Positions 1 through 64,000 of a stretch of DNA of 64,000 nucleotides are shown piece by piece (within the stretch, counting starts at the first letter, position 1; every line of letters starts with the position of its first letter). The notes below the pieces were generated by a model. That model did not search any database and was not told the origin of the DNA. It saw only the letters and a list, made by a program, of their open reading frames with translations. The position numbers and the translations under genes are program-made. The stretch comes from a virus: positions 15,772-79,771 of the IMG/VR virus record IMGVR_UViG_3300021469_000002; one strand, written 5' to 3'.

Positions 1-27
1 ATACTATTATTTGGCATAAATATAAAA

Positions 28-1122
28 TTGATTGATATGTTAAATAAAATTCAAAAAAAAATAAATGCAGACTATCCACCAACACACACTTTTTTAGCCA
101 AAACTTTAGAACCTACAAATATTTTGAAACAAAGAATAGAAATAATAAATAAACATTTTCCTGATTTTTTTAAAGGAGAAAGATTACTTGATATAGGTTG
201 TAGTAAAGGTTATTTTTCTTTAAGTTATGCGAAGAATTTTAAAGAAATTATTGGAATAGATAATAATAAAGAATTTATTAAAATTTGCCAAGAATTAAAA
301 CAATATCATAAAATTAATAATGTTGAATTTATACATGCTTCTTTTAGAAATTTTGCTACTGATAAACAATTTGATAAAATTTTTTTAGGTAATACGCATC
401 ATCATTTATTTAAAGAAATAAATGGGCATGAATGGATAGATAAATTGGCAGCTATAAGCAATGGTTATGTTTTAATAGAAGGTCCCTATAATACAGCATG
501 CCCAGATACAAGAAATTTTCCAAAAAAATTTAATGATTTTATGGGAAAAATGTCGGATCATTTTATACTTTTGGATATGATTCCTACAGTTTCATATACA
601 CCTGATAGACATTTCATATTATGGAAAAGAAGAGAATTAAAAATGGAAGAAGGAAAAAGATATATCAAGAAATATTTTAAATATGATAAATATACGGATA
701 ATAATAAAATTGATATATTTATTGCTTCTACTTCTCCTATAAGTAATGGTTTAGTTACTTTTACTGAAGATGGTTGGATAGAAGAATTTGTTGATTCTCC
801 AATTTATCATTATTTTGAAAACGAAAAAGAATTATTTAAATTACATTGCATACATCAAATTTATTTGTCTAAATTGGGTTATTGGGATATGGACTCTGCT
901 ACAATAAATTTTTTCAAAATAAACAACAAATTATTTGATAAATCTGCTGTAATGCCAATAAGAAAAATTAAAAAAATACACATCGATGGATATTTTAAAT
1001 TATTAAATCAAAGTTATAAAACTATAAGCAAAGAAATACAAGAAAAGATAAAAGAAGCAATAAAAACTAAAAATCCAAAAGAATTTGAAAAGGTGTATGA
1101 ATGGGTGAAATCAAAATTATAA
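28..1122 (+). CDS. Class I SAM methyltransferase fused to a C-terminal kinase-like domain (WbdD-like architecture)
   Basis: SAM motif LLDIGCSKG; C-terminal GWIEEF, LGYWDMDSATINF (DxxxxN) and LFD resemble kinase-fold motifs. Confidence 0.65.
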   Translation: MIDMLNKIQKKINADYPPTHTFLAKTLEPTNILKQRIEIINKHFPDFFKGERLLDIGCSKGYFSLSYAKNFKEIIGIDNNKEFIKICQELKQYHKINNVEFIHASFRNFATDKQFDKIFLGNTHHHLFKEINGHEWIDKLAAISNGYVLIEGPYNTACPDTRNFPKKFNDFMGKMSDHFILLDMIPTVSYTPDRHFILWKRRELKMEEGKRYIKKYFKYDKYTDNNKIDIFIASTSPISNGLVTFTEDGWIEEFVDSPIYHYFENEKELFKLHCIHQIYLSKLGYWDMDSATINFFKINNKLFDKSAVMPIRKIKKIHIDGYFKLLNQSYKTISKEIQEKIKEAIKTKNPKEFEKVYEWVKSKL

Positions 1123-2123
1123 AAGATAAATGGTCGCCGTGGAATGAAACAGGCGGAGATCCAACACTTATAGATGTGTGGGATAATCCAAACAGACCAT
1201 GGCCAAGTATAGTATATGTTGAAACCACTAATTATTGTAATGCAATGTGTGCTCCTTGCTTAAATCACAGATGTAAAAGAATAAGAGGAATAATGAGTTT
1301 GGAAACTTTTAAAGAAATAGCTCATAAAATAAAGAAGAGAGGAGTAAAAATTGGAGCAATGTTTTGTTTTGGTGAACCTCTTATAGATCCTACTCTTTTT
1401 CAAAAATATGCTTATGCAAAAAAATTGGGCATTTTAACTCCTGGTCATGTTGGTTTAAATACTAATGTTTCTCTTTTAACTCCTGAAAAATATGATGAAA
1501 TTTTGGAATATACTCCTAATATAATTCTCTCTTTTTTTAATGTTGGAAAAAAATACGAAGCATTAACCGGAGGATTAAGTTGGGAAAGGAGTTATAAAAG
1601 AGCTATAGATTTTATAAAATATAGAGATAAACATAAACCAGAGTATCCTATATTTATTAGCGTAAATACTGTTAGAGGACATGATTTAGCAGCAGTTAAA
1701 AAGGCATTTGAAGGTTATAGAGTACTTTATGTCCAAGATGCAGAATTGCGTTGGGCAGGAAGTGTTATGATTATTTCTGATAGATTAAAAATGTATCATC
1801 ATTGGCGTTGTGATGGTTATAAAGGAGCATTACAAATTAAATTTAACGGTAATTGCGAATTTTGTGCATATGATATTGTTGGAACAGATGAGGGAGTCGG
1901 AGAAACTTTATTTGGAAATATTTTAGAAGATTCTTGGGATGAATTAGATAGAAAATTTAGAGAGCTTTGGCGTAAACCTTGTTCCTTATGTTTAAGATGT
2001 GATATGTGGTATCATTGTAAAACTATAATGGCTAATGGATTTAAAGATCCTGATCCATTACCTGAAGATTGGTTTGATTGGCAAAAACCATTCTTAAAAC
2101 CAGGAGAATCGTTTTACAAGTGA
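1101..2123 (+). CDS. Radical SAM/SPASM-twitch domain protein
   Basis: CNAMCAPC (CxxxCxxC), GEP motif, C-terminal CEFC...GNILEDSW...CxxC. Confidence 0.9.
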   Translation: MGEIKIIKDKWSPWNETGGDPTLIDVWDNPNRPWPSIVYVETTNYCNAMCAPCLNHRCKRIRGIMSLETFKEIAHKIKKRGVKIGAMFCFGEPLIDPTLFQKYAYAKKLGILTPGHVGLNTNVSLLTPEKYDEILEYTPNIILSFFNVGKKYEALTGGLSWERSYKRAIDFIKYRDKHKPEYPIFISVNTVRGHDLAAVKKAFEGYRVLYVQDAELRWAGSVMIISDRLKMYHHWRCDGYKGALQIKFNGNCEFCAYDIVGTDEGVGETLFGNILEDSWDELDRKFRELWRKPCSLCLRCDMWYHCKTIMANGFKDPDPLPEDWFDWQKPFLKPGESFYK

Positions 2124-2128
2124 GAAAA

Positions 2129-2884
2129 ATGAAATATAATATTTCGGTTGTAGTGCCGGTTTATAATACTAAAGCAAAATATTTAGAGCAGTGTCTATTT
2201 AGTATTTTCGGTCAAACATATCAACCCTATGAAGTAATTATAGTAAATGATGGTTCTACTAGAAAAGAAACATTAAATGTTCTTAAGATGATAGAAGAAC
2301 AAAATCTTAAGAATGTAAAAATAATTCATCAAGAAAATAAAAAAATTAGTGGTGCATTAAATACTGGTATAAGAAATATGAAAGGTAATTGGTGGGCTGG
2401 TTGTGCATCTGATGATTTATGGTTTCCTAATAAATTAGAAGAGCAAGTAAAATTCGCAAAAAAACATCCTGAGGCAAGAGTAATATATGCTAATTGGGTT
2501 ATGATCGATGAAAATGGTTTTTTTATAAGACAAGTTAATGAAGTTGAATTTTTTAGTCTAAGAGATCAACAACTTTATTTATGCCAAGCTTATTTTGCTA
2601 CTTGGAGTAATATGCTAGTTCATAAAGAAGTATTTAAAAAAATTGGTTTATTTAATGAAGCTTTTCCAACATCTGAAGATTATGAAATGAATATTAGAAT
2701 AGCTCAGTATTACTTATTTTACAAAGTTCCAAAAAATTTAATGATGTATAGAGTTCATCCTGAGCAATTATCAGAAAGTGAATGGGGATGGAAAGGCGAG
2801 AAAGGAAAAGAATATACAATTAGAGCTCAAAAGCTTGCCAAACAGCTTTTTTGGAAAAGTAAACATGGTGATGGTAATGAATGA
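2129..2884 (+). CDS. Family 2 glycosyltransferase
   Basis: ISVVVPVYN, VNDGS, ALNTGI, SDD, EDYE motifs; start placed at MKYNISV within ORF 2078..2884. Confidence 0.9.
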   Translation: MKYNISVVVPVYNTKAKYLEQCLFSIFGQTYQPYEVIIVNDGSTRKETLNVLKMIEEQNLKNVKIIHQENKKISGALNTGIRNMKGNWWAGCASDDLWFPNKLEEQVKFAKKHPEARVIYANWVMIDENGFFIRQVNEVEFFSLRDQQLYLCQAYFATWSNMLVHKEVFKKIGLFNEAFPTSEDYEMNIRIAQYYLFYKVPKNLMMYRVHPEQLSESEWGWKGEKGKEYTIRAQKLAKQLFWKSKHGDGNE

Positions 2885-3593
2885 GTTAACAATTGGATTA
2901 CCTTTGTATAATAATATGCCTACTCAAAGTTTTCTTTCTATTTTAAAAATGCTTCATCATTTTGACTTTAAATATAACATAATATACACATCAAATTATC
3001 CTATGGGAACTGCAAGGAACACAATAGTAGAAAGGTTTTTAAAGAGAGATAGTAATTATTTACTTTTTCTGGATTCTGATCAAATATTTAAACCTGAAAA
3101 TCTTTTTCAAAGATTAAAAAATTTAAATGCTGATATAGCTGCTGGTATCTCATTTAAAAAAGCCTATCCATATTATCCGACTATTTATAAAGATTATGAT
3201 GGAGAACGTTTTCAGCCCATAACTAATTATCCCAGAAACAAAATTATAGAAGTTGATGCTGTTGGAATGTTCTGCACTTTAATTAAAAGAAAAGTATTTG
3301 AAGTTATGAAGTCGCCATGGTTTGAATTTAAAAGAACTAAAGACAAAGGAGAATTAATAGGAGAAGATTTAGTGTTCTGCAGAAAGGCGAAACAACTTGG
3401 ATTTGTGATAAAAGTCGATACCAGTTTGATAATTCCTCATGTTGGAGGAATTATTGATGATAGAGCTTTTCAACATACTAGATTGACTCTAAATATACTT
3501 CATAATAAAAAAAACGAGGTTATAGAAAAATTTGTAGCTGAATTAACTAAAAAAGATATAGAAAGGATGGTTGATATAAGTGAAGAATTTTGA
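2866..3593 (+). CDS. GT-A fold glycosyltransferase (viral GT2-like)
   Basis: ARN...LLFLDSD...GMFCTLI...PWF...GEDLVFC; exact start uncertain (ORF 2778..3593). Confidence 0.8.
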
Positions 3594-3602
3594 GGTGGTA
3601 TT

Positions 3603-3860
3603 ATGGATTTATTAAAAAGAATCATGAATGCAACAAATAAAATAAAAGAAGATCCATATGCAAAAATAACAGGAATAGTATTAAACCATAAAGATTTACG
3701 AGAAGCAAAAAATATACCACATATAACTACAACAATAGGATATCCTATAGCTATATTTGGCATAGATTTATATTTATGTCCTAAAGTTACAAAATCTATT
3801 ATATTATACAAACTCATAGATCAAAATAAAGTTTTGGCTTGTGTTTGTAAAGAATTATAA
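3603..3860 (+). CDS. Hypothetical protein
   Basis: ORF preceded by GAGGTGG RBS, in operon. Confidence 0.6.
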   Translation: MDLLKRIMNATNKIKEDPYAKITGIVLNHKDLREAKNIPHITTTIGYPIAIFGIDLYLCPKVTKSIILYKLIDQNKVLACVCKEL

Positions 3861-3871
3861 GGAAGGATTTT

Positions 3872-4903
3872 ATGACATTGTTTGTTACTTGGGCAAAACA
3901 ACCAGAAGTAGTAGGTGGTTGTGAATCAATCTTTCAAGATTTAGCTCAAAATTTAAAAGGAAAATTGGTTACTTATCCTTACGGAGATATGTTAATAAGT
4001 TTTCCTGATATGCCCACTAATTTAGAATTTATGGAAGAATATAAATCTTGGGCGTTTGATGAATATATTGAAAGATATCTCATAGACTATCCTAATACAA
4101 CAATAGTTGCTAATTGCGGTTCAATTAATATATGGAGAAAACATAAAACAAAAATAATCAATATTTTTAACGATCCTTATAAAAAAGCACAAGAAGTAAT
4201 GTTAAAAGAAGGAAGTATATCTCTTTATGTTCCCAAACTTGTTAATAAACTAACTGAATTACAAAAGAAAGCAGCAAAAAATGCAATTAATATTGCCGTG
4301 AGCAAGATAGCAAAAGAAGGTATGGAGGATATAGGAATTAAATGTGATGGCATAATAGAGCATGGTGTTAATAGTAATTTCTTTAAACCTTTAAATAAAG
4401 ATGATTTAAGAGAAAAATATAATGTCAATTCAAAAAAAATTGGAGTATTTGTTGGTTTGGTTCATCCAATTAAAAATTGGCAATGTATGGAATATTTAAT
4501 GAGTACAAGAAAAGATATTACTTGGATCCTTGTATTAAAAGAATTATACAGAGGAATAAACATTTATTTTAATAATGCTCATATATTTGTTAGAATACCA
4601 AGAGATATGATGATTGAAATATATAATATGGCCGATTTTATTTTTGTTCCTTCGTTTTTTGAATCTTTTGGTTTAGTATCAATAGAGGGTGGGTTGTGTA
4701 ATATTCCTATTGTAACTTCTAAAACAGGGTGGGTAGATGATGAAGGAATAACCGATTATGGTATTGTTGTAAAAGGATTCAAAGCAAAAGATTTTTCAAG
4801 AGCAATTGATGATGTTTTTGAATATGATTTTTCCCCAAGAAAATATATGAAAAAAAGATTTAATTTTAAAAATTGGATACAAAAATGGAAAAAACTTATT
4901 TAA
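3872..4903 (+). CDS. Family 4 (GT-B) glycosyltransferase
   Basis: GGCE, HGVNSNFFKP, PSFFESFGLVSIEG (Ex7E). Confidence 0.9.
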   Translation: MTLFVTWAKQPEVVGGCESIFQDLAQNLKGKLVTYPYGDMLISFPDMPTNLEFMEEYKSWAFDEYIERYLIDYPNTTIVANCGSINIWRKHKTKIINIFNDPYKKAQEVMLKEGSISLYVPKLVNKLTELQKKAAKNAINIAVSKIAKEGMEDIGIKCDGIIEHGVNSNFFKPLNKDDLREKYNVNSKKIGVFVGLVHPIKNWQCMEYLMSTRKDITWILVLKELYRGINIYFNNAHIFVRIPRDMMIEIYNMADFIFVPSFFESFGLVSIEGGLCNIPIVTSKTGWVDDEGITDYGIVVKGFKAKDFSRAIDDVFEYDFSPRKYMKKRFNFKNWIQKWKKLI

Positions 4904-5537
4904 TTAATTTTTTTACTGTGTTCCAATTGTATCTAATAATTTTGCATTTTCTTTTTTCTTTAAGTTTTGCTTTAATAAATTCAATAGTTTTTTTATCTCC
5001 TGGGCTTCCTGATCCAAAATCTCCATACTGTTTTTTTAATTTTTCATATTCAAGAATTGATAAATGTTTTGCTAATATGCTTGCACAGCCTACAGCTATG
5101 TCCCTACTTTCATTATTATGATCAATAATCCATTTATTCCAATCAAATTTAAAGCCAAGTTTTTCTGCTCTCCAAATAAATTTTTCTCTATTTCTATCAA
5201 AATTGTTTATTTGAATTTCTTGAACATCCCATTTTTTAATAAAATTCTTTGCAAGAGTACAATAAGCATTGCATTCCATATCGTTTAAATTATATTCGTT
5301 TGTTGATTTGCTAATTTCTTCTGCTGTAATATATATACTATTCCATTCAACAAATTTTGGAATTAATTTAGCGAGTTCGTGTATCTGTTTATAAGTAAGA
5401 AGTTTACTATCCTTAACACCTAATCTTTTTAAACATTCAAGAAATCTTTTTTCTACTAATACTCCTACACAAACTAAACTTCCGATTACTGGGCAACGTG
5501 TAACATCATCTATTCCAACTATTAAATACTTCACCAC
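4896..5537 (-). CDS. rnhB: Archaeal-type ribonuclease HII (divergent active site)
   Basis: GID..R.PVIG, GVKDSK, ASILAK, YGDFGSG motifs. Confidence 0.85.
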   Translation of the reverse strand: MVKYLIVGIDDVTRCPVIGSLVCVGVLVEKRFLECLKRLGVKDSKLLTYKQIHELAKLIPKFVEWNSIYITAEEISKSTNEYNLNDMECNAYCTLAKNFIKKWDVQEIQINNFDRNREKFIWRAEKLGFKFDWNKWIIDHNNESRDIAVGCASILAKHLSILEYEKLKKQYGDFGSGSPGDKKTIEFIKAKLKEKRKCKIIRYNWNTVKKLIK

Positions 5538-5653
5538 ATACCACCAAATAATTCAATTCCTAAACAATCCCAAAAAAAGCCAATATATGCTTGGCAATTG
5601 GGACAATACTCTTCCCCTATTTCAATTTCTGCACCACATTCTGGACATCTCAT
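5531..5653 (-). CDS. Small zinc-ribbon protein (40 aa, not in ORF track)
   Basis: MRCPECGAEIEIGEEYCPNCQ; stop overlaps the rnhB start region. Confidence 0.65.
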   Translation of the reverse strand: MRCPECGAEIEIGEEYCPNCQAYIGFFWDCLGIELFGGMW

Positions 5654-5656
5654 AAA

Positions 5657-5953
5657 TCATCTCCTATTAAATATTAAAGTTTTTATTAAAAAAATTAACA
5701 TTAATATAAAATAAATAACTTCAATTAATGTTACTATGGTTTCTTCCATAAAATAATTCCATTCTAAAGGTCTATAAGTTAATACCCAACCGAGTTTTTC
5801 ATTTTTAAAACCAAAAAAACATATATCATAAATTGGTACTTTAAGATATAAACTAACCATTATATGCATAAGTTCGTGTAGAATAGAAGTTGATATAAAA
5901 AGATAAAAAAATATTAAAAATATTAAAATTTTGATATTTTTCTTTTCATTCAT
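5657..5953 (-). CDS. Small membrane protein with HExxH (M50-like zinc metallopeptidase motif)
   Basis: Two hydrophobic segments; ILHELMH. Confidence 0.55.
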   Translation of the reverse strand: MNEKKNIKILIFLIFFYLFISTSILHELMHIMVSLYLKVPIYDICFFGFKNEKLGWVLTYRPLEWNYFMEETIVTLIEVIYFILMLIFLIKTLIFNRR

Positions 5954-5986
5954 CTAATTACCTCATTATCAATTCTTTTGTTTAAG

Positions 5987-6352
5987 TTATCCTAAGTTCT
6001 CCAAATTTAAATCTTTGATAACAGATTTAATTAAAAATTCTAGATTTTTACAATTATGATTTTTCAGTGCTTCTTTTAATTGAAGCATCTTCGCATAAAC
6101 TTCTCTTTTATAATCAAAAAAGGCATCTAGCATTAAATGGATAATTCTTGCTGTATTATAATTACATTCACCAGCTATATTTAAATTATTGGCTTGTAAT
6201 TCAATTATCCATTTATCTCTTTTTGTTGGTTTTTTTTGTCCTATTGTGTATATAGTTCCAAAATCTTTCAAATCAGGATGCCATATAAAAGTGCCTTTTT
6301 TGAAGTCTTTTTCCTTTAATCCTATCGTCAAAGTAAAATCTTTATATTTCAT
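5987..6352 (-). CDS. Hypothetical protein
   Basis: ORF with GGAGG RBS in minus-strand operon. Confidence 0.6.
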   Translation of the reverse strand: MKYKDFTLTIGLKEKDFKKGTFIWHPDLKDFGTIYTIGQKKPTKRDKWIIELQANNLNIAGECNYNTARIIHLMLDAFFDYKREVYAKMLQLKEALKNHNCKNLEFLIKSVIKDLNLENLG

Positions 6353-6371
6353 TTTTTAACCTCCTATAAAT

Positions 6372-6749
6372 TTATTTTATTTCCTTATTTTCCTTAAAAT
6401 ATATATCATAACCTTCTGGTTCAAAACAAGGTGCTAATGCAAAATAAATTTTATCATCATTTCCTTCACATTCTATGATAAGTGGCGCTTCTTTACTTGG
6501 TAAATAAATTTTAAAATTTTTATCTAAAAAATTAGCAACCTTTAATAATTTATTAAATATTTTTAGATCATAACCCCAAGTTTTTGCACATATTATCCTG
6601 TTTTTTGTTTTTAATAATTGATATTCTTTAATTTTAGTATATTCAATATTATTTTTTTTCAGAAGTTTAATATATTTTTTAAATCTTTTTTCCTTTAAAA
6701 AAATTCCCAAAATTGCATTTTTATTAGTCCAAAATTCTAATTTTAACAT
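6372..6749 (-). CDS. Hypothetical protein
   Basis: ORF coupled to upstream gene. Confidence 0.55.
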   Translation of the reverse strand: MLKLEFWTNKNAILGIFLKEKRFKKYIKLLKKNNIEYTKIKEYQLLKTKNRIICAKTWGYDLKIFNKLLKVANFLDKNFKIYLPSKEAPLIIECEGNDDKIYFALAPCFEPEGYDIYFKENKEIK

Positions 6750-7093
6750 TATATCACCTTATTTTTTTCAATTAATATCATTTCCAATTCCCATACTGAA
6801 CCATCTTTTTTTATTCTATATCCCCAGACAATTCCATCGTCTGCATAAAATATTATATCTTGCGGTTCCAAAAATGGTGCTATAAATTTCACAAATTCAT
6901 CCTCATAATACCACTTTTGATAATAATCGTCCCATTCAATATAGCCATTGGATATTTTCATATCTTCAAGAAAATACCCTACAAAATCTGGGGCATTTTC
7001 TTGTTTTAATAATTTTTTAACTGCTTCTTTCAATTCTTTTTCTTTTCCTTTTTTAATTTTTCCACTTAATTCCATTAAAGAATACATTCCCAT
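6749..7093 (-). CDS. Hypothetical protein
   Basis: ORF with GAGGTGA RBS. Confidence 0.6.
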   Translation of the reverse strand: MGMYSLMELSGKIKKGKEKELKEAVKKLLKQENAPDFVGYFLEDMKISNGYIEWDDYYQKWYYEDEFVKFIAPFLEPQDIIFYADDGIVWGYRIKKDGSVWELEMILIEKNKVI

Positions 7094-7240
7094 ATAATCA
7101 CCTCTATCATTTTAAATATCTTAAAATTAATTCACTTACTAATACTGCTATTTCCTCTTGTTTGAAATTTGCTAAATCGATTAATGTTTCTATTATATTA
7201 AGCAAATTTTCCACATTAGTATTTTTATCAATTTCCATTG

Positions 7241-7531
7241 TTATACCTTTAATTTTTTTAATATTTTTTCTGCAAAACTTTTTGCTTCTTTTAAATATAT
7301 AAACTCTTTTGTTTTATAATCCATACCATCAATCCATAAAACTCTCCAATAATAATTTTTACCTGCCATTTTGCCTAATTTATATACTCCTCTTATTGAA
7401 GTTATTTTTATAATATGAATCCATTTAATATTGTTTTCAATTAATGCATATACTTTTGGTTTTATGAAAGGACTATTTCCAATTGTTGCAACAATTGGTA
7501 AATGACTAACATCAGTTTTTATCCACTTCAT
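7241..7531 (-). CDS. Hypothetical protein
   Basis: ORF in operon. Confidence 0.5.
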   Translation of the reverse strand: MKWIKTDVSHLPIVATIGNSPFIKPKVYALIENNIKWIHIIKITSIRGVYKLGKMAGKNYYWRVLWIDGMDYKTKEFIYLKEAKSFAEKILKKLKV

Positions 7532-7784
7532 TATTCACCTCTTCAACTTTAATATTAAAATAACCATCCTCATTTAACATTTTTTTAAACCAATCAATTG
7601 CTTTTTCTAATCCATTATAACCAAAGCCACTACTACTACTAACAATTATTTGTGCACCTAACATATCGGCATCTGTTGAAATTTGCCAAGTTTTTTGTTT
7701 TTTATTTATTTCAACAAACAAATGAACAAGTTTTTCATTTCTTTTTCTATCAAACCTGATTAAGTTTGTTTGACTCATATTCAA
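7512..7784 (-). CDS. Hypothetical protein
   Basis: ORF in operon. Confidence 0.5.
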   Translation of the reverse strand: MNMSQTNLIRFDRKRNEKLVHLFVEINKKQKTWQISTDADMLGAQIIVSSSSGFGYNGLEKAIDWFKKMLNEDGYFNIKVEEVNNEVDKN

Positions 7785-8949
7785 TCACCATAGGGTATAA
7801 TGAAACTAAAAAATTTCTTTCTCTTGTATCAACCTTATAAATTTCACCCAAATTTAACCATTCTCTAATTCTTCTTTCTGCTGTTCTTTCTGTTTGAACA
7901 TAACCTTTTCTAATTAGCCATCTTTTTAGTTCAACCGTTGTTTTTGCTTTTCTTCCCAAAAATTCATATAACATTGCTTGGATTGGAGATTTCATTTGTT
8001 GTAATTCCTCAAGTAATTCCTTTTTCCAATTTAAACCCAATTCTTTAGCAAATCTATAAGTTTGAAATGCTTTTTGTTGTGTTCTCAAATTAAAATTATT
8101 ATATCCACAAAATACATAGTTTTTGATTAAAAATTCCGTAACTTCTTTTTCTTCTTTTGTTCTGGCTATTTGCCTCATTATGTTTGCTAAATCATCATAA
8201 TCCAAAGTTAATTCTATAAATTCTCCTCTACTTAATAATGCTTCAAAATCGTCTTTAAATGCTACTTCCTGAAGATTATTATAATCAAATATGATTTTAC
8301 CTGTGAATATAAATTCTCTTGGCAAATCTTTTTGATATTTGCTATAATTATGTTGTGTTAATAAACGATCTTCTGGATCTGTTTCACACGCATTTTTTAA
8401 ATTACTTATACTTGTTAAATTTCTTAATAATCTCAAAACATCTTTAAACCAAATTGTTTTGCCATTGTTCTCATAAAGTAATCTATAAAAATATGCATCT
8501 GAAACCATTCCTGCAACAGAAACATAATCAACATTAAATTTATTAAGAGCCAATTTGATATGAAAACTTTTTCCTATTCCTGCTTTTCCCTTGATAAAAA
8601 CTAAATTTGTATACCCCAAAGCTAATTTTTGAATTGCCCTATAAATTGGTTTATAATAATTTAATATTTCTGTCGTTTGTCGCTTATTTTGTCGCTTAAA
8701 TTGTTCCTTAATAAATTCTTGTTGTTCTTTGTGAAATTCTTCAAGATATTTTTTAGACAACTTACCATTATTATCAAAAATTCCTAATTCTTTTAATTTC
8801 TCAATAATTATATTTTTGTTTTCTTTGTAACTTAAGGATCTATCTATATGTGCCTCTAAATCAAATGTTTGTATATCTTTATTTGCTTCTTTAAATTTTT
8901 TCTCTACAAATTTTTTTAACAATTTAATTTGGAATTTTGTAAGAGTCAT
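7750..8949 (-). CDS. P-loop (AAA+-like) ATPase with probable C-terminal winged helix
   Basis: Walker A GKAGIGKS, ALLSRG arginine-finger-like motif, C-terminal RTAERRIREW. Confidence 0.75.
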   Translation of the reverse strand: MTLTKFQIKLLKKFVEKKFKEANKDIQTFDLEAHIDRSLSYKENKNIIIEKLKELGIFDNNGKLSKKYLEEFHKEQQEFIKEQFKRQNKRQTTEILNYYKPIYRAIQKLALGYTNLVFIKGKAGIGKSFHIKLALNKFNVDYVSVAGMVSDAYFYRLLYENNGKTIWFKDVLRLLRNLTSISNLKNACETDPEDRLLTQHNYSKYQKDLPREFIFTGKIIFDYNNLQEVAFKDDFEALLSRGEFIELTLDYDDLANIMRQIARTKEEKEVTEFLIKNYVFCGYNNFNLRTQQKAFQTYRFAKELGLNWKKELLEELQQMKSPIQAMLYEFLGRKAKTTVELKRWLIRKGYVQTERTAERRIREWLNLGEIYKVDTRERNFLVSLYPMVIEYESNKLNQV

Positions 8950-9013
8950 TTTTTACACTCCTATATATTTTTTCCTTAATTTAACCTATCCTTTCGTAAA
9001 CCTTTACGGTTTT

Positions 9014-9865
9014 TTAAATAAATCTTACAAATTTGGGAAATCTCATTTTGTTATTTTTACTTAACTCTTGAAAAGATACCTCTACATATTGTGGTTTATG
9101 TTTATAAAAATAATCTATATCTTTTTGGTTTGGAACACTTATTCTTCCCAATTTTGTAATAAGATTTAAAACCCTTACATTTACACTTTTATTTTTTTGT
9201 GGACGGGATTTAGATTTAGTATCATAACCAATAATTTCTAATGTTTCAGTAAATTCTTTTTTACATTTTAACCAATAATTACTCCTTTTTTGAATATATG
9301 GGCTATCTATTCTTTTTGCTACTATTCCCTCAAATCCTTTATTAATTAAATCCTCAAAAATCTTAAGAGGATTACCCACAAACACATCAATTATTTTAAT
9401 TAAATTATTTTTCTTAATTAATTCAGTTTCTAAAATATGCCTCCTCTCTATATATGGTAAATGAGTTAAATCATTATTATTAAGATATAAAATATCAAAC
9501 ACAATATATTTCACAGGGATTGTTTTACTTGCTAATTTACATTTTAATGGATTCATTAAATGTGTTCTACTTAATAAAGAAGGAAAATCCTTACTAATCA
9601 TTTCTCCATCAAGAATAATATTTCTTATTGCATTATTGAATATTTTTTTTAATTTTTTAATATTAAATTCAGGAAATTGATAATTAGGAACAATTTCAAA
9701 TAAATTGGTTTGGGAATTTCTTCTTTTAATAACTAAAGAATCGTTTAAAAGATCTATAATAAATAAATTTCTTGAGCCATCCTGTTTTGGCTCTATAGCA
9801 TAACCAACTAATTTATTTAAATCCTCTTTTTTAATTCTATTAGCCAACATAGGTTTTTCAATCAT
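9014..9865 (-). CDS. Minimal ATP-dependent DNA ligase
   Basis: EPKQDGSR (motif I), LDGEM, FDIL, EGIVAK, WLKCK, MRFP. Confidence 0.92.
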   Translation of the reverse strand: MIEKPMLANRIKKEDLNKLVGYAIEPKQDGSRNLFIIDLLNDSLVIKRRNSQTNLFEIVPNYQFPEFNIKKLKKIFNNAIRNIILDGEMISKDFPSLLSRTHLMNPLKCKLASKTIPVKYIVFDILYLNNNDLTHLPYIERRHILETELIKKNNLIKIIDVFVGNPLKIFEDLINKGFEGIVAKRIDSPYIQKRSNYWLKCKKEFTETLEIIGYDTKSKSRPQKNKSVNVRVLNLITKLGRISVPNQKDIDYFYKHKPQYVEVSFQELSKNNKMRFPKFVRFI

Positions 9866-10038
9866 TTATTAACTCCTCTTTGATTTTTTTTGAAATTTCT
9901 TTCCCTTTTAAATCTTCAATTATTTCTATTACATCCTCTAAAGTTAGGGCTATATGATCCTTTAATTCTTCTGCCGTGAAATCAATAAGTTTATTTTTTC
10001 TATCTAATATTATTTTCATATTTCACCTCTATTTTTAG

Positions 10039-10094
10039 TTAAGAACGGATGTAGGGCTATGTGAGGGGCTTCTGTAATCCAAATCCGTTCTTAA
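10039..10094. repeat. Perfect 12-bp inverted repeat with 32-nt loop
   Basis: TTAAGAACGGAT (10039-10050) / ATCCGTTCTTAA (10083-10094). Confidence 0.85.
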
Positions 10095-10097
10095 TTT

Positions 10098-10841
10098 CTA
10101 CTTGAGTTTGGAAACGATTTTTTCCAAACCTTTACTAAAATCATCTTCCTTTTTTGAAATGGTAGGTTTCTTTTTCTTTATTATTGCCTCAAACAATTCA
10201 TTAGTGTATTCATCTTTAATGTCTTGTAATTTTATGTTTCTTGTTTCTTTTTCTATGCTTTCCAATAAAAGTAATGCATTATTCACATCTTTTTGTGAAA
10301 CATCTACAGGTTTTAATGGTGTTGGCGTTCTAATTTGTTCTACATAAATTAATTGAAGCAAAACAAGAAATTTACCAAAAGGTTCTACTAATCCTATGTG
10401 TTTTCTGTTTCTTATAAAGTAATCTATTAATAATGTTTTGTTTCCCTTAATCAAAGCATTTAATAATATAAAGTATCCTTTTTCAAACTTGGCTTTTGGT
10501 ATCAAATAGTATACTTTGTCTATTAAATATTTCATTTGGTTTGTGTCTTTATTGTTCAAAACCTTTAAAACCTTACAAGATTTATCCTGTTTCTCTTTGA
10601 TATAATTTATTAATTCTGAATCAAAGATTATTTTGTTGTCTTTGTTTATTTTATATGCTTTTTTTAACTCATTATATTGAATTTCCTTATTACATTTTTC
10701 GCACCATCTTTTTATTTTTATGTCGTGTCCCTTTGAACATACATTACTGAAATTAATTGTTTGATAATCCGCAAATCCCGAAATTGCTAATGGTAAATTT
10801 AACATTCCAAACTCAAGATTAATGGTTCCTAAACTTTTCAT
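10098..10841 (-). CDS. ku: Prokaryotic Ku (DNA end-binding) protein
   Basis: N-terminus LEFGMLNLPL...INF...IKIKRWCEKCNKEI.YNELKKAY, YYLIP and late DEYT match the Ku core. Confidence 0.82.
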   Translation of the reverse strand: MKSLGTINLEFGMLNLPLAISGFADYQTINFSNVCSKGHDIKIKRWCEKCNKEIQYNELKKAYKINKDNKIIFDSELINYIKEKQDKSCKVLKVLNNKDTNQMKYLIDKVYYLIPKAKFEKGYFILLNALIKGNKTLLIDYFIRNRKHIGLVEPFGKFLVLLQLIYVEQIRTPTPLKPVDVSQKDVNNALLLLESIEKETRNIKLQDIKDEYTNELFEAIIKKKKPTISKKEDDFSKGLEKIVSKLK

Positions 10842-11078
10842 TTATAACTCCTTAAGTTTTTTATTTATCTCCCTTAATTGTTTCAATAATCTTTGCTTTT
10901 CGCTAATCAATTTTAACGCCTCTTTTGTCAATTGTGGATTACATTTTAATTGTTTAATTGATCCATTTAGGTATTTTTTAAAGATTTGGCATTTATGACA
11001 CTTTTTTAATGCTCTTAAGGGAGATAAACATAAAACAGGTTTCCTAATTCTATTTATGATAATTTCTTTTGTTCTCAT
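10842..11078 (-). CDS. Hypothetical Cys-containing protein
   Basis: CHKC plus two further Cys; C-terminal coiled coil. Confidence 0.5.
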   Translation of the reverse strand: MRTKEIIINRIRKPVLCLSPLRALKKCHKCQIFKKYLNGSIKQLKCNPQLTKEALKLISEKQRLLKQLREINKKLKEL

Positions 11079-11244
11079 ATTCTTTTTATTATTCCCATTT
11101 TTTCTAATTCCTCAATTTTTGATTTTGGGATTTTATTCAAATTCCTTTTTAATCCTAAAATTATTTCCGTAATATCCAAAAATGTATATTTTCTGTTTAA
11201 GTTGCTAATTATTAGAAAAGCATTATCATTTAATTTATATTTCA

Positions 11245-11433
11245 TTATATCCCTCCCAAATCCAACTGCTTTTTAATAATCATTCTACATTTAGCAAAAC
11301 TTTCCTCCACAACAGCATTTAAATTTTCCTTTTCGTTTAATTCTACTTCCAATTCAATACTCGGCTTAATGTTTTCATACATCCCAATTTTTTTCGTTTG
11401 GCTAAAACCCACTTTGATTTTTTTAACTTTCAT
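11245..11433 (-). CDS. Hypothetical protein
   Basis: ORF in minus-strand operon. Confidence 0.5.
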   Translation of the reverse strand: MKVKKIKVGFSQTKKIGMYENIKPSIELEVELNEKENLNAVVEESFAKCRMIIKKQLDLGGI

Positions 11434-11671
11434 ATTCCTCTTTCTCCTAATATTAAAGAAATCAGAATAAGTAAAAAATTTGCCTTTAATTCAAAACCTT
11501 TTGATTTTATTCTCATAACCAACCAACCAACTAAACTAAATATTCTAAATATTTGTCTTGAAACTCTATTAAGATTTGTTCAATTTTTTCTTGATTCGTA
11601 TTTTTATGGATCTCTTTTAATAATTCTTTAACTCCCTCAACAAACTTTTTCATATTTATTTATTGTTTTTC

Positions 11672-11690
11672 TTATTTATAAATGTTTCGT
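11672..11690 (-). promoter_or_regulatory. Archaeal BRE-TATA promoter
   Basis: Minus strand ACGAAACATTTATAAATAA, about 20 nt upstream of an ATG at 11653 (leaderless). Confidence 0.65.
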
Positions 11691-11768
11691 TTTTGGAATA
11701 TATATTTTAGTAAATATACTATAATATCGCCATTGCTCGGCATCAACAAATATTTTATTAACTTTAAT

Positions 11769-11785
11769 ATTTATAAATCTTTCGG
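11769..11785 (-). promoter_or_regulatory. Archaeal BRE-TATA promoter
   Basis: Minus strand CCGAAAGATTTATAAAT, identical to 13253-13269. Confidence 0.6.
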
Positions 11786-12280
11786 TTAATGAAAAGGTTA
11801 AGATAAAGAAAAGGGAGGGGGAAAAAGGAAGGAAAAGGGAAAGGGTTTAAATCTCATTTTCCCAAGTGTAAGGTTATCTATAAATGGTTTGTCTAATGTT
11901 CCTAATTCTAATTTTTCCAACATTTTATCGTTCTTTTATATTGATAATTTTATTTTTAATTCTAATTGCTGTGTCTTTTTTTGCCGAGAATAAAGATTTG
12001 TCTAACCAAAAATCTGAATTTTTTTGTTTATTATGATAAAAATCTATTAATTCATTTAACCATTCAATTAATTCTTTTAATTTATCCATTTAAACCACTA
12101 ATAAGGTTTATAAACCCAAACATTCCCTTTTTTTTCAACTTCCCTACCGTCCAACAATCGCCCTTTAACATCGTTTTTGCTTTTAACAATTACCGTTTTA
12201 GTTTCCCCGCTTAACAACTCATCGCCGATTTTCACATAAACCCTTTGTTTCGTCAATTCCATATCCTCACCTCCACAATT

Positions 12281-12508
12281 TTATTTATCAGCCTCTTGTT
12301 TGCAAAATTGTTTAAAACACTTCGGACTGCAGAAATGTAATTCCTCACTACCCCAATTATCTGGATGCCCTTCGCAAAAATATAATTCAACATAAGCAAC
12401 TTCAGGATCAATTTCTTTCTCGCAAATAATACACTGTACTTTTTCCATTTTAAAAACCTCCTTTATCCTTTTACCCACTCCTTTTTCAAAAACTTTCAAA
12501 AACTTCAT
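12281..12508 (-). CDS. Small zinc-binding (TRASH/MYM-like) protein
   Basis: CIICEKEI...HFCSPKC; likely start at MEKVQ. Confidence 0.6.
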   Translation of the reverse strand: MKFLKVFEKGVGKRIKEVFKMEKVQCIICEKEIDPEVAYVELYFCEGHPDNWGSEELHFCSPKCFKQFCKQEADK

Positions 12509-12704
12509 TACCAGTCAAATTCGAATTCTTTTCGTTCTCCGTTTTTGAAAAATACTGTTATTTTTTCCCACGCCCCAAAACGAGAATTCCACTTTCCTAT
12601 TCCATATATCATATCTTCTTCAAACTCCTCATCTAATATTACTCTTAAATCTTTTTTGTTTATCTTTTCCATCCTCTCACCTCCTAAAAATTAAACAAAA
12701 AAAA

Positions 12705-13199
12705 TTAAATATTTGGAAGTTCCTCCATACTTCCAAGTATGTCTTCGAGCACTTTTGCATCTTTCTCTATTTCTGTTTTTTCGTCGGCTACCATCATAAC
12801 GAAGTAGCCGCACTGTTCCTTCCTGGTTTTCCCATCCCAGAAATAAGAGTATTCGGGCACTATTGTTCCGAATCCCTGACCCGAATATCGGAAAATTGGA
12901 AATGAATCTCCAATTGCCATTTTTGGCTCTACTGGAATTTTTGGTTTTGTTATTTTAAACACTTTGACTACACACATTGACGGTTTTTTAAATTTATGCT
13001 CTGTTACCTCCACCCTGATTCTGTGAAATTCGTAAGGTGCGCCCATCTTCCTTCGCGTTACTGTGATTTTTATTTGCATTGTGTCACTGTTATAAATGTA
13101 CTCCCCTGTTGCGCGTACTCCATCCCATGCCGAAACGCTCTGCCCAGGTATTATGTCTTTTTGATAACTCCCCTTTGCCATGTCAACCCAGAATCTCAT
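12705..13199 (-). CDS. Hypothetical protein
   Basis: First gene of leftward unit, GGAGGTGA RBS, visibly higher GC. Confidence 0.65.
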   Translation of the reverse strand: MRFWVDMAKGSYQKDIIPGQSVSAWDGVRATGEYIYNSDTMQIKITVTRRKMGAPYEFHRIRVEVTEHKFKKPSMCVVKVFKITKPKIPVEPKMAIGDSFPIFRYSGQGFGTIVPEYSYFWDGKTRKEQCGYFVMMVADEKTEIEKDAKVLEDILGSMEELPNI

Positions 13200-13252
13200 C
13201 TTCTCACCTCCCTTTTCTAATTCTTTTTCTTATTTAATTATTTGTTTTTTTC

Positions 13253-13292
13253 ATTTATAAATCTTTCGGTTAACCGAAACATTTATATATAA
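13253..13292. promoter_or_regulatory. Back-to-back divergent BRE-TATA promoters
   Basis: ATTTATAAATC-TTTCGGTTAACCGAAA-CATTTATATATAA; 16-bp palindrome 13264-13279 at the strand switch. Confidence 0.8.
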
Positions 13293-13311
13293 GTTATGAC
13301 AAATAATAAAT

Positions 13312-13560
13312 ATGGTATTATTTCCTAAAAATTCGTGGGATATTGAAGATTTGGTAAAAATAGCGAAACATTTAGGGATAAATTACGAAATTACACCAAA
13401 AGGTAATTTTTGGGTAAACAATAATAAAGAAGCAAACTTAATAACAAATTATATAGTTTGTCCGCAATGTCACAAAGTAAAAAAGAAATATATGGGTTTT
13501 GTCTGTGAGGAATGCCACAAAAAGAATTGGAAAAAGAAAAAAGGAATTAGATTAATATGA
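13312..13560 (+). CDS. Zinc-finger protein
   Basis: CPQC...CEEC; leaderless behind TATA. Confidence 0.6.
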   Translation: MVLFPKNSWDIEDLVKIAKHLGINYEITPKGNFWVNNNKEANLITNYIVCPQCHKVKKKYMGFVCEECHKKNWKKKKGIRLI

Positions 13561-13781
13561 AAAAAGAATTAGAAAAATTAGTAGAAAAAATGGAAAACTA
13601 CTTGAAATGGAAAATAATGCTGGGGGAAAGTGATGACGGGGAAGAACAGGAAATAAAGACAATTCAGCAAACGATTAAAATAATCCAGCAAGATTTGAAT
13701 TGGGTCGGAATGCCAGCGGAGCAGAGATTAAAAGCATTGTTTGGGTTGAGTTCGGCGGGAGAAAGAGGAGTGAAAAAATGA
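13557..13781 (+). CDS. Hypothetical protein
   Basis: ATGA overlap with upstream gene. Confidence 0.55.
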   Translation: MKKELEKLVEKMENYLKWKIMLGESDDGEEQEIKTIQQTIKIIQQDLNWVGMPAEQRLKALFGLSSAGERGVKK

Positions 13782-13989
13782 ATATAAGAGAATTGCACGA
13801 AAATTATATATTGCAGAAAAAGAAAGTATTACTTGATGGGAGCAAATTAAAAGGTTTTGCTCCCGACAAGTAGCAAACCCGAGCAATTACCAAAAAGTGA
13901 GAAAAAATAATTCGGAAAATTTCCTCACTAAAAAATGGAAAATGCGGGTTGTCACCTCGCACTCCGCACCGTAAGATTTTGGTGATAAT

Positions 13990-14522
13990 GTGTTTATAAT
14001 TTATCAAGGCGATGTATTAAAAGCATTAAAACTCATTCCAGACGAATCTGTAGATTGCATCATTACCAGTCCTCCTTATTATGGTCAGAGATTTTATGGC
14101 GAAGAGACTAATGTAATATGGGACGGAAAACCCGGTTGTAATCACGAATTTGTCTTAAACAAAATAAAAGACCCTATGGATAGAGGTGGTAGTGGAGATA
14201 AAGAAAAAAAAACTGGGAAAGAGAGTTAAATGTCCAACTTGGGAGATGAAAAATACAGAGGTGGGTTTCTGTAGGAAGTGTGGTGCTTGGTATGGTGGTC
14301 TTGGTTTGGAGCCTCATCCGAAAATGTTTATAAAACACATATGCGATATAACGGAGGAGTGTATGCGTGTTCTCAAGAAAGAAGGGAATATGTTTTTAAA
14401 CATTGGAGATACGTGGGCAACTGCTACACACAAAGGTGGTTACTAAATATGTAGAAATAGCGAAAAAGCGTGTGGGTTGGAATCTGGGATTAGGTGTTGA
14501 ATTTAAATTTATTAAACTCTAA
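13990..14522 (+). pseudogene. N4-C/N6-A DNA methyltransferase (beta class) pseudogene
   Basis: TSPPYY in 13990..14229; continuation GLEP...RVLK.EG..FLNIGD in another frame after an A9 run (14204-14212); C-terminal KYVEIAKKR tail in 14442-14522; FxGSG SAM motif missing. Confidence 0.8.
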
Positions 14523-14610
14523 ATTATAATATATATATCAAATCACCAATAAGTTTATATATACATTAATACAAATATAATATATATATTGTTGGTTTGT
14601 TGGTGTTTAG

Positions 14611-14889
14611 ATGGTATATGTAGTTGCTACAAAATTTGATGCATTTTATGTAGCTAATACTCTTAAAATTAAATATGATGATTCCTATAAAAAAGGAAAA
14701 AGAGTTGCTGCAATGACTGATTGTTGGCGAATAACTCGTTCTAAAAAATTATTTTATTCTTCTTGTACAGTTAGAATGAGATATATTAGAGTTTACGGAA
14801 AAATTAAGGCCAATCCAGAGGATTTGACATTTAAAGAATTAGAAAAAGAAATTAATAATCCTAAAAAATTTAAATTATTGGGGTGGTGA
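14611..14889 (+). CDS. Hypothetical protein
   Basis: ORF. Confidence 0.5.
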   Translation: MVYVVATKFDAFYVANTLKIKYDDSYKKGKRVAAMTDCWRITRSKKLFYSSCTVRMRYIRVYGKIKANPEDLTFKELEKEINNPKKFKLLGW

Positions 14890-14890
14890 A

Positions 14891-15550
14891 ATGATGAACA
14901 AGCAAAAAGGTAATATGTATCCTTGGGTAACTCACACATGGAATGCTATTCGTGGAAAATGTCCATATGATTGTAATTATTGTTATATGAAAAATTTAAT
15001 AAAAAATAAAAAACTAAGATTAGAAGAAAAAGAACTTGAAACTGATTTAGGGCAAAATAATTTTATTTTTGTTGGTTCTTCTATAGATATGTTTGCTGAA
15101 ACGATTCCGAGAATATGGATTGAAAAAGTTTTGGCTCATTGTAGAAAATATCCAAATAACACTTATCTTTTCCAATCCAAAAACCCAAAACGCTTTTATG
15201 AATTTATTAAATTAAGAATGTTCCCCAAAAGAACTATATTAGGAACGACAATAGAAACTAATAGAAACTATGAAACAAAAGCTCCTCAGCCAAAAGAAAG
15301 ATATATGGCAATGAAAAATATTAAAGAATTTGAAAAAATGGTTAGCATAGAACCTATTATGGATTTTGATTTTAATATTATGGTTGGAATGATATATTTT
15401 ATTAGACCCAAATTCGTTTCAATCGGGGCTGATAGCAAAGGGCATAATTTACCTGAACCACCAAAAGAAAGACTTATTAAATTAATCGAAGAACTTACCA
15501 GATTTACTAAAGTTAAAGTTAAGGACAATCTTAAACGATTATTAATATGA
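14891..15550 (+). CDS. Radical SAM protein (phage Gp37/Gp68, DUF5131-like)
   Basis: TWN..RGKCPYDCNYCY, FVGSSIDMF, KNP.R, GTTIET, VSIEP. Confidence 0.8.
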   Translation: MMNKQKGNMYPWVTHTWNAIRGKCPYDCNYCYMKNLIKNKKLRLEEKELETDLGQNNFIFVGSSIDMFAETIPRIWIEKVLAHCRKYPNNTYLFQSKNPKRFYEFIKLRMFPKRTILGTTIETNRNYETKAPQPKERYMAMKNIKEFEKMVSIEPIMDFDFNIMVGMIYFIRPKFVSIGADSKGHNLPEPPKERLIKLIEELTRFTKVKVKDNLKRLLI

Positions 15551-16938
15551 GAACATTAGAACAAATTTTTGGAGATGAGAAAGAAGAAAAATTCCTACTA
15601 GATTGTAGATTTGATTTTGGTAAATGGGTTAGAAGAGTACATGGTTATCAATATAAATGGTTTCATAAAGAATGGGTTGATGCTCTTGAATCTAAAAAAA
15701 GGATAGCTATCCTAGCTCCTACGGGTTTTGGTAAAACAACAATACTTGCTGTATGTTATTCGATATGGAAAACTTTTTATAATCCTTATTGGCAGGGTTT
15801 AATAGTTTCTAATTCTGTTCCTCAAGCAACGAAAATAATAGATCAAATCAAATTTGAATTAACTGAAAATGAACTATTACAGCGTTTAATTCCTAGTTAT
15901 TCTCAATTAACTTGGAGCAAAACAGAAATTTCTACAGCCACTAAAGGAAAAATATTTTGCAAACCTTATGGTGAAAGTGCAAAAGGAGTGCATGTAGACT
16001 ATGTTTTATGCGATGAGGCTTCATCTTATCGTGACCATAATATATTTTTTCGGTATATAGTAACAAGAGCAACAGCAAAAAGAGGTTGTGTTGCTGCAAT
16101 CTCAACGCCTGTAAATGAAACTGATTTAATGATTTCTAAATTAATGAAAAACCCGGAATACTGGCACAAGGCATACCCTGCTATACAAAATGGAAAATCT
16201 ATATGGCCGGAAAGATTTCCATTAGAATGGCTAAGAAAAAGAGAAGCGGAGATTGGTAAAACAGCATTTGCTCAACAATATTTATGTAGAATAGTGCCTG
16301 AATCAGAAGAAATTCCATTTCCTATGAATTTATTAATAAAGGCACATGATTTGAATTTAAGATTTATGGATAAAAGACCAGAAGGAGATACTGATCCTTA
16401 TTATGTTGGTTGCGACTTTGCTCTTGCTATAAAGGGAGATTGGTCTGCATTTGTAGTTGGTAAGAAAAGAAAAGATAATAAAATTCAAGTCGTTAAGATA
16501 TTTAGATTTAGAGGAATGTTGCCATCAGCTCAAATGGAAGTTTTAAGAAGTATTAATAATAATTATCAACCCAATAGGATGCTTTTGGATAAATCTAATT
16601 TTGGAGAAATGTTTGTTAGAGATTTAATAGCAGAAAATCTTCCTGTAGTTGGTTTTCCATTTACACAGGAAAATAGAAACTCGGCGTTTGCAAAAGCTAT
16701 AACATTATTCAATGAAGGTAATATAATATTGCCATATAGTAAAGAGGAAACTCCAACATCAAAAATGATTGACAGACTAGAACACGAATTAACTCATTTT
16801 GTTGTTGATAAGACACCAAGAGGATACGCAACATATAAAAGTTTATCTGATTATGATGATGTAGCTATTGCTTTTATATTAATGGTTAAGGCGGCATCGG
16901 AAGAAAGAAAGTTTTTATCATACATGAGGGCTAGGTAA
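15547..16938 (+). CDS. terL: Terminase large subunit
   Basis: Walker A APTGFGKT, Walker B VLCDEA, nuclease GCDFA...DDVAIA. Confidence 0.92.
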   Translation: MRTLEQIFGDEKEEKFLLDCRFDFGKWVRRVHGYQYKWFHKEWVDALESKKRIAILAPTGFGKTTILAVCYSIWKTFYNPYWQGLIVSNSVPQATKIIDQIKFELTENELLQRLIPSYSQLTWSKTEISTATKGKIFCKPYGESAKGVHVDYVLCDEASSYRDHNIFFRYIVTRATAKRGCVAAISTPVNETDLMISKLMKNPEYWHKAYPAIQNGKSIWPERFPLEWLRKREAEIGKTAFAQQYLCRIVPESEEIPFPMNLLIKAHDLNLRFMDKRPEGDTDPYYVGCDFALAIKGDWSAFVVGKKRKDNKIQVVKIFRFRGMLPSAQMEVLRSINNNYQPNRMLLDKSNFGEMFVRDLIAENLPVVGFPFTQENRNSAFAKAITLFNEGNIILPYSKEETPTSKMIDRLEHELTHFVVDKTPRGYATYKSLSDYDDVAIAFILMVKAASEERKFLSYMRAR

Positions 16939-17042
16939 TCTATATTATAACAAATATAGTGTAAGGAAAATGTAAGCGGAAAACTTTATAATTTAGTTAT
17001 GTATAAATTATAATTAGGGATTACTATACAAAGGTTAATGGT

Positions 17043-18320
17043 ATGGTTGTACTGGACTTCAATTCTATTAGAGGTATTTTTAAGGGTTCTCAAAGACAAG
17101 TAATCCAGACTCTAGCAATAAGAAGCAGTGCAGGCGAAACGAAGACAATAAAATCAGATGAAGAAGAAATAAAAAGAGTTTCTCCGCTTGATTTAGAAAC
17201 AATATATATTAGAGAAGGAATGGTTTATAATTGGATTAATAAATTTGTTGAATCATTTCTTTCTTCCGATTTCAGAATTAATACATCTAATACAAGAGAA
17301 CGCAGAATAATGGAAGATTTTTTAAGAGCTTCAGATTTTAGAAATTTATTAAAAACTACTGTTGCTCATATGTTGATTTACGGGAATGCTTTCTGGGAAA
17401 AAATAACTAATGATGGACCTAAAATTCTTGCTGTTACATGGATTGATCCAAAAAGTATGGATGTTAAAAGAACATCAATGGGTAAAATTATTTATGATAT
17501 GGATGGTAAACCAACGGCTTATGTGCAATATGTTAAATGGAATGTTGACACTTCCAAAGTTCCAAAAGAAAGATTAATACAACAACAGCCAATGTTTTCT
17601 TATCAAAGCGGAAAAGGTATACTTTTAAAAAGAGAGGAAATTGTTCATTTTACTTTAAATACTGTGGGAGATTCTTGGTGGGGGGTTGGGTTAATTGAAC
17701 CAATATATAATATAGTTAGGGTAAAACAAAACGCTGAAGCGGGATATGCAGAAGCTATTCAAAGAGTTGCTTATCCAAGAATATGGGTAAGAATTGGAGA
17801 TGAACAACATCCGCCAACACAAGAACAAATAGATGATGTATGGAATCAATTAAAAGGATTAGAAACAAAACATCAGTTTGTAACGCCATATTATTACAAT
17901 CCACAAATTCTTGAATCAAAAAGGGTTGAAAGATTAGCACAAAATTTAAAATATTTTTCTGATCAAATAGTTGCAGGTTTGGGAGGACCAAAACCGTTTA
18001 TTACTGGACTAGGTACAGATACAAATAAGGCAACATTAAATGATCAAAAAATATTATTTGAAAGACAGTTAAAAGCATTACAAGAGCAAATTAGTCATAC
18101 CATAATGAAAAATGTGTTTGCTGATATAGCAAAACAGTATAGATTTCGTTCTGTTCCTGTATTAGTTTGGGAAGAAATTTCTACAGAAAGTTTAGACAGT
18201 AAAGCAGATAGACTGGTTAAATATGTTAATTCTGGATTGCTTATTCCAGACAAGGAAATAAGAAATATAGTAAGACGGTCGGAGAGATTACCGGAGGAGC
18301 CCAACGATATTCAAAAATAA
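17043..18320 (+). CDS. Portal protein
   Basis: Follows terL; IYGNAFWE, EIVHF, WWGVGLIE, TNKAT patterns of portals. Confidence 0.85.
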   Translation: MVVLDFNSIRGIFKGSQRQVIQTLAIRSSAGETKTIKSDEEEIKRVSPLDLETIYIREGMVYNWINKFVESFLSSDFRINTSNTRERRIMEDFLRASDFRNLLKTTVAHMLIYGNAFWEKITNDGPKILAVTWIDPKSMDVKRTSMGKIIYDMDGKPTAYVQYVKWNVDTSKVPKERLIQQQPMFSYQSGKGILLKREEIVHFTLNTVGDSWWGVGLIEPIYNIVRVKQNAEAGYAEAIQRVAYPRIWVRIGDEQHPPTQEQIDDVWNQLKGLETKHQFVTPYYYNPQILESKRVERLAQNLKYFSDQIVAGLGGPKPFITGLGTDTNKATLNDQKILFERQLKALQEQISHTIMKNVFADIAKQYRFRSVPVLVWEEISTESLDSKADRLVKYVNSGLLIPDKEIRNIVRRSERLPEEPNDIQK

Positions 18321-18332
18321 TAAGAGATAAAT

Positions 18333-18473
18333 ATGAAAAAAATATCAGGCGTTTTCATCTCCAGAATGTTAAAAGAGGTTTTGGAAATTAGAAATTCCCT
18401 GGATTCACTTGATGCAAAGTTGGAGAACCATTTAAATAATTGTTGTGATGAAAATGCCAAGGAAAAAAAGTAA
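18333..18473 (+). CDS. Small coiled-coil protein (46 aa), partial paralog of next gene
   Basis: IRNSLDSLDAKLENHLNN vs IREKIDDLDKKVDAHINN in 18445..18762. Confidence 0.4.
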   Translation: MKKISGVFISRMLKEVLEIRNSLDSLDAKLENHLNNCCDENAKEKK

Positions 18474-18762
18474 TTCAGGAGAAGCTTCAATATCTGCCTT
18501 ATTTACACATATAACTTATATTAGAGAAAAAATAGATGATTTGGATAAAAAAGTTGATGCTCATATAAATAATTTTGAAAATTGTAGAAGGGAACATAAT
18601 AAAATAATAAGTAATCATAATGCTCGACTTCAAAAACTTGAAGATTGGAAATATTTTGAAGAAAATCAATGGCAAAGAAAAGTTCAAAAACACGGTTTAT
18701 TAGTTGGGATATTGGCTATGATTGTTTCGGCTATTATAAGTATATGGAGTTTGGTGCATTAA
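18445..18762 (+). CDS. Coiled-coil protein with C-terminal TM helix
   Basis: Heptad pattern then GLLVGILAMIVSAIISIW. Confidence 0.6.
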   Translation: MMKMPRKKSNSGEASISALFTHITYIREKIDDLDKKVDAHINNFENCRREHNKIISNHNARLQKLEDWKYFEENQWQRKVQKHGLLVGILAMIVSAIISIWSLVH

Positions 18763-18763
18763 A

Positions 18764-21700
18764 ATGAAATTAACGATTTTAGGTTCGGGTCCTACTAAAC
18801 CCGTTATGGGTAAAGGAAAGAATAGACGTAGGAATAGTTCTATGCTTTTACAAACAAGAAACGGAATTAATATTCTTTTTGATTGCACTCCTAATTTTTA
18901 TGAACAAATGCAAACCTTTGCTGATAATATTAATAGAATAGATTATATTATTATTAGCCATGGTCATGCAGATGCAATTGGTGGAATACCGCAATTAAAA
19001 CATTGGCTACAAGAAAAGAAACAAGAAGATAAACCAATTGTATACATGGAAAAAGAAACCGAAGCCAGAATAAGAGAAAAGTTTAAAGACATTGAACATA
19101 TTAATATAAAAAATTTTACCCCGTACAAAGTTTTAAATTTAGACTATCTAAAAATAGTTCCATTTAGGGTAATACACGCTGAGGCATTTCCAACAGGTCA
19201 TAAATTTCCATGCGTAGGATTCAGAATTGATAATAAAGTTGTATATGCTGAAGATATGGAAAAAGCACCAGAAAAGTCTATACCATATTTTGATAAATCT
19301 CATGTAATTATTATCGATGCAGCGATGTGGTTTGGAAAAAGTATTAGAGGACATATGAATATAGAAGAAGCATTACAATTTGTTAAAAAATTTAAAACTA
19401 GGAAAGTTGTTTTCACACAAGCAGGACACACTTATCCTGATTATGTAACAGCTTTAAAAGAAATTAAAAAGCGTTGGAAAGAAATAGGCGGAAGTTCAAA
19501 AGTTGATATTGAATTAGCTTATGATGGTATGGAAATTAATATACCAGATTATTTCCAAAAAATAAATGATTATCTTATTGAGTTAAGAGAGGGAATATAT
19601 CTTCCTGCTCCTCATGCAGAATTGCTTTGGAAAGGAAATAAGAAATATATTGTTAAAGCAAAAAAATATTCAAAAATGTTAGACAGGCTTCTTTATGTTT
19701 GTGATCAAAAATACGCTTATGCAATAATTAAATTAAAAAAGCCATTTATGATTAATCTCGAAGAATTTAATAAGTATAAACCAAAACATCTTGTTAGTAA
19801 TGAAGAAAGAAAGAAATGGTGGGGTAATAAAAGGTATTTATTTCTTTATCCATTTGATATAGTTGAAAAATTCAAAAAACCTAAAGAAATTAAAGTTGAA
19901 CGAGGAGTACAAACTTTCATAAAGAATGTTAAATTTTTAGCAGAACTCTCTACTATTGAACTTATTGAGGATGTCGCAGAATATGACCCACATACTGTTG
20001 GTAATGCACAGTTGGCTGATGATTGGAGAATTGTTTGTGCTTGGTATGCAACCAAGAAAAAAGGAGGCAAAATTAAATTTTCATTAGAAACTATAGTAAA
20101 TTTAGCAAAACTAATTTATGATGAAATAGTTAAAAGAGTTAAAAGAGGAGATATGAAACATGAGTTTCAGCCAGAAAAAATGACTCCATTTTCAAAACAA
20201 TTATATGATATAGTTTCTCAAAATAAAATTATTAAAACACCAGAAGAAGAATGTAAAGATACAGAATATACTGTAGATGTCGAGGAAGTAAAGCCCTTAA
20301 TAGACCAATTTAAAGAGTTTAAAATAATTAAAGATTTTATTTCAATTGTGGGTTCGACAGTCAAAAGAGAACCGGGTCATAAACCAAATGATATAGATTT
20401 GCATATTCGTTTAAGAACGCCACCAGATTATATTAAACGAGCAATAGAAGTAAGAATACTAAAAATGCTTCCAGCAGAGATTGCAAATAAAATTCATTTT
20501 GTATGGGGAGATCCAGAGGGTTCACATGATTCTTTTATTCCTCTTTATGATCTTGCATTAGTAAGGACAGAACCAAAAGTTGTTGAAATGAAAGATACAA
20601 CAACAGCTCAAGTTCCTGAACTTCTTCCAACTGTTTGGATTGTTGGAAAAAAAGTTAGGGTTAAAGACAAAATTGGAAAAATAAAAGAAATAAAAAAAGA
20701 ACCAAAAATATATATAATTGAATTTGAAGACGGAACAACCATAGAAGCAAAAGAGGAAGAACTAAAAGCTATAGATTTTATTCCTCTCAAACCTTTTTTA
20801 CCTCTTAAAAGCACATCTATATATAACAAAACAAAATTTTATGATCTTAAAAAAATAATAGAAGTACTTAATCCTAGTGAAGAAAATCTTTATATAGTTG
20901 AAGAAAAATTTGATGGTTTTAGAGGGGTATTACATAAAAAAGGAAATAAAGTAAAAATCTTTTCGGATCAAGGAAAAGATATAACTGATGCTTTTCCTAC
21001 AATATGTGATCAAGCACTTGATTTAACAGCAGAAGATATTATACTTGATGGGGAAATTGTTCCTTATGATAAAAAAGGAAGATCTTTGGGAAGAAGAGGA
21101 TTAATGGAGTTCATTGGAGCAATTAGATCAGGCAAAAAATTAGATGATTCGAATATTAAATATCATGTCTTTGATATTCTTTATTATAAAAATAAATCTT
21201 TACACGATGCCAGACTTTATGAAAGAAAAAAAGTACTTAACCTATTAAAATTCACAAAAAATATAGTCAAAGTTCCATTTGTTGTTGTTGCTAATAAAGA
21301 ACAATTGGAAAAAGCAATAAAATTATTCAGGGCTTTACCAAAAAGCGAAGGTGCGATGATAAAGGCTTATAATTCTACTTATCCAGTTAGTGGAAAAACT
21401 CCTTTCTGGATTAAATTTAGAAACGCAAGAGATATTCATGTCAAAGTTTTAAAAGTTTTGCCTGTTAAAGGAACAGAAAATGCTTGGAGATATATGTGTG
21501 GCATTGAAATTCCAGAAAAAAAAATTAAAGAATTTAATCCTGATAAACTTATGAAATATAATTCAAAAACCTATATGGTTTTTGGCAATACATTTAATAC
21601 TTCTGTAAAAGCAAAAATTGGAGATATCATTGATGTTGATGTTCAAGAAATTTGGAAACATGTTGGTCCTAAAGGAATACATTATAGCTGGCATAAACCC

Positions 21701-23584
21701 GATGTTCGATTTCTATCTGAAAGAAAGACTACTTCAACAATAGCTGATTTAGATGCAATAGTTGATGCTATAGGAGTTTTGGTTAAAGAATATGGAGAAG
21801 AAGCAATTTTAAAAGAATTTGAATTAATGAAACAAGAATTAAAAAAAATAAAAGATGAAGGAGAAACTAGAGCAGAATATGCAACCAAGTTTTGGGCGTC
21901 TCATTGGTGGAAATCATATCCAAAAACAGGAAAAGGTAAAATGGTCTACCAACATCATTGGAGAGGGTTGACAGAAGAAGAAGCAAAATGGGATGAAGAA
22001 AAGTTATTACAAACTGATAGAAGCGTTCATGGTGATTTAAGAATGCAGTTTAATCCTAATACTTTATTTGGTTTTACGATATTCTTAGGCGAAGTAGAAG
22101 ATTTAAGAAAAGGAAGGGATTTATGGAATCTTAAAGAGCCAGATAAATTGCAAGGAACATGGAAACTTTGGCAGCCTTGTATCTCGGAAGATTCTTTTGT
22201 GATAAAAAATCAAAATATAATTCAGGCTAAAGAGCTTCATATAGGCGATAAAATTTTGGATGCTAATGGCGTTTTTAGTCCCATAACTTCAATTGATGAA
22301 ATAGAAGACAACGAACAGTATTTGATTAAACCAAGTTATGGCTTACCTATCCAAGTGAGTAAATTGCATCCGTTTTTAGTTAACGGGTTAAGCGAAAGCC
22401 ATACATTAGCACTGCTTTCACACAAGAAAAGAAAGATAATCAAACATAATTGTTTGCCCGTTTGGAAAAACGCAAAAGACTTAAAGATTGGCGATATATT
22501 ACTTTTCCCTAAGTTAAAAATTAAGAAAATTAATTATATTGGCACTTATGAAGAGGGAAAAATAATCGGATTCTTTCTTGGAGATGGGCATTTGTTTAGA
22601 GCTGGAAAAGATTATAAAACTCTATATTGTGCTTTAACCTTTAATGCAAAAGAAGATATCAATTCATATAAGAACTTGCTGAGAAAAATGGGTGTCCATA
22701 GCTGGATTTCCAGCCCCCCATCTGCAAAAAATACAAAAAATCTGGTATTTACATGTAAAGGAAGAATCAAAGATCTCATATTTCAGGTTTTTGACAAAGA
22801 AAAACAAATACCGCACAAATATTTGTATGCAAATAAAAAATTTATTAAAGGTTTGATAGACGGGTTAGTGGATTCTGATGGATATGATAAAAACAATCGA
22901 AGGTTCATAATTAATACATCAGCTTCAATAATAAATGGAGCTGTTTTATTGTTACATCGGTTAGGTCATATTCCAAGTATCCGTTATAGAGAGAACAGTG
23001 ATGTTGGCTTTAGGCTTCGTAAAAAGAAAAGCAAATTAAAAAAAGTTTTTGAAATAAGTTGGACTAAAAAACCAAAACATAAAAATTGGTTTGATTATGA
23101 AAATTTTTACGGTTTCAGGGTCAGACATATAGAAAAAGCAAAACCCAAAAGGTTATTGAATATAATCACGAAAAGCCATACATTATGCTCCCCCTATTTC
23201 ATTATGCATAATTCCGCGTGGTTAGATGTCGGCAAGAAAAAACCTTATGTATCAAAACCATCTGAAGTGGGAGCAACTCCAAAAAAATATGCAAAATTTT
23301 TTGCTGAAGATTGGGGTACATATGAAATTGGTGTATGGAGAGAGCACTTTTTTGAGTTTTTCTTCCATGGAAAAAAATTAAAAGGTAGATATTTGATTGT
23401 GTATGCTCCTGTGGGAGAAGGAGGAAGAAAATGGTTAATTGGAAAACCAGCAGATCAAACTCCTTATGCTGATAAACATAATATAGAAGATATAATAAAA
23501 GAATTAAAAATGAAAAAACAAGAATGGTTAATTTGGGCAAAACCTGGTGTCAAACCCAAGCTTATTAATGTGAAAAGGCGTTAA
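18764..23584 (+). CDS. Multidomain nucleic-acid end-processing protein: MBL hydrolase + ASCH-like + Pol-beta-like NTase + SH3-like + ATP-dependent DNA ligase + LigD-type 3'-phosphoesterase (intein-containing)
   Basis: ILGSG/SHGHADA/GH/AYDG; PHAELLWKGNKK; VGS...NDIDL; EEKFDGFR/LDGEI/FDIL/EGAMIK/WIK; YQHH...HGDLR...DWGTYE...HGKKLKGRY. Confidence 0.8.
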   Translation: MKLTILGSGPTKPVMGKGKNRRRNSSMLLQTRNGINILFDCTPNFYEQMQTFADNINRIDYIIISHGHADAIGGIPQLKHWLQEKKQEDKPIVYMEKETEARIREKFKDIEHINIKNFTPYKVLNLDYLKIVPFRVIHAEAFPTGHKFPCVGFRIDNKVVYAEDMEKAPEKSIPYFDKSHVIIIDAAMWFGKSIRGHMNIEEALQFVKKFKTRKVVFTQAGHTYPDYVTALKEIKKRWKEIGGSSKVDIELAYDGMEINIPDYFQKINDYLIELREGIYLPAPHAELLWKGNKKYIVKAKKYSKMLDRLLYVCDQKYAYAIIKLKKPFMINLEEFNKYKPKHLVSNEERKKWWGNKRYLFLYPFDIVEKFKKPKEIKVERGVQTFIKNVKFLAELSTIELIEDVAEYDPHTVGNAQLADDWRIVCAWYATKKKGGKIKFSLETIVNLAKLIYDEIVKRVKRGDMKHEFQPEKMTPFSKQLYDIVSQNKIIKTPEEECKDTEYTVDVEEVKPLIDQFKEFKIIKDFISIVGSTVKREPGHKPNDIDLHIRLRTPPDYIKRAIEVRILKMLPAEIANKIHFVWGDPEGSHDSFIPLYDLALVRTEPKVVEMKDTTTAQVPELLPTVWIVGKKVRVKDKIGKIKEIKKEPKIYIIEFEDGTTIEAKEEELKAIDFIPLKPFLPLKSTSIYNKTKFYDLKKIIEVLNPSEENLYIVEEKFDGFRGVLHKKGNKVKIFSDQGKDITDAFPTICDQALDLTAEDIILDGEIVPYDKKGRSLGRRGLMEFIGAIRSGKKLDDSNIKYHVFDILYYKNKSLHDARLYERKKVLNLLKFTKNIVKVPFVVVANKEQLEKAIKLFRALPKSEGAMIKAYNSTYPVSGKTPFWIKFRNARDIHVKVLKVLPVKGTENAWRYMCGIEIPEKKIKEFNPDKLMKYNSKTYMVFGNTFNTSVKAKIGDIIDVDVQEIWKHVGPKGIHYSWHKPDVRFLSERKTTSTIADLDAIVDAIGVLVKEYGEEAILKEFELMKQELKKIKDEGETRAEYATKFWASHWWKSYPKTGKGKMVYQHHWRGLTEEEAKWDEEKLLQTDRSVHGDLRMQFNPNTLFGFTIFLGEVEDLRKGRDLWNLKEPDKLQGTWKLWQPCISEDSFVIKNQNIIQAKELHIGDKILDANGVFSPITSIDEIEDNEQYLIKPSYGLPIQVSKLHPFLVNGLSESHTLALLSHKKRKIIKHNCLPVWKNAKDLKIGDILLFPKLKIKKINYIGTYEEGKIIGFFLGDGHLFRAGKDYKTLYCALTFNAKEDINSYKNLLRKMGVHSWISSPPSAKNTKNLVFTCKGRIKDLIFQVFDKEKQIPHKYLYANKKFIKGLIDGLVDSDGYDKNNRRFIINTSASIINGAVLLLHRLGHIPSIRYRENSDVGFRLRKKKSKLKKVFEISWTKKPKHKNWFDYENFYGFRVRHIEKAKPKRLLNIITKSHTLCSPYFIMHNSAWLDVGKKKPYVSKPSEVGATPKKYAKFFAEDWGTYEIGVWREHFFEFFFHGKKLKGRYLIVYAPVGEGGRKWLIGKPADQTPYADKHNIEDIIKELKMKKQEWLIWAKPGVKPKLINVKRR
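22178..23212 (+). mobile_element. Intein with LAGLIDADG homing endonuclease (345 aa) in the phosphoesterase domain
   Basis: QP|CISEDS ... FIMHN|S; block B HPFL; GFFLGDG and GLVDSDG. Confidence 0.9.
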
Positions 23585-23586
23585 AA

Positions 23587-23733
23587 ATGGCATATCCAAA
23601 AATACCGATAGAAAAGATTCAAAAAATAATTGAAATGACTAATAACGGAGAAAGTAGAAAAAGAATTGCTAGAGTAGTAGAATGTAGCACATCCACAGTT
23701 TATAGATATCAAAAAGAGTTTGACCTTATTTAA
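23587..23733 (+). CDS. Small helix-turn-helix protein (48 aa, not in ORF track)
   Basis: GESRKRIARVVECSTSTVYRY. Confidence 0.75.
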   Translation: MAYPKIPIEKIQKIIEMTNNGESRKRIARVVECSTSTVYRYQKEFDLI

Positions 23734-23761
23734 TATATGCTACAATAGATATTTAAAAAGA

Positions 23762-23790
23762 TTTATAAATTCGACTTAAGTTCTAAATAA
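23762..23790 (+). promoter_or_regulatory. Putative late promoter, copy 1
   Basis: TTTATAAATTCGACTTAAGTTCTAAATAA, 28/29 identical to 37478-37506; ATG at 23794. Confidence 0.7.
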
Positions 23791-23793
23791 TTT

Positions 23794-24972
23794 ATGAGTG
23801 AAGATTTACAATCGATTTTTGAGCATCCAATTGTACAACAATTAGCAGAAAAGGCGTGGAAGGATTTAGAATCAGAAGTAAAATTACCTTATATCTTAAA
23901 AGATAAAATTTTGATGTCTCCGGGCGTATGGAACAATTTTTATTATAGTCCAGAAGTTATTAGAAAAATTTTTAAAAACACTAATTGGGACGATCCAAAA
24001 ATTAGGGCTTTATTTTTAGATCACGTTGACGATAGAGCAGCGGAATGGATTGGAGAAGTAATTAATCCAAGATTAGTAAATGGTAATGTTATAGGTGACT
24101 TGGCTATATTAGACAAGCCGACAGCAATTAAATTGGCTTATGGAGCTAAGTTTGGTGTTTCACCCAAAGTTATCGGAGAAGCTGATTACAATAAAAAAAT
24201 GTATGACGGTCATTTTGAAAATTTTTCTGTTGTAATTAATCCTGCTGTTAAGACTACGTTTCTTAACAGCGAAATAAAAATAAAAAATAAAGGAGGAAAA
24301 ATAATGCCAAAGACTAAAGAAGAACTTCAAGAAGAAGAGTCTGAGGCATCCGAAGAAGCAGAAGAACCAGCAGAAGAACAAGAAGAAAAACAAGAAGAAA
24401 AACAAGAAGAAAAACAAGAAGAAAAAGCCGAAGAGCTTGCAGAAAAACTTGCAGAAAAGGTTGCTGAAATTCTCAAGAAAAAGAAATATGCATATCCAGA
24501 GGAAATGAAAAAGAAAAAGAAATATGAATATCCAGAAGAAATGAAAGAAGAAATAGCAAAATTAAAAGCAGAGATAGAGGAACTAAAAAAGAAGAAGAAA
24601 AAATATCCATATGAACAAAAAGCAGAAGAAAAAAATGAATTAAAAGAAGCAGTAGAAACTCATCTATCTGCTTATACAGACTTTATCAAAAAATTCTTGA
24701 AGAAATATCCTAAAGCAACATTAAAAGATGCAGCAAAAGCATGGGCTAAAGAGCATGGAGAATTAGAAGAAAAAACTTCAATAACTGTAGAAGACTTAAA
24801 AACAGAAATTGGCGAAATTGTAACGGCTAAAATGTCCGAGTTTGGTATTAAGCCAATAACAGTTGCAGCTAAATTCATTAATCCTCAGGCAGAAGGTTAT
24901 GTTGAGGAAGCAGAAGAGCATGAGCTTGACCAAGCAATGTTTGATATGATTAAACAGGGGGTGGAAAAATGA
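23794..24972 (+). CDS. Prohead protease fused to scaffold protein
   Basis: PGVWN, LFLDH, IGEV, GVSP, SVVINPA protease-like N-terminus; E/K-rich C-terminus; precedes capsid gene. Confidence 0.75.
   Translation: MSEDLQSIFEHPIVQQLAEKAWKDLESEVKLPYILKDKILMSPGVWNNFYYSPEVIRKIFKNTNWDDPKIRALFLDHVDDRAAEWIGEVINPRLVNGNVIGDLAILDKPTAIKLAYGAKFGVSPKVIGEADYNKKMYDGHFENFSVVINPAVKTTFLNSEIKIKNKGGKIMPKTKEELQEEESEASEEAEEPAEEQEEKQEEKQEEKQEEKAEELAEKLAEKVAEILKKKKYAYPEEMKKKKKYEYPEEMKEEIAKLKAEIEELKKKKKKYPYEQKAEEKNELKEAVETHLSAYTDFIKKFLKKYPKATLKDAAKAWAKEHGELEEKTSITVEDLKTEIGEIVTAKMSEFGIKPITVAAKFINPQAEGYVEEAEEHELDQAMFDMIKQGVEK
24379..24426 (+). repeat. Tandem repeat (CAAGAAGAAAAA)x4 encoding QEEK
   Basis: Four exact 12-nt copies. 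Confidence 0.9.
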
Positions 24973-25982
24973 GAACAATACAAGAATTAGCTGATACCAC
25001 GACATCCCATAATACAGACCTTTTAGCAAAAAGATGGTTAGATAAAATAATAGATTCAGCAAGAAAAAAGATGTTCTTTTTGAGTATTGTTAGTCAATAT
25101 GATGTGCCTCCAGGAACCAAAGACATAGTAATTCCATATAGAAAAGGTTATTGGAGCACTCTTGGAACTACAGTAACTGATACTACTACAGAAGGGACAT
25201 CAGTAGTTTTCACAGCAATGAATAATTTGGAAGGTTTAACATTAACACCGTCGCCACATTCCTATGGTATAGCAATATCCAATCACGCAATTAGAACAAC
25301 AGCAACCAATTTAATTCAGGCTGCAAGAGAAGAATTAAGTGATTACTGGGCAGATGTTGTTGATAAAGCCATAGCTGCAGCAATTAATGGAGCCCCCGTA
25401 GCAACTTCTTCAGCAAAGGGTGCTTCTGAATTATTTGGCGGAGATGCAACCTCGACATCAACATTAGAAGCTGGGGATATTTTAACACCATCTCTTATAG
25501 TGAAGGCAAAAGCAAGATTACAAGGAACAAAAATGTATTACTGGTCCGGGGGATCTGAATCAGTTTCAAATGAATCTAAAACGCCTTGGTTCTCTGAACC
25601 TAATTCACCTTTTGTAATTTTCATAGGACCAGAACAGGAATACGTTTTACTAACAGATAGTCAGTTTACTAATGCAGCCGAATATGGTGGTAATGAAATA
25701 GTTCTTAATGGGGAAATAGGAAAGTATCAAGGAGTTAAAGTAATAACATCAGTTAATACTACAGCAGCATCGAATTGGGGTTCAGGAGGAAATTTAGCAG
25801 GACACAACTGTTATGTGGTTAAAGCAGGAGTATGTGCAGCATTAGCTTGGGGACAAAGACCAAGACTTAGAGTATTCGAATATCCAAGTGAGTTAGAAAC
25901 AAGATTAATACTTGAACAAGCATATGCAGTAGATTCGCTTCATAACGATGCCATTTGTCATATAAAGGTTTTAGATGAGTAG
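24969..25982 (+). CDS. Major capsid protein (HK97 fold)
   Basis: Position after protease/scaffold, 337 aa, NGEIGKYQGVKVI motif. Confidence 0.85.
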   Translation: MRTIQELADTTTSHNTDLLAKRWLDKIIDSARKKMFFLSIVSQYDVPPGTKDIVIPYRKGYWSTLGTTVTDTTTEGTSVVFTAMNNLEGLTLTPSPHSYGIAISNHAIRTTATNLIQAAREELSDYWADVVDKAIAAAINGAPVATSSAKGASELFGGDATSTSTLEAGDILTPSLIVKAKARLQGTKMYYWSGGSESVSNESKTPWFSEPNSPFVIFIGPEQEYVLLTDSQFTNAAEYGGNEIVLNGEIGKYQGVKVITSVNTTAASNWGSGGNLAGHNCYVVKAGVCAALAWGQRPRLRVFEYPSELETRLILEQAYAVDSLHNDAICHIKVLDE

Positions 25983-26000
25983 GGATGCCGAAGACAAAAA

Positions 26001-26123
26001 TAGCCGTTAAGAGTATCTTTTGATACTCATAACCTTCAATACAATGAAGGTTATGGCTTAATTGGGCTGCGTAAAGCGGTCTACTGGCATTCAGTTGATA
26101 CTGAATGCTGGTATTCAATTAAG
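26001..26123 (+). ncRNA. Candidate structured RNA element (four hairpins, multi-way junction)
   Basis: GAGTATC/GATACTC, ATAACCTTCA/TGAAGGTTAT, GGCTGC/GCGGTC, TACTGGCATTCAG/CTGAATGCTGGTA, closing CTTAATTG/CAATTAAG. Confidence 0.6.
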
Positions 26124-26135
26124 TGAGGTGTATAA

Positions 26136-26537
26136 ATGGGGAATAAATATTGGTATGGAAAACCAAGAACTATAGAAGTAGGAGTATCTGCGGTAAGTGC
26201 AGGTAGTACTACCGAAGTTCCGGTATTTGCTGCACCGTTTAGATGTAAAATAAAAAAAGCATCAATAATACCTAAATCAGCTATTACTGGAGCACAAACA
26301 AATAATATGACATTAGGTTTCTATAACAGGGGAACAGATGGATCATCAACATCAAATATAGCTTATGTAACATTCGATACTGGAGTAAATGCAAGTGCTT
26401 ATGTAGAAAAAAATCTGGGAGCTATATCAAATGGAGTATTACCTTTGGCTACAGTAGTTACATTTTACAAAGATGAAAGCGGAAGTGGCATGGATATGCC
26501 AGACTTAATAGCAAAGTTGGAAGTGGTACGTATTTAA
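26136..26537 (+). CDS. Putative capsid decoration/minor structural protein
   Basis: Beta-rich small-residue composition, follows capsid gene, GAGGTG RBS. Confidence 0.55.
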   Translation: MGNKYWYGKPRTIEVGVSAVSAGSTTEVPVFAAPFRCKIKKASIIPKSAITGAQTNNMTLGFYNRGTDGSSTSNIAYVTFDTGVNASAYVEKNLGAISNGVLPLATVVTFYKDESGSGMDMPDLIAKLEVVRI

Positions 26538-26547
26538 AGGTGATTAA

Positions 26548-26736
26548 ATGGGGGCTTATGGTTTTAGTAATGCACCTGTTCCTAGACATGCTCCTAAACC
26601 AAAGAAATACACTAAAGCAGAATTAAAGGCGATGAATAAAAGTCAACAAATTAGTTTATTACGAAGTCTAGGATTCAGAGGAAGAATACCAAGATACGAA
26701 AAAGATAGAATTGATAAAATACTTGAGTTGATGTAA
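26548..26736 (+). CDS. Small basic protein (Rho-N/HeH-like)
   Basis: YTKAELKAMNKSQQ..LL..LG...KDRIDKIL. Confidence 0.5.
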   Translation: MGAYGFSNAPVPRHAPKPKKYTKAELKAMNKSQQISLLRSLGFRGRIPRYEKDRIDKILELM

Positions 26737-26737
26737 T

Positions 26738-26908
26738 ATGGCTGTAACAAAAACAGAATATGGAAACTGGTATACTTTAGAAGGTACACTAGCTGAAGTA
26801 ATGGCAGAATTAAAGGGAAAATCTCCAGACGAAGTAATTTCAGTTGTTCACGATGGAGCCGATTATACTGTGATATGTGTTCATAGAACTCCGAAATATA
26901 AAAGTTAA
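26738..26908 (+). CDS. Small hypothetical protein (56 aa, not in ORF track)
   Basis: MAVTKTEYGNWYTLEG..., closely packed in operon. Confidence 0.5.
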   Translation: MAVTKTEYGNWYTLEGTLAEVMAELKGKSPDEVISVVHDGADYTVICVHRTPKYKS

Positions 26909-26971
26909 TTTAAATGGGAATTGTATTCCCCAAATTAATAATTTATGGTTATAATTTATGGAGGAGAAAAA

Positions 26972-27499
26972 ATGCAAGAAGATGTAGCAATGAATGACCG
27001 AATAATAAAAAAAACGGGTAAAAGTTTATCGGGTGAAAGCGTTAAGCTTAAAGGATGGTTTCAGTTAGATCATATAAGAAATGGACAAATTATAGATACA
27101 AGAATCGTACCCAATGTGATAACAAATGCAGGATTAGCAGAAGTGGCTGGCTTATTAGTTGATGATGTTGGTGGAACATCGTTTGATTATATAGCAATAG
27201 GTACGGGAACAACTGCTGCAGATTCAACTGATACTGAATTAGAACATGAGATAACAAGTGGTGGAGGAGAAAGAAGAGGCGGTGCAGATGTAACAGGTTC
27301 AAGAGTTACAACAACTGTAACAAACGATACTGCACAATGGGTAACAACTTTTACATTCACAGCATCGTTTGCAGTAACAGAAAGTGGGGTATTTAATGCT
27401 CCATCTGGTGGAACAATGCTTTGTAGACAAACATTTTCGGCAATTAATGTTGCATCCGGTGATTCGTTGCAAATTACTTGGAAAGTTCAGGCTAGTTAA
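26972..27499 (+). CDS. Virion structural protein
   Basis: NVITNAG, YIAIGTG, TESGVFNA..GGTML; GGAGG RBS before 26972. Confidence 0.7.
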   Translation: MQEDVAMNDRIIKKTGKSLSGESVKLKGWFQLDHIRNGQIIDTRIVPNVITNAGLAEVAGLLVDDVGGTSFDYIAIGTGTTAADSTDTELEHEITSGGGERRGGADVTGSRVTTTVTNDTAQWVTTFTFTASFAVTESGVFNAPSGGTMLCRQTFSAINVASGDSLQITWKVQAS

Positions 27500-27531
27500 A
27501 CTAAATTAAGCCAATGCAATGGCGATAAGCA

Positions 27532-27825
27532 ATGCAATGCGAGGTATATTTTAAAAACGGAATTAGGCTTGTTTCTTCAAACGAGTTAGTTAAATCTGTT
27601 TATAATAACCCAGACATAGAAAAAGTTGTTCTTACTCGTGATGGTCATAAATTTACTGTTAAGTTATCCCCTCCACTTAGATTAATTTTTTGGAGAGATA
27701 TAAAAGTAAGCTCTCCTAAAGAAGTTATATATAATATAGGATTTCAACGAACAGTTAGAGGAAAAAACGTCAAAACAATAATGAAAATTTTGCCAAATAA
27801 CGAAATTATTTTGGAGGGTAAGTAG
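27532..27825 (+). CDS. Hypothetical protein
   Basis: ORF; start codon lies in a predicted hairpin loop. Confidence 0.6.
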   Translation: MQCEVYFKNGIRLVSSNELVKSVYNNPDIEKVVLTRDGHKFTVKLSPPLRLIFWRDIKVSSPKEVIYNIGFQRTVRGKNVKTIMKILPNNEIILEGK

Positions 27826-27827
27826 TC

Positions 27828-30800
27828 ATGAAAAAGAACAAAAGGATATATTGGGAAAGCGTGAAGAAGTGGGCAATATCAGTAGGACTGGGAAGCGTTC
27901 CTCTCGTGATAGTTCTGTTTATCTATTTGTCTTATGCCAACATCATCACGATTCACGATTACAATTGGAGTAGAGTTTGTGGCGGAACGGTAGACGACCC
28001 TTGCTGGGCGACAGTTACCTTTACCGCCAATTCGGATTTCTACTTGTATCCGCTTGGTTACGACCCTTACGGTAGAAATACGCCTTTCAACTTTTCCAAG
28101 GCGGTTAAGGATTGGAAATTGTATAGGAAATGGGGAGACGGTTGGCGAGAAATAGACCTGAATGAAGGTTGCACGGGAAGGTGGTGCGGTTGTTATTGGT
28201 GCAAAGGAGGGAAAACGGCTAAATATTCTTATGCTTTCAGGTCGGGGAAAAATTATACAATCAAGATTGTAGCTTATAAAAAAGATGCTTTCGAAGATGT
28301 CAAATGGAGTTTTGGCTTCCCGAAAGATAATCGGACATATATAGACCCTGTTTGGCGGAGAGCGGGAGAATACAGGCTAACCGAAATCGCTGGCAGGAAG
28401 TATACTCCGCAGTGCTTGTCTGATTGCCATTTGCCCATCGAACTTAAATTCTATAAAGATTACAAATTTGACAAACTCGATATGCTGATTAGAAAGGGAT
28501 CGAGTGAGTTTGCCGACTGGGGAATTGACTATTTAGTAATTGAAAACTACACTGTGACGATAAGTAATTGCACATATAAATGTAGAAATATCACATTCGC
28601 AAACGGAACGATTGGGCAGGATTGTAAAGCGATTTGTAACCCTTACAACACTGCTAAACAAAGATACATATGGAAACCACTCAAAACACTTAATGTAAAA
28701 GCAAACAAACCTATTATAATAGATTTGTGGGGAAGAAGAAAGGCAAAATTAGGCAATATTGTGGTAGATGTTGTGCCGAAGTTAGCGGATTTCGAGTTGG
28801 CAAAATTGAGTTGGTGGAATTCCTCTTGGGAACGAAAAAGACCAATAAACCTGTCTGTATCCAGCGGAAGCACACCAAAAGGTTATCAAGTAAAACTAAA
28901 TATAACCTACGATTCCGATATGCAAACAGATTTTGACGATTTGAGATTCGTGAACGGTTCTGAAAACACAGAACTGCCTTACTGGGTTGAAGAAAAATCC
29001 AATGGTGAATGGGCTGTAGTATGGGTTAAAGTAGACCAGAACATAACGACAGACAATTATACAATCTATATGTATTACGGCAATCCTTCGGCAACTTCAG
29101 AAAGCAATGGCTCAGCAGTTTTTGAATTTTTCGATGATTTTAGCGGAGATTTAAGCCAGTGGGAACAAGTAGGTGCTGGCACGGCAAGTATTGTAGAGGA
29201 TGCAGATGCCTATAATGGTGATGCATGTAAAATATCACCCGGCACCGGCGAAAGAACTTTGTGGATATCTACGACTTTCGATGGAAACTATGCTGTTGAA
29301 ACAAGAATGAAAGGCAACAAATACTTCCGTGTTTTCATGAGGGGACAAGATAAAACTGCCTTGAGAGAGGCTATTGCTGATTTCCACAGCACGAACGATA
29401 TTACAAATATGATATACGATTATATAGATGGTGTGTCTATTGCAATAGGAGGAACCGGTGATAAAGACTGGACAGTATATCATCGTGAATCTATGAGAGC
29501 ACAGGGATTAAATTATTATTGGTATTTGGATGGAGAGCTTTATATTAGCGGGACTGATTCTGGAGCCTCCCAGCCAACTTCAGGTTATATAGGTATAAAT
29601 TCGCAGCAAAACGATGCTTTTTTTGATTTTGTTGCTATCCGCAAATACACTTCTCCAGAACCATCATATTCGATAGGCGGGGAAGAATCGATTGCACCAA
29701 TCATTATTATAAACTCACCACAAAACACCACTTACATAGATATAGGCGCTACTATATCTATTCCAATTAACTTCACTGTTTACGGCAATATTTCTACTTA
29801 CCAAGTTAAAGTATACGCAAACGGGTCAGAAATTTATTCAAATGATAACTATGCAAATAACACGAACACGCAAATTGAACGCGATTGGTATGAAGGTAAC
29901 CAGAATGTTACAATATGGGCAAATTCTTCAGAGGGTGTTGAATCAACGAAAACAGTGCTGTTTACTACAAGATTGTGTTCAGCATCGTCTGATTGGCTTA
30001 ACAACAGTTTTGCTAAAAGAAAAGGTATTTGTATTTTAGAACAGTCTAGTAATAACTTAACGAATTACTCAATTGCTATTAATATATCTTACGATTCCGA
30101 TATGCAAACAGATTTTGATGACTTGAGATTTAGTTGGTATAATGAGTCATTTGGAAGCGAAATAGAAACACGTTATTGGGTTGAAGAAAAATCTGATGGT
30201 GAATGGGCAGTAGTATGGATTAAAATTCCTTCTATTCCAGCAGATTCATTACAAACAATTTACATGTATTATGGAAACCCGAATGCAACCTCAGAAAGCA
30301 ACGGCTCAGCGGTTTTCGATTTCTTCGATGACTTCGAAGATGGAGATTATAGTGATAAATGGACTTTAATAACTGGAACAGCATCGGAAACAAATGGATA
30401 TTTAGAGGTTAGTTCCACCTCTTCAATTGAGGGTTTAATTGAAGAAAATGTAACGCAGTTTTCAGATACAAACGGCTTTGTTGTTGAAGGCAAAATTATG
30501 CAAGTTACCACAAACGATTTAGGCGAGATTCTCTTTCACGGCGATTTAACAAAAGACAATTACTATATATTTGTAGTGGGTTATAATGATAAATTAATAA
30601 TTGATAAACAGGTAGGAGGCTCGGGAACTAGTTTAGCTCAAGTTTCACAAGTTATTAATGAAAATGTATGGTATGATTTCAGAGTTACAAGAAAACCAGA
30701 TGGAACTATTATCGGCGAAATTATCGGAGTAAATTCTGTGTCTGCTACCGACACAAGTTTGACAAGCGGATATGTGGGAGTTAGGGTAGGCGGAAAGTTT

Positions 30801-33362
30801 TCAGACACTTGCAGAGTGGATAATTACCGAGTCCGCAAATACGCAGAACCAGAACCAACATATTCGATAGGAGAGGAAGAAACATCATTATCTACTTGTT
30901 CGAATATAACTTCTTCAGGAATATATTATTTAACTGTTAATATAATAAATTCATCGACTTCTTATTGTATGAATATTTCTGCTAATGATGTAACTTTAGA
31001 TTGTCAAGGGAATACAATAGATGGAATAGATAATTCTGACACATATGGCGTTTATGCTTCACGCTCAGGTTGGCAAGTAGCAAACATAACAATTAAAAAT
31101 TGTATTATAACAGATTGGGATGAAGGAATACATCTTGCTTATACAAGCGAAGTTGATATTTTGAATAATACAATTTCATCAACTATAAGTTATGGAATAT
31201 ATTTATATTATACTGGTTATGAGGGCCCAGGAAATATTAAAATATCAGATAATGTCATATCAGATACAGGAAATGATGGTATGAATCTGTATCCATATTT
31301 TACTTATTCGAATATTACAAATAACACTATTTTATCTGCGGGACAAGACGGTATAACAATATTTACCGGGGGTGATTATAATATTATAGAAAATAATACA
31401 ATTGAAAATGCTGTAGCAAATGGGATTTGCTTCGGCGGTAGTGATAATAATACAGTAAGAAACAACATTATTCGTGGTTGTAATTATTCAATCAGATTAG
31501 TAAACAACCCCCAAGATAATTTTATTTATAATAATCTATTTAATAACTCTGGAGATATTAGTTATGTTGCGATATATGGAAATAATTGGAATACAACATA
31601 TCAATCTGGAACAAATATTTGGAATGATAGTTTAGGTTATATTTGGGGAAATGCTTGGTTCAAACCTGATGGAACTGGATTTAGCGAGGTTGAATGTAAT
31701 GATATTAATCCGGTAGATGGTTTTTGTGATAGTCCTTATGAATTAGCACCAGATAATATAGATTACCACCCAATAGCAAAAGAGTATGGAATGGTAGCAG
31801 ACATAGATCCACCAACATTCTCAAATTGGCAACAAGACCCGTTAGACATAAATTCAAGCACTATAGGGAAATTGTATGTAAATGTTACCATAACAGACGA
31901 ATCTGGTGTTAATGCATCGAGTGTTAGATTTTATCATTGGATAAACGATTCGCAATACCCGAACCAACCGTGGAAGTTTATAAATGGAACTGCACAGGAA
32001 TTTGTTCACGAGCATACTATGACCAACATCACGGATGTATTTAACATAACCCTTCATACATACGCATACAATCCATCTGTTTTTAATGTAGACCCAGAAA
32101 CAATGGCTTCAGCAACAAAATATAACTATTCGTTGGACTCAAATAATAAAGCACTAAAGGTTAGATTCTATAACATATCAACACATCCAAATACAACTTA
32201 TATTTTGAAAGCAAGACTGCATAAAATCACAGGAGATTTAATAGTTTATTATTGTAACAGTTCTTACACAAACGGCAAAATATATAACTCTGATTATTGT
32301 GTGCCATTAACTACATTAATATCTCAAGATGAAACGCATTACTACCAAAATATTTACTTTTACGGAGATGAAAATTCATATTTGGATGCAGTTCAAATAT
32401 CAGAAACAGGATTCATAGTATTTTATCCTGTAATTGGTTCGGATTGGGAAGTTGAATATGCAAACATAGATTCAAACTCTGTGGAGACAACAACAAGTGG
32501 AGGAACATCATGGACTAATCAAGATTTCACTCCAGATGTCTGGCTTATACAAATTAATGGAAATGGATTGACAACATTTAGTTATAAAGTTTATGCCTGT
32601 GATATGTTGGAAAACTGTGGCAATTCAAGTGTTCAAGAAGATTCATATGCAATAGCAAACTTGCCACCATCACCAGCACCAAAAATAATAATACCTGGAA
32701 ATGACACATACAGCGGAGTGTTTAACATAACCTGGGAACCATCCAAAGACCCCAATAGTGACCCGTTCAACTATTCACTTTACCTTTACTACGCAAACGG
32801 GACTTTGGCAGATGTTTTAGCAGACAACAACATACCTGAAGGAACAGAATATTACACTTTCGATTCGACAAACTATCCGAGTGGTCAATATTATTTAATA
32901 GCAAACGCAACTGATGATGCTGGTAATACGAATTTTTATATACTGCCGTATTATTTTACAATTGGTGCACCCGATATGAATATAACATTTGGCCCACCCC
33001 AAACCTCAATTTTCAGATGGGCAGTTAATGATTCTGGATATGGTTGTGGTCCGGACTATACATCTTATTGGGTTGAGCCAAGAAATCAAACTGATGTTTA
33101 TGGCATATTTTGGATTTGTAATAATGGAACAATTTCAGGAGGTGTTCAAGCAAAATTATCTGGAACGCCGAATACTGGTTGGAGTATAATGTTCACTAAA
33201 GATAATTCATCTGCTATTGCTGATGCTATTGCTATGACTACAAATTATCAAACAATTTATTCAAATTTAGGTGTTAATGAATGTATTTATACATGGGGGT
33301 ATGCAAATTGTACTCAGGTTTCTGCAAACCCAGGAGTAAATATAGAATTTGATATAATTTAG
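27828..33362 (+). CDS. Giant adhesin/surface-type protein: N-terminal TM, two DUF2341-like domains, NosD-like beta-helix, Ig-like domains
   Basis: Duplicated YDSDMQTDFDDLRF...IYMYYGNP...FFDDF; NNTI-type beta-helix repeats; frequent NxS/T sequons. Confidence 0.8.
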   Translation: MKKNKRIYWESVKKWAISVGLGSVPLVIVLFIYLSYANIITIHDYNWSRVCGGTVDDPCWATVTFTANSDFYLYPLGYDPYGRNTPFNFSKAVKDWKLYRKWGDGWREIDLNEGCTGRWCGCYWCKGGKTAKYSYAFRSGKNYTIKIVAYKKDAFEDVKWSFGFPKDNRTYIDPVWRRAGEYRLTEIAGRKYTPQCLSDCHLPIELKFYKDYKFDKLDMLIRKGSSEFADWGIDYLVIENYTVTISNCTYKCRNITFANGTIGQDCKAICNPYNTAKQRYIWKPLKTLNVKANKPIIIDLWGRRKAKLGNIVVDVVPKLADFELAKLSWWNSSWERKRPINLSVSSGSTPKGYQVKLNITYDSDMQTDFDDLRFVNGSENTELPYWVEEKSNGEWAVVWVKVDQNITTDNYTIYMYYGNPSATSESNGSAVFEFFDDFSGDLSQWEQVGAGTASIVEDADAYNGDACKISPGTGERTLWISTTFDGNYAVETRMKGNKYFRVFMRGQDKTALREAIADFHSTNDITNMIYDYIDGVSIAIGGTGDKDWTVYHRESMRAQGLNYYWYLDGELYISGTDSGASQPTSGYIGINSQQNDAFFDFVAIRKYTSPEPSYSIGGEESIAPIIIINSPQNTTYIDIGATISIPINFTVYGNISTYQVKVYANGSEIYSNDNYANNTNTQIERDWYEGNQNVTIWANSSEGVESTKTVLFTTRLCSASSDWLNNSFAKRKGICILEQSSNNLTNYSIAINISYDSDMQTDFDDLRFSWYNESFGSEIETRYWVEEKSDGEWAVVWIKIPSIPADSLQTIYMYYGNPNATSESNGSAVFDFFDDFEDGDYSDKWTLITGTASETNGYLEVSSTSSIEGLIEENVTQFSDTNGFVVEGKIMQVTTNDLGEILFHGDLTKDNYYIFVVGYNDKLIIDKQVGGSGTSLAQVSQVINENVWYDFRVTRKPDGTIIGEIIGVNSVSATDTSLTSGYVGVRVGGKFSDTCRVDNYRVRKYAEPEPTYSIGEEETSLSTCSNITSSGIYYLTVNIINSSTSYCMNISANDVTLDCQGNTIDGIDNSDTYGVYASRSGWQVANITIKNCIITDWDEGIHLAYTSEVDILNNTISSTISYGIYLYYTGYEGPGNIKISDNVISDTGNDGMNLYPYFTYSNITNNTILSAGQDGITIFTGGDYNIIENNTIENAVANGICFGGSDNNTVRNNIIRGCNYSIRLVNNPQDNFIYNNLFNNSGDISYVAIYGNNWNTTYQSGTNIWNDSLGYIWGNAWFKPDGTGFSEVECNDINPVDGFCDSPYELAPDNIDYHPIAKEYGMVADIDPPTFSNWQQDPLDINSSTIGKLYVNVTITDESGVNASSVRFYHWINDSQYPNQPWKFINGTAQEFVHEHTMTNITDVFNITLHTYAYNPSVFNVDPETMASATKYNYSLDSNNKALKVRFYNISTHPNTTYILKARLHKITGDLIVYYCNSSYTNGKIYNSDYCVPLTTLISQDETHYYQNIYFYGDENSYLDAVQISETGFIVFYPVIGSDWEVEYANIDSNSVETTTSGGTSWTNQDFTPDVWLIQINGNGLTTFSYKVYACDMLENCGNSSVQEDSYAIANLPPSPAPKIIIPGNDTYSGVFNITWEPSKDPNSDPFNYSLYLYYANGTLADVLADNNIPEGTEYYTFDSTNYPSGQYYLIANATDDAGNTNFYILPYYFTIGAPDMNITFGPPQTSIFRWAVNDSGYGCGPDYTSYWVEPRNQTDVYGIFWICNNGTISGGVQAKLSGTPNTGWSIMFTKDNSSAIADAIAMTTNYQTIYSNLGVNECIYTWGYANCTQVSANPGVNIEFDII

Positions 33363-33371
33363 GTGAAAAAT

Positions 33372-34760
33372 ATGCCGCCACAAATTCCGATGTATGCAGA
33401 ATTTTACAAAACCTTAAGTGAAACTTTAAATCTCCAAGATTCTAGCTTTAAGCAGACAGCACTTATTAAATCTGAGACTATAAATCTTTCAGATAAGATA
33501 GCTAAACAGACTCAAAAAAGCCTTTCTGAAACAATAAATTTGAATGAATTTATAATTAAACAAATATCAAAATTTTTTTCAGAAGTTATAAATTTAAATG
33601 AATCTATAACCAAACAAACATCAAAATCTTTTTCAGAAGTTATAAATTTAAATGAATTTATAATTAAACAAACACTAAAAAAACTTTCAGAAACTATAAA
33701 CGTAAATGATTTTATAATTAGACAAGCGTCAAAATCTTTTTTAGAGACTATAAATTTAAATGAATTTATAGCCAAGCAAACATCAAAATCTTTTTCGGAA
33801 TTGATTACTTTAACAGATTCAATGAATCGGTTATTTAATGCAGTTAGATCATTTAGCGAAATATTCAATTTACAAGATGTTTTTGAAAGACAAGCCACTT
33901 TACAAAGAATTTATACAGAAATATTAAATTTGGAAGATAATATAGCTTTACTTAAAGCATATTTTAAAATATGTACTGAAACATTAAACCTTAATGATAT
34001 ATTCAATAGGACATGGAATGCTTATAGAACATATACTGAAACATTAAGTTTAAATGATATTATAATAAAATTTTTATCTAAAATGCAAAATGAAACCATT
34101 AATTTAAATGATATTACAATAAAAGTTTTGTCTAAAACGTGGGATGAAACTATTAATTTAAATGATATATTAGGCAAACAACCACAAAAAAATATTTTTG
34201 AAACATTGAATTTTATAGATATTTTGACCCGAAGCTCATCAAAAACATTTATAGAAACACTTGCTTTTACGGATTCGATTCTTAAAAATGTGTCACTTTT
34301 ATTAACAGAAACTTTAGATTTAAATGATATTATTAAAAAATTATCCTATAAGATTTTAATAGATTCTTTTGTTTTTACAGATACTTTAACAAAAAATTTA
34401 ATTAAATCGTTTGCTGAAATAATTATATTAACTGATAGCTCGTTTAAAACCGCTTCTAAAATTTTAATTGAAGTTATTAATTTTTCTGATATATTTACAA
34501 GAATTATTAGTGCTTCAAGGGTATTCACTGAATATATTACTTTGATTGATTCTTTTAATATAATAAAAGTAATTATAAGACAGTTTACCGAAACACTTAA
34601 TTTAAATGATTATGTTCTTATAACTCCGCCAATTAAATTAATAATAGAGGCTATACCAATTAAACCTGAATTGGATGTTGTTGGCAAAATTATTGGTAAA
34701 ATTATAAGCACAAAAAAACAAAAACCCAAATTATTGGAGATAGATAGAGAAGGGATATAA
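33372..34760 (+). CDS. Repeat-rich fibre-like structural protein (about 19-aa repeats)
   Basis: Recurrent K.FSE.INL.[DE] units; AGGTGA RBS before ATG 33372. Confidence 0.65.
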   Translation: MPPQIPMYAEFYKTLSETLNLQDSSFKQTALIKSETINLSDKIAKQTQKSLSETINLNEFIIKQISKFFSEVINLNESITKQTSKSFSEVINLNEFIIKQTLKKLSETINVNDFIIRQASKSFLETINLNEFIAKQTSKSFSELITLTDSMNRLFNAVRSFSEIFNLQDVFERQATLQRIYTEILNLEDNIALLKAYFKICTETLNLNDIFNRTWNAYRTYTETLSLNDIIIKFLSKMQNETINLNDITIKVLSKTWDETINLNDILGKQPQKNIFETLNFIDILTRSSSKTFIETLAFTDSILKNVSLLLTETLDLNDIIKKLSYKILIDSFVFTDTLTKNLIKSFAEIIILTDSSFKTASKILIEVINFSDIFTRIISASRVFTEYITLIDSFNIIKVIIRQFTETLNLNDYVLITPPIKLIIEAIPIKPELDVVGKIIGKIISTKKQKPKLLEIDREGI

Positions 34761-34794
34761 ATTCGAGATAATTAATTAAAAAATAGGTGAAAAA

Positions 34795-35709
34795 ATGGGA
34801 GTTTTATTAAGGTGGAGGATACCAGATTTAACTGAAGTCACATATGATAAAACAGTAATTTATAGAGCAACATCTAAAACAGGAACTTATAATGAAATAG
34901 CTATTCAGGATATAACCGATAATACATATTTTGATTCCAGCGGAACAACTAATCATTGGTATAAGATAAGATTTAGAGGAGGAACAATAGGTAGTTATTA
35001 TTATTCCGATTATTCAGACTCGATGCAAGGCGGGAAATGGAGAGGATATTGTAGTCCAGAAGATGTTAGGACAATAGCCAATTTATCATCAGATGATATA
35101 AGTGATTCAAGGCTTTATGACATAATCACATTTGCTATGGCACAAATAAATCACGAAATTAATTCTAAAATAATAGAAGAAAAAGTTGAACAAATCGATT
35201 TAACAAGAGAAAACAAAATAGATGGAAGTAATAAGACGTTTTACGTAAAAAAATCGTTTGAATGGTATATAGGAGATGCAGATGATGATGGAGATGTAGA
35301 TACAGATGATATAACTGTTTATAAATATGCAAGTGACGGAACCAAAACTGAAATGACTATATCCGAAATATATCCAAATGAAGGCAAATTTGTTTTAGAA
35401 GATGCACCAGAATCGGGGAGTACATTGACAGTAACCTATGTTTATGCACCAGTATCGGAAAGCGATCCACATCCAATGTTAAAACAGGCATGTGCTTATT
35501 TAACTGCTGCTTTAGCATTTACAAGAATTGAAACAGGATACTATGAAAAATTACAATTAGGCAAATTAACTTTACAGAATATGACAAGTGGTTTTACTCA
35601 ATTTTATAGATTATACGAAAGAATTTTACATATGTTAAAAAGTAGGATGACAAGAAGAACAGATGACCCAGACTTTTGGAAACATCAATTAAATAATATA
35701 AACAGGTGA
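34795..35709 (+). CDS. Putative head-tail adaptor with N-terminal FN3-like domain
   Basis: LRW...IYRA...YFD...WYKIR...YSD; YCSPEDVR; LKQACAYL. Confidence 0.6.
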   Translation: MGVLLRWRIPDLTEVTYDKTVIYRATSKTGTYNEIAIQDITDNTYFDSSGTTNHWYKIRFRGGTIGSYYYSDYSDSMQGGKWRGYCSPEDVRTIANLSSDDISDSRLYDIITFAMAQINHEINSKIIEEKVEQIDLTRENKIDGSNKTFYVKKSFEWYIGDADDDGDVDTDDITVYKYASDGTKTEMTISEIYPNEGKFVLEDAPESGSTLTVTYVYAPVSESDPHPMLKQACAYLTAALAFTRIETGYYEKLQLGKLTLQNMTSGFTQFYRLYERILHMLKSRMTRRTDDPDFWKHQLNNINR

Positions 35710-35713
35710 TTTA

Positions 35714-36154
35714 ATGGTAGTCGGTGTAGTTAATCAATTCAGAAAAGGAGTGAAAAATATTTTTGATAAAGCAAAAGAAACAATAATTTATCAATCCATA
35801 ACTAGAGATAAAGATGCTGATGACAACCCAGTAGAATATATAAATCAAACAGAAATTGATGCAGTAGTACAAATAATGAGATTAGAAGATATACAAGAAA
35901 TGGGCGGACTACTACAAGTAGGTGATGCCATAGCATTTTTTGATCATAATGCAAATATAGTTAAAGAAGACAGAATTATTCATCGAGGCATATATTATAG
36001 AATAACAGAAGCTTTTCCAGAAACTGTAGCAGGAAATGTTATTTTTATTCAAGCATTTTGTAAAAGGGAAGATTATAGACCAACAGGACACACAAATTAT
36101 ATTAAAACACTAACAGAGACTTTTTCATTATCTGATGTAATTACAAAAACTTAA
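35714..36154 (+). CDS. Putative head-closure protein
   Basis: G.LQVGDA...DRII..G..YRI pattern and position. Confidence 0.55.
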   Translation: MVVGVVNQFRKGVKNIFDKAKETIIYQSITRDKDADDNPVEYINQTEIDAVVQIMRLEDIQEMGGLLQVGDAIAFFDHNANIVKEDRIIHRGIYYRITEAFPETVAGNVIFIQAFCKREDYRPTGHTNYIKTLTETFSLSDVITKT

Positions 36155-36249
36155 CGAAAGAAAACTTGGTATTTTAATGCTGGGATGAATTTCATTCACA
36201 TAATATTATATTGTCGATAATATTTAAATCTTTAATATTAATTAATATT

Positions 36250-36368
36250 ATGATAATCAGAAAAGTTTGGAAAAACAAAGCAACAAACCAATTGTTGGTG
36301 TCAATCCCGAAAAATGAAGGAATAAAAGAAGAGATTATGTTAAAATAGTCAAGGTGGAGGAAGAATGA
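36250..36368 (+). pseudogene. Frameshifted AbrB/SpoVT-like small gene upstream of tnpB
   Basis: MIIRKVWKNKATNQLLVSIPKNEGIKE then shifted DYVKIVKVEEE; one added base restores GIKEGDYV. Confidence 0.55.
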
Positions 36369-37444
36369 TAATCTGTAAAACTATAAAGGCAAAAATAATA
36401 GGATTGACAAAAACCAAAGCCAAACTCATTAGTCAAGAATATCAAAATTTTCAATTGGTTTTGAAAGGAAAAAATGCTCCTCTATACTCAGCCATTAAGC
36501 AACAAGCTTTAAAACTGAAAAAACAAATTAATGGAAATAAGAGAGAATATCCTTTGATAATAAGAAGGGATGTTCTAAAAATAGAAAAACAAAATACTAA
36601 GCTTAGCAAATATTGGTTTAAAATTCCCTGTTATTATAGAAGAGGTGGAGTATGGGTTGCCATTAAATTCTCTCCTACTCAAGAAGAATTATTAAATCAT
36701 TCTATTAGAGAAACAAAGCTTGTTAAGAAAAATAACAAATGGTTTTTATTGATAACTGTTCAAAAGGAAGTTGAAATTAAAAAATCATATTCCTCAATTT
36801 TAGCCATAGACTTTGGGCTGAAATGGATTGCTACGGTCTGTGACCTAAGTAATCTTAGACCAAAGTTTTATGGTAATGAATTGAGGAAAATAAGAGGGCA
36901 CTATTTCTATCTGCGAAGGAAATTAGCGAAGAAAGAAATTAGAGGATATTATAAATGGATAAAAAGAAGTAAAGAAGCGAGAATTGTAAATAACTTTCTC
37001 CATAAAATTTCTAGAGAAATAGTTAATTGGGCAAAGGAAACCAACAGCTTGATAGTTTTTGGAAAACTAAAAGGAATAAGGAAGCAAAATAAGGGAAGGA
37101 AATTCAATAGAAAATTGAACTCATTTCCATATTACAAATTGGCTCAATACATCAAGTATAAAGCAATTGAGGAAGAAATTTTTGTTTTAGAAGCTCCAGA
37201 GGCATATACTTCCCAGATATGTCATAAATGCGGAAAGAAAGGGATAAGAAAAAACGGATTGTTCAAATGTGAGTGTGGGTTAGAAGATAACGCAGATAGG
37301 AATGGTGCTATAAACATTGGAAAACGAGCTTTGGGGTATATCTCCAAAGTAGGGGTAGTTGTGACACTACCCAGAACTGAGGCTTTAGACATAAAGATTC
37401 CGATTAACAATCCAGTGAGCGACCTCAGAAGCTCAGGTTTTTAA
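36365..37444 (+). CDS. tnpB: TnpB RNA-guided nuclease (rearranged RuvC-II type)
   Basis: LAIDFG, IVFGKL, PEAYTSQICHKCG, FKC.CG, ADRNGAINI. Confidence 0.9.
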   Translation: MIICKTIKAKIIGLTKTKAKLISQEYQNFQLVLKGKNAPLYSAIKQQALKLKKQINGNKREYPLIIRRDVLKIEKQNTKLSKYWFKIPCYYRRGGVWVAIKFSPTQEELLNHSIRETKLVKKNNKWFLLITVQKEVEIKKSYSSILAIDFGLKWIATVCDLSNLRPKFYGNELRKIRGHYFYLRRKLAKKEIRGYYKWIKRSKEARIVNNFLHKISREIVNWAKETNSLIVFGKLKGIRKQNKGRKFNRKLNSFPYYKLAQYIKYKAIEEEIFVLEAPEAYTSQICHKCGKKGIRKNGLFKCECGLEDNADRNGAINIGKRALGYISKVGVVVTLPRTEALDIKIPINNPVSDLRSSGF

Positions 37445-37477
37445 ACCTGAGTGTGTCACAAGCTCAAAAACTTAAAG

Positions 37478-37506
37478 TTTATAAATTCGACTTCAGTTCT
37501 AAATAA
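37478..37506 (+). promoter_or_regulatory. Putative late promoter, copy 2
   Basis: TTTATAAATTCGACTTCAGTTCTAAATAA upstream of the tail genes. Confidence 0.7.
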
Positions 37507-37573
37507 AATATAATGATAACTATGCCTTGTTGAAGGCTTCTTTAGTACCATTGGGTATAATCTCGTTGGAGAT

Positions 37574-38050
37574 GTGATGAATTTGGTTAGCTTAGATACT
37601 CTTGGAGATGATGCAATTACTTTCTTTAGAGATGTTCTTAGGCAAAATCTCACTGATAAACAAACGCCGCCTCGTCCTGGATCTGAATGGATTTATAAAT
37701 CAAGACCAGCAACTACTGAAATTAATCTTCCTTTTGTTATAGTTACTGAAGATAGAGAGAATGCTAATAGATTAACTATTCATCCTACTAAAGGGAAAAT
37801 CGGAATTCCAACAATACGTTTGGATATTCGAGTTTGGGCACATAAAATAAATCATAGAGATGAAATTGCTGATGAAATAATTAAAATTTTAAAAAATCCA
37901 ACATCTAGCGATGGTTCGACAACCATACTTCAAAATCGTTTTGTTTTTAAAAGTTATGAAAAATATGAAGAAGATGCAAAACTTGCTGAATTCCCTGAAG
38001 TTATAAGAATGAAAAGAATAATGGTAAATTTTAATTATATTGGTGGATAA
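37574..38050 (+). CDS. Putative tail terminator/completion protein
   Basis: LPFVIV...LDIRVWA...RDEIADEI pattern and position. Confidence 0.55.
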   Translation: MMNLVSLDTLGDDAITFFRDVLRQNLTDKQTPPRPGSEWIYKSRPATTEINLPFVIVTEDRENANRLTIHPTKGKIGIPTIRLDIRVWAHKINHRDEIADEIIKILKNPTSSDGSTTILQNRFVFKSYEKYEEDAKLAEFPEVIRMKRIMVNFNYIGG

Positions 38051-38052
38051 TA

Positions 38053-38541
38053 ATGGTAACATTTACTGTTAGAGTTCAAATGAAAGGAGCTGAAAAAATT
38101 AATAAAAGATGGAGATTATTAAGAAACCTACCTAAAATATTAGATCCTTATATTGAAACTATTGGAAATACTATAATAAAATTAGCAAAACAATATGCTC
38201 CAAGATTTGAAGAACATTTAGTTAAGGGTCTTAATTATAGAATAGACGAAGAAAAAAACGGACGTAAATTGATTGTATATAATGAAGTTTGGTGGTCACA
38301 TTTTCAAGAATATGGTTTTGAGCCTCATTTTGCTCCAATCACACCTTATGCAAAAAGATGGTTAGAAGCACATATGACCGGTGCAGAAGGAGTTAAACCG
38401 GGTAAAAAAGGATATTTTTATGTTAAAAAATATACTCCTCATGTAAGCAAGGCGGTTGAGGATATTAGACCAAATATCCCAACACTCCTAAAAAAAGGAG
38501 TGGATGCCTTTTTAGAAAAAACGTTTGGAGGAATTGAATGA
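38053..38541 (+). CDS. HK97 gp10-like neck protein
   Basis: AKQYAP...HL, FQEYG motifs. Confidence 0.65.
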   Translation: MVTFTVRVQMKGAEKINKRWRLLRNLPKILDPYIETIGNTIIKLAKQYAPRFEEHLVKGLNYRIDEEKNGRKLIVYNEVWWSHFQEYGFEPHFAPITPYAKRWLEAHMTGAEGVKPGKKGYFYVKKYTPHVSKAVEDIRPNIPTLLKKGVDAFLEKTFGGIE

Positions 38542-38774
38542 AATACAAAGTAAAAGTATCGGAGTGGTACCTAAAAAATAGACCTTCGCCAAATGCAAAA
38601 TTGCCAGTAAAATTAGATTCATCAGGAAAAAAAATCAAACTTATAGGAGAAGGAGATGAAGTAATAACAGGGAATATTCAGGGTATAGAAAATGATCCAA
38701 GATTTGTTATTGAAAAAGTAAAGTCGGTAAAGATTCCTAAAATAAACGAAAATATTAAAAATAAGGAGGATTAA
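38538..38774 (+). CDS. Hypothetical protein
   Basis: ORF in tail operon. Confidence 0.5.
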   Translation: MKYKVKVSEWYLKNRPSPNAKLPVKLDSSGKKIKLIGEGDEVITGNIQGIENDPRFVIEKVKSVKIPKINENIKNKED

Positions 38775-38780
38775 TGAAAT

Positions 38781-39392
38781 ATGGCTTTAAAAGCTGGAGC
38801 ATGGAGTGAAACTGCGTTGGTGACAATTACCAAGCACAATGGTTCAAATGTTGAGTTTGCAGCTTTAACAGAAACTATAGATATCGATATGGGCGACAAA
38901 GATATAGACCAAATACCCAGTGTAGCGGGGGGAAGATTAGTAAAAAAAGTAGCTCAAGATATTACAACAATTACTTTTGAAGGCTATCCAATAGATATAG
39001 ATTCTGCTGATGGAACAGGCGTTTCCCAGATGTTTGAAGGTGGAACATGGGATACTATTGAACCATTAGAAACCTATTCTAGTTTAGGCAGAGATTTATT
39101 TAGAGTAGCAATACTCTGGACTGATGACACATCAGCAACTTCTGCTGCTGGATCAACAGCTGCAGGAACTAATTCATATAGAATAGTATTTGCACATTGT
39201 TATATGACAAGCATGAAACCAAGTTTCACAGACGGTATATTAAAGTTTACATTCAGTTTTAAATGTCCAGCATTTAATCCTGAAAAAACAGCTAATATAA
39301 GAGAAGAATCAGGAGATAATACAGCACTTTCTGCTTTAAGTGCATATGATTCTACAAACTATCCTCCAAGAGGAACAAGTTATACGTGGTGA
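38781..39392 (+). CDS. Putative tail tube protein, paralog 1
   Basis: Position before chaperone/TMP genes; beta-rich; paralogous to next gene. Confidence 0.6.
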   Translation: MALKAGAWSETALVTITKHNGSNVEFAALTETIDIDMGDKDIDQIPSVAGGRLVKKVAQDITTITFEGYPIDIDSADGTGVSQMFEGGTWDTIEPLETYSSLGRDLFRVAILWTDDTSATSAAGSTAAGTNSYRIVFAHCYMTSMKPSFTDGILKFTFSFKCPAFNPEKTANIREESGDNTALSALSAYDSTNYPPRGTSYTW

Positions 39393-39398
39393 TAAAAT

Positions 39399-40037
39399 AT
39401 GACATTACCTGCTGGTGCATGGTCAGAAACTGCGTTGGTAGCGGTTGCCTATTATGGTAATGGTTCAGAAACTAATAACGATATACAATTTGCAACTTTA
39501 ACAGAAACTATTGACATAGATATGGGAGATAAAGATATAGACCAAGTCCCAAGTATAGCAGGAGGAAGACTTGTAAAGAAAGTTCCACAGGATATAACTA
39601 CAATAACATTTGAAGCATATCCAACCGATATAGATGTAAAAGGAGGAACAGGATTATCGCAATTATTCCATACCACAGAAGCTAATTGGGATGCTTCTGA
39701 ACCTTTGCAAGTAACGGCTTCAAGAAATAGGGAGCTTTATAGAATTGCAATACTTTGGACTGATGATACTAGCGTTACTACAGCAAATGGTGCGGTATCT
39801 TCGGGATCTAATGCTTATAGAATAGTATTTGCACATTGTTATTGTACTAGTATGAAACCAAGTTTCACTGATGGCGTCTTGAAATTTACATTATCATTCA
39901 AAGTACCGGCATTTAATCCCAATGGTGTTGCTAATATTATGGAACAATCTACAGATGGATCAGCATCTTTAAATGCATTAAATACTTATAATTCAACGAA
40001 TTACAATCCTAACTCTTCATCAGCATATACTTGGTAA
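39399..40037 (+). CDS. Putative tail tube protein, paralog 2
   Basis: Shares AGAWSETALV, LTETIDIDMGDKDIDQ, YRIVFAHCY, TSMKPSFTDG with paralog 1. Confidence 0.6.
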   Translation: MTLPAGAWSETALVAVAYYGNGSETNNDIQFATLTETIDIDMGDKDIDQVPSIAGGRLVKKVPQDITTITFEAYPTDIDVKGGTGLSQLFHTTEANWDASEPLQVTASRNRELYRIAILWTDDTSVTTANGAVSSGSNAYRIVFAHCYCTSMKPSFTDGVLKFTLSFKVPAFNPNGVANIMEQSTDGSASLNALNTYNSTNYNPNSSSAYTW

Positions 40038-40056
40038 TCAATTCAGTAAGGAAAAG

Positions 40057-40797
40057 GTGAATAGATTGAGAAAACCGAAGGTCTTGGTAGCTGCTCCAAC
40101 GTGGGAAGGGCATAAGTATATATTGGTTAAATATTTGCTTAGGGTTAAGAATCTTTCATATCCCAATTATTCCGTTTTATTAGTAGACAATGGAAAAAGT
40201 AAGTCTTTTAGTAAATGGTTAATTAGAAAGGGTATCAAAGTAATTAAAATTCCATACAGGGAAAATGTATTTGAAAGAATTGCCAATGCCAGAAACGCCA
40301 TAATCAACTATGTTCTTCAACATCCAGATATCAAGTATTTATTAAGTTTAGATACTGATGTAATTCCTCCTAGAAATATAATTGAAAGACTCTTAAAACA
40401 TAAAAAAGATTTAGTGGGGGCTTTGATTCATATGGGATTTGAAAAAAAAGTGCCGTGTGTTTTAAAAGATGGATATTTAATGAAAAATGGTATAAGAGGA
40501 TTATCTTATTACTCATGGAAAGAAATCAGAGAAATGAAAAAGAAAAAAGACTTGCATAAGGTATGGGGTACATCAGTTGCATGCTTATTAATTCATAGAA
40601 AAATATTTGAAGCAGGAGTAAGATTCCGTTATACTCCTTATTTTCATGTTGGCGAAGATATTTGGTTTTTTACAGAATGTAATGAAAAAGGTTTTAAATT
40701 TTATGTTGATTTAAGTAAACGCATTCCTCATTTTAATAAATCAAAAAAGAGGTGGTATAAATCGTTAATGAAACTCAAAACCAAGTTGAAAAAGTAA
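40057..40797 (+). CDS. GT-A fold glycosyltransferase in the tail module
   Basis: LVDNG, ARN, LSLDTDV, CLLIHR, GEDIWF. Confidence 0.8.
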   Translation: MNRLRKPKVLVAAPTWEGHKYILVKYLLRVKNLSYPNYSVLLVDNGKSKSFSKWLIRKGIKVIKIPYRENVFERIANARNAIINYVLQHPDIKYLLSLDTDVIPPRNIIERLLKHKKDLVGALIHMGFEKKVPCVLKDGYLMKNGIRGLSYYSWKEIREMKKKKDLHKVWGTSVACLLIHRKIFEAGVRFRYTPYFHVGEDIWFFTECNEKGFKFYVDLSKRIPHFNKSKKRWYKSLMKLKTKLKK

Positions 40798-41063
40798 AAC
40801 AATTTATAAAAGAACACAAACCAGATTTAAGTATATCAAGAGTTCCTGAAAAGACTCTTGAAATATTTAAAAAACTAGCTAAAGAAGAATTTTGTAATGA
40901 TTATGGCATGACTCTAAAATATTTAGTTGATTATGCTGTCCGAGATATAAAATTTCAAGAACTCTCCCAAAGAATAACAATACTCGAAAGAAAATTTTTA
41001 GAACAGGAAGAAAGAGAAATAAAAACATTAAGCGGGAGAGTTATACAAATTAAAAAAAAGTGA
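40761..41063 (+). CDS. Ribbon-helix-helix/coiled-coil protein with apparent ATC start (not in ORF track)
   Basis: 100 open codons; GAGGTG RBS then ATC; LSISRVPEKTLEIFKKLA. Confidence 0.5.
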   Translation: MVNETQNQVEKVKQFIKEHKPDLSISRVPEKTLEIFKKLAKEEFCNDYGMTLKYLVDYAVRDIKFQELSQRITILERKFLEQEEREIKTLSGRVIQIKKK

Positions 41064-41072
41064 GGTGAATAG

Positions 41073-41486
41073 ATGGTAGAAATAGAAGAGAACGAAATTA
41101 AAAAATTTGAAAAACATATGGGATTAGCACAAGAATTTAAAATAGGCGAAGATACTTTTAAGTTCTTGCCATTAAGAGCAGAAGACATTCCAGAACTATT
41201 AAAAGTAATAAGAGTTTTTACAACAAAAGTAAAGCCAGGAGAAGAAGAAAAATGGCTTGAAGCAATGGATAAAGAAACAATAGAGATTTTAGTTAAATTA
41301 ATCAAAAAAATGGTTAAAATATCTTATCCAAAATTAAGCGAAGAACAAATTGATAATTTTGTATCTGCCAACTTCATAGCATTATCAGTAGCGTTATTTC
41401 AGATAAATGATTTAGGAGCTAAAAAAGTAGGAGCAATAAAAGAAAGGCTAGAAAAATTAAGAGCAGCAAGAAGATCTAAAAAATAG
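41073..41486 (+). CDS. Tail assembly chaperone
   Basis: Position between tail tube and TMP; FKIG...FKF.PL. Confidence 0.6.
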   Translation: MVEIEENEIKKFEKHMGLAQEFKIGEDTFKFLPLRAEDIPELLKVIRVFTTKVKPGEEEKWLEAMDKETIEILVKLIKKMVKISYPKLSEEQIDNFVSANFIALSVALFQINDLGAKKVGAIKERLEKLRAARRSKK

Positions 41487-41495
41487 AGGAGGAGA

Positions 41496-41705
41496 ATGCT
41501 AAAGATACAAGAGATAATAGAAAAACATAAAAAAACCGATTTAGCAGTAATACATCATAACTTAATGAAATTTTATGGTTGCTGGATACCAATAGAAGAA
41601 TTCAGAAAAATACCTATTCCAACATTAGTAAATTTGATATCATATATAAATGAGGATTTAAAAAAACAATTAAAAACACCAAAAGTCCCGAAAATAAGAA
41701 GATGA
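41496..41705 (+). CDS. Second tail assembly chaperone segment
   Basis: W..EEFRKIPIP pattern, directly before TMP. Confidence 0.55.
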   Translation: MLKIQEIIEKHKKTDLAVIHHNLMKFYGCWIPIEEFRKIPIPTLVNLISYINEDLKKQLKTPKVPKIRR

Positions 41706-41709
41706 AAAT

Positions 41710-43935
41710 ATGCCTGAAGCAACTAGTAGATTAAGGGTTTTGATAGACTTTATAGTAAGAAATTTGGGAGATGTAGGTAGAGCTGGTTCTGCATTAAATA
41801 ATTTACTAACAGATGCACAAAAAACAGGAATTACTTTTTTAAGAACTGGGGCTGCTGTTAAAAAAGGAACACGTGGTTTCTTAACAACAGCAGAAGCAAT
41901 AGGAGAAATTGCGAAAATTCAAACTTTAAGCAAAATGAAAATGGATGCATACAAAGATATGATGGAAACCTTAAGATTAACTTCTGACGAACTTGAAGAA
42001 AAAATGAGAGTGGCTCATATAGAATTAAAAGAGGGGGGAATATGGTGGGATAGGATAAGAGGTAAAGAATTATCTGTTAGAGAAGCTACGGGAATATTAG
42101 GCAGGACGATGAAGAGATTTAAATTCGAATTGCTTGGAGTGTTGTTTTTTGGTCAACAATTAGAAAGAACATTAAGAAGTTGGTTAAAACCAGCTATGGA
42201 GGCTTACGGAATTTTTGATATGTGGAATTCGATGTTAATGGTTGCATTTATTCCAACTATGGAAGATTTAGCTCCTATTCTTTATAGCATAATGTATTGG
42301 TTTATGGATTTGCCAGATCCTATTAAAGAAGCTATAGGATGGTTATTAGTAATAGGAATGGTTGCAGGAAAAGTTTTGGAATCGTTTGCAGTTTTGGGAT
42401 TAGGCATAATTAGTTTAAAATTTACATTTCCTTGGATAGTAAAATTGGGTGGTATATTTGGAATTACAAGTACTGGAATAAAAGGAGCAGTTGATGGTGT
42501 TATAAGAACTTTAGCAGGAGTTGGTCCAACTACTGCCATAACCGCAAAAGTTGCTGCAATTGCTCTTTTTAAATTTGCAGCAGTTGCTGCTATTGTTGGT
42601 TTAATTGTTTATTCTGTATGGAAAGAAAGCCAACACGCTATAAGTTTGTCCCAAAAAATGGAAATGGATAAAAGGAAAAAAGATTGGGATTCTTTCAGAA
42701 CTCATGCTTTGATGAGATCAATTGAAATGCGAAGTTTAATTCCAAGAATTATTCATAGGATGTTATATACTGTAGGAAGTATTGTTCTTTCGGTTGCTGA
42801 ATTTGTTGTTACAGGTCTTTGGGAAATGGCCGGTTGGGTTCTTCAAGCATTTTTGTGGCTTCCTAAACAAATTTTAAATGCATTAAAAGAAATACCCGGT
42901 ATTGGTGATACTTTTAAATCTGCATTAGAGGCAATTGAAAAAGCAGAAGCAAACTTTTTAACATTTCATGCTCAAGTTAGTGCCGAAATTTCTAGACGGT
43001 TTGCTGATGCATCAGTAAATGCAGCATATAATTTTGAAAAAGCAATGCAAGACATGAGATATGAAACAACTAAGCAAATGTTAGCAATGGGTATTCCAAT
43101 CAAAGAAATTATAGCAGAATACGGAAAAGAAGAAGGAGCCTTAAAAGCTTTATATCAGGCTGCAAGTGAAGGAAAAATTTCAATGACTGAATTACAAAAA
43201 GCATTAGCCGAACAAACAGAAGCAACAGAAAGTTCTACTTCTGCTTTGGATATATTAAATTCTAATATTTATAATGTAAGCGAACAATTAAAAAGCTTTG
43301 AAAATATTGGAGAACAAGCATTTACGACTTTAGTTGATCAGAGCCAATATACTGCTAATGCATTAACTGCTGATTTAAATGAATTTATATCAAATGCTTC
43401 ATCTAAATGGAATTTTATTCAACAAACAGCAGAAAACGCTTCAAATGAAATACAAACCAACTTTTCTGCTATGACAATAAATATAACAGATCAATTAAGT
43501 AATTTTCAAAGCCATGCCGAAGCAAATATAACTACTGTTAATACAAAATATCAAGAATCATTAAATCAAATGGTAAATTCTACAAAAAACGCTGTTGCAA
43601 AAATAAACTCTGAATTAGATAAAATTAAAAAATCTATAACAACTACGCATACCATAATTGTAAAAAGAGTATATAGAACATTTTGGAGATTTGGTGGTTT
43701 TACGTTTTTCCAAGCAGGTGGAATTGTTATGAGACCAACTCTTGGAGTTCTGGGGGAAAGAGGACCAGAAGCAGTTATCCCTTTAAGAAAATTAAAGGGT
43801 TTAGGTGGGGTTACCATAAATTATAATCCAACCATAAATATAACAGCAGAAATAACCCAAGAAATTGATATTGATAGAATGATGTCTAAAGTTGATGATT
43901 ATATTGTTGGAAAATTAAAATCGATGGTGCATTAA
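41710..43935 (+). CDS. Tape measure protein
   Basis: Long helical protein with hydrophobic core; C-terminal FQAGGIV.RPT...GERGPEAVIPL. Confidence 0.88.
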   Translation: MPEATSRLRVLIDFIVRNLGDVGRAGSALNNLLTDAQKTGITFLRTGAAVKKGTRGFLTTAEAIGEIAKIQTLSKMKMDAYKDMMETLRLTSDELEEKMRVAHIELKEGGIWWDRIRGKELSVREATGILGRTMKRFKFELLGVLFFGQQLERTLRSWLKPAMEAYGIFDMWNSMLMVAFIPTMEDLAPILYSIMYWFMDLPDPIKEAIGWLLVIGMVAGKVLESFAVLGLGIISLKFTFPWIVKLGGIFGITSTGIKGAVDGVIRTLAGVGPTTAITAKVAAIALFKFAAVAAIVGLIVYSVWKESQHAISLSQKMEMDKRKKDWDSFRTHALMRSIEMRSLIPRIIHRMLYTVGSIVLSVAEFVVTGLWEMAGWVLQAFLWLPKQILNALKEIPGIGDTFKSALEAIEKAEANFLTFHAQVSAEISRRFADASVNAAYNFEKAMQDMRYETTKQMLAMGIPIKEIIAEYGKEEGALKALYQAASEGKISMTELQKALAEQTEATESSTSALDILNSNIYNVSEQLKSFENIGEQAFTTLVDQSQYTANALTADLNEFISNASSKWNFIQQTAENASNEIQTNFSAMTINITDQLSNFQSHAEANITTVNTKYQESLNQMVNSTKNAVAKINSELDKIKKSITTTHTIIVKRVYRTFWRFGGFTFFQAGGIVMRPTLGVLGERGPEAVIPLRKLKGLGGVTINYNPTINITAEITQEIDIDRMMSKVDDYIVGKLKSMVH

Positions 43936-43936
43936 T

Positions 43937-44341
43937 ATGACTAATAATATAACTTTAACAAAATCGGGAATAGGAACTGTTAGAATATTTACTGAGAAAG
44001 TAGAAGAAGTATATGAAAAGAAATTAAATTTTATAAGAATACCTAGACCAAAAAATAAATGGGGATTGGGAGCAAAAACACAAATAGTTGATTTTTTAAT
44101 AATTGTCAAAATTTTTAATATACATGGTTATATTACAGGTTATGGAGGAGATAATGCTCAACAACAAAGGGCAAAATTAAGACAAATGATTGAAGCCGGT
44201 GGTGGAGTAACATTAAATTATGATGGAACAAATTATAATGTTAATTTTAATAAATGTAGCATAACTGAAGAAGGAACAGATGAAGATACTCCTCAAGAAT
44301 ATGGAGTAATGTTATCTTTAGTAGTAGGGGGAGATAGATGA
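43937..44341 (+). CDS. Putative distal tail protein
   Basis: Immediately after TMP; small beta-rich protein. Confidence 0.5.
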   Translation: MTNNITLTKSGIGTVRIFTEKVEEVYEKKLNFIRIPRPKNKWGLGAKTQIVDFLIIVKIFNIHGYITGYGGDNAQQQRAKLRQMIEAGGGVTLNYDGTNYNVNFNKCSITEEGTDEDTPQEYGVMLSLVVGGDR

Positions 44342-47300
44342 AAACTAAATATAAATATATGGGAGCAATAGGAACAATTGTTATTCTTATTGTTTTAGTT
44401 ACTACTTTATATCCAAAAGATTATCGTGCTATATTAGACCAGTATCCTAATGCTACTTATATTCTATTGGATTTTAAACAAAATGAAAAAATAGAAGTTT
44501 TAACCAAAGGTATATCAGATTATTTAAGATGGAAATATGATAAAGATAAATTTGTTTTATATTCGGGAAGATATATTGCTGCTGAAGAAGATTGGCTAGT
44601 TTATTACAAACGAAATTGGCTTTCACTTGATAAGGTCAATAATTTAAGTATTTGTAGTAGAATAACTCCAACAAGATGTTATGTCGATAATTATTATGAA
44701 AGATTAGCAAGAAAACCAAGCTTAATTAAACTTTATTATACTAATACAACAAATAGTATAACAATTATCAAAGAGACCCCCTATTATGCTTATTCATATC
44801 CATCAGGGAGCGGCGGGATTTTAATTCAAAAAGCAACAATAACAGAAAAATCAACAATTTACAATTTTCCAGAAAATTATGAAATTCAATGGATTCCATC
44901 TTCTCAAAGACAAGATAACATACATAAATTAGTTTGGCGGATTCAACATTTGGAATTCATTGAAAATTCGCCCAAAGGATACTTTAATGATACTGATTCG
45001 GTTAATTTCGGAAAAAATGTAAAAATTGTTTGGAAAGATGCTATGGATCAATTTGATTTTGGATATGCATTTGAGAATGAAAGTAAAATGATGATTTATT
45101 TCAAACCACAGATTGGTAATCAAACTTTAAACGTGAGAATTTTTGATCCTGTTATAACTTTGTATTTAGACGGCTTGTCTCAAAATAGATATTATGAAAC
45201 AGGTTATCAAATAAATGCTACAGGAATATCAGATAGTGGTGATGTTTGTTTATCCATCTATGCAAAAGGATATGGAGCTAATTATACTTGTGGAACAAAT
45301 AATGTAGAAGTTGATTGGACTGCTTTTACTAATCAACATATGTTTAACGATTCTACTGAATTGAAACAAATTTCTGCAAATACAACAGTATATATTGAAT
45401 TTCATAATGAAAGCATAGTTTTACAAGATGCTAAATGGAATTTTACTGGCATTCCTGCAAGTGGAGCAAAACAATTTTCAATTCATGCTTTTAATGATTC
45501 AAGTTCTATTAAATATCTTGTTTGGTCTGGTGGAAATGAAGGTCAAAATAAAACAGTTTGGATTAAAATTCCTAAAGAAGCCAATGTAACAAACGCTGTT
45601 TTAGATATTTATAGCAAAAAATTATTAAATACTACAAGCAGTACTGCTAATTACGATTTGGGAGTACAAACTTATGCTCGTTATGCAACTTCAAATGGAA
45701 GCCATTTTGTTAATATTGAAAAATATGGATTTGGTATAAGTTATGCTCGATTTTTTTATTATGATATGTCTGATGGTAGTTATGATGGTTATTGGGAACC
45801 TGAAAATTGTACTGCATATAGTGATGGTGGATATTATTGTTCTAGAATAGATTATGATGGAAATTATTATTGGATAATTGATAGTGCTTATAGAGAAATT
45901 CAAAAATATGATTCTGATGCTAATGGAAGAAATTTTATTGGCAAATGTGTTTATTCTGGAATGACTACTAATGATCCAGACGGACTAGTTCATGCTGATA
46001 ATGGATATATTTATATTCCAAATAGCGATGATGGATTATTTTATAAATACGATACTAATTGTAATTTAATAGAAACTATAGATATGTCAGATTGTGTGTT
46101 AGGGGATGGACCTTTAGACATAACTGATCACGGAAGCGTATTTTATTTAATAACCGGCATGTGGAATGATAGAAAAATATGCATTTATGATGATTATGGA
46201 GAAACTTTTATTGGACTAATTGATGTTCCAGACACAGAAGTAGAAGAAGCATTTGGAATAGCAAATCAAGATAATGATTTATATATTTGGATAAACGATA
46301 ATAGTCTAGATCCTGATTTTTGGAGATTTAATTTAAATTATGTAGAAAATCCATTTATGGATGCTACAAACGATACTGATATAGAATGGTCTCATAGTGG
46401 TGAATTTACCGAGGGCGAATCGCCCGAAACCACTAATAGCTGGCATATAGAGATTAATGACACTTTGCCCAATTGCGATTGTTCGGGTTGTAACTTAGAT
46501 GCAGATGGAAATTGTCATATACCTTTAGTTTTTGGAAGTGATGAAGTTGGTTATTTAAAAATAACTAACTTAGATATTGATTATAAATTAGGAGTGCCTA
46601 CTGATATAGATATAGATATTGGTAATGATGGAATTATTGACCATAGAATGCGTGGTTGGCTATATGGCAATACTTTACATCATTCTGAATTAAGTGATGG
46701 AAGCAAAACAAAGAATTTAACATATAATCAGGTTGAAGCAAAAACAATTTATTTTAATTTACCAAGAAAAAATATGTCTTATGCAACTTTTGAAGTCAAT
46801 GGTTTTAGAAATCCATTTAATCAAACTTATGAAAGTTGGAATGGTTTAATGTGTGCTTGCTATAGATCAAGTTTTGGACATATAGGAAGTTATATATATA
46901 GAATTGGAGGAATATGTATTAATTGTCCTGATAAAATTAAAAATGGAACTTTTGAATATGATCCTTCGACAGGTGAGGTTACAATGAAAGCTCAAGCTCC
47001 TGTTGATTTGGGTATGGACGTAAATGTTGTTGAATATAATGGAAATATTTATGTAAATGGAGGATATGGAAACCAAGAAAGTGGAAATCCGAATCCTGTT
47101 GCTGCTGTTTATAAATATGATAGAACAACAAATACCTGGACACAGGTAGGGAATAATAATCCAAAACCTGTTGCTGGAGGAAACAATGTAGTTATTGGCG
47201 ATGCTTGGTATATTCATGGTGGAATTAATAGTAGTGGAGATTATGTTCATTGGTTAATGAAATATAATTTTACGACGGGAACTTGGACTGAATTATCCGA

Positions 47301-49128
47301 AGATGGTTTTACTGGTAGTTGGTATGGTAAATTCAGGGGAGCTGCAGCTCAAAATAAAAATGATACATTTTTAGTTTGGGGTGGTATAAGAAAAGGTGGT
47401 ACTTATGCTAGCCCTTACACTTGGGAATATAATATAACTTCAGATACATGGAATACTAGTTTAGGAGATCAAGCAGATTTGTCTAGGGGCGGTCAAGGTG
47501 GAATAAAAATTGGAAATTATATTTATAGTTTCGGAGGCTTTTATCAATGGGGAAGTACTTGTTATAATGATATTTATATTTGGAATGATACTTCTAGAGC
47601 GTGGGAAAAAATAAATAGTACATTAGCTTATGCTAGCTGTTTATCTGATGCAGAAGAATTAGATTCTGGTGCTAATATATATCAGGTTTATATTCCCACA
47701 AGCGATTTTAGTTATTCATATATGTATGGTAGTGTAGGTTATTTTTATCCTGAAGATGCATATATTAATATTGGAGATGATGCAGACATAGAATGGAGTA
47801 AAACAAATGCTTTATATCAAACTGAAGCACTTTCAGATTTTTCTTCAGAACTAAATGAATATTTAACTAACGAATGTAGCCAAGATATTTGTTTAGTTCC
47901 TATTATAGTTTATTCCAAAGGCGGGATAGTTGAAATTAGTCAAATAAGTATTGAATATAATCCTAATCCATTTGAATTGAACACATCAAAATTTACCGAA
48001 TATATGCAAAATAATGTTATAGTACCAATATCAATAAATTCATCAAATTGGGAAGGCATTCTTAAAATTCACGATCTCGATTTTCCTTATTATGGTTCTC
48101 AGAACGTTACTATAATAGCACACACACCAAACTATGATACAAATGATACACATTATGCTTATATTGTATATTCAAATTTCTCTTTAAAAATTGCTTATGA
48201 TTTGCCTTATTTTGAATTCTTTCCAGACAGTAATTCATCTAAAAATGTGACTCCTTATGGTCAAACAGATAACATGCCTATTTTCAATTATACCTCTTTA
48301 GCTTACGATAAACCAATGAATATATCCATTTATTGGAATCAAACTGTTTGTCAACCCGGAGGAGTTGTACAAAATCATACAGTATTTTATGATGATGCAG
48401 AAGATTGGACTCATAATACAAATTGTCCAGTAGATTGCCCTTGGGATACTTGTGGAGCAGATAGTGACGGCACTTATTATTTGCAATCAATTAGCAATGG
48501 GATACAATCTGCTGCCAATGGTACTTATTATATAGGTGTTTGGGATTATGATGAAGATGAAGATTATTTGGTTAAACAGCTTGATTTAAGCGATTGTGAT
48601 GAAGCTTATGTAGGTTTTTATGCTAGTTGTGGAAACGAATTAGAAGACGGAGAACAAGGTGAAGTATATATATATAATGGAACTGATTTAGTTGAAATTT
48701 ATGATTGTAAAGACTCTGGAGAAGATGATGAAAACTGGCATTATCATTTAATAAGAATTTCCGATTATATTACTTTAAATGATCAATTTGAATTAAGATT
48801 AAATGGTAAGCCTACATTTACAAGAGATAATCATGAATGGAATCATTGGGATGCTATAAAAGTTATATGTCAAAACACAACCGTTACAACTTGCTATCCT
48901 AATTTAACTAATCAATATAATTGTACAAATATTACTTTATCTCTTACTAATTCAAAAAACGATGGAATAAGAGTAGAATATTTTCCAAAAACTTTTATTT
49001 CAAATCTTGATCCATATGCATATGTCGAGCAATGGGCTTGGGCCGATTTAGAAAATTGCTCTGGTAGATGGATTGAAACAAATTTAGTTTGGGAATCGTG
49101 TTGTACTGAATGTGTACCTTGTTGGTGA
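44338..49128 (+). CDS. Giant surface/receptor-binding-type protein with N-terminal TM and Kelch-like beta-propeller
   Basis: IYRIGG, IYVNGG, YIHGG, LVWGG, IYSFGG Kelch repeats; frequent sequons; Cys-rich C-terminus. Confidence 0.75.
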   Translation: MKTKYKYMGAIGTIVILIVLVTTLYPKDYRAILDQYPNATYILLDFKQNEKIEVLTKGISDYLRWKYDKDKFVLYSGRYIAAEEDWLVYYKRNWLSLDKVNNLSICSRITPTRCYVDNYYERLARKPSLIKLYYTNTTNSITIIKETPYYAYSYPSGSGGILIQKATITEKSTIYNFPENYEIQWIPSSQRQDNIHKLVWRIQHLEFIENSPKGYFNDTDSVNFGKNVKIVWKDAMDQFDFGYAFENESKMMIYFKPQIGNQTLNVRIFDPVITLYLDGLSQNRYYETGYQINATGISDSGDVCLSIYAKGYGANYTCGTNNVEVDWTAFTNQHMFNDSTELKQISANTTVYIEFHNESIVLQDAKWNFTGIPASGAKQFSIHAFNDSSSIKYLVWSGGNEGQNKTVWIKIPKEANVTNAVLDIYSKKLLNTTSSTANYDLGVQTYARYATSNGSHFVNIEKYGFGISYARFFYYDMSDGSYDGYWEPENCTAYSDGGYYCSRIDYDGNYYWIIDSAYREIQKYDSDANGRNFIGKCVYSGMTTNDPDGLVHADNGYIYIPNSDDGLFYKYDTNCNLIETIDMSDCVLGDGPLDITDHGSVFYLITGMWNDRKICIYDDYGETFIGLIDVPDTEVEEAFGIANQDNDLYIWINDNSLDPDFWRFNLNYVENPFMDATNDTDIEWSHSGEFTEGESPETTNSWHIEINDTLPNCDCSGCNLDADGNCHIPLVFGSDEVGYLKITNLDIDYKLGVPTDIDIDIGNDGIIDHRMRGWLYGNTLHHSELSDGSKTKNLTYNQVEAKTIYFNLPRKNMSYATFEVNGFRNPFNQTYESWNGLMCACYRSSFGHIGSYIYRIGGICINCPDKIKNGTFEYDPSTGEVTMKAQAPVDLGMDVNVVEYNGNIYVNGGYGNQESGNPNPVAAVYKYDRTTNTWTQVGNNNPKPVAGGNNVVIGDAWYIHGGINSSGDYVHWLMKYNFTTGTWTELSEDGFTGSWYGKFRGAAAQNKNDTFLVWGGIRKGGTYASPYTWEYNITSDTWNTSLGDQADLSRGGQGGIKIGNYIYSFGGFYQWGSTCYNDIYIWNDTSRAWEKINSTLAYASCLSDAEELDSGANIYQVYIPTSDFSYSYMYGSVGYFYPEDAYINIGDDADIEWSKTNALYQTEALSDFSSELNEYLTNECSQDICLVPIIVYSKGGIVEISQISIEYNPNPFELNTSKFTEYMQNNVIVPISINSSNWEGILKIHDLDFPYYGSQNVTIIAHTPNYDTNDTHYAYIVYSNFSLKIAYDLPYFEFFPDSNSSKNVTPYGQTDNMPIFNYTSLAYDKPMNISIYWNQTVCQPGGVVQNHTVFYDDAEDWTHNTNCPVDCPWDTCGADSDGTYYLQSISNGIQSAANGTYYIGVWDYDEDEDYLVKQLDLSDCDEAYVGFYASCGNELEDGEQGEVYIYNGTDLVEIYDCKDSGEDDENWHYHLIRISDYITLNDQFELRLNGKPTFTRDNHEWNHWDAIKVICQNTTVTTCYPNLTNQYNCTNITLSLTNSKNDGIRVEYFPKTFISNLDPYAYVEQWAWADLENCSGRWIETNLVWESCCTECVPCW

Positions 49129-49132
49129 TTAA

Positions 49133-50590
49133 ATGGTTACTTTAAGAAAAACAGGTTATATTTGGATCCCACCAACTCAGCATCCAAATTGGAAAGTAAA
49201 AATTACTAGAAATGATGGAACAATTGATGATGTTACTGATTATATTTATGAAGCATCATTCACAATGGGAGCTACAGAAAGCATTGGTGATTTTTCCATA
49301 TCTTTAGATAATCTTGATGAACGATTTACTAATGTTTATTCTGGAGGAGAAACAGTCGAATTTTTTTTGGATTATGATAATGCAACCACCAAAGTTTTTA
49401 AAGGAATTATAGATAAAGTTGGCTATACTAAAGATCCTGCATTTAAAATTGAATTAAAAGGCAGACACCACGCAGAAAAACTTTTAGCTATTACTGTTAC
49501 AAAACAGTATACTAATACAGAAACTTCTGAAATAATTAAAGACTTATTCAGCACATATGCTTCTAATTTTACTACAAATAATGTTAATACCTCTACTACA
49601 TCAGTTACGGTTAATTGGTATCAAAAGCCATTTTGGGATTGTATTATTGAACTATGTAATGCAGCAGGATTTGATTGTTATATAGATGCTAATGGAGATT
49701 GTCATTATTTTGAAGAAAAATCGATAAGGAATACTACCGATGCTATAGTTCACAATGATAATTTAGTTTCAGTAAGCGGTTTTGGTACTGATATTACAGA
49801 TGTAAGAAATAGAGTAATAGTTTATGGCCAAGATATTGAAGGGTGTCCTCTAATTGCTACTGCAGAAGATACCGAAGCTCAACAAAATTTGTTTATAAAG
49901 GAACAAATTATAACTGATACAAATATTACTACCATAGAACAAGCACAACAAAGAGCAAATGAAGAATTACAAAGATTAAAAAATGCTATAGATAGAGGTG
50001 AAGCTGAAGCATTTCCAGGTTTGCCAACCATAAATCCAGGAGAAATGATATTTATTAGCGATCCTTCAAATAATCTTACTACTTATTATAAAATAATCGA
50101 ACTTACCCATAAAATTAGTGAAAAAGGGTTAAGTACTAAAGTTACAATAGAGAGGGGGTTAACGACTGTGGCTAAAATATTAAAAGAAAGAGTTTTATCG
50201 GAACAAAAATTATCCGATATTACTAATCCTTATGAATTAAGATTTAGCTGGAATTTTACATTTGATGATGATTCGCAAGTTGAAACTCATTCAGGAACTC
50301 AAACTAATAATGGAAAATTGAAGCTTCAAAGTGGAGTAAGTTCAGGAACTATGATATCAATTACAAAAACAGTACCATTAAGTGTAACTAAAATGCAATT
50401 AAAAATTAGTGGTGAGCAACTCAAAGGAACAGAAGAATATTATGTTAGTAACGATGGCGGTATAACTTGGTATTCAACTACTCCTGATGAATTAATTGAA
50501 GCTTCAGCTTCTGGAAGGAATTTAAAAATTAAAGTTGTTCTTAAAGACCAAGCCACCCAAATAGAATCTATGGCTTTACTATATAGGTGA
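49133..50590 (+). CDS. Baseplate hub/tail-tip protein
   Basis: VFKGIID, GFDCYIDANG..HY, NRVIVYG, I.PGEMI pattern of hub proteins. Confidence 0.7.
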   Translation: MVTLRKTGYIWIPPTQHPNWKVKITRNDGTIDDVTDYIYEASFTMGATESIGDFSISLDNLDERFTNVYSGGETVEFFLDYDNATTKVFKGIIDKVGYTKDPAFKIELKGRHHAEKLLAITVTKQYTNTETSEIIKDLFSTYASNFTTNNVNTSTTSVTVNWYQKPFWDCIIELCNAAGFDCYIDANGDCHYFEEKSIRNTTDAIVHNDNLVSVSGFGTDITDVRNRVIVYGQDIEGCPLIATAEDTEAQQNLFIKEQIITDTNITTIEQAQQRANEELQRLKNAIDRGEAEAFPGLPTINPGEMIFISDPSNNLTTYYKIIELTHKISEKGLSTKVTIERGLTTVAKILKERVLSEQKLSDITNPYELRFSWNFTFDDDSQVETHSGTQTNNGKLKLQSGVSSGTMISITKTVPLSVTKMQLKISGEQLKGTEEYYVSNDGGITWYSTTPDELIEASASGRNLKIKVVLKDQATQIESMALLYR

Positions 50591-50593
50591 AAA

Positions 50594-50794
50594 ATGGTTA
50601 AATGTATAGCATGTGGAGCTGAAATTAAAAATCCTTTGATAATAGAAGATGTTAATTTAGAACCTAAAAAATTATTTATAGGAAAAGCTTTTTGTGATGA
50701 AGATTGTTTTTATGAATTTGTATTAAAAAATAAAGACAATATAAAAACAAAAGGAGGGGTTATTAACTTTATAGGCTCAAAAGAAAAAGAATAA
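50594..50794 (+). CDS. Small zinc-binding (TRASH-like) protein
   Basis: CIACGAEI...FCDEDC. Confidence 0.6.
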   Translation: MVKCIACGAEIKNPLIIEDVNLEPKKLFIGKAFCDEDCFYEFVLKNKDNIKTKGGVINFIGSKEKE

Positions 50795-50830
50795 ATTTAA
50801 TAAATCTAATAAATTAAATGGAGGTATAAA

Positions 50831-51076
50831 ATGAACGCTTTAGTAAGCTTGTTTTGGGGTGCTGTAGCTGGTATTGGTTGGGGCATTCTTGGATATGCCA
50901 GAGAAAAACAAAAAGATGAACGCATAGAATTCAAAACTAAACATTTTGTAAAAACAATAATTACTGGAGCAGTTATTGGTATAGCGGCTTGGTATACTGG
51001 GGCACCAATTGAAAGCATAGCAGCAACACCAGTAGCAGATAAAATTGTTAATATTATAAACGATTTATTCGAATAA
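50831..51076 (+). CDS. Small two-TM membrane protein (holin-like position)
   Basis: Two hydrophobic helices; last gene of late operon. Confidence 0.5.
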   Translation: MNALVSLFWGAVAGIGWGILGYAREKQKDERIEFKTKHFVKTIITGAVIGIAAWYTGAPIESIAATPVADKIVNIINDLFE

Positions 51077-51122
51077 AATCAAACCTAAATTAAAAAAGAA
51101 AGAGATTTGTTTATCTTAAGGA

Positions 51123-51437
51123 CTAATGAGCTTCTGTTAAATAAGAACAAGCTTTAAGTTCAGGATGAATGTGCCATGTAACATTTAAAATTGGATCATA
51201 ATAAGTTTTTTTGCCTGCAAATATTAACCATTTACATAATATTTGTTCTCTTGTTAATTGTTTATAAGTATGAGGTTTTTTTGTATAATTATAAGTATAT
51301 TCATAAGGAGATGGTTTTCTGATTACCCACACGTTTTCATTTGATGTTTTAATTGGTTTTTGGAAAATAATTAAAAAATAAGTAATCATAACTAAAAAAA
51401 TAAAGTAAGAAATAAGGTAAACTGTTAATTTTCTCAT
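51123..51437 (-). CDS. Membrane-anchored hypothetical protein
   Basis: N-terminal hydrophobic helix. Confidence 0.55.
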   Translation of the reverse strand: MRKLTVYLISYFIFLVMITYFLIIFQKPIKTSNENVWVIRKPSPYEYTYNYTKKPHTYKQLTREQILCKWLIFAGKKTYYDPILNVTWHIHPELKACSYLTEAH

Positions 51438-51455
51438 AGTTATCTATTTTCTTAT

Positions 51456-51674
51456 TTATTCCATTCCTTCAGCAAAACCCAAAACGCTACCCAATAGGGT
51501 AATTAACGGAGTAATTACTGCTGTAGGAACAGATGCTACTGCAGGCAAACCAGCAACTTCCAATAGGGCTTGTAAACCAAACCCAAATAGGAATCCTGCC
51601 AATCCGCCTTTCATTCCATATTTTCCTGCTTTAACAAGTTTTTGCGTTTCCATTTTAAACTCACCTTTTGGCAT
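51456..51674 (-). CDS. Small Gly-rich two-TM membrane protein
   Basis: GGLAGFLFGFG...LLGSVLGF; likely start METQK. Confidence 0.55.
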   Translation of the reverse strand: MPKGEFKMETQKLVKAGKYGMKGGLAGFLFGFGLQALLEVAGLPAVASVPTAVITPLITLLGSVLGFAEGME

Positions 51675-51732
51675 AAAAATTAATTGAATTTATTATTTAT
51701 AAATTTAACCTTTTAATTCGTCAATCAACTAA

Positions 51733-54075
51733 CTATTCCAAAATTTTGCTTATTAATTCAGCAACTTGTGGATCTTTATCTCTTTGTTCGTTATAAAATT
51801 CTTTTAAGTCGGCTTGTGTTAATTCTGGAAACACCGGTCTTTGTTTTTGTCTTACAACCCATCTTACTCTTCTTTTATCAGTTTCATCAAAACCTTTTTC
51901 TCTTAAAAGTAATCCCTTAGCATCAAGTAATTTTAAATTTTTATATGTTTTATCGGTTCCCCACCCCATAGAAACCGCCATTTTAGATACTGTAATATCT
52001 CTTCCATCTTCTTCATATTCTTTGCATTTTTTATATAATTTTCTTAATTCTTCACTTCCTTCTATTATTAATTCAAAACTTTCTTCCAATAATTTTTTAA
52101 CCAGATTGTAATCATCTAAAGTAGCAATAATATAAGTTGTACCATCTAATTCAATTTTTGGTCTTTGAAATTGATGTAACCAAGCACTGATTTTAATAAA
52201 TTCTTTAATTTTTTTAAAATCTCTTCTTAATCTAACATACTCGTCTGTTACAGTCATTTTTCTTGCTAAAAGCAAAGAATATGGATTAATTACTTTATTA
52301 TATCTACTTTTTAATAGTCTAATAGCATCTTTTATTAGTTCTTGTCTATCAGCAACATGAATACCTGGATGAATATCCTCTTCTGCTTGAAATTCCATTA
52401 TAGCTTTTGTTTGTTCTGCAGAATCGTTACATTCCAATCTCCAAGTCCTTGTCATAAATTCTTCATCAAGCTGAAGCTGTGTTGAAGCACAAGCAAATAC
52501 AGGAATTCCGTTAGCCTTTAATTTTTTAATAACATTTCTGCCTAATGGGTCTTTGTCTACTATATGTGCTTCTATTCCTTTTTGATCACCTGACATTAAT
52601 GGTCTTAAACTTATTATTGCATCTTGTGCTCCTTCGAATTCTTGAACAACAATTATTTTTCCATCAACATTAGGAACCATTACGCCATCTACTTCTGTTT
52701 TTGGAATATTAGGATCTTGTGCCAAAAGATAATTTATTGCTTTGGAAGAAAAGCTTGTAGCTCTCGTTAAAACATCTTCTTCAGGAATAAAATCTAAAAC
52801 TCTGTTCAATAAATAAGATTTTCCAATAGATGTTGTCCCTGCTAATTGAGGATGTATTCTTTCGTCCAAATAAGCAGAGAGATAACACATCCATAATAAA
52901 AATCTATTTTCTTTTTCATTAACTATTACTTTATCGAATTCCTTTTGAATTTCTTCATAAAGATTATTAGATTTTAAAAATTCCATAGCATTAGCAAACA
53001 TTTTTTCATTTAATCTACATGGACAATTAGCATCATGAACACCAAATTTTGTAAGCAAATTAATTGTCCTTATATCAAAATAAATATAAGGCTGTTTTTT
53101 ATACCATTCAACCCATTGATATAATTCTTTTACTGAAAATTGGGTTTGTCCTCCTCTTTCAAGACAAGCTTTATGATATTGTTTAAGTATTTTCATAGTT
53201 TCTTCTTCGCTTAAATTATCTAAAGCACAACATAAAGCAACAACACCAGCACCATCATGTCTCATTCCTTCTTCGTTTCCTTCTCTGATTAATTTTTGAA
53301 CACAAGGAAGAGTAGTATAAGCACCTTCAAATTTTTCAATAACTTTTGGTTTTTCTTCTTCGATTGTAGTAGATAAATATTTATTAATTATTGTTCTTAA
53401 TTTTCCTATAGGAACATTCCAAAATTCTATTTTATCTGGATATACAACCTCATCATGATTAAATACTCTTTTTTTAACTTTTGGAAGATCGGTTATTATA
53501 GTTTTATATGCCCATTTTACATTACCTAATTCATCTACACCAGCTTCTTTTCTTCCACCAAACTCTCTTATTAATTTGCCTTTAGTTTCATCAGAAAAAT
53601 TAACTGTAGAATCGTCAAATGGTTTTCCTTTGCCTATATAATTTTTGTCTATTCCCGAAAGTCTTAAAATCTCATTCCATAAATAAGTTCTAATTATTCT
53701 TTCTTGGAAGCCATTTTTATATGCTTTAGTCAAAAGAGGTAAAATATCATCTGTTAAAACAATTTTAAAAAATATATGAATATGTATGCCTTTTCCACCA
53801 CTATCGGCTAAAATGTGTGGTATTTTATGTTCTCTTAAATATGTAATTACTTTTGAACCAAATTCTCTTATATTATTCCAATCCCTAAAATCAATATCTA
53901 TAACTATTTCATTTTGTAATACTGTTCGATAATCAATAGGAAATTCAGCTTGAGATAATGGTATCCATATACCAATCGGCCAAGTTTCATCAGGGGCTTT
54001 ATAATGATTGCTAACTAAAATCGGTTTTCCTGTATTTGCTGCCTCAACTTTTTTAATCCAGTCTTCCTGTCTCAT
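51733..54075 (-). CDS. AEP primase-helicase fusion
   Basis: IDID, SGGKGIHIH (AEP); LPC...EGMRH (PriCT-like); Walker A GTTSIGKS; C-terminal wHTH. Confidence 0.85.
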   Translation of the reverse strand: MRQEDWIKKVEAANTGKPILVSNHYKAPDETWPIGIWIPLSQAEFPIDYRTVLQNEIVIDIDFRDWNNIREFGSKVITYLREHKIPHILADSGGKGIHIHIFFKIVLTDDILPLLTKAYKNGFQERIIRTYLWNEILRLSGIDKNYIGKGKPFDDSTVNFSDETKGKLIREFGGRKEAGVDELGNVKWAYKTIITDLPKVKKRVFNHDEVVYPDKIEFWNVPIGKLRTIINKYLSTTIEEEKPKVIEKFEGAYTTLPCVQKLIREGNEEGMRHDGAGVVALCCALDNLSEEETMKILKQYHKACLERGGQTQFSVKELYQWVEWYKKQPYIYFDIRTINLLTKFGVHDANCPCRLNEKMFANAMEFLKSNNLYEEIQKEFDKVIVNEKENRFLLWMCYLSAYLDERIHPQLAGTTSIGKSYLLNRVLDFIPEEDVLTRATSFSSKAINYLLAQDPNIPKTEVDGVMVPNVDGKIIVVQEFEGAQDAIISLRPLMSGDQKGIEAHIVDKDPLGRNVIKKLKANGIPVFACASTQLQLDEEFMTRTWRLECNDSAEQTKAIMEFQAEEDIHPGIHVADRQELIKDAIRLLKSRYNKVINPYSLLLARKMTVTDEYVRLRRDFKKIKEFIKISAWLHQFQRPKIELDGTTYIIATLDDYNLVKKLLEESFELIIEGSEELRKLYKKCKEYEEDGRDITVSKMAVSMGWGTDKTYKNLKLLDAKGLLLREKGFDETDKRRVRWVVRQKQRPVFPELTQADLKEFYNEQRDKDPQVAELISKILE

Positions 54076-54340
54076 GAATCTTCCTCAAGTTATTTAAAAA
54101 TTTGGATGCACTAATTTCCTTATTTTTATTAATTTTGAATGTTGCTAAACCGTTTTCAGGAATAAGTTTTTCTGCTGCCATAAGACTTTGAATAGCTTTG
54201 ATAAGTATATCTATTCTGAATGTGCCTTTTCCAAGTTTTTTAATTCCTTCTGGACTAAGTTCAAATCTATCTAATTTCAGTATTCTATTTTGTATTTCTG
54301 TTTGGCTAAGTTCTTTTCTTAAATATTTTTCTAAACTCAT
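54053..54340 (-). CDS. Hypothetical protein
   Basis: ORF in replication operon. Confidence 0.5.
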   Translation of the reverse strand: MSLEKYLRKELSQTEIQNRILKLDRFELSPEGIKKLGKGTFRIDILIKAIQSLMAAEKLIPENGLATFKINKNKEISASKFLNNLRKIHETGRLD

Positions 54341-54642
54341 TTAATAACCTCTTTAGCAATTTTTAAAAGATCTTTTGCTCTTATTAAAAAATAATCATCT
54401 TTTAAAGTTTTGGATTTTATTGCTAGAATAGGTATTTTTCTTTCCTTTCTTGCTTTTTTTGCTATTTCAGGAAAAATATCCAAAATAGCAATTCTTTTTC
54501 TATATTTGCATTCAATATATAATTTATTATGTATTGAATCGCTTGATGTATGTCTACTATGAATACCTGATAATGGTGTTCTTTTAGCTCCAAATATTTT
54601 AGCCACACGCCTTTCTTGGACTTTCCACACCTTATCTGGCAT
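54337..54642 (-). CDS. PD-(D/E)XK nuclease, Holliday junction resolvase-like
   Basis: WK..ERRVAK...RTPLSG...SD...YIECKYR; start MPDKVW. Confidence 0.7.
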   Translation of the reverse strand: MPDKVWKVQERRVAKIFGAKRTPLSGIHSRHTSSDSIHNKLYIECKYRKRIAILDIFPEIAKKARKERKIPILAIKSKTLKDDYFLIRAKDLLKIAKEVIK

Positions 54643-55288
54643 TTTGTTCACACTCCTTTTGATATAAACAAAAACTACATTCCCATCTTCTACTTTCATC
54701 TTCTTTGCCTTCAGCCGGTGGAAGTTCGTTATTTTTAAGGTAAAAATGCAATCTTCTTGCTCTTTCTCTTACTTCTTTCATTATTTTCCAATCAAATTGA
54801 ACATCAAAGCTTTTAACTTCCAAATATCTTGTATCAATATAAATAACTTTTCCACCATCATTTTTGGTAAATGTAAGATAAGGAATAATTTGCATTAGAT
54901 GATGATGACTTACAGAATTCTGCTTCCAAATATTTGCTGTAGTTTTTATTTCTAATATATATTTTTTTCCACTTTCTTCGAGAATAATAAAGTCATCTAC
55001 TCTGCCTCTTAAAAAAAATTCTTCTTCATAATCAGGAATAATCAAACTTCTTTCTTCTATATGATGAACAACAGCACTACTACGTTTTAAAATATTTGCA
55101 ATCCAAGAATGCCACACATTTCCTCTTTCAAATATTCTTCTGGTTTTAGAATTAAATTTTTTAGGTTTTTTAAACATATACCAAATCTTTCTTATACAAT
55201 AAGGTATTTCGGAAATATAATAATGCCCTATTTCTCTTTCTTTTAATTCTTTATCTAAAACATCATCTATTATTTTATTGATGTCCAT
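54632..55288 (-). CDS. Cas4-like exonuclease
   Basis: YCIRK, G...H, GRVD, LEIKT, Q...Y, CSFC..QKEC (four-Cys Fe-S pattern). Confidence 0.85.
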   Translation of the reverse strand: MDINKIIDDVLDKELKEREIGHYYISEIPYCIRKIWYMFKKPKKFNSKTRRIFERGNVWHSWIANILKRSSAVVHHIEERSLIIPDYEEEFFLRGRVDDFIILEESGKKYILEIKTTANIWKQNSVSHHHLMQIIPYLTFTKNDGGKVIYIDTRYLEVKSFDVQFDWKIMKEVRERARRLHFYLKNNELPPAEGKEDESRRWECSFCLYQKECEQNAR

Positions 55289-55536
55289 AACATTTCCTCC
55301 TCAAATTCAAAAATTTCTTTTACTAATTTTACTAATTCATCATATTTTATAGAAGCAAGTTTTCTAACTTCATTTAACAATTTTTTAATTTGTTTCTTTT
55401 CATTTTCTTGACATTTTTGAATAGTTAAATTTATAATATAATTTACTGTAGGATATGTCTTTATTGAAAATTTTTCTTTTTTTAATTTTTTTAGCACATC
55501 TTCTCTAATTTTCCAAAAACTTTTAGTTTTATTCAT
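55270..55536 (-). CDS. Hypothetical protein
   Basis: ORF, likely start MNKTK. Confidence 0.45.
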   Translation of the reverse strand: MNKTKSFWKIREDVLKKLKKEKFSIKTYPTVNYIINLTIQKCQENEKKQIKKLLNEVRKLASIKYDELVKLVKEIFEFEEEMLWTSIK

Positions 55537-55747
55537 ATATCTTCCACTCCCCATTAACCAAATGCAAAAGTATTAATTTTCCATCATACATAGCTCTTAT
55601 TTTATTAGAAACTAAGAAGCCATTTGGGATAAAAAATCTATGTAATCTAAAAAGTTTGCCTTTATAAACAAATTCGATAGTATCATCATCTATTATTTTT
55701 ACTGGAACTTTTTTCATTATATTTTTCTTTATTTTTTCCCATTTCAT
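55529..55747 (-). CDS. Hypothetical protein
   Basis: ORF, likely start MKWEK. Confidence 0.45.
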   Translation of the reverse strand: MKWEKIKKNIMKKVPVKIIDDDTIEFVYKGKLFRLHRFFIPNGFLVSNKIRAMYDGKLILLHLVNGEWKIYE

Positions 55748-56034
55748 TTTAATTCCTCTTTGCATTTAGAACAAAACTTTTTAGGATTTTTTTTATGAAA
55801 CCAATTATAATATCCACAATTATTACATTGAATACATTCCATAAAAGAATAATCAGAAATCTTAACAATTTTAATATTCGGTAAAATAGTTTCTATACCA
55901 TTATGAAGAATAACTATTGATTCTGGTGTTTCGCGAATTAATTTTCCAGTAATGATAGCAACAGAATTAGGAGTATCATTATAAGCTACTTTTACTAACT
56001 TATTGAGTAGTTGCTCATATACCAATTCAACCAA
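55744..56034 (-). CDS. Sm/LSm-like domain plus zinc ribbon
   Basis: KLVKV...ITGKL...I..I followed by CNNC...CSKC. Confidence 0.45.
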   Translation of the reverse strand: MVELVYEQLLNKLVKVAYNDTPNSVAIITGKLIRETPESIVILHNGIETILPNIKIVKISDYSFMECIQCNNCGYYNWFHKKNPKKFCSKCKEELK

Positions 56035-56216
56035 CCTAATTCTAAACTGAATGAACCAACTAAGCCTTTATGCCCGATTGATTCGGTCATTCAGGTAATT
56101 TAATTATTAAAAAATGGGAATTTATTTAATTTATATTCTTGAAAATATATCATAAACCAACGAAAAGACTTTTATTAACAAAAACAAATTATTAATAAAA
56201 AAAAGAGGTAAATTAA

Positions 56217-56384
56217 ATGGCTGAAGAAGAAAAACCTTGTCCTGGATCAAAAATCAGAAGTAAAGGAATGGGTAGAGGATTAGGATTTGGAAAAGGAAAA
56301 GGCCCAATAGGAATTCCAATAGGCGAGAAAGAAAAAAGAATAAAGAAAATGAATGAAGATTCTGGATGGGAAAATTTATTATAA
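56217..56384 (+). CDS. Small Gly-rich basic protein (55 aa, not in ORF track)
   Basis: GAGGT RBS; CPGSKIRSKGMGRGLGFGKGKGP. Confidence 0.55.
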   Translation: MAEEEKPCPGSKIRSKGMGRGLGFGKGKGPIGIPIGEKEKRIKKMNEDSGWENLL

Positions 56385-56660
56385 CCAGATAATTTCAATC
56401 TTTCCATTTTTCTTTTCCATTTTTAACTTATACCCATCATCTTGAAGATGAACAACAGCTTCTATTAAAGCTTCTTCTCCCCACATTTTTCTAATATATT
56501 CTAATCCTGCTGGAGTATGTCTTTCTAATCTATGTTGCATAGGATATTTTTCAAAAGTTTTATATGGTTGAGTAGTGCACATATCTAACCATTCATGTAC
56601 TTCTTTAAATGGTTTTCCTGTTCGTTTTAAACTCTTTTGAATATGTAAAAGTGTTATCAT
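56379..56660 (-). CDS. His-rich small protein (possible metal-binding)
   Basis: H...S...G...VHEWLD...HR..RH...G...H..DD. Confidence 0.55.
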   Translation of the reverse strand: MITLLHIQKSLKRTGKPFKEVHEWLDMCTTQPYKTFEKYPMQHRLERHTPAGLEYIRKMWGEEALIEAVVHLQDDGYKLKMEKKNGKIEIIWL

Positions 56661-56677
56661 GTCTTATACCTTAAGAT

Positions 56678-56956
56678 TTATAAAGTAGTTTCTGGATAAA
56701 ATGTATAATTATATTTTTGAAATTCTTCTTCTTCTTCAAATTTTTTCTTAATTTCTTCTAAGGCAAAACGAAACATCTTGCCTAAATGTAGCATTGTTGA
56801 TGGACTTATGGATAATATAATAGGATATTCTTTTCTATCTTTTCTTATTACAATTCTAATTTCATTTGATTTAACTTCCCATTTAGCTGACTCAAATCTA
56901 AAACCAAGCATTATTTCCCAAAGTTGTTTTTCACTATCTGTAAATTTTTTCCACAT
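56678..56956 (-). CDS. Hypothetical protein
   Basis: ORF. Confidence 0.5.
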   Translation of the reverse strand: MWKKFTDSEKQLWEIMLGFRFESAKWEVKSNEIRIVIRKDRKEYPIILSISPSTMLHLGKMFRFALEEIKKKFEEEEEFQKYNYTFYPETTL

Positions 56957-57039
56957 AATTATTAATAGTTACTAAAATATATAAATTTTTAAAAATCAAA
57001 AAATTTTTAAATAAATTATTAAAAAAATTAATAAAATAT

Positions 57040-57468
57040 TTGATAAAAATGAAGTATAAGAAGAAGCAAAAGCATTTGGATAGGGAATTTGAGGATTTAT
57101 TGTATATGGGAACTTCCCTGATTGCCAAGACACTGAAAAAGTATGTTCATGAATTAGATAAGCACTTGGAAAAAATGTCTGAATCAAGAGAAGGTATGGA
57201 CGAATACACTACGAACCCGTTTCTCGTTTCCAACCTCGTTCAGGACATCCAAATTATAGGTGCTAATTTGCAAAATATCGTTAGCAATTTATATGCTTTA
57301 AACCTATACAAATTAAAAGACCATCCGTTGGTGCAGGGGAAAGTAGTGGAAACGGACACTTACGAAGTTCCTGGCGTCAGGAAGTTGAAATTGGACACAA
57401 TCCAAAGCAGGATGATGAGAAGGTTGGAGGAGATTAAAAATAAAAGTTACGATGAGCATTATGGTTAA
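57040..57468 (+). CDS. Hypothetical protein
   Basis: First gene of rightward unit. Confidence 0.55.
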   Translation: MIKMKYKKKQKHLDREFEDLLYMGTSLIAKTLKKYVHELDKHLEKMSESREGMDEYTTNPFLVSNLVQDIQIIGANLQNIVSNLYALNLYKLKDHPLVQGKVVETDTYEVPGVRKLKLDTIQSRMMRRLEEIKNKSYDEHYG

Positions 57469-57757
57469 GATAGAGCCGAAAGGTTGCCCATACAAGTCAG
57501 CATTTTGGCTTAACAAAAAGAGGGCGTATTATTGTTCACGATACAACAAATTGGTTGATTCTAAATGCGAGCCCTACTTCGTTATGGAGACACTATACAA
57601 CGAAGAAGGGGAAGTAGACGCATTCAAAACGGGATTTTATTGTAGCGAAACGAATGAGTTGCTTTACAAACATTATGATGAAAAAATAGGAATGGGAGAA
57701 CTCAAGCAAGAAGAAGTTGAATATTTATCTAAACTGAAAGGAGGGAAATATGAGTGA
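57452..57757 (+). CDS. Hypothetical Cys-containing protein
   Basis: ORF overlapping both neighbours. Confidence 0.55.
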   Translation: MSIMVKIEPKGCPYKSAFWLNKKRAYYCSRYNKLVDSKCEPYFVMETLYNEEGEVDAFKTGFYCSETNELLYKHYDEKIGMGELKQEEVEYLSKLKGGKYE

Positions 57758-59792
57758 TAAAGAACTATATAAATCAAAAGTAGGAGAGGATTTATTAAAA
57801 GCAATCAAAGAAGTAGGGGGATTGAAAGTAGATGGTACAACAGAGATAATGACAAGACAAGGCTGGTATCCGATTGATTACATTAGAAACCTTGAAAAGG
57901 AAATTAAGCAAAAACACGAAGAGATGTTATATCCAACAGTCAGGGTGAGAACAGAGAAAGCGGGAGGTTCAGGTTCAGTTGTATATTCAGACAAAGTGGA
58001 CGATGGCACATACAGGACTTATGTCTTGACAAACTATCATGTGATAGACGACAATGTCAAAGTGGAAAAGAAATGGGACCCGAAAGTGGGCATGGACATC
58101 AAGAAAGAAGTGAGAACGCCGGCGAGTGTGGAGTTTTTTTATTATGAAAATTATTCGAGATGCAAGGGAGTTTCGGGCAGTTACAAAGGGAACATCAAGG
58201 CATACAACGCAGACATGGATGTGGCTTTATTGGAATTGGACAAGTTCGAAGAGCCTGTGAAATACAAAGCCAAATTGATTCCGAAGGAAGACATAGACGA
58301 CATAAAAGTATTCGACGAAGTGTATGCCGTGGGAGCGAGTTTGGGGCACGAGCCGATAGCGACCAAAGGGCACATCACATTCATGGACGAGATAATTGAC
58401 GATTACTCTTACTGGATGTCTACGGCACAAACGATTTTTGGGAATTGTTTAACAGGAGATAGTTTAGTAATGACCAACCCTGAAGGTCCAGTGCCGATAA
58501 GTGAAATAACACCAAACACAAATGTATTTTCTCTTGGAGAAAATGGGATAGAGAAACATAAAGTATTAAAAGTTATAAAAGCAGGAGTAAAACAAGTGTT
58601 TGAATTAAAGACAACAACAAGAAAAATAAAAGCATCAGCGAATCATCCGTTTCTTGTAGCAGTAAAATCAAAAGATAGCAAAACAATAAATCAGTTCGGT
58701 GGTAAAAACATATACGAACTTGTTTGGAAGCAACTAAAAGATATAAAAGTAGGGGATGCAATAGTCACTTTAACTAAATTACCTGAAAGCAAAAGAAAAT
58801 TAGCAAAAGAAATTGTCCGATTAATTGGTTGTTTTATCGGCGATGGTTACTTGAGAATTAGGGACAATCCACCAAAACAATCTTACGAGTTATGTTTGTG
58901 TTTGTTTAAACAAGAACACATAAACAAATACTCAGAAATAATAGAAAAACTATTTGGCAAAAGACCAGTAATTGATAACAGAGGAATACATTTGTATGAC
59001 AAAGAGGCAGTGATGTTTTTAGATAGTTTAGGAATAAATAAAAAAGCCACAGAAAAAACAATACCTGCTTGGATTTGGTCACTAAACGATGATTTAAAGA
59101 AAGAATTTATAAAAGGAGTTCTCGATAGCAATGGATATGTGAACGAACAAAATGCTTGGGTATTTGAATTCAATAACGAAGAATTAACTAAACAATTAAG
59201 AATGCTTTGTATAAGCGTTGGATATAGAGTTAGCAATCTACATAAAAGAATGAGAAAATCGGTTACGATAAATGGCAAACATACGAAACCAACAAGGGAA
59301 TCAGTGTCATTTCAGGTATACCCAAACACAGTGAAAAAATATAAAAGAGTTGAAGGTTTATGGGGTATAGAAAGATTAAATTTATTCGATGGAATCGGTT
59401 TGGAAAGAGTATCAAAAATAACACCAATCGGCGAAGAGGAAACATTTGATATACAAGTAGAAGGAGCACATAATTTCTTTGCAAACGGTATATTAGTTCA
59501 CAATTCTGGTGGAGCAGTATACAGGAAAAGTGTTAAAAACAAAAGATACGAATTTATAGGAATTCCAAGTCGGATAGCGGTTTCAGGATTAGGGTTCAGT
59601 CAAAGCCCGATAACACATATGGGCTGGTTCATTCCGATTACATCAATTTACAAATTTATAGATGACAATTTCTACGAGTTCATTTACAACAAAGATGTGA
59701 AGTTCAGTGAGTGCGAGGAAAGAAGGGAACAAATGAAGAAAGAGATGAGAAAGTTGATAATGGCGAAGTTCGGTGAAGTGCAGGGAGATTAA
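57750..59792 (+). CDS. Trypsin-like serine protease interrupted by an intein
   Basis: GSG, LTNYHV (His), DVALL (Asp), GN|intein|SGG (Ser). Confidence 0.88.
   Translation: MSDKELYKSKVGEDLLKAIKEVGGLKVDGTTEIMTRQGWYPIDYIRNLEKEIKQKHEEMLYPTVRVRTEKAGGSGSVVYSDKVDDGTYRTYVLTNYHVIDDNVKVEKKWDPKVGMDIKKEVRTPASVEFFYYENYSRCKGVSGSYKGNIKAYNADMDVALLELDKFEEPVKYKAKLIPKEDIDDIKVFDEVYAVGASLGHEPIATKGHITFMDEIIDDYSYWMSTAQTIFGNCLTGDSLVMTNPEGPVPISEITPNTNVFSLGENGIEKHKVLKVIKAGVKQVFELKTTTRKIKASANHPFLVAVKSKDSKTINQFGGKNIYELVWKQLKDIKVGDAIVTLTKLPESKRKLAKEIVRLIGCFIGDGYLRIRDNPPKQSYELCLCLFKQEHINKYSEIIEKLFGKRPVIDNRGIHLYDKEAVMFLDSLGINKKATEKTIPAWIWSLNDDLKKEFIKGVLDSNGYVNEQNAWVFEFNNEELTKQLRMLCISVGYRVSNLHKRMRKSVTINGKHTKPTRESVSFQVYPNTVKKYKRVEGLWGIERLNLFDGIGLERVSKITPIGEEETFDIQVEGAHNFFANGILVHNSGGAVYRKSVKNKRYEFIGIPSRIAVSGLGFSQSPITHMGWFIPITSIYKFIDDNFYEFIYNKDVKFSECEERREQMKKEMRKLIMAKFGEVQGD
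58446..59504 (+). mobile_element. Intein with LAGLIDADG domain (353 aa)
   Basis: GN|CLTGDS ... NHPFL ... GCFIGDG ... GVLDSNG ... HNFFANGILVHN|S. Confidence 0.95.
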
Positions 59793-59844
59793 CCTTTACT
59801 TTTTTTAATTTTGATTAGAAAATATTACTGAGGAGGTTTTAATT

Positions 59845-60597
59845 ATGGGAAAAAAGAAAAAAAGAAAAATCTTAAAAGCTGATTATTTTAAAACTTTTCC
59901 AATTTCTATCGATGAAAAAATTGGTATTTTAGCCGATACTCATTTTGGTTCAATCTATGCTGCGAGGGAGCATCTAAACGATTTCTACAAGGAGTTGTAT
60001 TCGGAAGGAGTGAAGCAGTTCTTCCACGCAGGAGATTTAACGGACGGAGAGATTTACAAGGGGCAGGTAGCGGAACAGGATGCGATAGGGTTTGACTCGC
60101 AAAAAGAGTTAGTGGTGAAGGAATATCCGAGAATTAAAAGTTCTAAAACTTATTTCATAACGGGAAACCACGATTTGAGTTATTTGAAAACAGCTGGAGC
60201 AGATATTGGAGAAGCGATTGAAAAGGATAGAAGCGATATGATTTATTTAGGAAGGGAATATTGTAAAATAAGAGATTTAGATAAAGAAATGGATATGGAT
60301 TTAGTTCATTTAAAAAGAGGTTTGGCTTATGCAATGTCTTATCCCTTACAAAAATATATGCGAGATCAACCAAATATAAGAAAACCAGATATTTTAATTG
60401 CGGGGCATAGACATAGAAGCTGGTATGGATTAATTGGAGATACTCATAGTTTTGAGGCGGGAAATTTTCAATATCCTACACCTTATTGCATTAGGAGAGG
60501 AGAGGGTAACAGGATAGCGGGATGGATGGTAAATATTAAGAAAACAAAAAGAAAAACAAAATTGAAAATAGAATTAATTGATTATGGTTGGGGGTGA
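59845..60597 (+). CDS. Calcineurin-like metallophosphoesterase
   Basis: DTHFG, GDLTDG, GNHD, GHRH. Confidence 0.88.
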   Translation: MGKKKKRKILKADYFKTFPISIDEKIGILADTHFGSIYAAREHLNDFYKELYSEGVKQFFHAGDLTDGEIYKGQVAEQDAIGFDSQKELVVKEYPRIKSSKTYFITGNHDLSYLKTAGADIGEAIEKDRSDMIYLGREYCKIRDLDKEMDMDLVHLKRGLAYAMSYPLQKYMRDQPNIRKPDILIAGHRHRSWYGLIGDTHSFEAGNFQYPTPYCIRRGEGNRIAGWMVNIKKTKRKTKLKIELIDYGWG

Positions 60598-60693
60598 ACA
60601 AAGGGGCTTTCCTACCTAAAGGATATCTTAACCCACAGTTTAAAGATAAAATTTAAAAATGGTGATTTTTTGTTATTTTTTTTTAAAATTTAT

Positions 60694-60710
60694 CGAAAAA
60701 TTTATAAATA
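60694..60710 (+). promoter_or_regulatory. Archaeal BRE-TATA promoter
   Basis: CGAAAAATTTATAAATA about 20 nt before ATG 60732. Confidence 0.6.
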
Positions 60711-60731
60711 TTTGATTTTTTAACTAAAAAT

Positions 60732-61088
60732 ATGAGAATTTATTTTGCTCATCCACATAAAGAAAAGCGACAAGGGAAGAGATTTATCAAAATGTTAAGA
60801 AATATGGGATTAAATGTTATAAATCCTTTTGAGCGAGATAAAAATTTAAATTATAAAACAATTGTAAGAAGGGATTTAAGATTAATTAAAAAAAGTGATA
60901 TACTTATTGCTTATTTACCTTATCCAAGCATAGGGACATCTATGGAAATAATTTTTGCTAAAATGAATAATTTAACTGTTTATATAATAGCAGGAAAAGA
61001 AATAATTAAACATCCGTGGTTATTATATTATGGAGACAAAATTTTTAGAAATTTTGAAGAATTAATTCACTATTTAAAACCTAAATAA
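60732..61088 (+). CDS. Nucleoside 2-deoxyribosyltransferase-like protein
   Basis: IYFAHP, INPF, DL..I..SD, GTSMEI. Confidence 0.8.
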   Translation: MRIYFAHPHKEKRQGKRFIKMLRNMGLNVINPFERDKNLNYKTIVRRDLRLIKKSDILIAYLPYPSIGTSMEIIFAKMNNLTVYIIAGKEIIKHPWLLYYGDKIFRNFEELIHYLKPK

Positions 61089-61134
61089 ATTATGGTATAT
61101 ATACCATAATATTATGGTAGAATTACCATAAAAT

Positions 61135-61452
61135 TTGAGAGGTGATTGCATGTCAGTCATTTGCGTTTACAAAAGTGCAAAAAAGAGGAACCAGGTTTAC
61201 AAGCTCCTGCTAGAGCAAAACGACTACATAGAAGGGTTCGAGGCGGAGAGGTTCAATTTAGGCAGGAGGTATTACATCTCATTCAAGCACCCACAGATTA
61301 AGAGAATATTGGAAGCGATAGTAGGAGCGGAAGAACAAAATGTAGAATTATATATGAGCAACATGCCAGATATGGACAAAACCATAATATTCAGGGACAG
61401 TTTCCTTATGACAGAAGTTAAAGGCAAAGAATTAAGAAGATATAAAGATTAA
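61135..61452 (+). CDS. Hypothetical protein
   Basis: GAGGTGA RBS before ATG 61150. Confidence 0.5.
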   Translation: MRGDCMSVICVYKSAKKRNQVYKLLLEQNDYIEGFEAERFNLGRRYYISFKHPQIKRILEAIVGAEEQNVELYMSNMPDMDKTIIFRDSFLMTEVKGKELRRYKD

Positions 61453-61462
61453 GGAGGATAAA

Positions 61463-61621
61463 ATGGTTTTAGCATCAATAATGTCTTTTATAACAGGCCT
61501 GGTATTAGGTATGGTTTTTTCTTTTTTGAATCTACCTATTCCAGCGCCATCAAAAATAGAAGGGGTAATAGCAATATTTGGAATTTTCTTAGGTTATTTA
61601 ATAGCAAAAATGATCAAATGA
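61463..61621 (+). CDS. XapX/DUF1427-like small membrane protein (not in ORF track)
   Basis: GLVLGMVFSFLNLPIPAP...GVIAIFGIFLG; AGGAGG RBS. Confidence 0.7.
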   Translation: MVLASIMSFITGLVLGMVFSFLNLPIPAPSKIEGVIAIFGIFLGYLIAKMIK

Positions 61622-61806
61622 AAACAAAAGCATTAAAGAAAGTAATTAGTTATAAAACCATAGACATACTTTTACATCTTATAATATTTTATATATTTAC
61701 AAGGAATATCTTAATAACTGGTGCTATGGAAATAACAATCAAATAAGCTGCACATTGTGGTATTATATTCATGAAAAAATTTATAGAAAAATCTGGAGGT
61801 ATATAA
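61618..61806 (+). pseudogene. DUF2061-like membrane protein, frameshifted
   Basis: KKVISYK...FYIFT then WYYIHEKI in another frame. Confidence 0.45.
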
Positions 61807-62184
61807 ATGGAAGAAATAATAAATAAGTTAGAAAAATTAATTAAAGATTTAAAAAATGGAAAATATTATGGGCATCCAGGATTTTATAAAATAATATTGG
61901 AAGAATTGGAACTTCATTCAAATAAAAATAAACAATATGCAACACAGGACGATCCCTTAGCAAATTTTAAAAGAACAGGGCGGTTAATTAAAAAGTTACT
62001 AAAACCAAACATAAATCCAGCATTAGCTAGTGCAATGATTTTAATGTCAAAACAAGTTGATGCTGTATATGAAATGGTGGGAGAAGGTAAAAAAGATACG
62101 GTAGAAGAATTAGAAGATAAATTTAAGGACATAAGTATCTATGCAAATTTGTGTATAATATTATTAAGAGAGATAAAAAAGTGA
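61807..62184 (+). CDS. Nucleotide-modification-associated (DUF1599/MazG-like) protein
   Basis: KNKQYA..DDPLANF...EDKFKDISIYA. Confidence 0.7.
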   Translation: MEEIINKLEKLIKDLKNGKYYGHPGFYKIILEELELHSNKNKQYATQDDPLANFKRTGRLIKKLLKPNINPALASAMILMSKQVDAVYEMVGEGKKDTVEELEDKFKDISIYANLCIILLREIKK

Positions 62185-62444
62185 TGTTTTTAACCATTTT
62201 TTCATGTTGTAAGCTATATTATTTGGCCTCAAAATATGCTAAAAATATATTTTTTACTTAAATTTACAGAAGATTTAACTAGGAATTATATCTTTATAGA
62301 ATTATGCTCTAAAATTCATCGAAAATCTTTAAAAAACAAAAGGTTAAAATATATTGTGAGAATATGAAATGTTGGAATTGTGGTGTGGAATCTGGGAATT
62401 ATCCTTGGTGTAGTAAAACTTGTATGAAAGAATGGTTGAATAAA

Positions 62445-63692
62445 TCAACTACCCCTTCCTAAAGGAAGGGGCTTGCAGGTGAATCATGATGCTCAAGAGT
62501 CATGGCATTTATCCCTACATTAGGCTGGTTGACAGCACCCCATTCCATCCGAGCCAGCTCGGAACGGAATTTGTTAGCGATATTAATAGCTCCAACCATA
62601 TCAGCATTATGTTGGAAACCACACTTAACACACCTAAACAAACTTTGAGTTCTTCTATTCCTCTTATCTATATAACCACATCTTGGACAAGTTATGCTTG
62701 TATTTTTGGCATTAATGTAAACTACAGGGATTCCTCTTTCCAAAGCTTTGTATTCAATATATTGTTGAAGCTTTCTAAAAGCCCAAGAATGCAAAATCCA
62801 TTTTTGCTCTTTTCTAACTTTAACCTTATTCCTTATTCCGTTAAGTTCTTCCATAACAACAGCATCACCTTCTTTAAGGGTATTAACGAACTCCCTACTG
62901 ATTTGGTGAAGAATTGTGTTAATCCATCTCTTTTCTTTACCAGAAATTTGTTTAAGTTTCCTATAAGCAGACCAAGTTCTCTTCTTTTGAAGTTCTTGCC
63001 TAAATTTTCTAAAGTGTTCTCTTCTCTTAACAATACTTCCACCCTTAACTTTAAAGCCATTAGAAGTAACGAGCAAATGTTTAATCCCGATATCTACACC
63101 AACAGGATTACTACCTTTTGGTTCAGGAATTTCCTTATCAATAGCTATGTGCAAACTAAAAGTTTTATTTCTATAATGCAAAGTAGCATAAGTAGGTTTA
63201 ACATTCTCAAGATATTGTTTTTGATAATCTCCAATATCGAATTCGCATTTAATTCTTCCTTTAATAGTAGCTATGCTTACGAAAAACTTATCATCTTTTC
63301 TCTTTATAGAAAACAACCTATCATCCAAATCCATAGAGAGAGATTCAAATTTGTGAAGTTTGTGTTTATTCGTTTTATAGGATTTTGCAACTCTATCTCT
63401 TGCCTCGATACAAAGGTTAGAAGGAAGTTTGAGCATTTTTCTAACCTTTCTATAAGTCAAGTGGTGCAAGGCAACAGGATTAAAACACTTTTGCTCCCAA
63501 GCAACTTTGGAGATATAATTACAAGCTTCTTTAAACAATTCCATAGTTTTGAGCAAGGTTTCCTTATCAGCTTTACTAACTTTAAGTTTGCATACAATTG
63601 TTTTGGTAATTTCCATAATTACATATATGTAGAAAAACTATTTAAATATTTACCTCAATTCCTCCCCTCCCTGAAGGAAGGGGTCTCCTTGA
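62445..63692 (-). mobile_element. IS200/IS605-family element (tnpB only)
   Basis: Terminal hairpins CCCCTTCCT/AGGAAGGGG (62452-62471) and CCCCTCCC/GGAAGGGG (63664-63683); removal restores a small ORF. Confidence 0.8.
62459..63616 (-). CDS. tnpB: TnpB RNA-guided nuclease (canonical RuvC)
   Basis: VGVDIG, VVMEEL, NTSITCPRCG, FRCVKCG, NADMVGAINI. Confidence 0.93.
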   Translation of the reverse strand: MEITKTIVCKLKVSKADKETLLKTMELFKEACNYISKVAWEQKCFNPVALHHLTYRKVRKMLKLPSNLCIEARDRVAKSYKTNKHKLHKFESLSMDLDDRLFSIKRKDDKFFVSIATIKGRIKCEFDIGDYQKQYLENVKPTYATLHYRNKTFSLHIAIDKEIPEPKGSNPVGVDIGIKHLLVTSNGFKVKGGSIVKRREHFRKFRQELQKKRTWSAYRKLKQISGKEKRWINTILHQISREFVNTLKEGDAVVMEELNGIRNKVKVRKEQKWILHSWAFRKLQQYIEYKALERGIPVVYINAKNTSITCPRCGYIDKRNRRTQSLFRCVKCGFQHNADMVGAINIANKFRSELARMEWGAVNQPNVGINAMTLEHHDSPASPFL

Positions 63693-63703
63693 GGTGGTGA
63701 ATA

Positions 63704-63847
63704 ATGAAAACCAAAAAAGAAATCAAAGAAAGAATTGAAAAAATAAAAGAAGAATTAACAGAGAGTTGGCTAGATTATTCGCCTATACTCAAATATGGGT
63801 TGGAAGGCGAGTTAAGAGCATTAAAATGGGTATTGTGTGAAGAATAG
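63704..63847 (+). CDS. Small hypothetical protein (47 aa)
   Basis: GGTGGTGA RBS; MKTKKEIKERIEKIKE...ALKWVL. Confidence 0.55.
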   Translation: MKTKKEIKERIEKIKEELTESWLDYSPILKYGLEGELRALKWVLCEE

Positions 63848-63852
63848 TTTCT

Positions 63853-64000
63853 GTTTCGCGAAACGCGAAACGCGAAAAAAAAGCTATTTGTATAGGAAAA
63901 TTAAAAATATATATCAAATGTATTGGATAAACTTGGAACATTATACATTTGTATAAGAAAATTAAAAATATATATCAAATTTTTCAAAAATCCTATACAA
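63853..64000. repeat. Repeat cluster: (CGCGAAA)x3, 34-bp direct repeat, inverted copy
   Basis: 63886-63919 vs 63947-63980 differ by one base; TCCTATACAA (63991-64000) is the reverse complement of 63888-63897. Confidence 0.85.

Follow-up and report, generated by a model that had tools for sequence, protein, structure and literature searches.

The window analysed here is a stretch of 64,000 nucleotides (positions 15,772 to 79,771) of the IMG/VR virus record IMGVR_UViG_3300021469_000002. It carries on its minus strand a Ku gene (10098..10841, 247 aa), a minimal ATP-dependent DNA ligase (9014..9865, 283 aa) and an AAA+ ATPase (7750..8949, 399 aa), three co-oriented open reading frames within about 3 kb that lie exactly where the first-pass annotation had placed them. 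Between Ku and the ligase there is an acidic ORF of 53 aa (9858..10019, minus strand, pI 4.9) that overlaps the start of the ligase by 8 nt; since no small ORF is conserved in the Ku-ligase gap of the relatives, it is possibly not a gene. Upstream of Ku, a 62-aa ORF (11245..11433, minus strand) recurs with 48% identity at the same position in two related metagenome contigs, L002 and L006.

The product predicted from 10098..10841 combines the beta-barrel/ring core domain of Ku with a conserved motif in its C-terminal part and a tail rich in Lys. It matches Pfam PF02735 over residues 27-184 (E 1e-22; 81.4 bits against a cut-off of 25, and 81.8 bits in a six-frame search of the genome) and PHROG 4873, annotated as ‘Ku-like DNA end binding’ (E 4.9e-21). 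A clade profile built from the viral Ku proteins matched the solved bacterial Ku proteins 8v53, 9i91 and 9vnq across positions 1-243 (E 4e-43 to 8e-43), and this match takes in the stretch aligned to the minimal C-terminus of M. tuberculosis Ku, which is required for stimulating LigD (PMC9638933). Within a cluster of the form C35-x3-H39-x7-C47-x2-C50, C47 and C50 correspond to the CxxC of the solved proteins and C35 to a His. As the first-pass annotation had proposed, the ORF encodes a genuine Ku, and a full-length one. With NCBIfam TIGR02772 it reached 113 bits (E 1.6e-32), under the equivalog cut-off of 150, and the viral Ku is best described, from its sequence, as a divergent lineage outside the canonical bacterial orthologue group. 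A search for its relatives in viral-contig and genome-contig collections found none, and the related loci used here come from the metagenome search only.

The adjacent ligase consists of a nucleotidyltransferase domain and a shortened OB domain, without an N-terminal DNA-binding domain, and carries its adenylation lysine, K27, in the motif K-Q-D-G. The match to PF01068 (E 1.3e-30, 107 bits) and the presence of motifs I, III, IIIa, IV, V and VI, with residues invariant in the homologue alignment (K27, D29, G30 and R32; D86-G87-E88; F123-D124; E179-G180...K184; W198, K200 and K202; R275), agree with its earlier description as a minimal ATP-dependent enzyme. The top NCBIfam model was TIGR02779, the NHEJ ligase domain (E 1e-31), for which the score of 110 bits is under the cut-off of 227.75 and covers positions 14-204 of 302 only. 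Because both proteins score below NCBI equivalog cut-offs, Ku and the ligase are both divergent. The nearest non-viral relatives of the ligase are stand-alone enzymes of about 326 aa, named LigD by JGI.

The order Ku, then ligase holds in the window and in all three of the related metagenome contigs that reach downstream (L002, L003 and L004, in which Ku is 50-64% and the ligase 37-55% identical to the window), and of the co-occurrence of ku, ligase and polyprotein that the first-pass annotation had named as a check, the adjacency of the first two was found. The Ku and ligase homologues were retrieved on contigs identical in size (5660, 15178 and 8428 b), co-location being judged from size alone. 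The same order is found in cells. Among Aenigmatarchaeota, where PE is fairly common, Ku was found in 30 of 201 genomes and so is not rare in this putative host phylum, which qualifies the first-pass remark that complete Ku-based NHEJ is rare in archaea; in nine of ten Ku loci a ligase of about 325 aa comes after it. Full-length alignments of the viral ligase with these Ku-adjacent enzymes reach 113 bits, as against 43 bits with the Aenigmatarchaeota replicative ligase. Identity between the viral and cellular pairs is 24-29% for Ku and 27-35% for the ligase. On these comparisons, the 283-aa enzyme is probably of the Ku-linked (LigD/LigC-like) kind and is co-inherited with Ku, and the viral pair can be read as an old viral lineage of the cellular Ku-ligase gene pair, with no recent capture.

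A second ligase is encoded on the plus strand, in a giant head-module ORF (18764-23584, 1606 aa; hereafter the polyprotein) that sits between the portal (17043-18320) and capsid protein (24969-25982) genes, as it does in a related virus contig of MAG G315 (G315:C1). Since this virus contig has the polyprotein and a Ku search of MAG G315 found none, Ku would be an accessory gene. The polyprotein begins with a metallo-beta-lactamase-fold hydrolase of the RNase Z/PhnP-like type (18764..19549), while residues 263-655 retrieved nothing in a protein atlas search. Just upstream of the ligase, an NTase-like domain (20144..20728) that is conserved in 58 homologues bears a G-S...D-x-D motif; its fold search was weak (Foldseek E of at least 0.1; best Z 5.2, to minimal Pol-beta-fold nucleotidyltransferases). 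The ligase itself (20729..21793) has motif I, K-F-D-G, at residue 715, is recognised over residues 696-885 (E 3.2e-28) and shares only 32% identity with the first ligase over 131 aa.

Downstream of this ligase lies a PE-like 3'-phosphoesterase domain, split into an N-terminal (21851..22177) and a C-terminal (23213..23581) half by a 345-aa intein (22178..23212) that contains a LAGLIDADG homing endonuclease, starts with C-I-S and ends with H-N, followed by S. Direct searches with the PE models PF13298 and TIGR02777 of the whole ORF, of its pieces and of the six-frame genome gave no match, a custom HMM from 20 cellular PEs matched the last 45 residues only (18.8 bits), and the sole PDB sequence match of the C-terminal half was the archaeal PE 3p43 (E 0.017). 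Chromodomain matches of the N-terminal half in the PDB were dismissed as chance. The two extein halves give one unbroken alignment, with 43-75% identity, to four homologues (P0179, P0221, P0224 and P0226) whose matching region scores 32-42 bits with Pfam LigD_N (cut-off 31.1). The PE catalytic set comprises His, His and Asp for Mn and Arg, His and Tyr for phosphate (PMC3082917). In the viral domain the first four of these six residues are matched by H1064/H1065, H1089, D1091 and R1093, an insertion of 18 aa separating the two His. For the second residue of the phosphate set, His, and for the Tyr no clear equivalent is seen, in a part where the alignment is weak and lies beside the intein site. 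Of the PE domain and second ligase reported by the first-pass annotation, the ligase is present, and the PE-like domain, recognised through its homologues, does exist in a divergent, intein-split form with four of six catalytic residues recognisable.

The core of NTase-like, ligase and PE domains is conserved in about 60-70 large virus proteins. Many homologues of the polyprotein are fused to the XkdF (S78_2) prohead protease and others to methyltransferases or uracil-DNA glycosylase; the protein in the window is without an XkdF protease domain, and the next ORF (23794-24972) has no similarity to the protease-bearing homologues. The polyprotein is a member of a widespread family of multidomain proteins of head modules, and possibly it is packaged and reaches the cell together with the DNA. 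The division of the repair genes into an early set and a late or packaged set, as suggested by the first-pass annotation, is in this respect a fair reading of a head-module gene with relatives fused to a prohead protease, in which packaging itself is what we infer.

Other parts of the earlier reading have to be revised. The AAA+ ATPase gave weak matches in sequence searches, and its assignment comes from an AlphaFold model (pLDDT 91) with an AAA+ fold, lid and C-terminal winged helix, for which Foldseek returned RuvB, Orc1/Cdc6 and DnaA as top folds (E about 1e-6), and from the conservation among 44 sequences of G124, G126, K127, D170, N224, R241 and R289, which represent P-loop, Walker B, sensor and arginine residues. 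Its very broad viral family comprises more than 1200 clusters, with loose synteny and distant relatives in T4-like phages. Being far broader than the Ku clade, it was rejected as an NHEJ factor; the protein is AAA-like as described, stands outside the module and is probably a replication or recombination factor. RNase HII (4896-5537, minus strand; E 1.8e-32) is likewise present, at the downstream end of the leftward block and syntenic in L002, and primer removal is a simpler account of it than the proposed excision of ribonucleotides inserted during repair. The putative AEP primase (51733..54075, minus strand, 780 aa) does have an AEP-like core, with a sub-threshold score (PF21686, 19.4 bits), which is joined to a helicase-like P-loop domain and to a winged helix, and is a replicative primase-helicase, not a LigD-type polymerase. 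Because this helicase-like domain is typical of replicative primase-helicases, no NHEJ polymerase is identified here; a PF21686 search of the giant ORF found no AEP-type POL domain, and no stand-alone or dedicated NHEJ Pol was found in the virus.

The full record measures 79,771 b (CheckV 100%) and contains TerL, portal and capsid genes, and the genome of about 80 kb is that of a complete tailed virus of hydrothermal-vent origin. The stretch is contained in two hydrothermal-vent DNA sequencing runs, which may be its source; no RNA sequencing runs are listed with it. No tRNA gene was found in a search of the 64-kb window. An overlap of 126-129 b between the contig ends closes the map on itself, which makes it circular or terminally redundant, and the TerL is T4-like, a type that usually goes with headful packaging. 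The virus also has recombination genes of its own on the minus strand, a Holliday-junction resolvase (54337-54699) and a Cas4/RecE-like exonuclease (54632-55288). The host is probably a DPANN archaeon. The phylum Aenigmatarchaeota is suggested by a shared TnpB element and by TerL relatives: the virus TnpB has 83% nucleotide identity to a contig of an Aenigmatarchaeota MAG, and its TerL is 38% identical to that of another such MAG, where the TerL-bearing contig also has a collinear polyprotein. This assignment rests on MAG bins, and a bin labelled Planctomycetia contains the same TnpB as well.

Taken together, the observations make it likely, in our judgement, that the virus carries a two-gene end-joining module, consisting of Ku and its cognate ligase, plus an independent ligase-PE set in the head module, with which it could probably bind, clean and seal DNA ends without help from its host. 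The module would belong to the leftward early/replication gene block. Ku is predicted to form a ring-shaped homodimer that would thread onto free double-strand ends of the viral genome, protect and bridge them, and recruit the ligase encoded just downstream, which could then seal the ends. The polyprotein, if packaged, would enter with the DNA and could clean and seal ends on entry. The purpose of such an arrangement might be the joining or circularising of genome ends, or the rescue of broken genomes.

A further-reaching proposal is that the virus handles breaks self-sufficiently as a counter-defence against host nucleases, in a host that often lacks such break handling, with a capsid-borne heal-and-seal enzyme injected at entry and the early Ku and ligase following, and with genomes that host nucleases have cut, or that enter as linear DNA, being rejoined. 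If true, no earlier NHEJ system would be known from an archaeal (DPANN) virus, and we consider the proposal rather unlikely. The related suggestion of the first-pass annotation, a repair-based counter to CRISPR or restriction cuts, is pure speculation in a virus with its own recombination genes and a self-closing map.

Several alternatives have to be weighed against a dedicated end-joining module. The ligase could be a replicative enzyme that seals nicks and Okazaki fragments together with RNase HII, the ATPase and the primase-helicase, with Ku acting as a Gam-like shield of linear ends against host exonucleases and no cooperation between the two. Small ligases without a DNA-binding domain are common phage replication enzymes, the ligase shares one leftward block with RNase HII and the AAA+ ATPase that is collinear in L002, and its top solved sequence matches are archaeal replicative ligases (3gde, E 7e-12). 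Against this stand the tight Ku-then-ligase order, kept across diverged viruses and cellular Ku operons, the much higher score of the ligase against Ku-adjacent than against replicative cellular enzymes, and the availability of a second ligase in the virus and of a replicative ligase in the putative host; we regard this explanation as unlikely. Ku and the ligase could also be a recently captured host operon that rides along without a viral role, in favour of which the same gene pair occurs in cells of the putative host phylum. Such a passenger origin is highly improbable, since the low identity to the cellular pair, the retention of the genes among viral relatives at 50-66% identity, the intact catalytic residues and the distinctive shortening of the viral OB domain all argue for long-term retention in viruses.

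Genome circularisation after entry, in the manner of Corndog and Omega, could also be the sole role of the module if the genome ends are short or non-cohesive. If the head protein is packaged, its ligase and end-cleaning domains would be available ahead of gene expression, and for phage Ku, circularisation is the sole function backed by experiment (Pitcher et al., 2006, as cited in PMC4351075). Several features of the present virus speak against such a restricted role, which we hold to be quite improbable: the Ku gene is an early gene outside the head module, and with a map that closes on itself, a T4-like TerL and an exonuclease and resolvase of its own, the virus could circularise by recombination, which needs no end joining. 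That circularisation can proceed without end joining also counts against the end-joining module itself. The two-gene module with its separate head-module set is, in our judgement, the likeliest reading.

No pertinent publication came up in a literature search for Ku or NHEJ in viruses of archaea or in DPANN, and neither a Ku-plus-ligase pair nor a LigD-like kit in the head module of an archaeal virus is described in any paper found; the phage Ku genes in those papers are all from actinophages and are reported to borrow host LigD. The present case is a tailed virus, probably with a DPANN host of small genome, that brings Ku, a co-inherited ligase and a head-module ligase fused to an end-cleaning domain, and if these proteins work together, viral end joining can be host-independent. 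This bears on the survival of linear viral genomes at entry and under nuclease attack, on the patchiness of end-joining genes in archaea and on the origin from which Ku-ligase pairs spread. With 283 and 247 aa, the ligase and Ku also make a very compact candidate two-protein end-joining system.

Among viral end-binding proteins, the Ku-related Gam of phage Mu protects linear DNA; the window Ku, judged from Ku profiles alone, differs from it as a full bacterial-type Ku with an end-to-end profile match and a linked ligase. It resembles the Ku of mycobacteriophages Corndog (cluster O) and Omega (cluster J), likewise a single-domain bacterial-type protein encoded by an early, non-structural gene of a tailed virus, and in Corndog, too, an AAA ATPase is found close to Ku (PMC4351075). 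The window Ku is about 25% identical to that of Omegavirus WXIN, and the WXIN Ku region is without an adjacent ligase, in line with the first-pass remark that such phages rely on that of the host, whereas the window Ku has a co-inherited cognate ligase immediately downstream. Where Corndog and Omega are reported to use host LigD, the present virus adds its own ligase and a further ligase-PE set, in a host that is probably archaeal. The polyprotein resembles the polyvalent virion-packaged proteins of phages in its very large size, its shuffled domains and its place beside portal and terminase genes; in the part of the survey of those proteins available to us, ‘ligase’ appears three times, only as RNA ligase, and a DNA-ligase or LigD-PE module is not mentioned (Iyer et al., 2017; PMC5512222). 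Like bacterial LigD (POL-LIG-PE), it carries ligase and PE-family domains on the same chain, possibly preceded by a nucleotidyltransferase domain, but it differs in having no AEP-type POL, in its added MBL hydrolase and other modules, in the intein within PE and in being encoded by a capsid-module gene. A close parallel to the Ku-ligase pair is found in cells, in the Aenigmatarchaeota pairs and in Methanocella paludicola, which has separate Ku, Lig, Pol and PE proteins (bioRxiv 10.1101/2023.09.30.560322): in both, Ku and ligase are separate polypeptides without a fused LigD, and cellular Ku-ligase pairs share with the virus the gene order and the ligase clade, although the cellular ligase is about 325 aa long as against 283 aa with a shortened OB domain in the virus, where the PE-like domain shares a head-module polypeptide with the second ligase and contains an intein.

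The first-pass annotation had placed ku, an ATP-dependent ligase and an AAA-like ATPase in one end-joining set, and the three open reading frames lie at 10098-10841, 9014-9865 and 7750-8949, respectively, all co-oriented on the minus strand. Its assignment of 10098-10841 to Ku was borne out by the profile searches, with matches to Pfam PF02735 (E 1e-22; 81.4 bits, cut-off 25), to PHROG 4873, 'Ku-like DNA end binding' (4.9e-21), and to TIGR02772 (1.6e-32). A viral Ku profile built from the window Ku, nine close homologues and one distant homologue matched solved bacterial Ku chains over positions 1-243 (E ~4e-43), which upholds the Ku fold at the level of sequence. In Mycobacterium tuberculosis Ku, a minimal C-terminus around D247-L251 is needed for the stimulation of LigD (PMC9638933). 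The viral profile match extends into the equivalent region, where the viral clade carries a conserved acidic-F-S-x-x-L motif followed by a Lys-rich tail. Upstream of Ku, a basic ORF of 62 aa (11245-11433) occupies the same place in two related metagenome contigs (L002 and L006) with 48% identity, and is possibly another component of the module.

The ligase at 9014-9865 (283 aa; PF01068, 107 bits) retains the invariant adenylation lysine, K27, and every other nucleotidyltransferase and OB motif; it is without an N-terminal DNA-binding domain and its OB domain is shortened. A homologous ligase lies downstream of Ku in all three related metagenome contigs that cover this side of the gene (L002, L004 and the 3'-truncated L003), with identities to the window of 50-64% for Ku and 37-55% for the ligase; two more contigs stop within Ku. 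In a collection of 5.8 billion proteins, close homologues number only nine for Ku and four or five for the ligase, and the two sets sit on contigs of matching sizes (5660, 15178 and 8428 b), which indicates that they point to the same contigs. Synteny, co-occurrence and the kind of ligase all mark Ku and its neighbour as a unit. An acidic ORF of 53 aa lies between them in the window only (9858-10019). In the relatives, the gap is a spacer of 146-183 nt without an open frame (L002, 5152-5297; L003, 1371-1553; L004, 1151-1333), identical in sequence between L003 and L004, and may contain an RNA or regulatory element.

The kind of ligase bears on the main rival reading, that of a replicative ligase standing beside a Ku that acts like Gam, the end-protecting protein of phage Mu. 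Among the curated models, this ligase matches the NHEJ ligase domain TIGR02779 best, although with a score below the cut-off. The nearest relatives of the ligase outside the viral clade are stand-alone proteins of ~326 aa named LigD by JGI, and the cellular genes of Aenigmatarchaeota point the same way: a same-strand ligase of ~325 aa follows Ku at nine of ten loci, and the viral ligase aligns with these Ku-adjacent ligases over its full length at up to 113 bits, as against 43 bits for the 570-aa replicative ligase of the same phylum. We therefore regard the rival as improbable and favor a Ku-ligase module. With Ku in 30 and a stand-alone PE (the 3'-phosphoesterase of LigD type) in 64 of the 201 small Aenigmatarchaeota genomes sampled, and given the order at the Ku loci, end-joining genes are not rare in this DPANN group. 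The viral Ku shares 24-29% identity with the Aenigmatarchaeota Ku, and the upstream neighbor of the cellular pair is an unrelated radical-SAM protein. That the viral genes are so unlike the cellular ones and yet conserved from virus to virus argues for long residence of the pair in viruses rather than recent capture. Two Aenigmatarchaeota PE loci (L010 and L014) also contain an MBL-fold ORF resembling the N-terminus of the giant viral protein described below.

Other parts of the proposed kit fared less well. The ATPase at 7750-8949 has the AAA+ fold that had been suggested, including a lid and winged helix (pLDDT 91), and its predicted fold is nearest to RuvB, Orc1/Cdc6 and DnaA. Its family, however, counts 1217 cluster representatives (E of 0.001 or below), and distant relatives of ~25% identity are spread over 672 phage records, the majority from T4-like coliphages or phages of Acinetobacter; clamp loader is the label that some depositors chose, and PHROG 1250 gives the function as unknown. 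The homologue in L002 lies 1.7 kb from the ligase, with 32% identity. We accordingly rejected it as an NHEJ component and assign it to the replication block as a viral AAA+ protein of general type. For the AEP primase (51733-54075), the match to the catalytic core is only sub-threshold (19.4 bits, cut-off 27.4). Its fusion with a P-loop domain and winged helix resembles viral and plasmid primase-helicases. It is likely the replicative primase, and an NHEJ polymerase was thus not found in the virus. RNase HII is present (4896-5537, syntenic with the gene block in L002), but for the ribonucleotide removal in repair once proposed for it, primer removal is the simplest alternative. The AEP shares a second leftward block (51733-55288) with a Holliday-junction resolvase and an exonuclease of the Cas4/RecE-like kind, and these genes give the virus recombination and priming functions of its own. 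A calcineurin-like phosphoesterase (59845-60597) bears a weak resemblance (E 3.3e-7) to the DNA polymerase D small subunit of archaea, and also to a phage 'DNA repair exonuclease' family; it could be another end-processing enzyme, with an archaeal hint.

The giant ORF of the head module (18764-23584; 1606 aa) begins with an MBL hydrolase, and the second ligase claimed for it was recovered at residues 696-885 (E 3.2e-28); it is only distantly related to the first (32% over 131 aa). The PE domain also claimed was missed by HMMs in the whole protein and in pieces, because it is split by an intein of 345 aa, read from the translation (residues 1139-1483; 22178-23212). The intein contains a LAGLIDADG endonuclease and adjoins the position of the second catalytic motif of canonical PEs. 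The intein flanks are two halves of a single domain that aligns contiguously in 71 homologous large proteins, and in four of these (P0179, P0221, P0224 and P0226; 43-75% identity to the halves) Pfam LigD_N is above threshold exactly over the junction. In the PDB, the C-terminal half has a sequence match to a single entry, 3p43 (E 0.017), which PMC3082917 reports as one of two PE structures from archaea; the last 45 residues of this half are also matched by an HMM based on 20 PEs of cells. PMC3082917 defines six catalytic residues, of which four are recognizable, namely the first His (H1064/H1065), the second His (H1089), the Asp (D1091) and the Arg (R1093); the later His and the Tyr could not be made out. 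A PE-family domain is therefore present, as had been claimed, but it is divergent and its activity putative. Inteins in or near the PE region also occur in two relatives of the giant ORF, P0176 and P0179.

Compared segment by segment, the giant proteins share a core of the PE (in 71), the ligase (in 69) and a domain at residues 461-655 (in 58), around which MBL, methyltransferase, uracil-DNA glycosylase and XkdF prohead-protease modules vary. The unnamed domain (20144-20728), which carries a G-S...D-x-D signature, directly precedes the ligase in those 58 large virus proteins. Its confident model core is weakly like minimal Pol-beta-fold nucleotidyltransferases (best Z 5.2; Foldseek E at least 0.1), and it is possibly one itself, a lead that, if right, would make the NTase-ligase-PE core an analogue of LigD with a different polymerase.

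The 79,771-b IMG/VR record, of which the window is bases 15772-79771, is 100% complete by CheckV, and its G+C content is 24-40%. Its final 126 b are found again at positions 4-129, or ~129 b if a one-base poly-A difference is allowed (record bases 1-129 against window 63872-64000). The map thus closes on itself, although IMG/VR labels it linear, and the genome is circularly closed or terminally redundant. The stretch is contained in two DNA sequencing runs, both hydrothermal-vent metagenomes. The main host clue is one of two TnpB genes (Cas12f-like/OrfB_IS605; 62459-63616 and 36365-37444): the former matches a Guaymas Basin Aenigmatarchaeota MAG contig (protein 86%, DNA 83% over 1.19 kb), and is a recently shared IS element. 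It is also 84% identical to the edge of a contig from a bin labeled Planctomycetia, and the Aenigmatarchaeota link, which rests on bins, is plausible but not proven. Relatives of the T4-like large terminase (15547-16938) occur in 5 of 371 Aenigmatarchaeota genomes; the best (38% identity, full length) is on a contig with a collinear giant ORF but without Ku.

Taken together, these observations make it probable that the virus encodes a true two-component end-joining module. The Ku ring would sit on DNA ends and would recruit and stimulate the ligase encoded next door, with the giant protein, possibly virion-borne, supplementing the pair by healing and sealing. Such a module could protect or join ends on entry, rescue broken genomes or circularize the genome. 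By its position between portal (17043-18320) and capsid protein (24969-25982) and the protease fusions of its relatives, the giant protein fits the concept of packaged polyvalent proteins, for which the available text of PMC5512222 describes no DNA-ligase or PE module. Our literature searches turned up no paper that deals with Ku or NHEJ in viruses of archaea or of DPANN; the viral Ku genes found in the literature are all from actinophages (PMC11936186), whose Ku is reported to rely on host end joining (PMC4351075). In one of these, the Omegavirus WXIN, ligase is absent beside Ku, whereas in the virus studied here a ligase adjoins it.

Follow-up and report, generated by a model that had tools for sequence, protein, structure and literature searches.

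We found that the forward-strand ORF at 18764-23584 (P0001) of the window, by which we mean the whole 64,000-nucleotide stretch of viral DNA that was analysed, encodes a multi-enzyme protein, modular in build, that belongs to the head-assembly module, and its reality could be confirmed. It is a long member of a large and so far undescribed family of repair proteins encoded in the head modules of tailed viruses. The ORF begins with ATG and has no internal stop over the 1606 aa given in the preliminary description of this DNA, and every motif quoted there lies where it was placed: HGHADA at aa 66 (nt 18959), GS at aa 530-531 (nt 20351), DID at aa 543-545 (nt 20390-20398), KFDG at aa 715 (nt 20906), QHH at aa 1063, HGDLR at aa 1089, DWGTYE at aa 1516 and GKKLKGRY at aa 1536. 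A core made of a nucleotidyltransferase-like (NT-like) domain, an ATP-dependent DNA ligase and a 3′-phosphoesterase (PE) is here extended by an N-terminal metallo-beta-lactamase (MBL) domain, an ASCH domain, a helical domain and a Tudor-like barrel. The domain inventory given earlier stands for MBL, ASCH, the SH3-like module, ligase and PE, all of which were matched when the segments were checked by Pfam and fold searches, but the nucleotidyltransferase is supported at the motif level only. Two further features had not been listed, namely a 345-aa intein inside the PE and the helical domain at aa 399-500. Full-length homologues with the same domain order occur in independent assemblies (P0004, P0005, P0007, L004, L005 and L012). 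In four other relatives (L001, L002, L010 and L013) the modules are split or reordered, and because of this we describe the protein as a modular fusion and not as a proven polyprotein. The source is an uncultured tailed virus, probably archaeal, from a hydrothermal vent; the stretch is present whole in two hydrothermal-vent metagenome runs, which are possible source runs, and no RNA run containing it is listed among the sequencing runs searched. There are no tRNA genes in the window and no SSU rRNA in the record.

The first module (aa 1-262, 18764-19549, forward strand) is an MBL-fold phosphodiesterase domain of the PhnP/RNase Z-like type. It matches Pfam PF12706 (Lactamase_B_2) with an E-value of 4.5e-24 and 85.6 bits against a threshold of 27, it is also matched by PHROG 392 (metal-dependent hydrolase), and its nearest solved structure in the PDB is the PhnP-like 3py5 (E 3.7e-15). 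The motif had been called degenerate, and rightly so: in HGHADA the last His of HxHxDH is replaced by Ala, a substitution shared by both of the two relatives whose N-termini were inspected, while the remaining ligand positions are retained in the 3py5 alignment (H146, D164, H197 and H222). The Apyc1 profile (PF23023) reaches 17.9 bits on this domain and so does not attain its curated cut-off of 50, and the PDB Apyc1 structure 7u2r is matched with an E-value of 0.0014 over the first 75 residues only. Rather than trimming DNA ends, the domain may act as a phosphodiesterase on nucleotides or cyclic phosphates.

It is followed by an ASCH (PUA-like) nucleic-acid-binding barrel (aa ~274-394, 19583-19945, forward strand). 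The fold proposed earlier is borne out by an AF2 model of aa 263-690, for which Foldseek gives a probability of 1.0 to 2dp9 (TTHA0113), to ZmASCH (5guq) and to YqfB, and VIA gives a Z of 11.7 with an rmsd of 3.3 over 119 residues; the Pfam ASCH profile matches only weakly, with an E-value of 0.061 in the orthologue P0013. The same model served for the SH3-like module, which proves to be a Tudor/KOW-type small barrel (aa ~617-675, 20612-20788, forward strand) with a VIA Z of 7-8 to Tudor domains (rmsd 1.6 over 51 residues) and a Foldseek probability of 1.0 to the Tudor domains of PHF1 and PHF19. This barrel is limited to the closest relatives, L001 and L002. Between the two lies the helical domain, which we call D3 (aa 399-500, 19958-20263, forward strand; helices at aa 414-499 in the model). 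The VIA search of the aa 263-690 model, which barely probed D3, returned no convincing fold match for it. It is a mobile module, found in 88 of 166 related proteins and at other positions in some of them.

The common denominator of the family is the NT-like domain (aa ~506-612, 20279-20599, forward strand), which carries G530-S531...D543-x-D545 (alignment A6), a GS...DxD motif that is invariant in 14 relatives. It had been assigned to the Pol-beta-type nucleotidyltransferases. The GS...DID motif on which this was based is there and is invariant, but the fold search gave no confirmation and the HMM matches are weak: the profile of the domain matches minimal nucleotidyltransferases poorly (PDB 1no5 at E 0.9, ESM Atlas at 0.92), and NTP_transf_2 is matched with an E-value of 0.005 in the relative P0108. 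It may be noted that the fold-search lists for the aa 263-690 model were filled by ASCH and Tudor structures, and the NT-like domain was barely probed by them. A search with the NT-like profile among 1.84 billion representatives gave 860 protein clusters at E<=1e-3, and 166 proteins were annotated with our own domain HMMs. No description of the family, of a head-module ligase in a phage or of a ligase fused to a prohead protease was found in the literature.

The ATP-dependent DNA ligase (20849-21778, forward strand) consists of an adenylation domain at aa 696-885 and a presumed OB domain at aa 886-1005. The former matches PF01068 with an E-value of 3e-28 (99-103 bits against a cut-off of 26.2), and its motifs I, III, IIIa, IV and V align with those of the archaeal ligase 4eq5 (K715 in KFDG, DGEIV, FDILY, EGAMIK and WIKFR). 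It is a DNA ligase by type, closest to the archaeal replicative and NHEJ ligases. No Pfam OB-domain match was obtained in P0001; aa 886-1005 are conserved, with H977-K978-P979 invariant, and from this conservation we presume an OB domain with a motif-VI-like HKP. The ligase had been called complete, which holds for the adenylation domain with motifs I-V, while the OB domain and motif VI are suggested by conservation.

The PE is interrupted by the intein. Its N-extein covers aa 1030-1138 (21851-22177, forward strand; H1065, H1089, D1091 and R1093 in alignment A2), and its C-extein, together with a family-specific C-terminal helix/hairpin, covers aa 1484-1606 (23213-23581, forward strand; PDB 3p43, E 0.017). 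Since the intein splits the PE, the Pfam LigD_N profile (PF13298) does not match its halves in P0001; the same profile matches the orthologue P0018 with 42.4 bits against a cut-off of 31.1, and P0002 and P0006 weakly (E 0.07-0.08). Neither the whole-protein profile A1 nor the PE-only profile A2 gave a significant PE match to PDB sequences, and for this reason a fold search was needed. The intein-less orthologue L002:11695-12408, to which the exteins of P0001 are 56% (N part) and 70% (C part) identical, was modelled with a pLDDT of 92.9, which is also high over the C-terminal helix/hairpin. The model is the eight-stranded PE beta-barrel, its top seven Foldseek matches are all PE structures, including 3p43, 3n9b, 3n9d, 5dmp, 3p4h and 2lj6, and the TM by target reaches 0.78. 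The pairing of a ligase with a LigD-type 3′-phosphoesterase, claimed from motifs, is real. In the canonical enzyme CkoPE the Mn ligands and a phosphate-binding Arg are H9, H15, D17 and R19, and a phosphate-binding His (H51) and a nearby Tyr (Y55) lie in a DHPxxY motif (PMC3082917). H1065, H1089, D1091 and R1093 do not vary among 14 homologues and the HxDxR part aligns with 3p43 and 5dmp, with a spacing of 24 residues between the two His as against 6 in CkoPE. One of the six active-site residues, the phosphate-binding His, was located neither by spacing nor by hhalign. By spacing, the DHPxxY region falls on Q1137-P1138 / S1484-A1485-W1486, where the Pro and Trp are invariant and the position equivalent to His51 is a non-conserved Q/E/I/G in the relatives; hhalign to a Methanosarcinales PE places the DHPxxY part elsewhere with low confidence. 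As no phosphate-binding His could be mapped, the activity of this PE may differ from that of LigD.

The intein itself (345 aa, aa 1139-1483, 22178-23212, forward strand) begins at C1139 and ends at H1482-N1483 with Ser1484 as the +1 residue. It has a block B S-K-L-H at aa 1199-1202 and LAGLIDADG homing endonuclease motifs at aa 1269 and aa 1364 (Pfam LAGLIDADG_3, 35.3 bits against a cut-off of 22.5), and in eight orthologues that do not have it the exteins are contiguous across the site. Located in the PE active-site region, it could gate the activity.

The genes around the ORF are those of a head module. TerL (15547-16938) is followed by the portal gene (17043-18320, forward strand; Pfam Portal_Mu and Phage_portal, PHROG 9232 with E 5.5e-30) as the upstream neighbour, and by a 105-aa ORF with a C-terminal hydrophobic helix (18445-18762, forward strand) whose stop lies 1 nt before the P0001 start. 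Downstream, a 392-aa protein (23794-24972, forward strand) is a probable prohead protease (aa ~30-165) with an E/K-rich scaffold-like tail; its D76-H77 and S123 are invariant, ESM Atlas leads to S78/S77/DUF2213 with a TM of 0.6-0.67, and in the Altiarchaeum virus an S77 protease sits in the equivalent slot. The next gene (24969-25982, forward strand) encodes the major capsid protein (MCP; PHROG 1357, E 5.8e-15), which is 35% identical to the MCP of the Altiarchaeum virus. On running phmmer with the downstream protease/scaffold, the MCP and the portal against all the fetched proteins, no match was obtained. The order TerL, portal, P0001-type gene, protease/scaffold and/or MCP was found at 11 of 15 related IMG/VR loci, in viruses whose TerL are 25-84% identical, and at three more of the 15 the P0001-type gene adjoins the portal or the protease/MCP; the head-module slot is conserved across these viruses. 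The start codon of the P0001-type gene often overlaps or abuts the portal stop. The comparison with MuF-type minor head proteins does not hold at the level of the domain, as neither P0001 nor, at E<=0.1, any other part of the 79.8-kb genome matches a MuF domain (PF04233); since there is no MuF elsewhere in the genome, it is P0001 that fills the MuF slot.

Position apart, the prohead protease is fused to modules of this family in 36 of 165 relatives annotated with our own domain HMMs, and in 18 of the 36 an NT-like domain, ligase, PE and protease lie in one chain. In P0018 and P0104 the fused domain resembles the downstream protease of the window. A Pfam scan of 49 distant members gave 19 with DNA ligase, 14 with Peptidase_S78_2 and 7 with Peptidase_S78. 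These fusions are the strongest argument that the protein is loaded into the prohead, and they back a physical link to it better than position alone. Because relatives fuse the module set to a capsid-maturation protease, P0001 is probably loaded into the virus head, a reading drawn from gene order and fusions; it may also be ejected and act at entry. The ligase-PE half of L002 has no NT-like domain, and therefore no single anchoring domain is evident. A predicted complex of the downstream protease (aa 1-175) with the NT-like domain scored 0.00, which is evidence neither way.

Elsewhere in the genome we found a Ku homologue, a possible end-binding partner (10098-10841, reverse strand; Pfam Ku, E 1e-22), adjoined by a second, minimal ATP-dependent DNA ligase of 283 aa (9014-9865, reverse strand; PF01068, E 1.3e-30). 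Ku is present in only 2 of 16 related records including this one, the 15 others being 9-78% complete and mostly fragments. No match to an AEP polymerase (LigD_Prim-Pol) was found in P0001, and PF21686 is matched only once in the genome, by a different gene (51733-54075 of the window, reverse strand) and weakly, with 18-19 bits, under the cut-off. The assembly closes on itself through a 126-nt end overlap, which fits terminal redundancy and is uninformative on cohesive ends; with terminal redundancy, joining of the ends would not be needed, which argues against an end-joining role.

The domain combination had not been recognised from any described virus. This calls for qualification: a shorter NT-ligase-PE protein is encoded by the published ANME-1 archaeal virus ANMV-1 (KP703175). 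As in P0001, the NT-like domain, ligase and PE are combined there in a single protein, of 866 aa, whose gene comes immediately after that of a portal homologue, whereas the MBL, ASCH, helical and Tudor modules and the intein are absent; the two proteins are ~25-32% identical. The annotations of ANMV-1 name it as an 'ATP-dependent DNA ligase' only, and the portal as a 'MutT-like hydrolase'. P0001 resembles bacterial LigD and the split archaeal NHEJ set (Ku, Lig, Pol and PE, with the stand-alone PEs 3p43, 3p4h and 5dmp; PMC3082917) in three respects: it links a PE-fold 3′-end-healing domain to an ATP-dependent ligase, its PE retains the His-His-Asp that bind Mn as well as the Arg, and its genome has a Ku gene. 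It differs in having the order NT-LIG-PE, with a small Pol-beta-like NT domain in place of the AEP polymerase, and in its PE, where ~18 residues are inserted between the two His, elements are added at both termini and a phosphate-binding His was not located; moreover, it is viral and head-module-encoded, and has the MBL, ASCH and Tudor-like additions. With the polyvalent proteins (Iyer et al. 2017, PMC5512222) and the MuF/SPP1 gp7 types it shares large size, multiple domains, a portal-terminase virus and a post-portal slot beside virion genes, and its relatives carry methylases and phosphoesterases. However, it has no MuF, ArdC-N or other hallmark domain, and its link to the capsid is the prohead-protease fusion seen in relatives. 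Ligases are named in PMC5512222 only as RNA ligases, with no DNA ligase or LigD-PE theme.

The best explanation, to which we give an even chance, is a heal-and-seal multi-enzyme of the head module that is loaded into the prohead and acts on the viral genome at delivery. The intein would splice out and restore the PE barrel. The protein, made late, would enter the prohead alongside the protease/scaffold, and the protease may cut it into pieces; it would then remain with the packaged DNA and work on the viral genome upon delivery or immediately afterwards. There the Mn-dependent PE would remove 3′-phosphates or 3′-ribonucleotides, and the ligase would seal nicks or join ends, possibly in a pre-adenylated state that allows one ATP-free round, while the small barrels and the ASCH domain would grip nucleic acid and the viral Ku may hold the ends. 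The MBL would process phosphodiester or cyclic-phosphate ends, or cyclic-nucleotide signals. The genome would thereby be made complete or circular, and would resist host exonucleases, at a time when neither host nor early viral enzymes can yet be used. A broader form of this account is put forward tentatively: that archaeal tailed viruses and many uncultured phages load such a kit, made up of ligase, LigD-like PE and small nucleotidyltransferase and here also the MBL, into the capsid via the protease/scaffold, release it inside the head by the protease and eject it along with the genome, and that it joins or seals ends within seconds (here with the viral Ku), as a host-independent NHEJ-like establishment step or an anti-nuclease step.

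The virions of CroV and ASFV, two large eukaryotic DNA viruses, carry DNA repair enzymes, whose packaging was shown by proteomics. The idea in common would be that a particle supplies its own ligase together with enzymes for repairing ends or bases, whereas the virus realm and the enzymes are different and packaging is here deduced from genes. If the enzymes are particle-borne, we know of no earlier DNA ligase and end-repair kit in a tailed-virus capsid, and this would be a new way to secure a genome at entry by circularising it, sealing nicks or reversing nuclease cuts. With 860 clusters the family touches many uncultured viruses. It is also a source of compact ligase-phosphoesterase fusions, possibly thermostable as this is a hydrothermal-vent virus, and the Ku in the same genome makes an NHEJ-like reading testable together with P0001.

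A rival to loading into the prohead, which we consider unlikely, is a DNA maturation factor made late that stays in the cytoplasm and serves the packaging machine without being ejected. It would clean and seal nicks, gaps or RNA-primer remnants in concatemers, either ahead of packaging or in its course, and the place in the head operon would reflect only timing and proximity to portal and terminase. An analogy is known from T4, where packaging requires ligase-sealed DNA and endonuclease VII binds the portal. The late-operon position coupled to the portal gene would be identical for such a factor, a D12 adenine methyltransferase inserted between the modules in some relatives fits DNA modification before packaging, and an RNase HII is encoded in the same genome. 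The protease fusions, however, place the enzymes inside the prohead and not outside it, and the second ligase beside Ku could already cover replication and maturation. A counter-defence effector of the polyvalent type, aimed mainly at host immune signals and RNA and not at viral DNA ends, is improbable. Here an Apyc1-like MBL would act on cyclic nucleotides, and the ASCH, NT-like, ligase and PE modules would mend tRNA or RNA that host anticodon nucleases have cut, or undo the damage of nucleases in general. The MBL is weakly similar to Apyc1 and to phosphodiesterases that degrade cyclic nucleotides, domains typical of counter-defence (Acb1, 2H/LigT phosphoesterases and methyltransferases) occur in distant relatives of the NT domain, and both a ribonuclease (ZmASCH) and an RNA-base amidohydrolase have the ASCH fold. 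Yet the Apyc1 score is far below its cut-off, the ligase is of the DNA type, Ku points to DNA ends, and the domain searches gave no 5′-kinase domain in P0001, which classical RNA repair needs. That the ORF is an assembly chimera, a multi-gene read-through or a selfish insertion without a head role is very improbable, for although close relatives (L002 and L001) carry the same content as two ORFs and the short contig pieces from public runs do not span the ORF (which neither supports nor refutes a chimera), one ORF with the same order recurs in many independent assemblies (also in P0009 and L008), the slot is kept over deep divergence and the catalytic residues are invariant. P0001 is the longest form of the family that we encountered, and Ku lies in its own genome.

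The frame at 18764-23584 on the forward strand was found to be open over all 1606 codons, as the preliminary description had read it, and every motif quoted there was recovered at its position. Upstream of this big ORF lie a DUF5131 gene, the terminase gene TerL (15547-16938), the portal gene (17043-18320) and a 105-aa ORF that ends 1 nt short of the big ORF's ATG; downstream are a 392-aa gene (23794-24972, forward strand) and the major capsid protein (MCP) gene (24969-25982). The parent IMG/VR record has 79,771 bases, of which the window takes up 15772-79771, and is rated complete by CheckV. It is labelled linear by IMG/VR, but the contig ends overlap exactly over 126 nt, and since the last 126 nt (63875-64000 of the window) repeat nt 4-129 of the whole record, the assembly closes on itself and is circular or terminally redundant. 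This overlap sits inside a region of ~34-nt repeats. The window sequence is present in hydrothermal-vent metagenome runs. The nearest classified capsid protein to the MCP comes from an Altiarchaeum virus (35% identity), in which an S77 prohead protease gene stands ahead of the MCP gene. The ligase domain has its cellular relatives mainly among DPANN and Methanosarcinales archaea, and an archaeal host is probable.

The N-terminal domain of the big protein (aa 1-262) matches Pfam Lactamase_B_2 (E 4.5e-24), PHROG 392 and the MBL/RNase Z/PhnP models of NCBIfam, and among solved structures the PhnP-like nucleotide-binding protein 3py5 is closest to it (E 3.7e-15). These agree with the earlier call of a PhnP-like metallo-beta-lactamase (MBL) fold with a degenerate motif: in the alignment to 3py5 Ala takes the place of the final His in HxHxDH, as it does in two relatives, and the other aligned ligand positions are retained. 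The Apyc1 model matched this domain far under its cut-off. For aa 263-690 an AF2 model was obtained from 17 aligned relatives and is confident domain by domain. On this model the ASCH-like domain claimed earlier has the barrel fold at aa about 274-394 (Foldseek prob 1.0, VIA Z 11.7), and the SH3-like module is a Tudor/KOW/SH3-like barrel at aa about 617-675 (Z about 8). A helical region (aa about 414-499) gave no convincing match in the fold search. A strand-helix pattern characterises the domain at aa about 506-612, where G530-S531 and D543-x-D545 are invariant; this is the signature of the proposed Pol-beta nucleotidyltransferase. Since the family-level evidence is weak and the fold-search lists are filled by ASCH and Tudor matches, we call the domain NT-like.

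The proposed complete ATP-dependent DNA ligase is recovered as an adenylation domain (PF01068, aa 696-885) that can be aligned with archaeal ligases at motifs I (K715), III, IIIa, IV and V; the conserved 120 residues that follow are presumably the OB domain. The LigD-type 3′-phosphoesterase (PE) lies in two halves (aa 1030-1138 and 1484-1606), between which is a 345-aa intein (aa 1139-1483) with Cys1, block-B His, terminal His-Asn, +1 Ser and two LAGLIDADG motifs. The intein is positioned exactly within the PE active-site strand carrying 'QP|SAW', and 8 insert-free orthologues are contiguous across the junction. Taken separately, the PE halves gave no Pfam match and only a weak match to 3p43 among PDB sequences. 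The earlier assignment is upheld by two orthologues: for the AF2 model of the closest insert-free one (locus L002, pLDDT 92.9) the top seven matches are all LigD PE structures, and the 1172-aa metagenomic P0018 is above the Pfam LigD_N threshold. In P0018 an intein lies elsewhere in the PE, just before the first catalytic His, so the PE domain of this family has two independent insertion sites. For the PEs of archaea and bacteria, six active-site residues have been described (PMC3082917). Invariant here are the two Mn-binding His, Asp and Arg (H1065, H1089, D1091 and R1093), with ~18 additional residues between the two His in the window protein. By spacing, the phosphate-binding His of 'DHPxxY' would fall on Q1137, where relatives have Q, E, I or G, whereas Pro and Trp never vary; alignment by hhalign to a Methanosarcinales PE is ambiguous around this position. 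The domain is therefore a PE in its fold and metal site, but its chemistry may be altered relative to the canonical enzyme.

In the product of the 392-aa gene the N-terminal ~135 residues form a conserved domain whose Asp-His and Ser are invariant, and an E/K-rich tail comes after it. Its ESM Atlas leads are prohead proteases (S78, S77, DUF2213), and a protease-scaffold protein is its likeliest identity. When 1.84 billion cluster representatives were searched with an NT-like-domain profile, 860 clusters matched (E<=1e-3). Pfam scanning of 49 more distant members gave DNA ligase in 19, Peptidase_S78_2 (XkdF) in 14, SAM methyltransferases in 9, Peptidase_S78 in 7, and Acb1 and 2H phosphoesterases as single cases, with individual architectures such as S78 protease + NT, NT + XkdF and NT + ligase + ... 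+ XkdF. HMMs from the family's own domains were also run on the fetched proteins, and 166 had a domain match (the window's own protease included): NT-like in 163, ligase in 99, PE in 71, and ligase together with PE in 63. The prohead protease was found in 36 relatives, 18 of which carry NT-ligase-PE-protease as one chain. The homologues P0018 (MBL-PE) and P0104 (NT-ligase-helical-ASCH) have a C-terminal domain resembling the window's downstream protease. Prohead proteases act within the procapsid, and since they work there, the enzymes fused to them are predicted from these architectures to be inside it as well. The preliminary description had placed the big protein in the slot where MuF-type minor head proteins are encoded; no MuF domain is found in the genome, so it fills the MuF slot without being MuF. 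The likeliest reading, to which we give about an even chance, is that the big protein would be loaded into the prohead and accompany the packaged DNA, its PE and ligase cleaning and sealing 3′ ends or nicks, and ends held by Ku possibly being joined. That it acts late in the cytoplasm, maturing DNA at the packaging machine, appears rather unlikely, and a counter-defence or RNA-repair effector is still less probable. The big protein would work in the manner of LigD without being one: it lacks an AEP polymerase, its domains are ordered differently and its PE is altered. The polyvalent-protein idea (PMC5512222) suits it, but the DNA ligase/PE theme is absent from that paper.

A word-indexed search gave 24 metagenomic homologues (888-2105 aa), and in several of them a D12 adenine methyltransferase is inserted behind the MBL. 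IMG/VR scans yielded 15 distinct related loci, and the portal-protease position is kept in 11 of these, with TerL and/or portal before the big protein and the 392-aa-gene homologue and/or MCP after it. TerL identity to the window drops to 25-40% among loci keeping the slot, and in many cases the start of the big protein overlaps the portal stop or directly adjoins it. Only the protease/MCP side is kept at L011 and L014, and only the TerL/portal side at L001; no head-gene neighbour was found at L003 (an ASCH-only match on a giant-virus contig) or L017. In L002 and L001 the content is divided into two ORFs (MBL-ASCH-helical-NT and Tudor-ligase-PE), in L010 it is split at a different point, and L013 has ASCH-helical-NT-ligase and then MBL-PE; hence the single ORF of the window is one of several arrangements. 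As the identical domain order in one ORF recurs across many independent assemblies, an assembly chimera is disfavoured; an artefact is hardly credible. In L007 a single 789-aa ORF (11591-13960) joins ~455 N-terminal residues to the MCP (aa 456-788), a possible scaffold/protease-MCP fusion.

The preliminary description knew the domain combination from no described virus. This needs qualification for its core, since the published ANMV-1 (KP703175), an ANME-1 archaeal virus, encodes a single NT-ligase-PE protein of 866 aa (PE HMM E 2e-13), annotated 'ATP-dependent DNA ligase'. It lies directly downstream of a 'MutT-like phage hydrolase' gene (both within 1913-5800) that is a homologue of the window portal (25% identity, E 6e-5). 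Our literature search found no paper on an NT-ligase-PE head-module family. The window member stands out by having the longest architecture found, with MBL, ASCH, helical and Tudor additions, by the intein that interrupts its PE active-site strand, and by a genome that also encodes Ku.

Ku (10098-10841, reverse strand, 247 aa, Pfam E 1e-22) is encoded beside a minimal ATP-dependent DNA ligase (9014-9865, reverse, 283 aa), which is unusual for a virus; both share orientation with a 399-aa ORF without Pfam matches (7750-10841 in all). Ku turned up in 1 of 15 related records, which are mostly fragments, so the family does not require it as a partner. RNase HII (4896-5537, reverse, Pfam E 1.8e-32) lies in the early/replication block. 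A 780-aa protein (51733-54075, reverse) with a sub-threshold LigD_Prim-Pol (AEP) match of 18 bits is probably the replicative primase-polymerase. A Cas4-like nuclease (54632-55288, reverse) is also sub-threshold, and a calcineurin-like metallophosphoesterase (59845-60597, forward, Pfam E 3e-9) is a possible further end-processing enzyme. The 1844-aa protein at 27828-33362 (forward), with two DUF2341 modules, NosD and a right-handed beta-helix, is probably a tail fibre or depolymerase, and local GC is higher there (0.40). A 404-aa forward-strand ORF overlaps a TnpB/IS605 OrfB-like gene (62459-63616, reverse; Cas12f1-like TNB domain, E 6.9e-23), which looks like a transposon-type nuclease within the viral genome.
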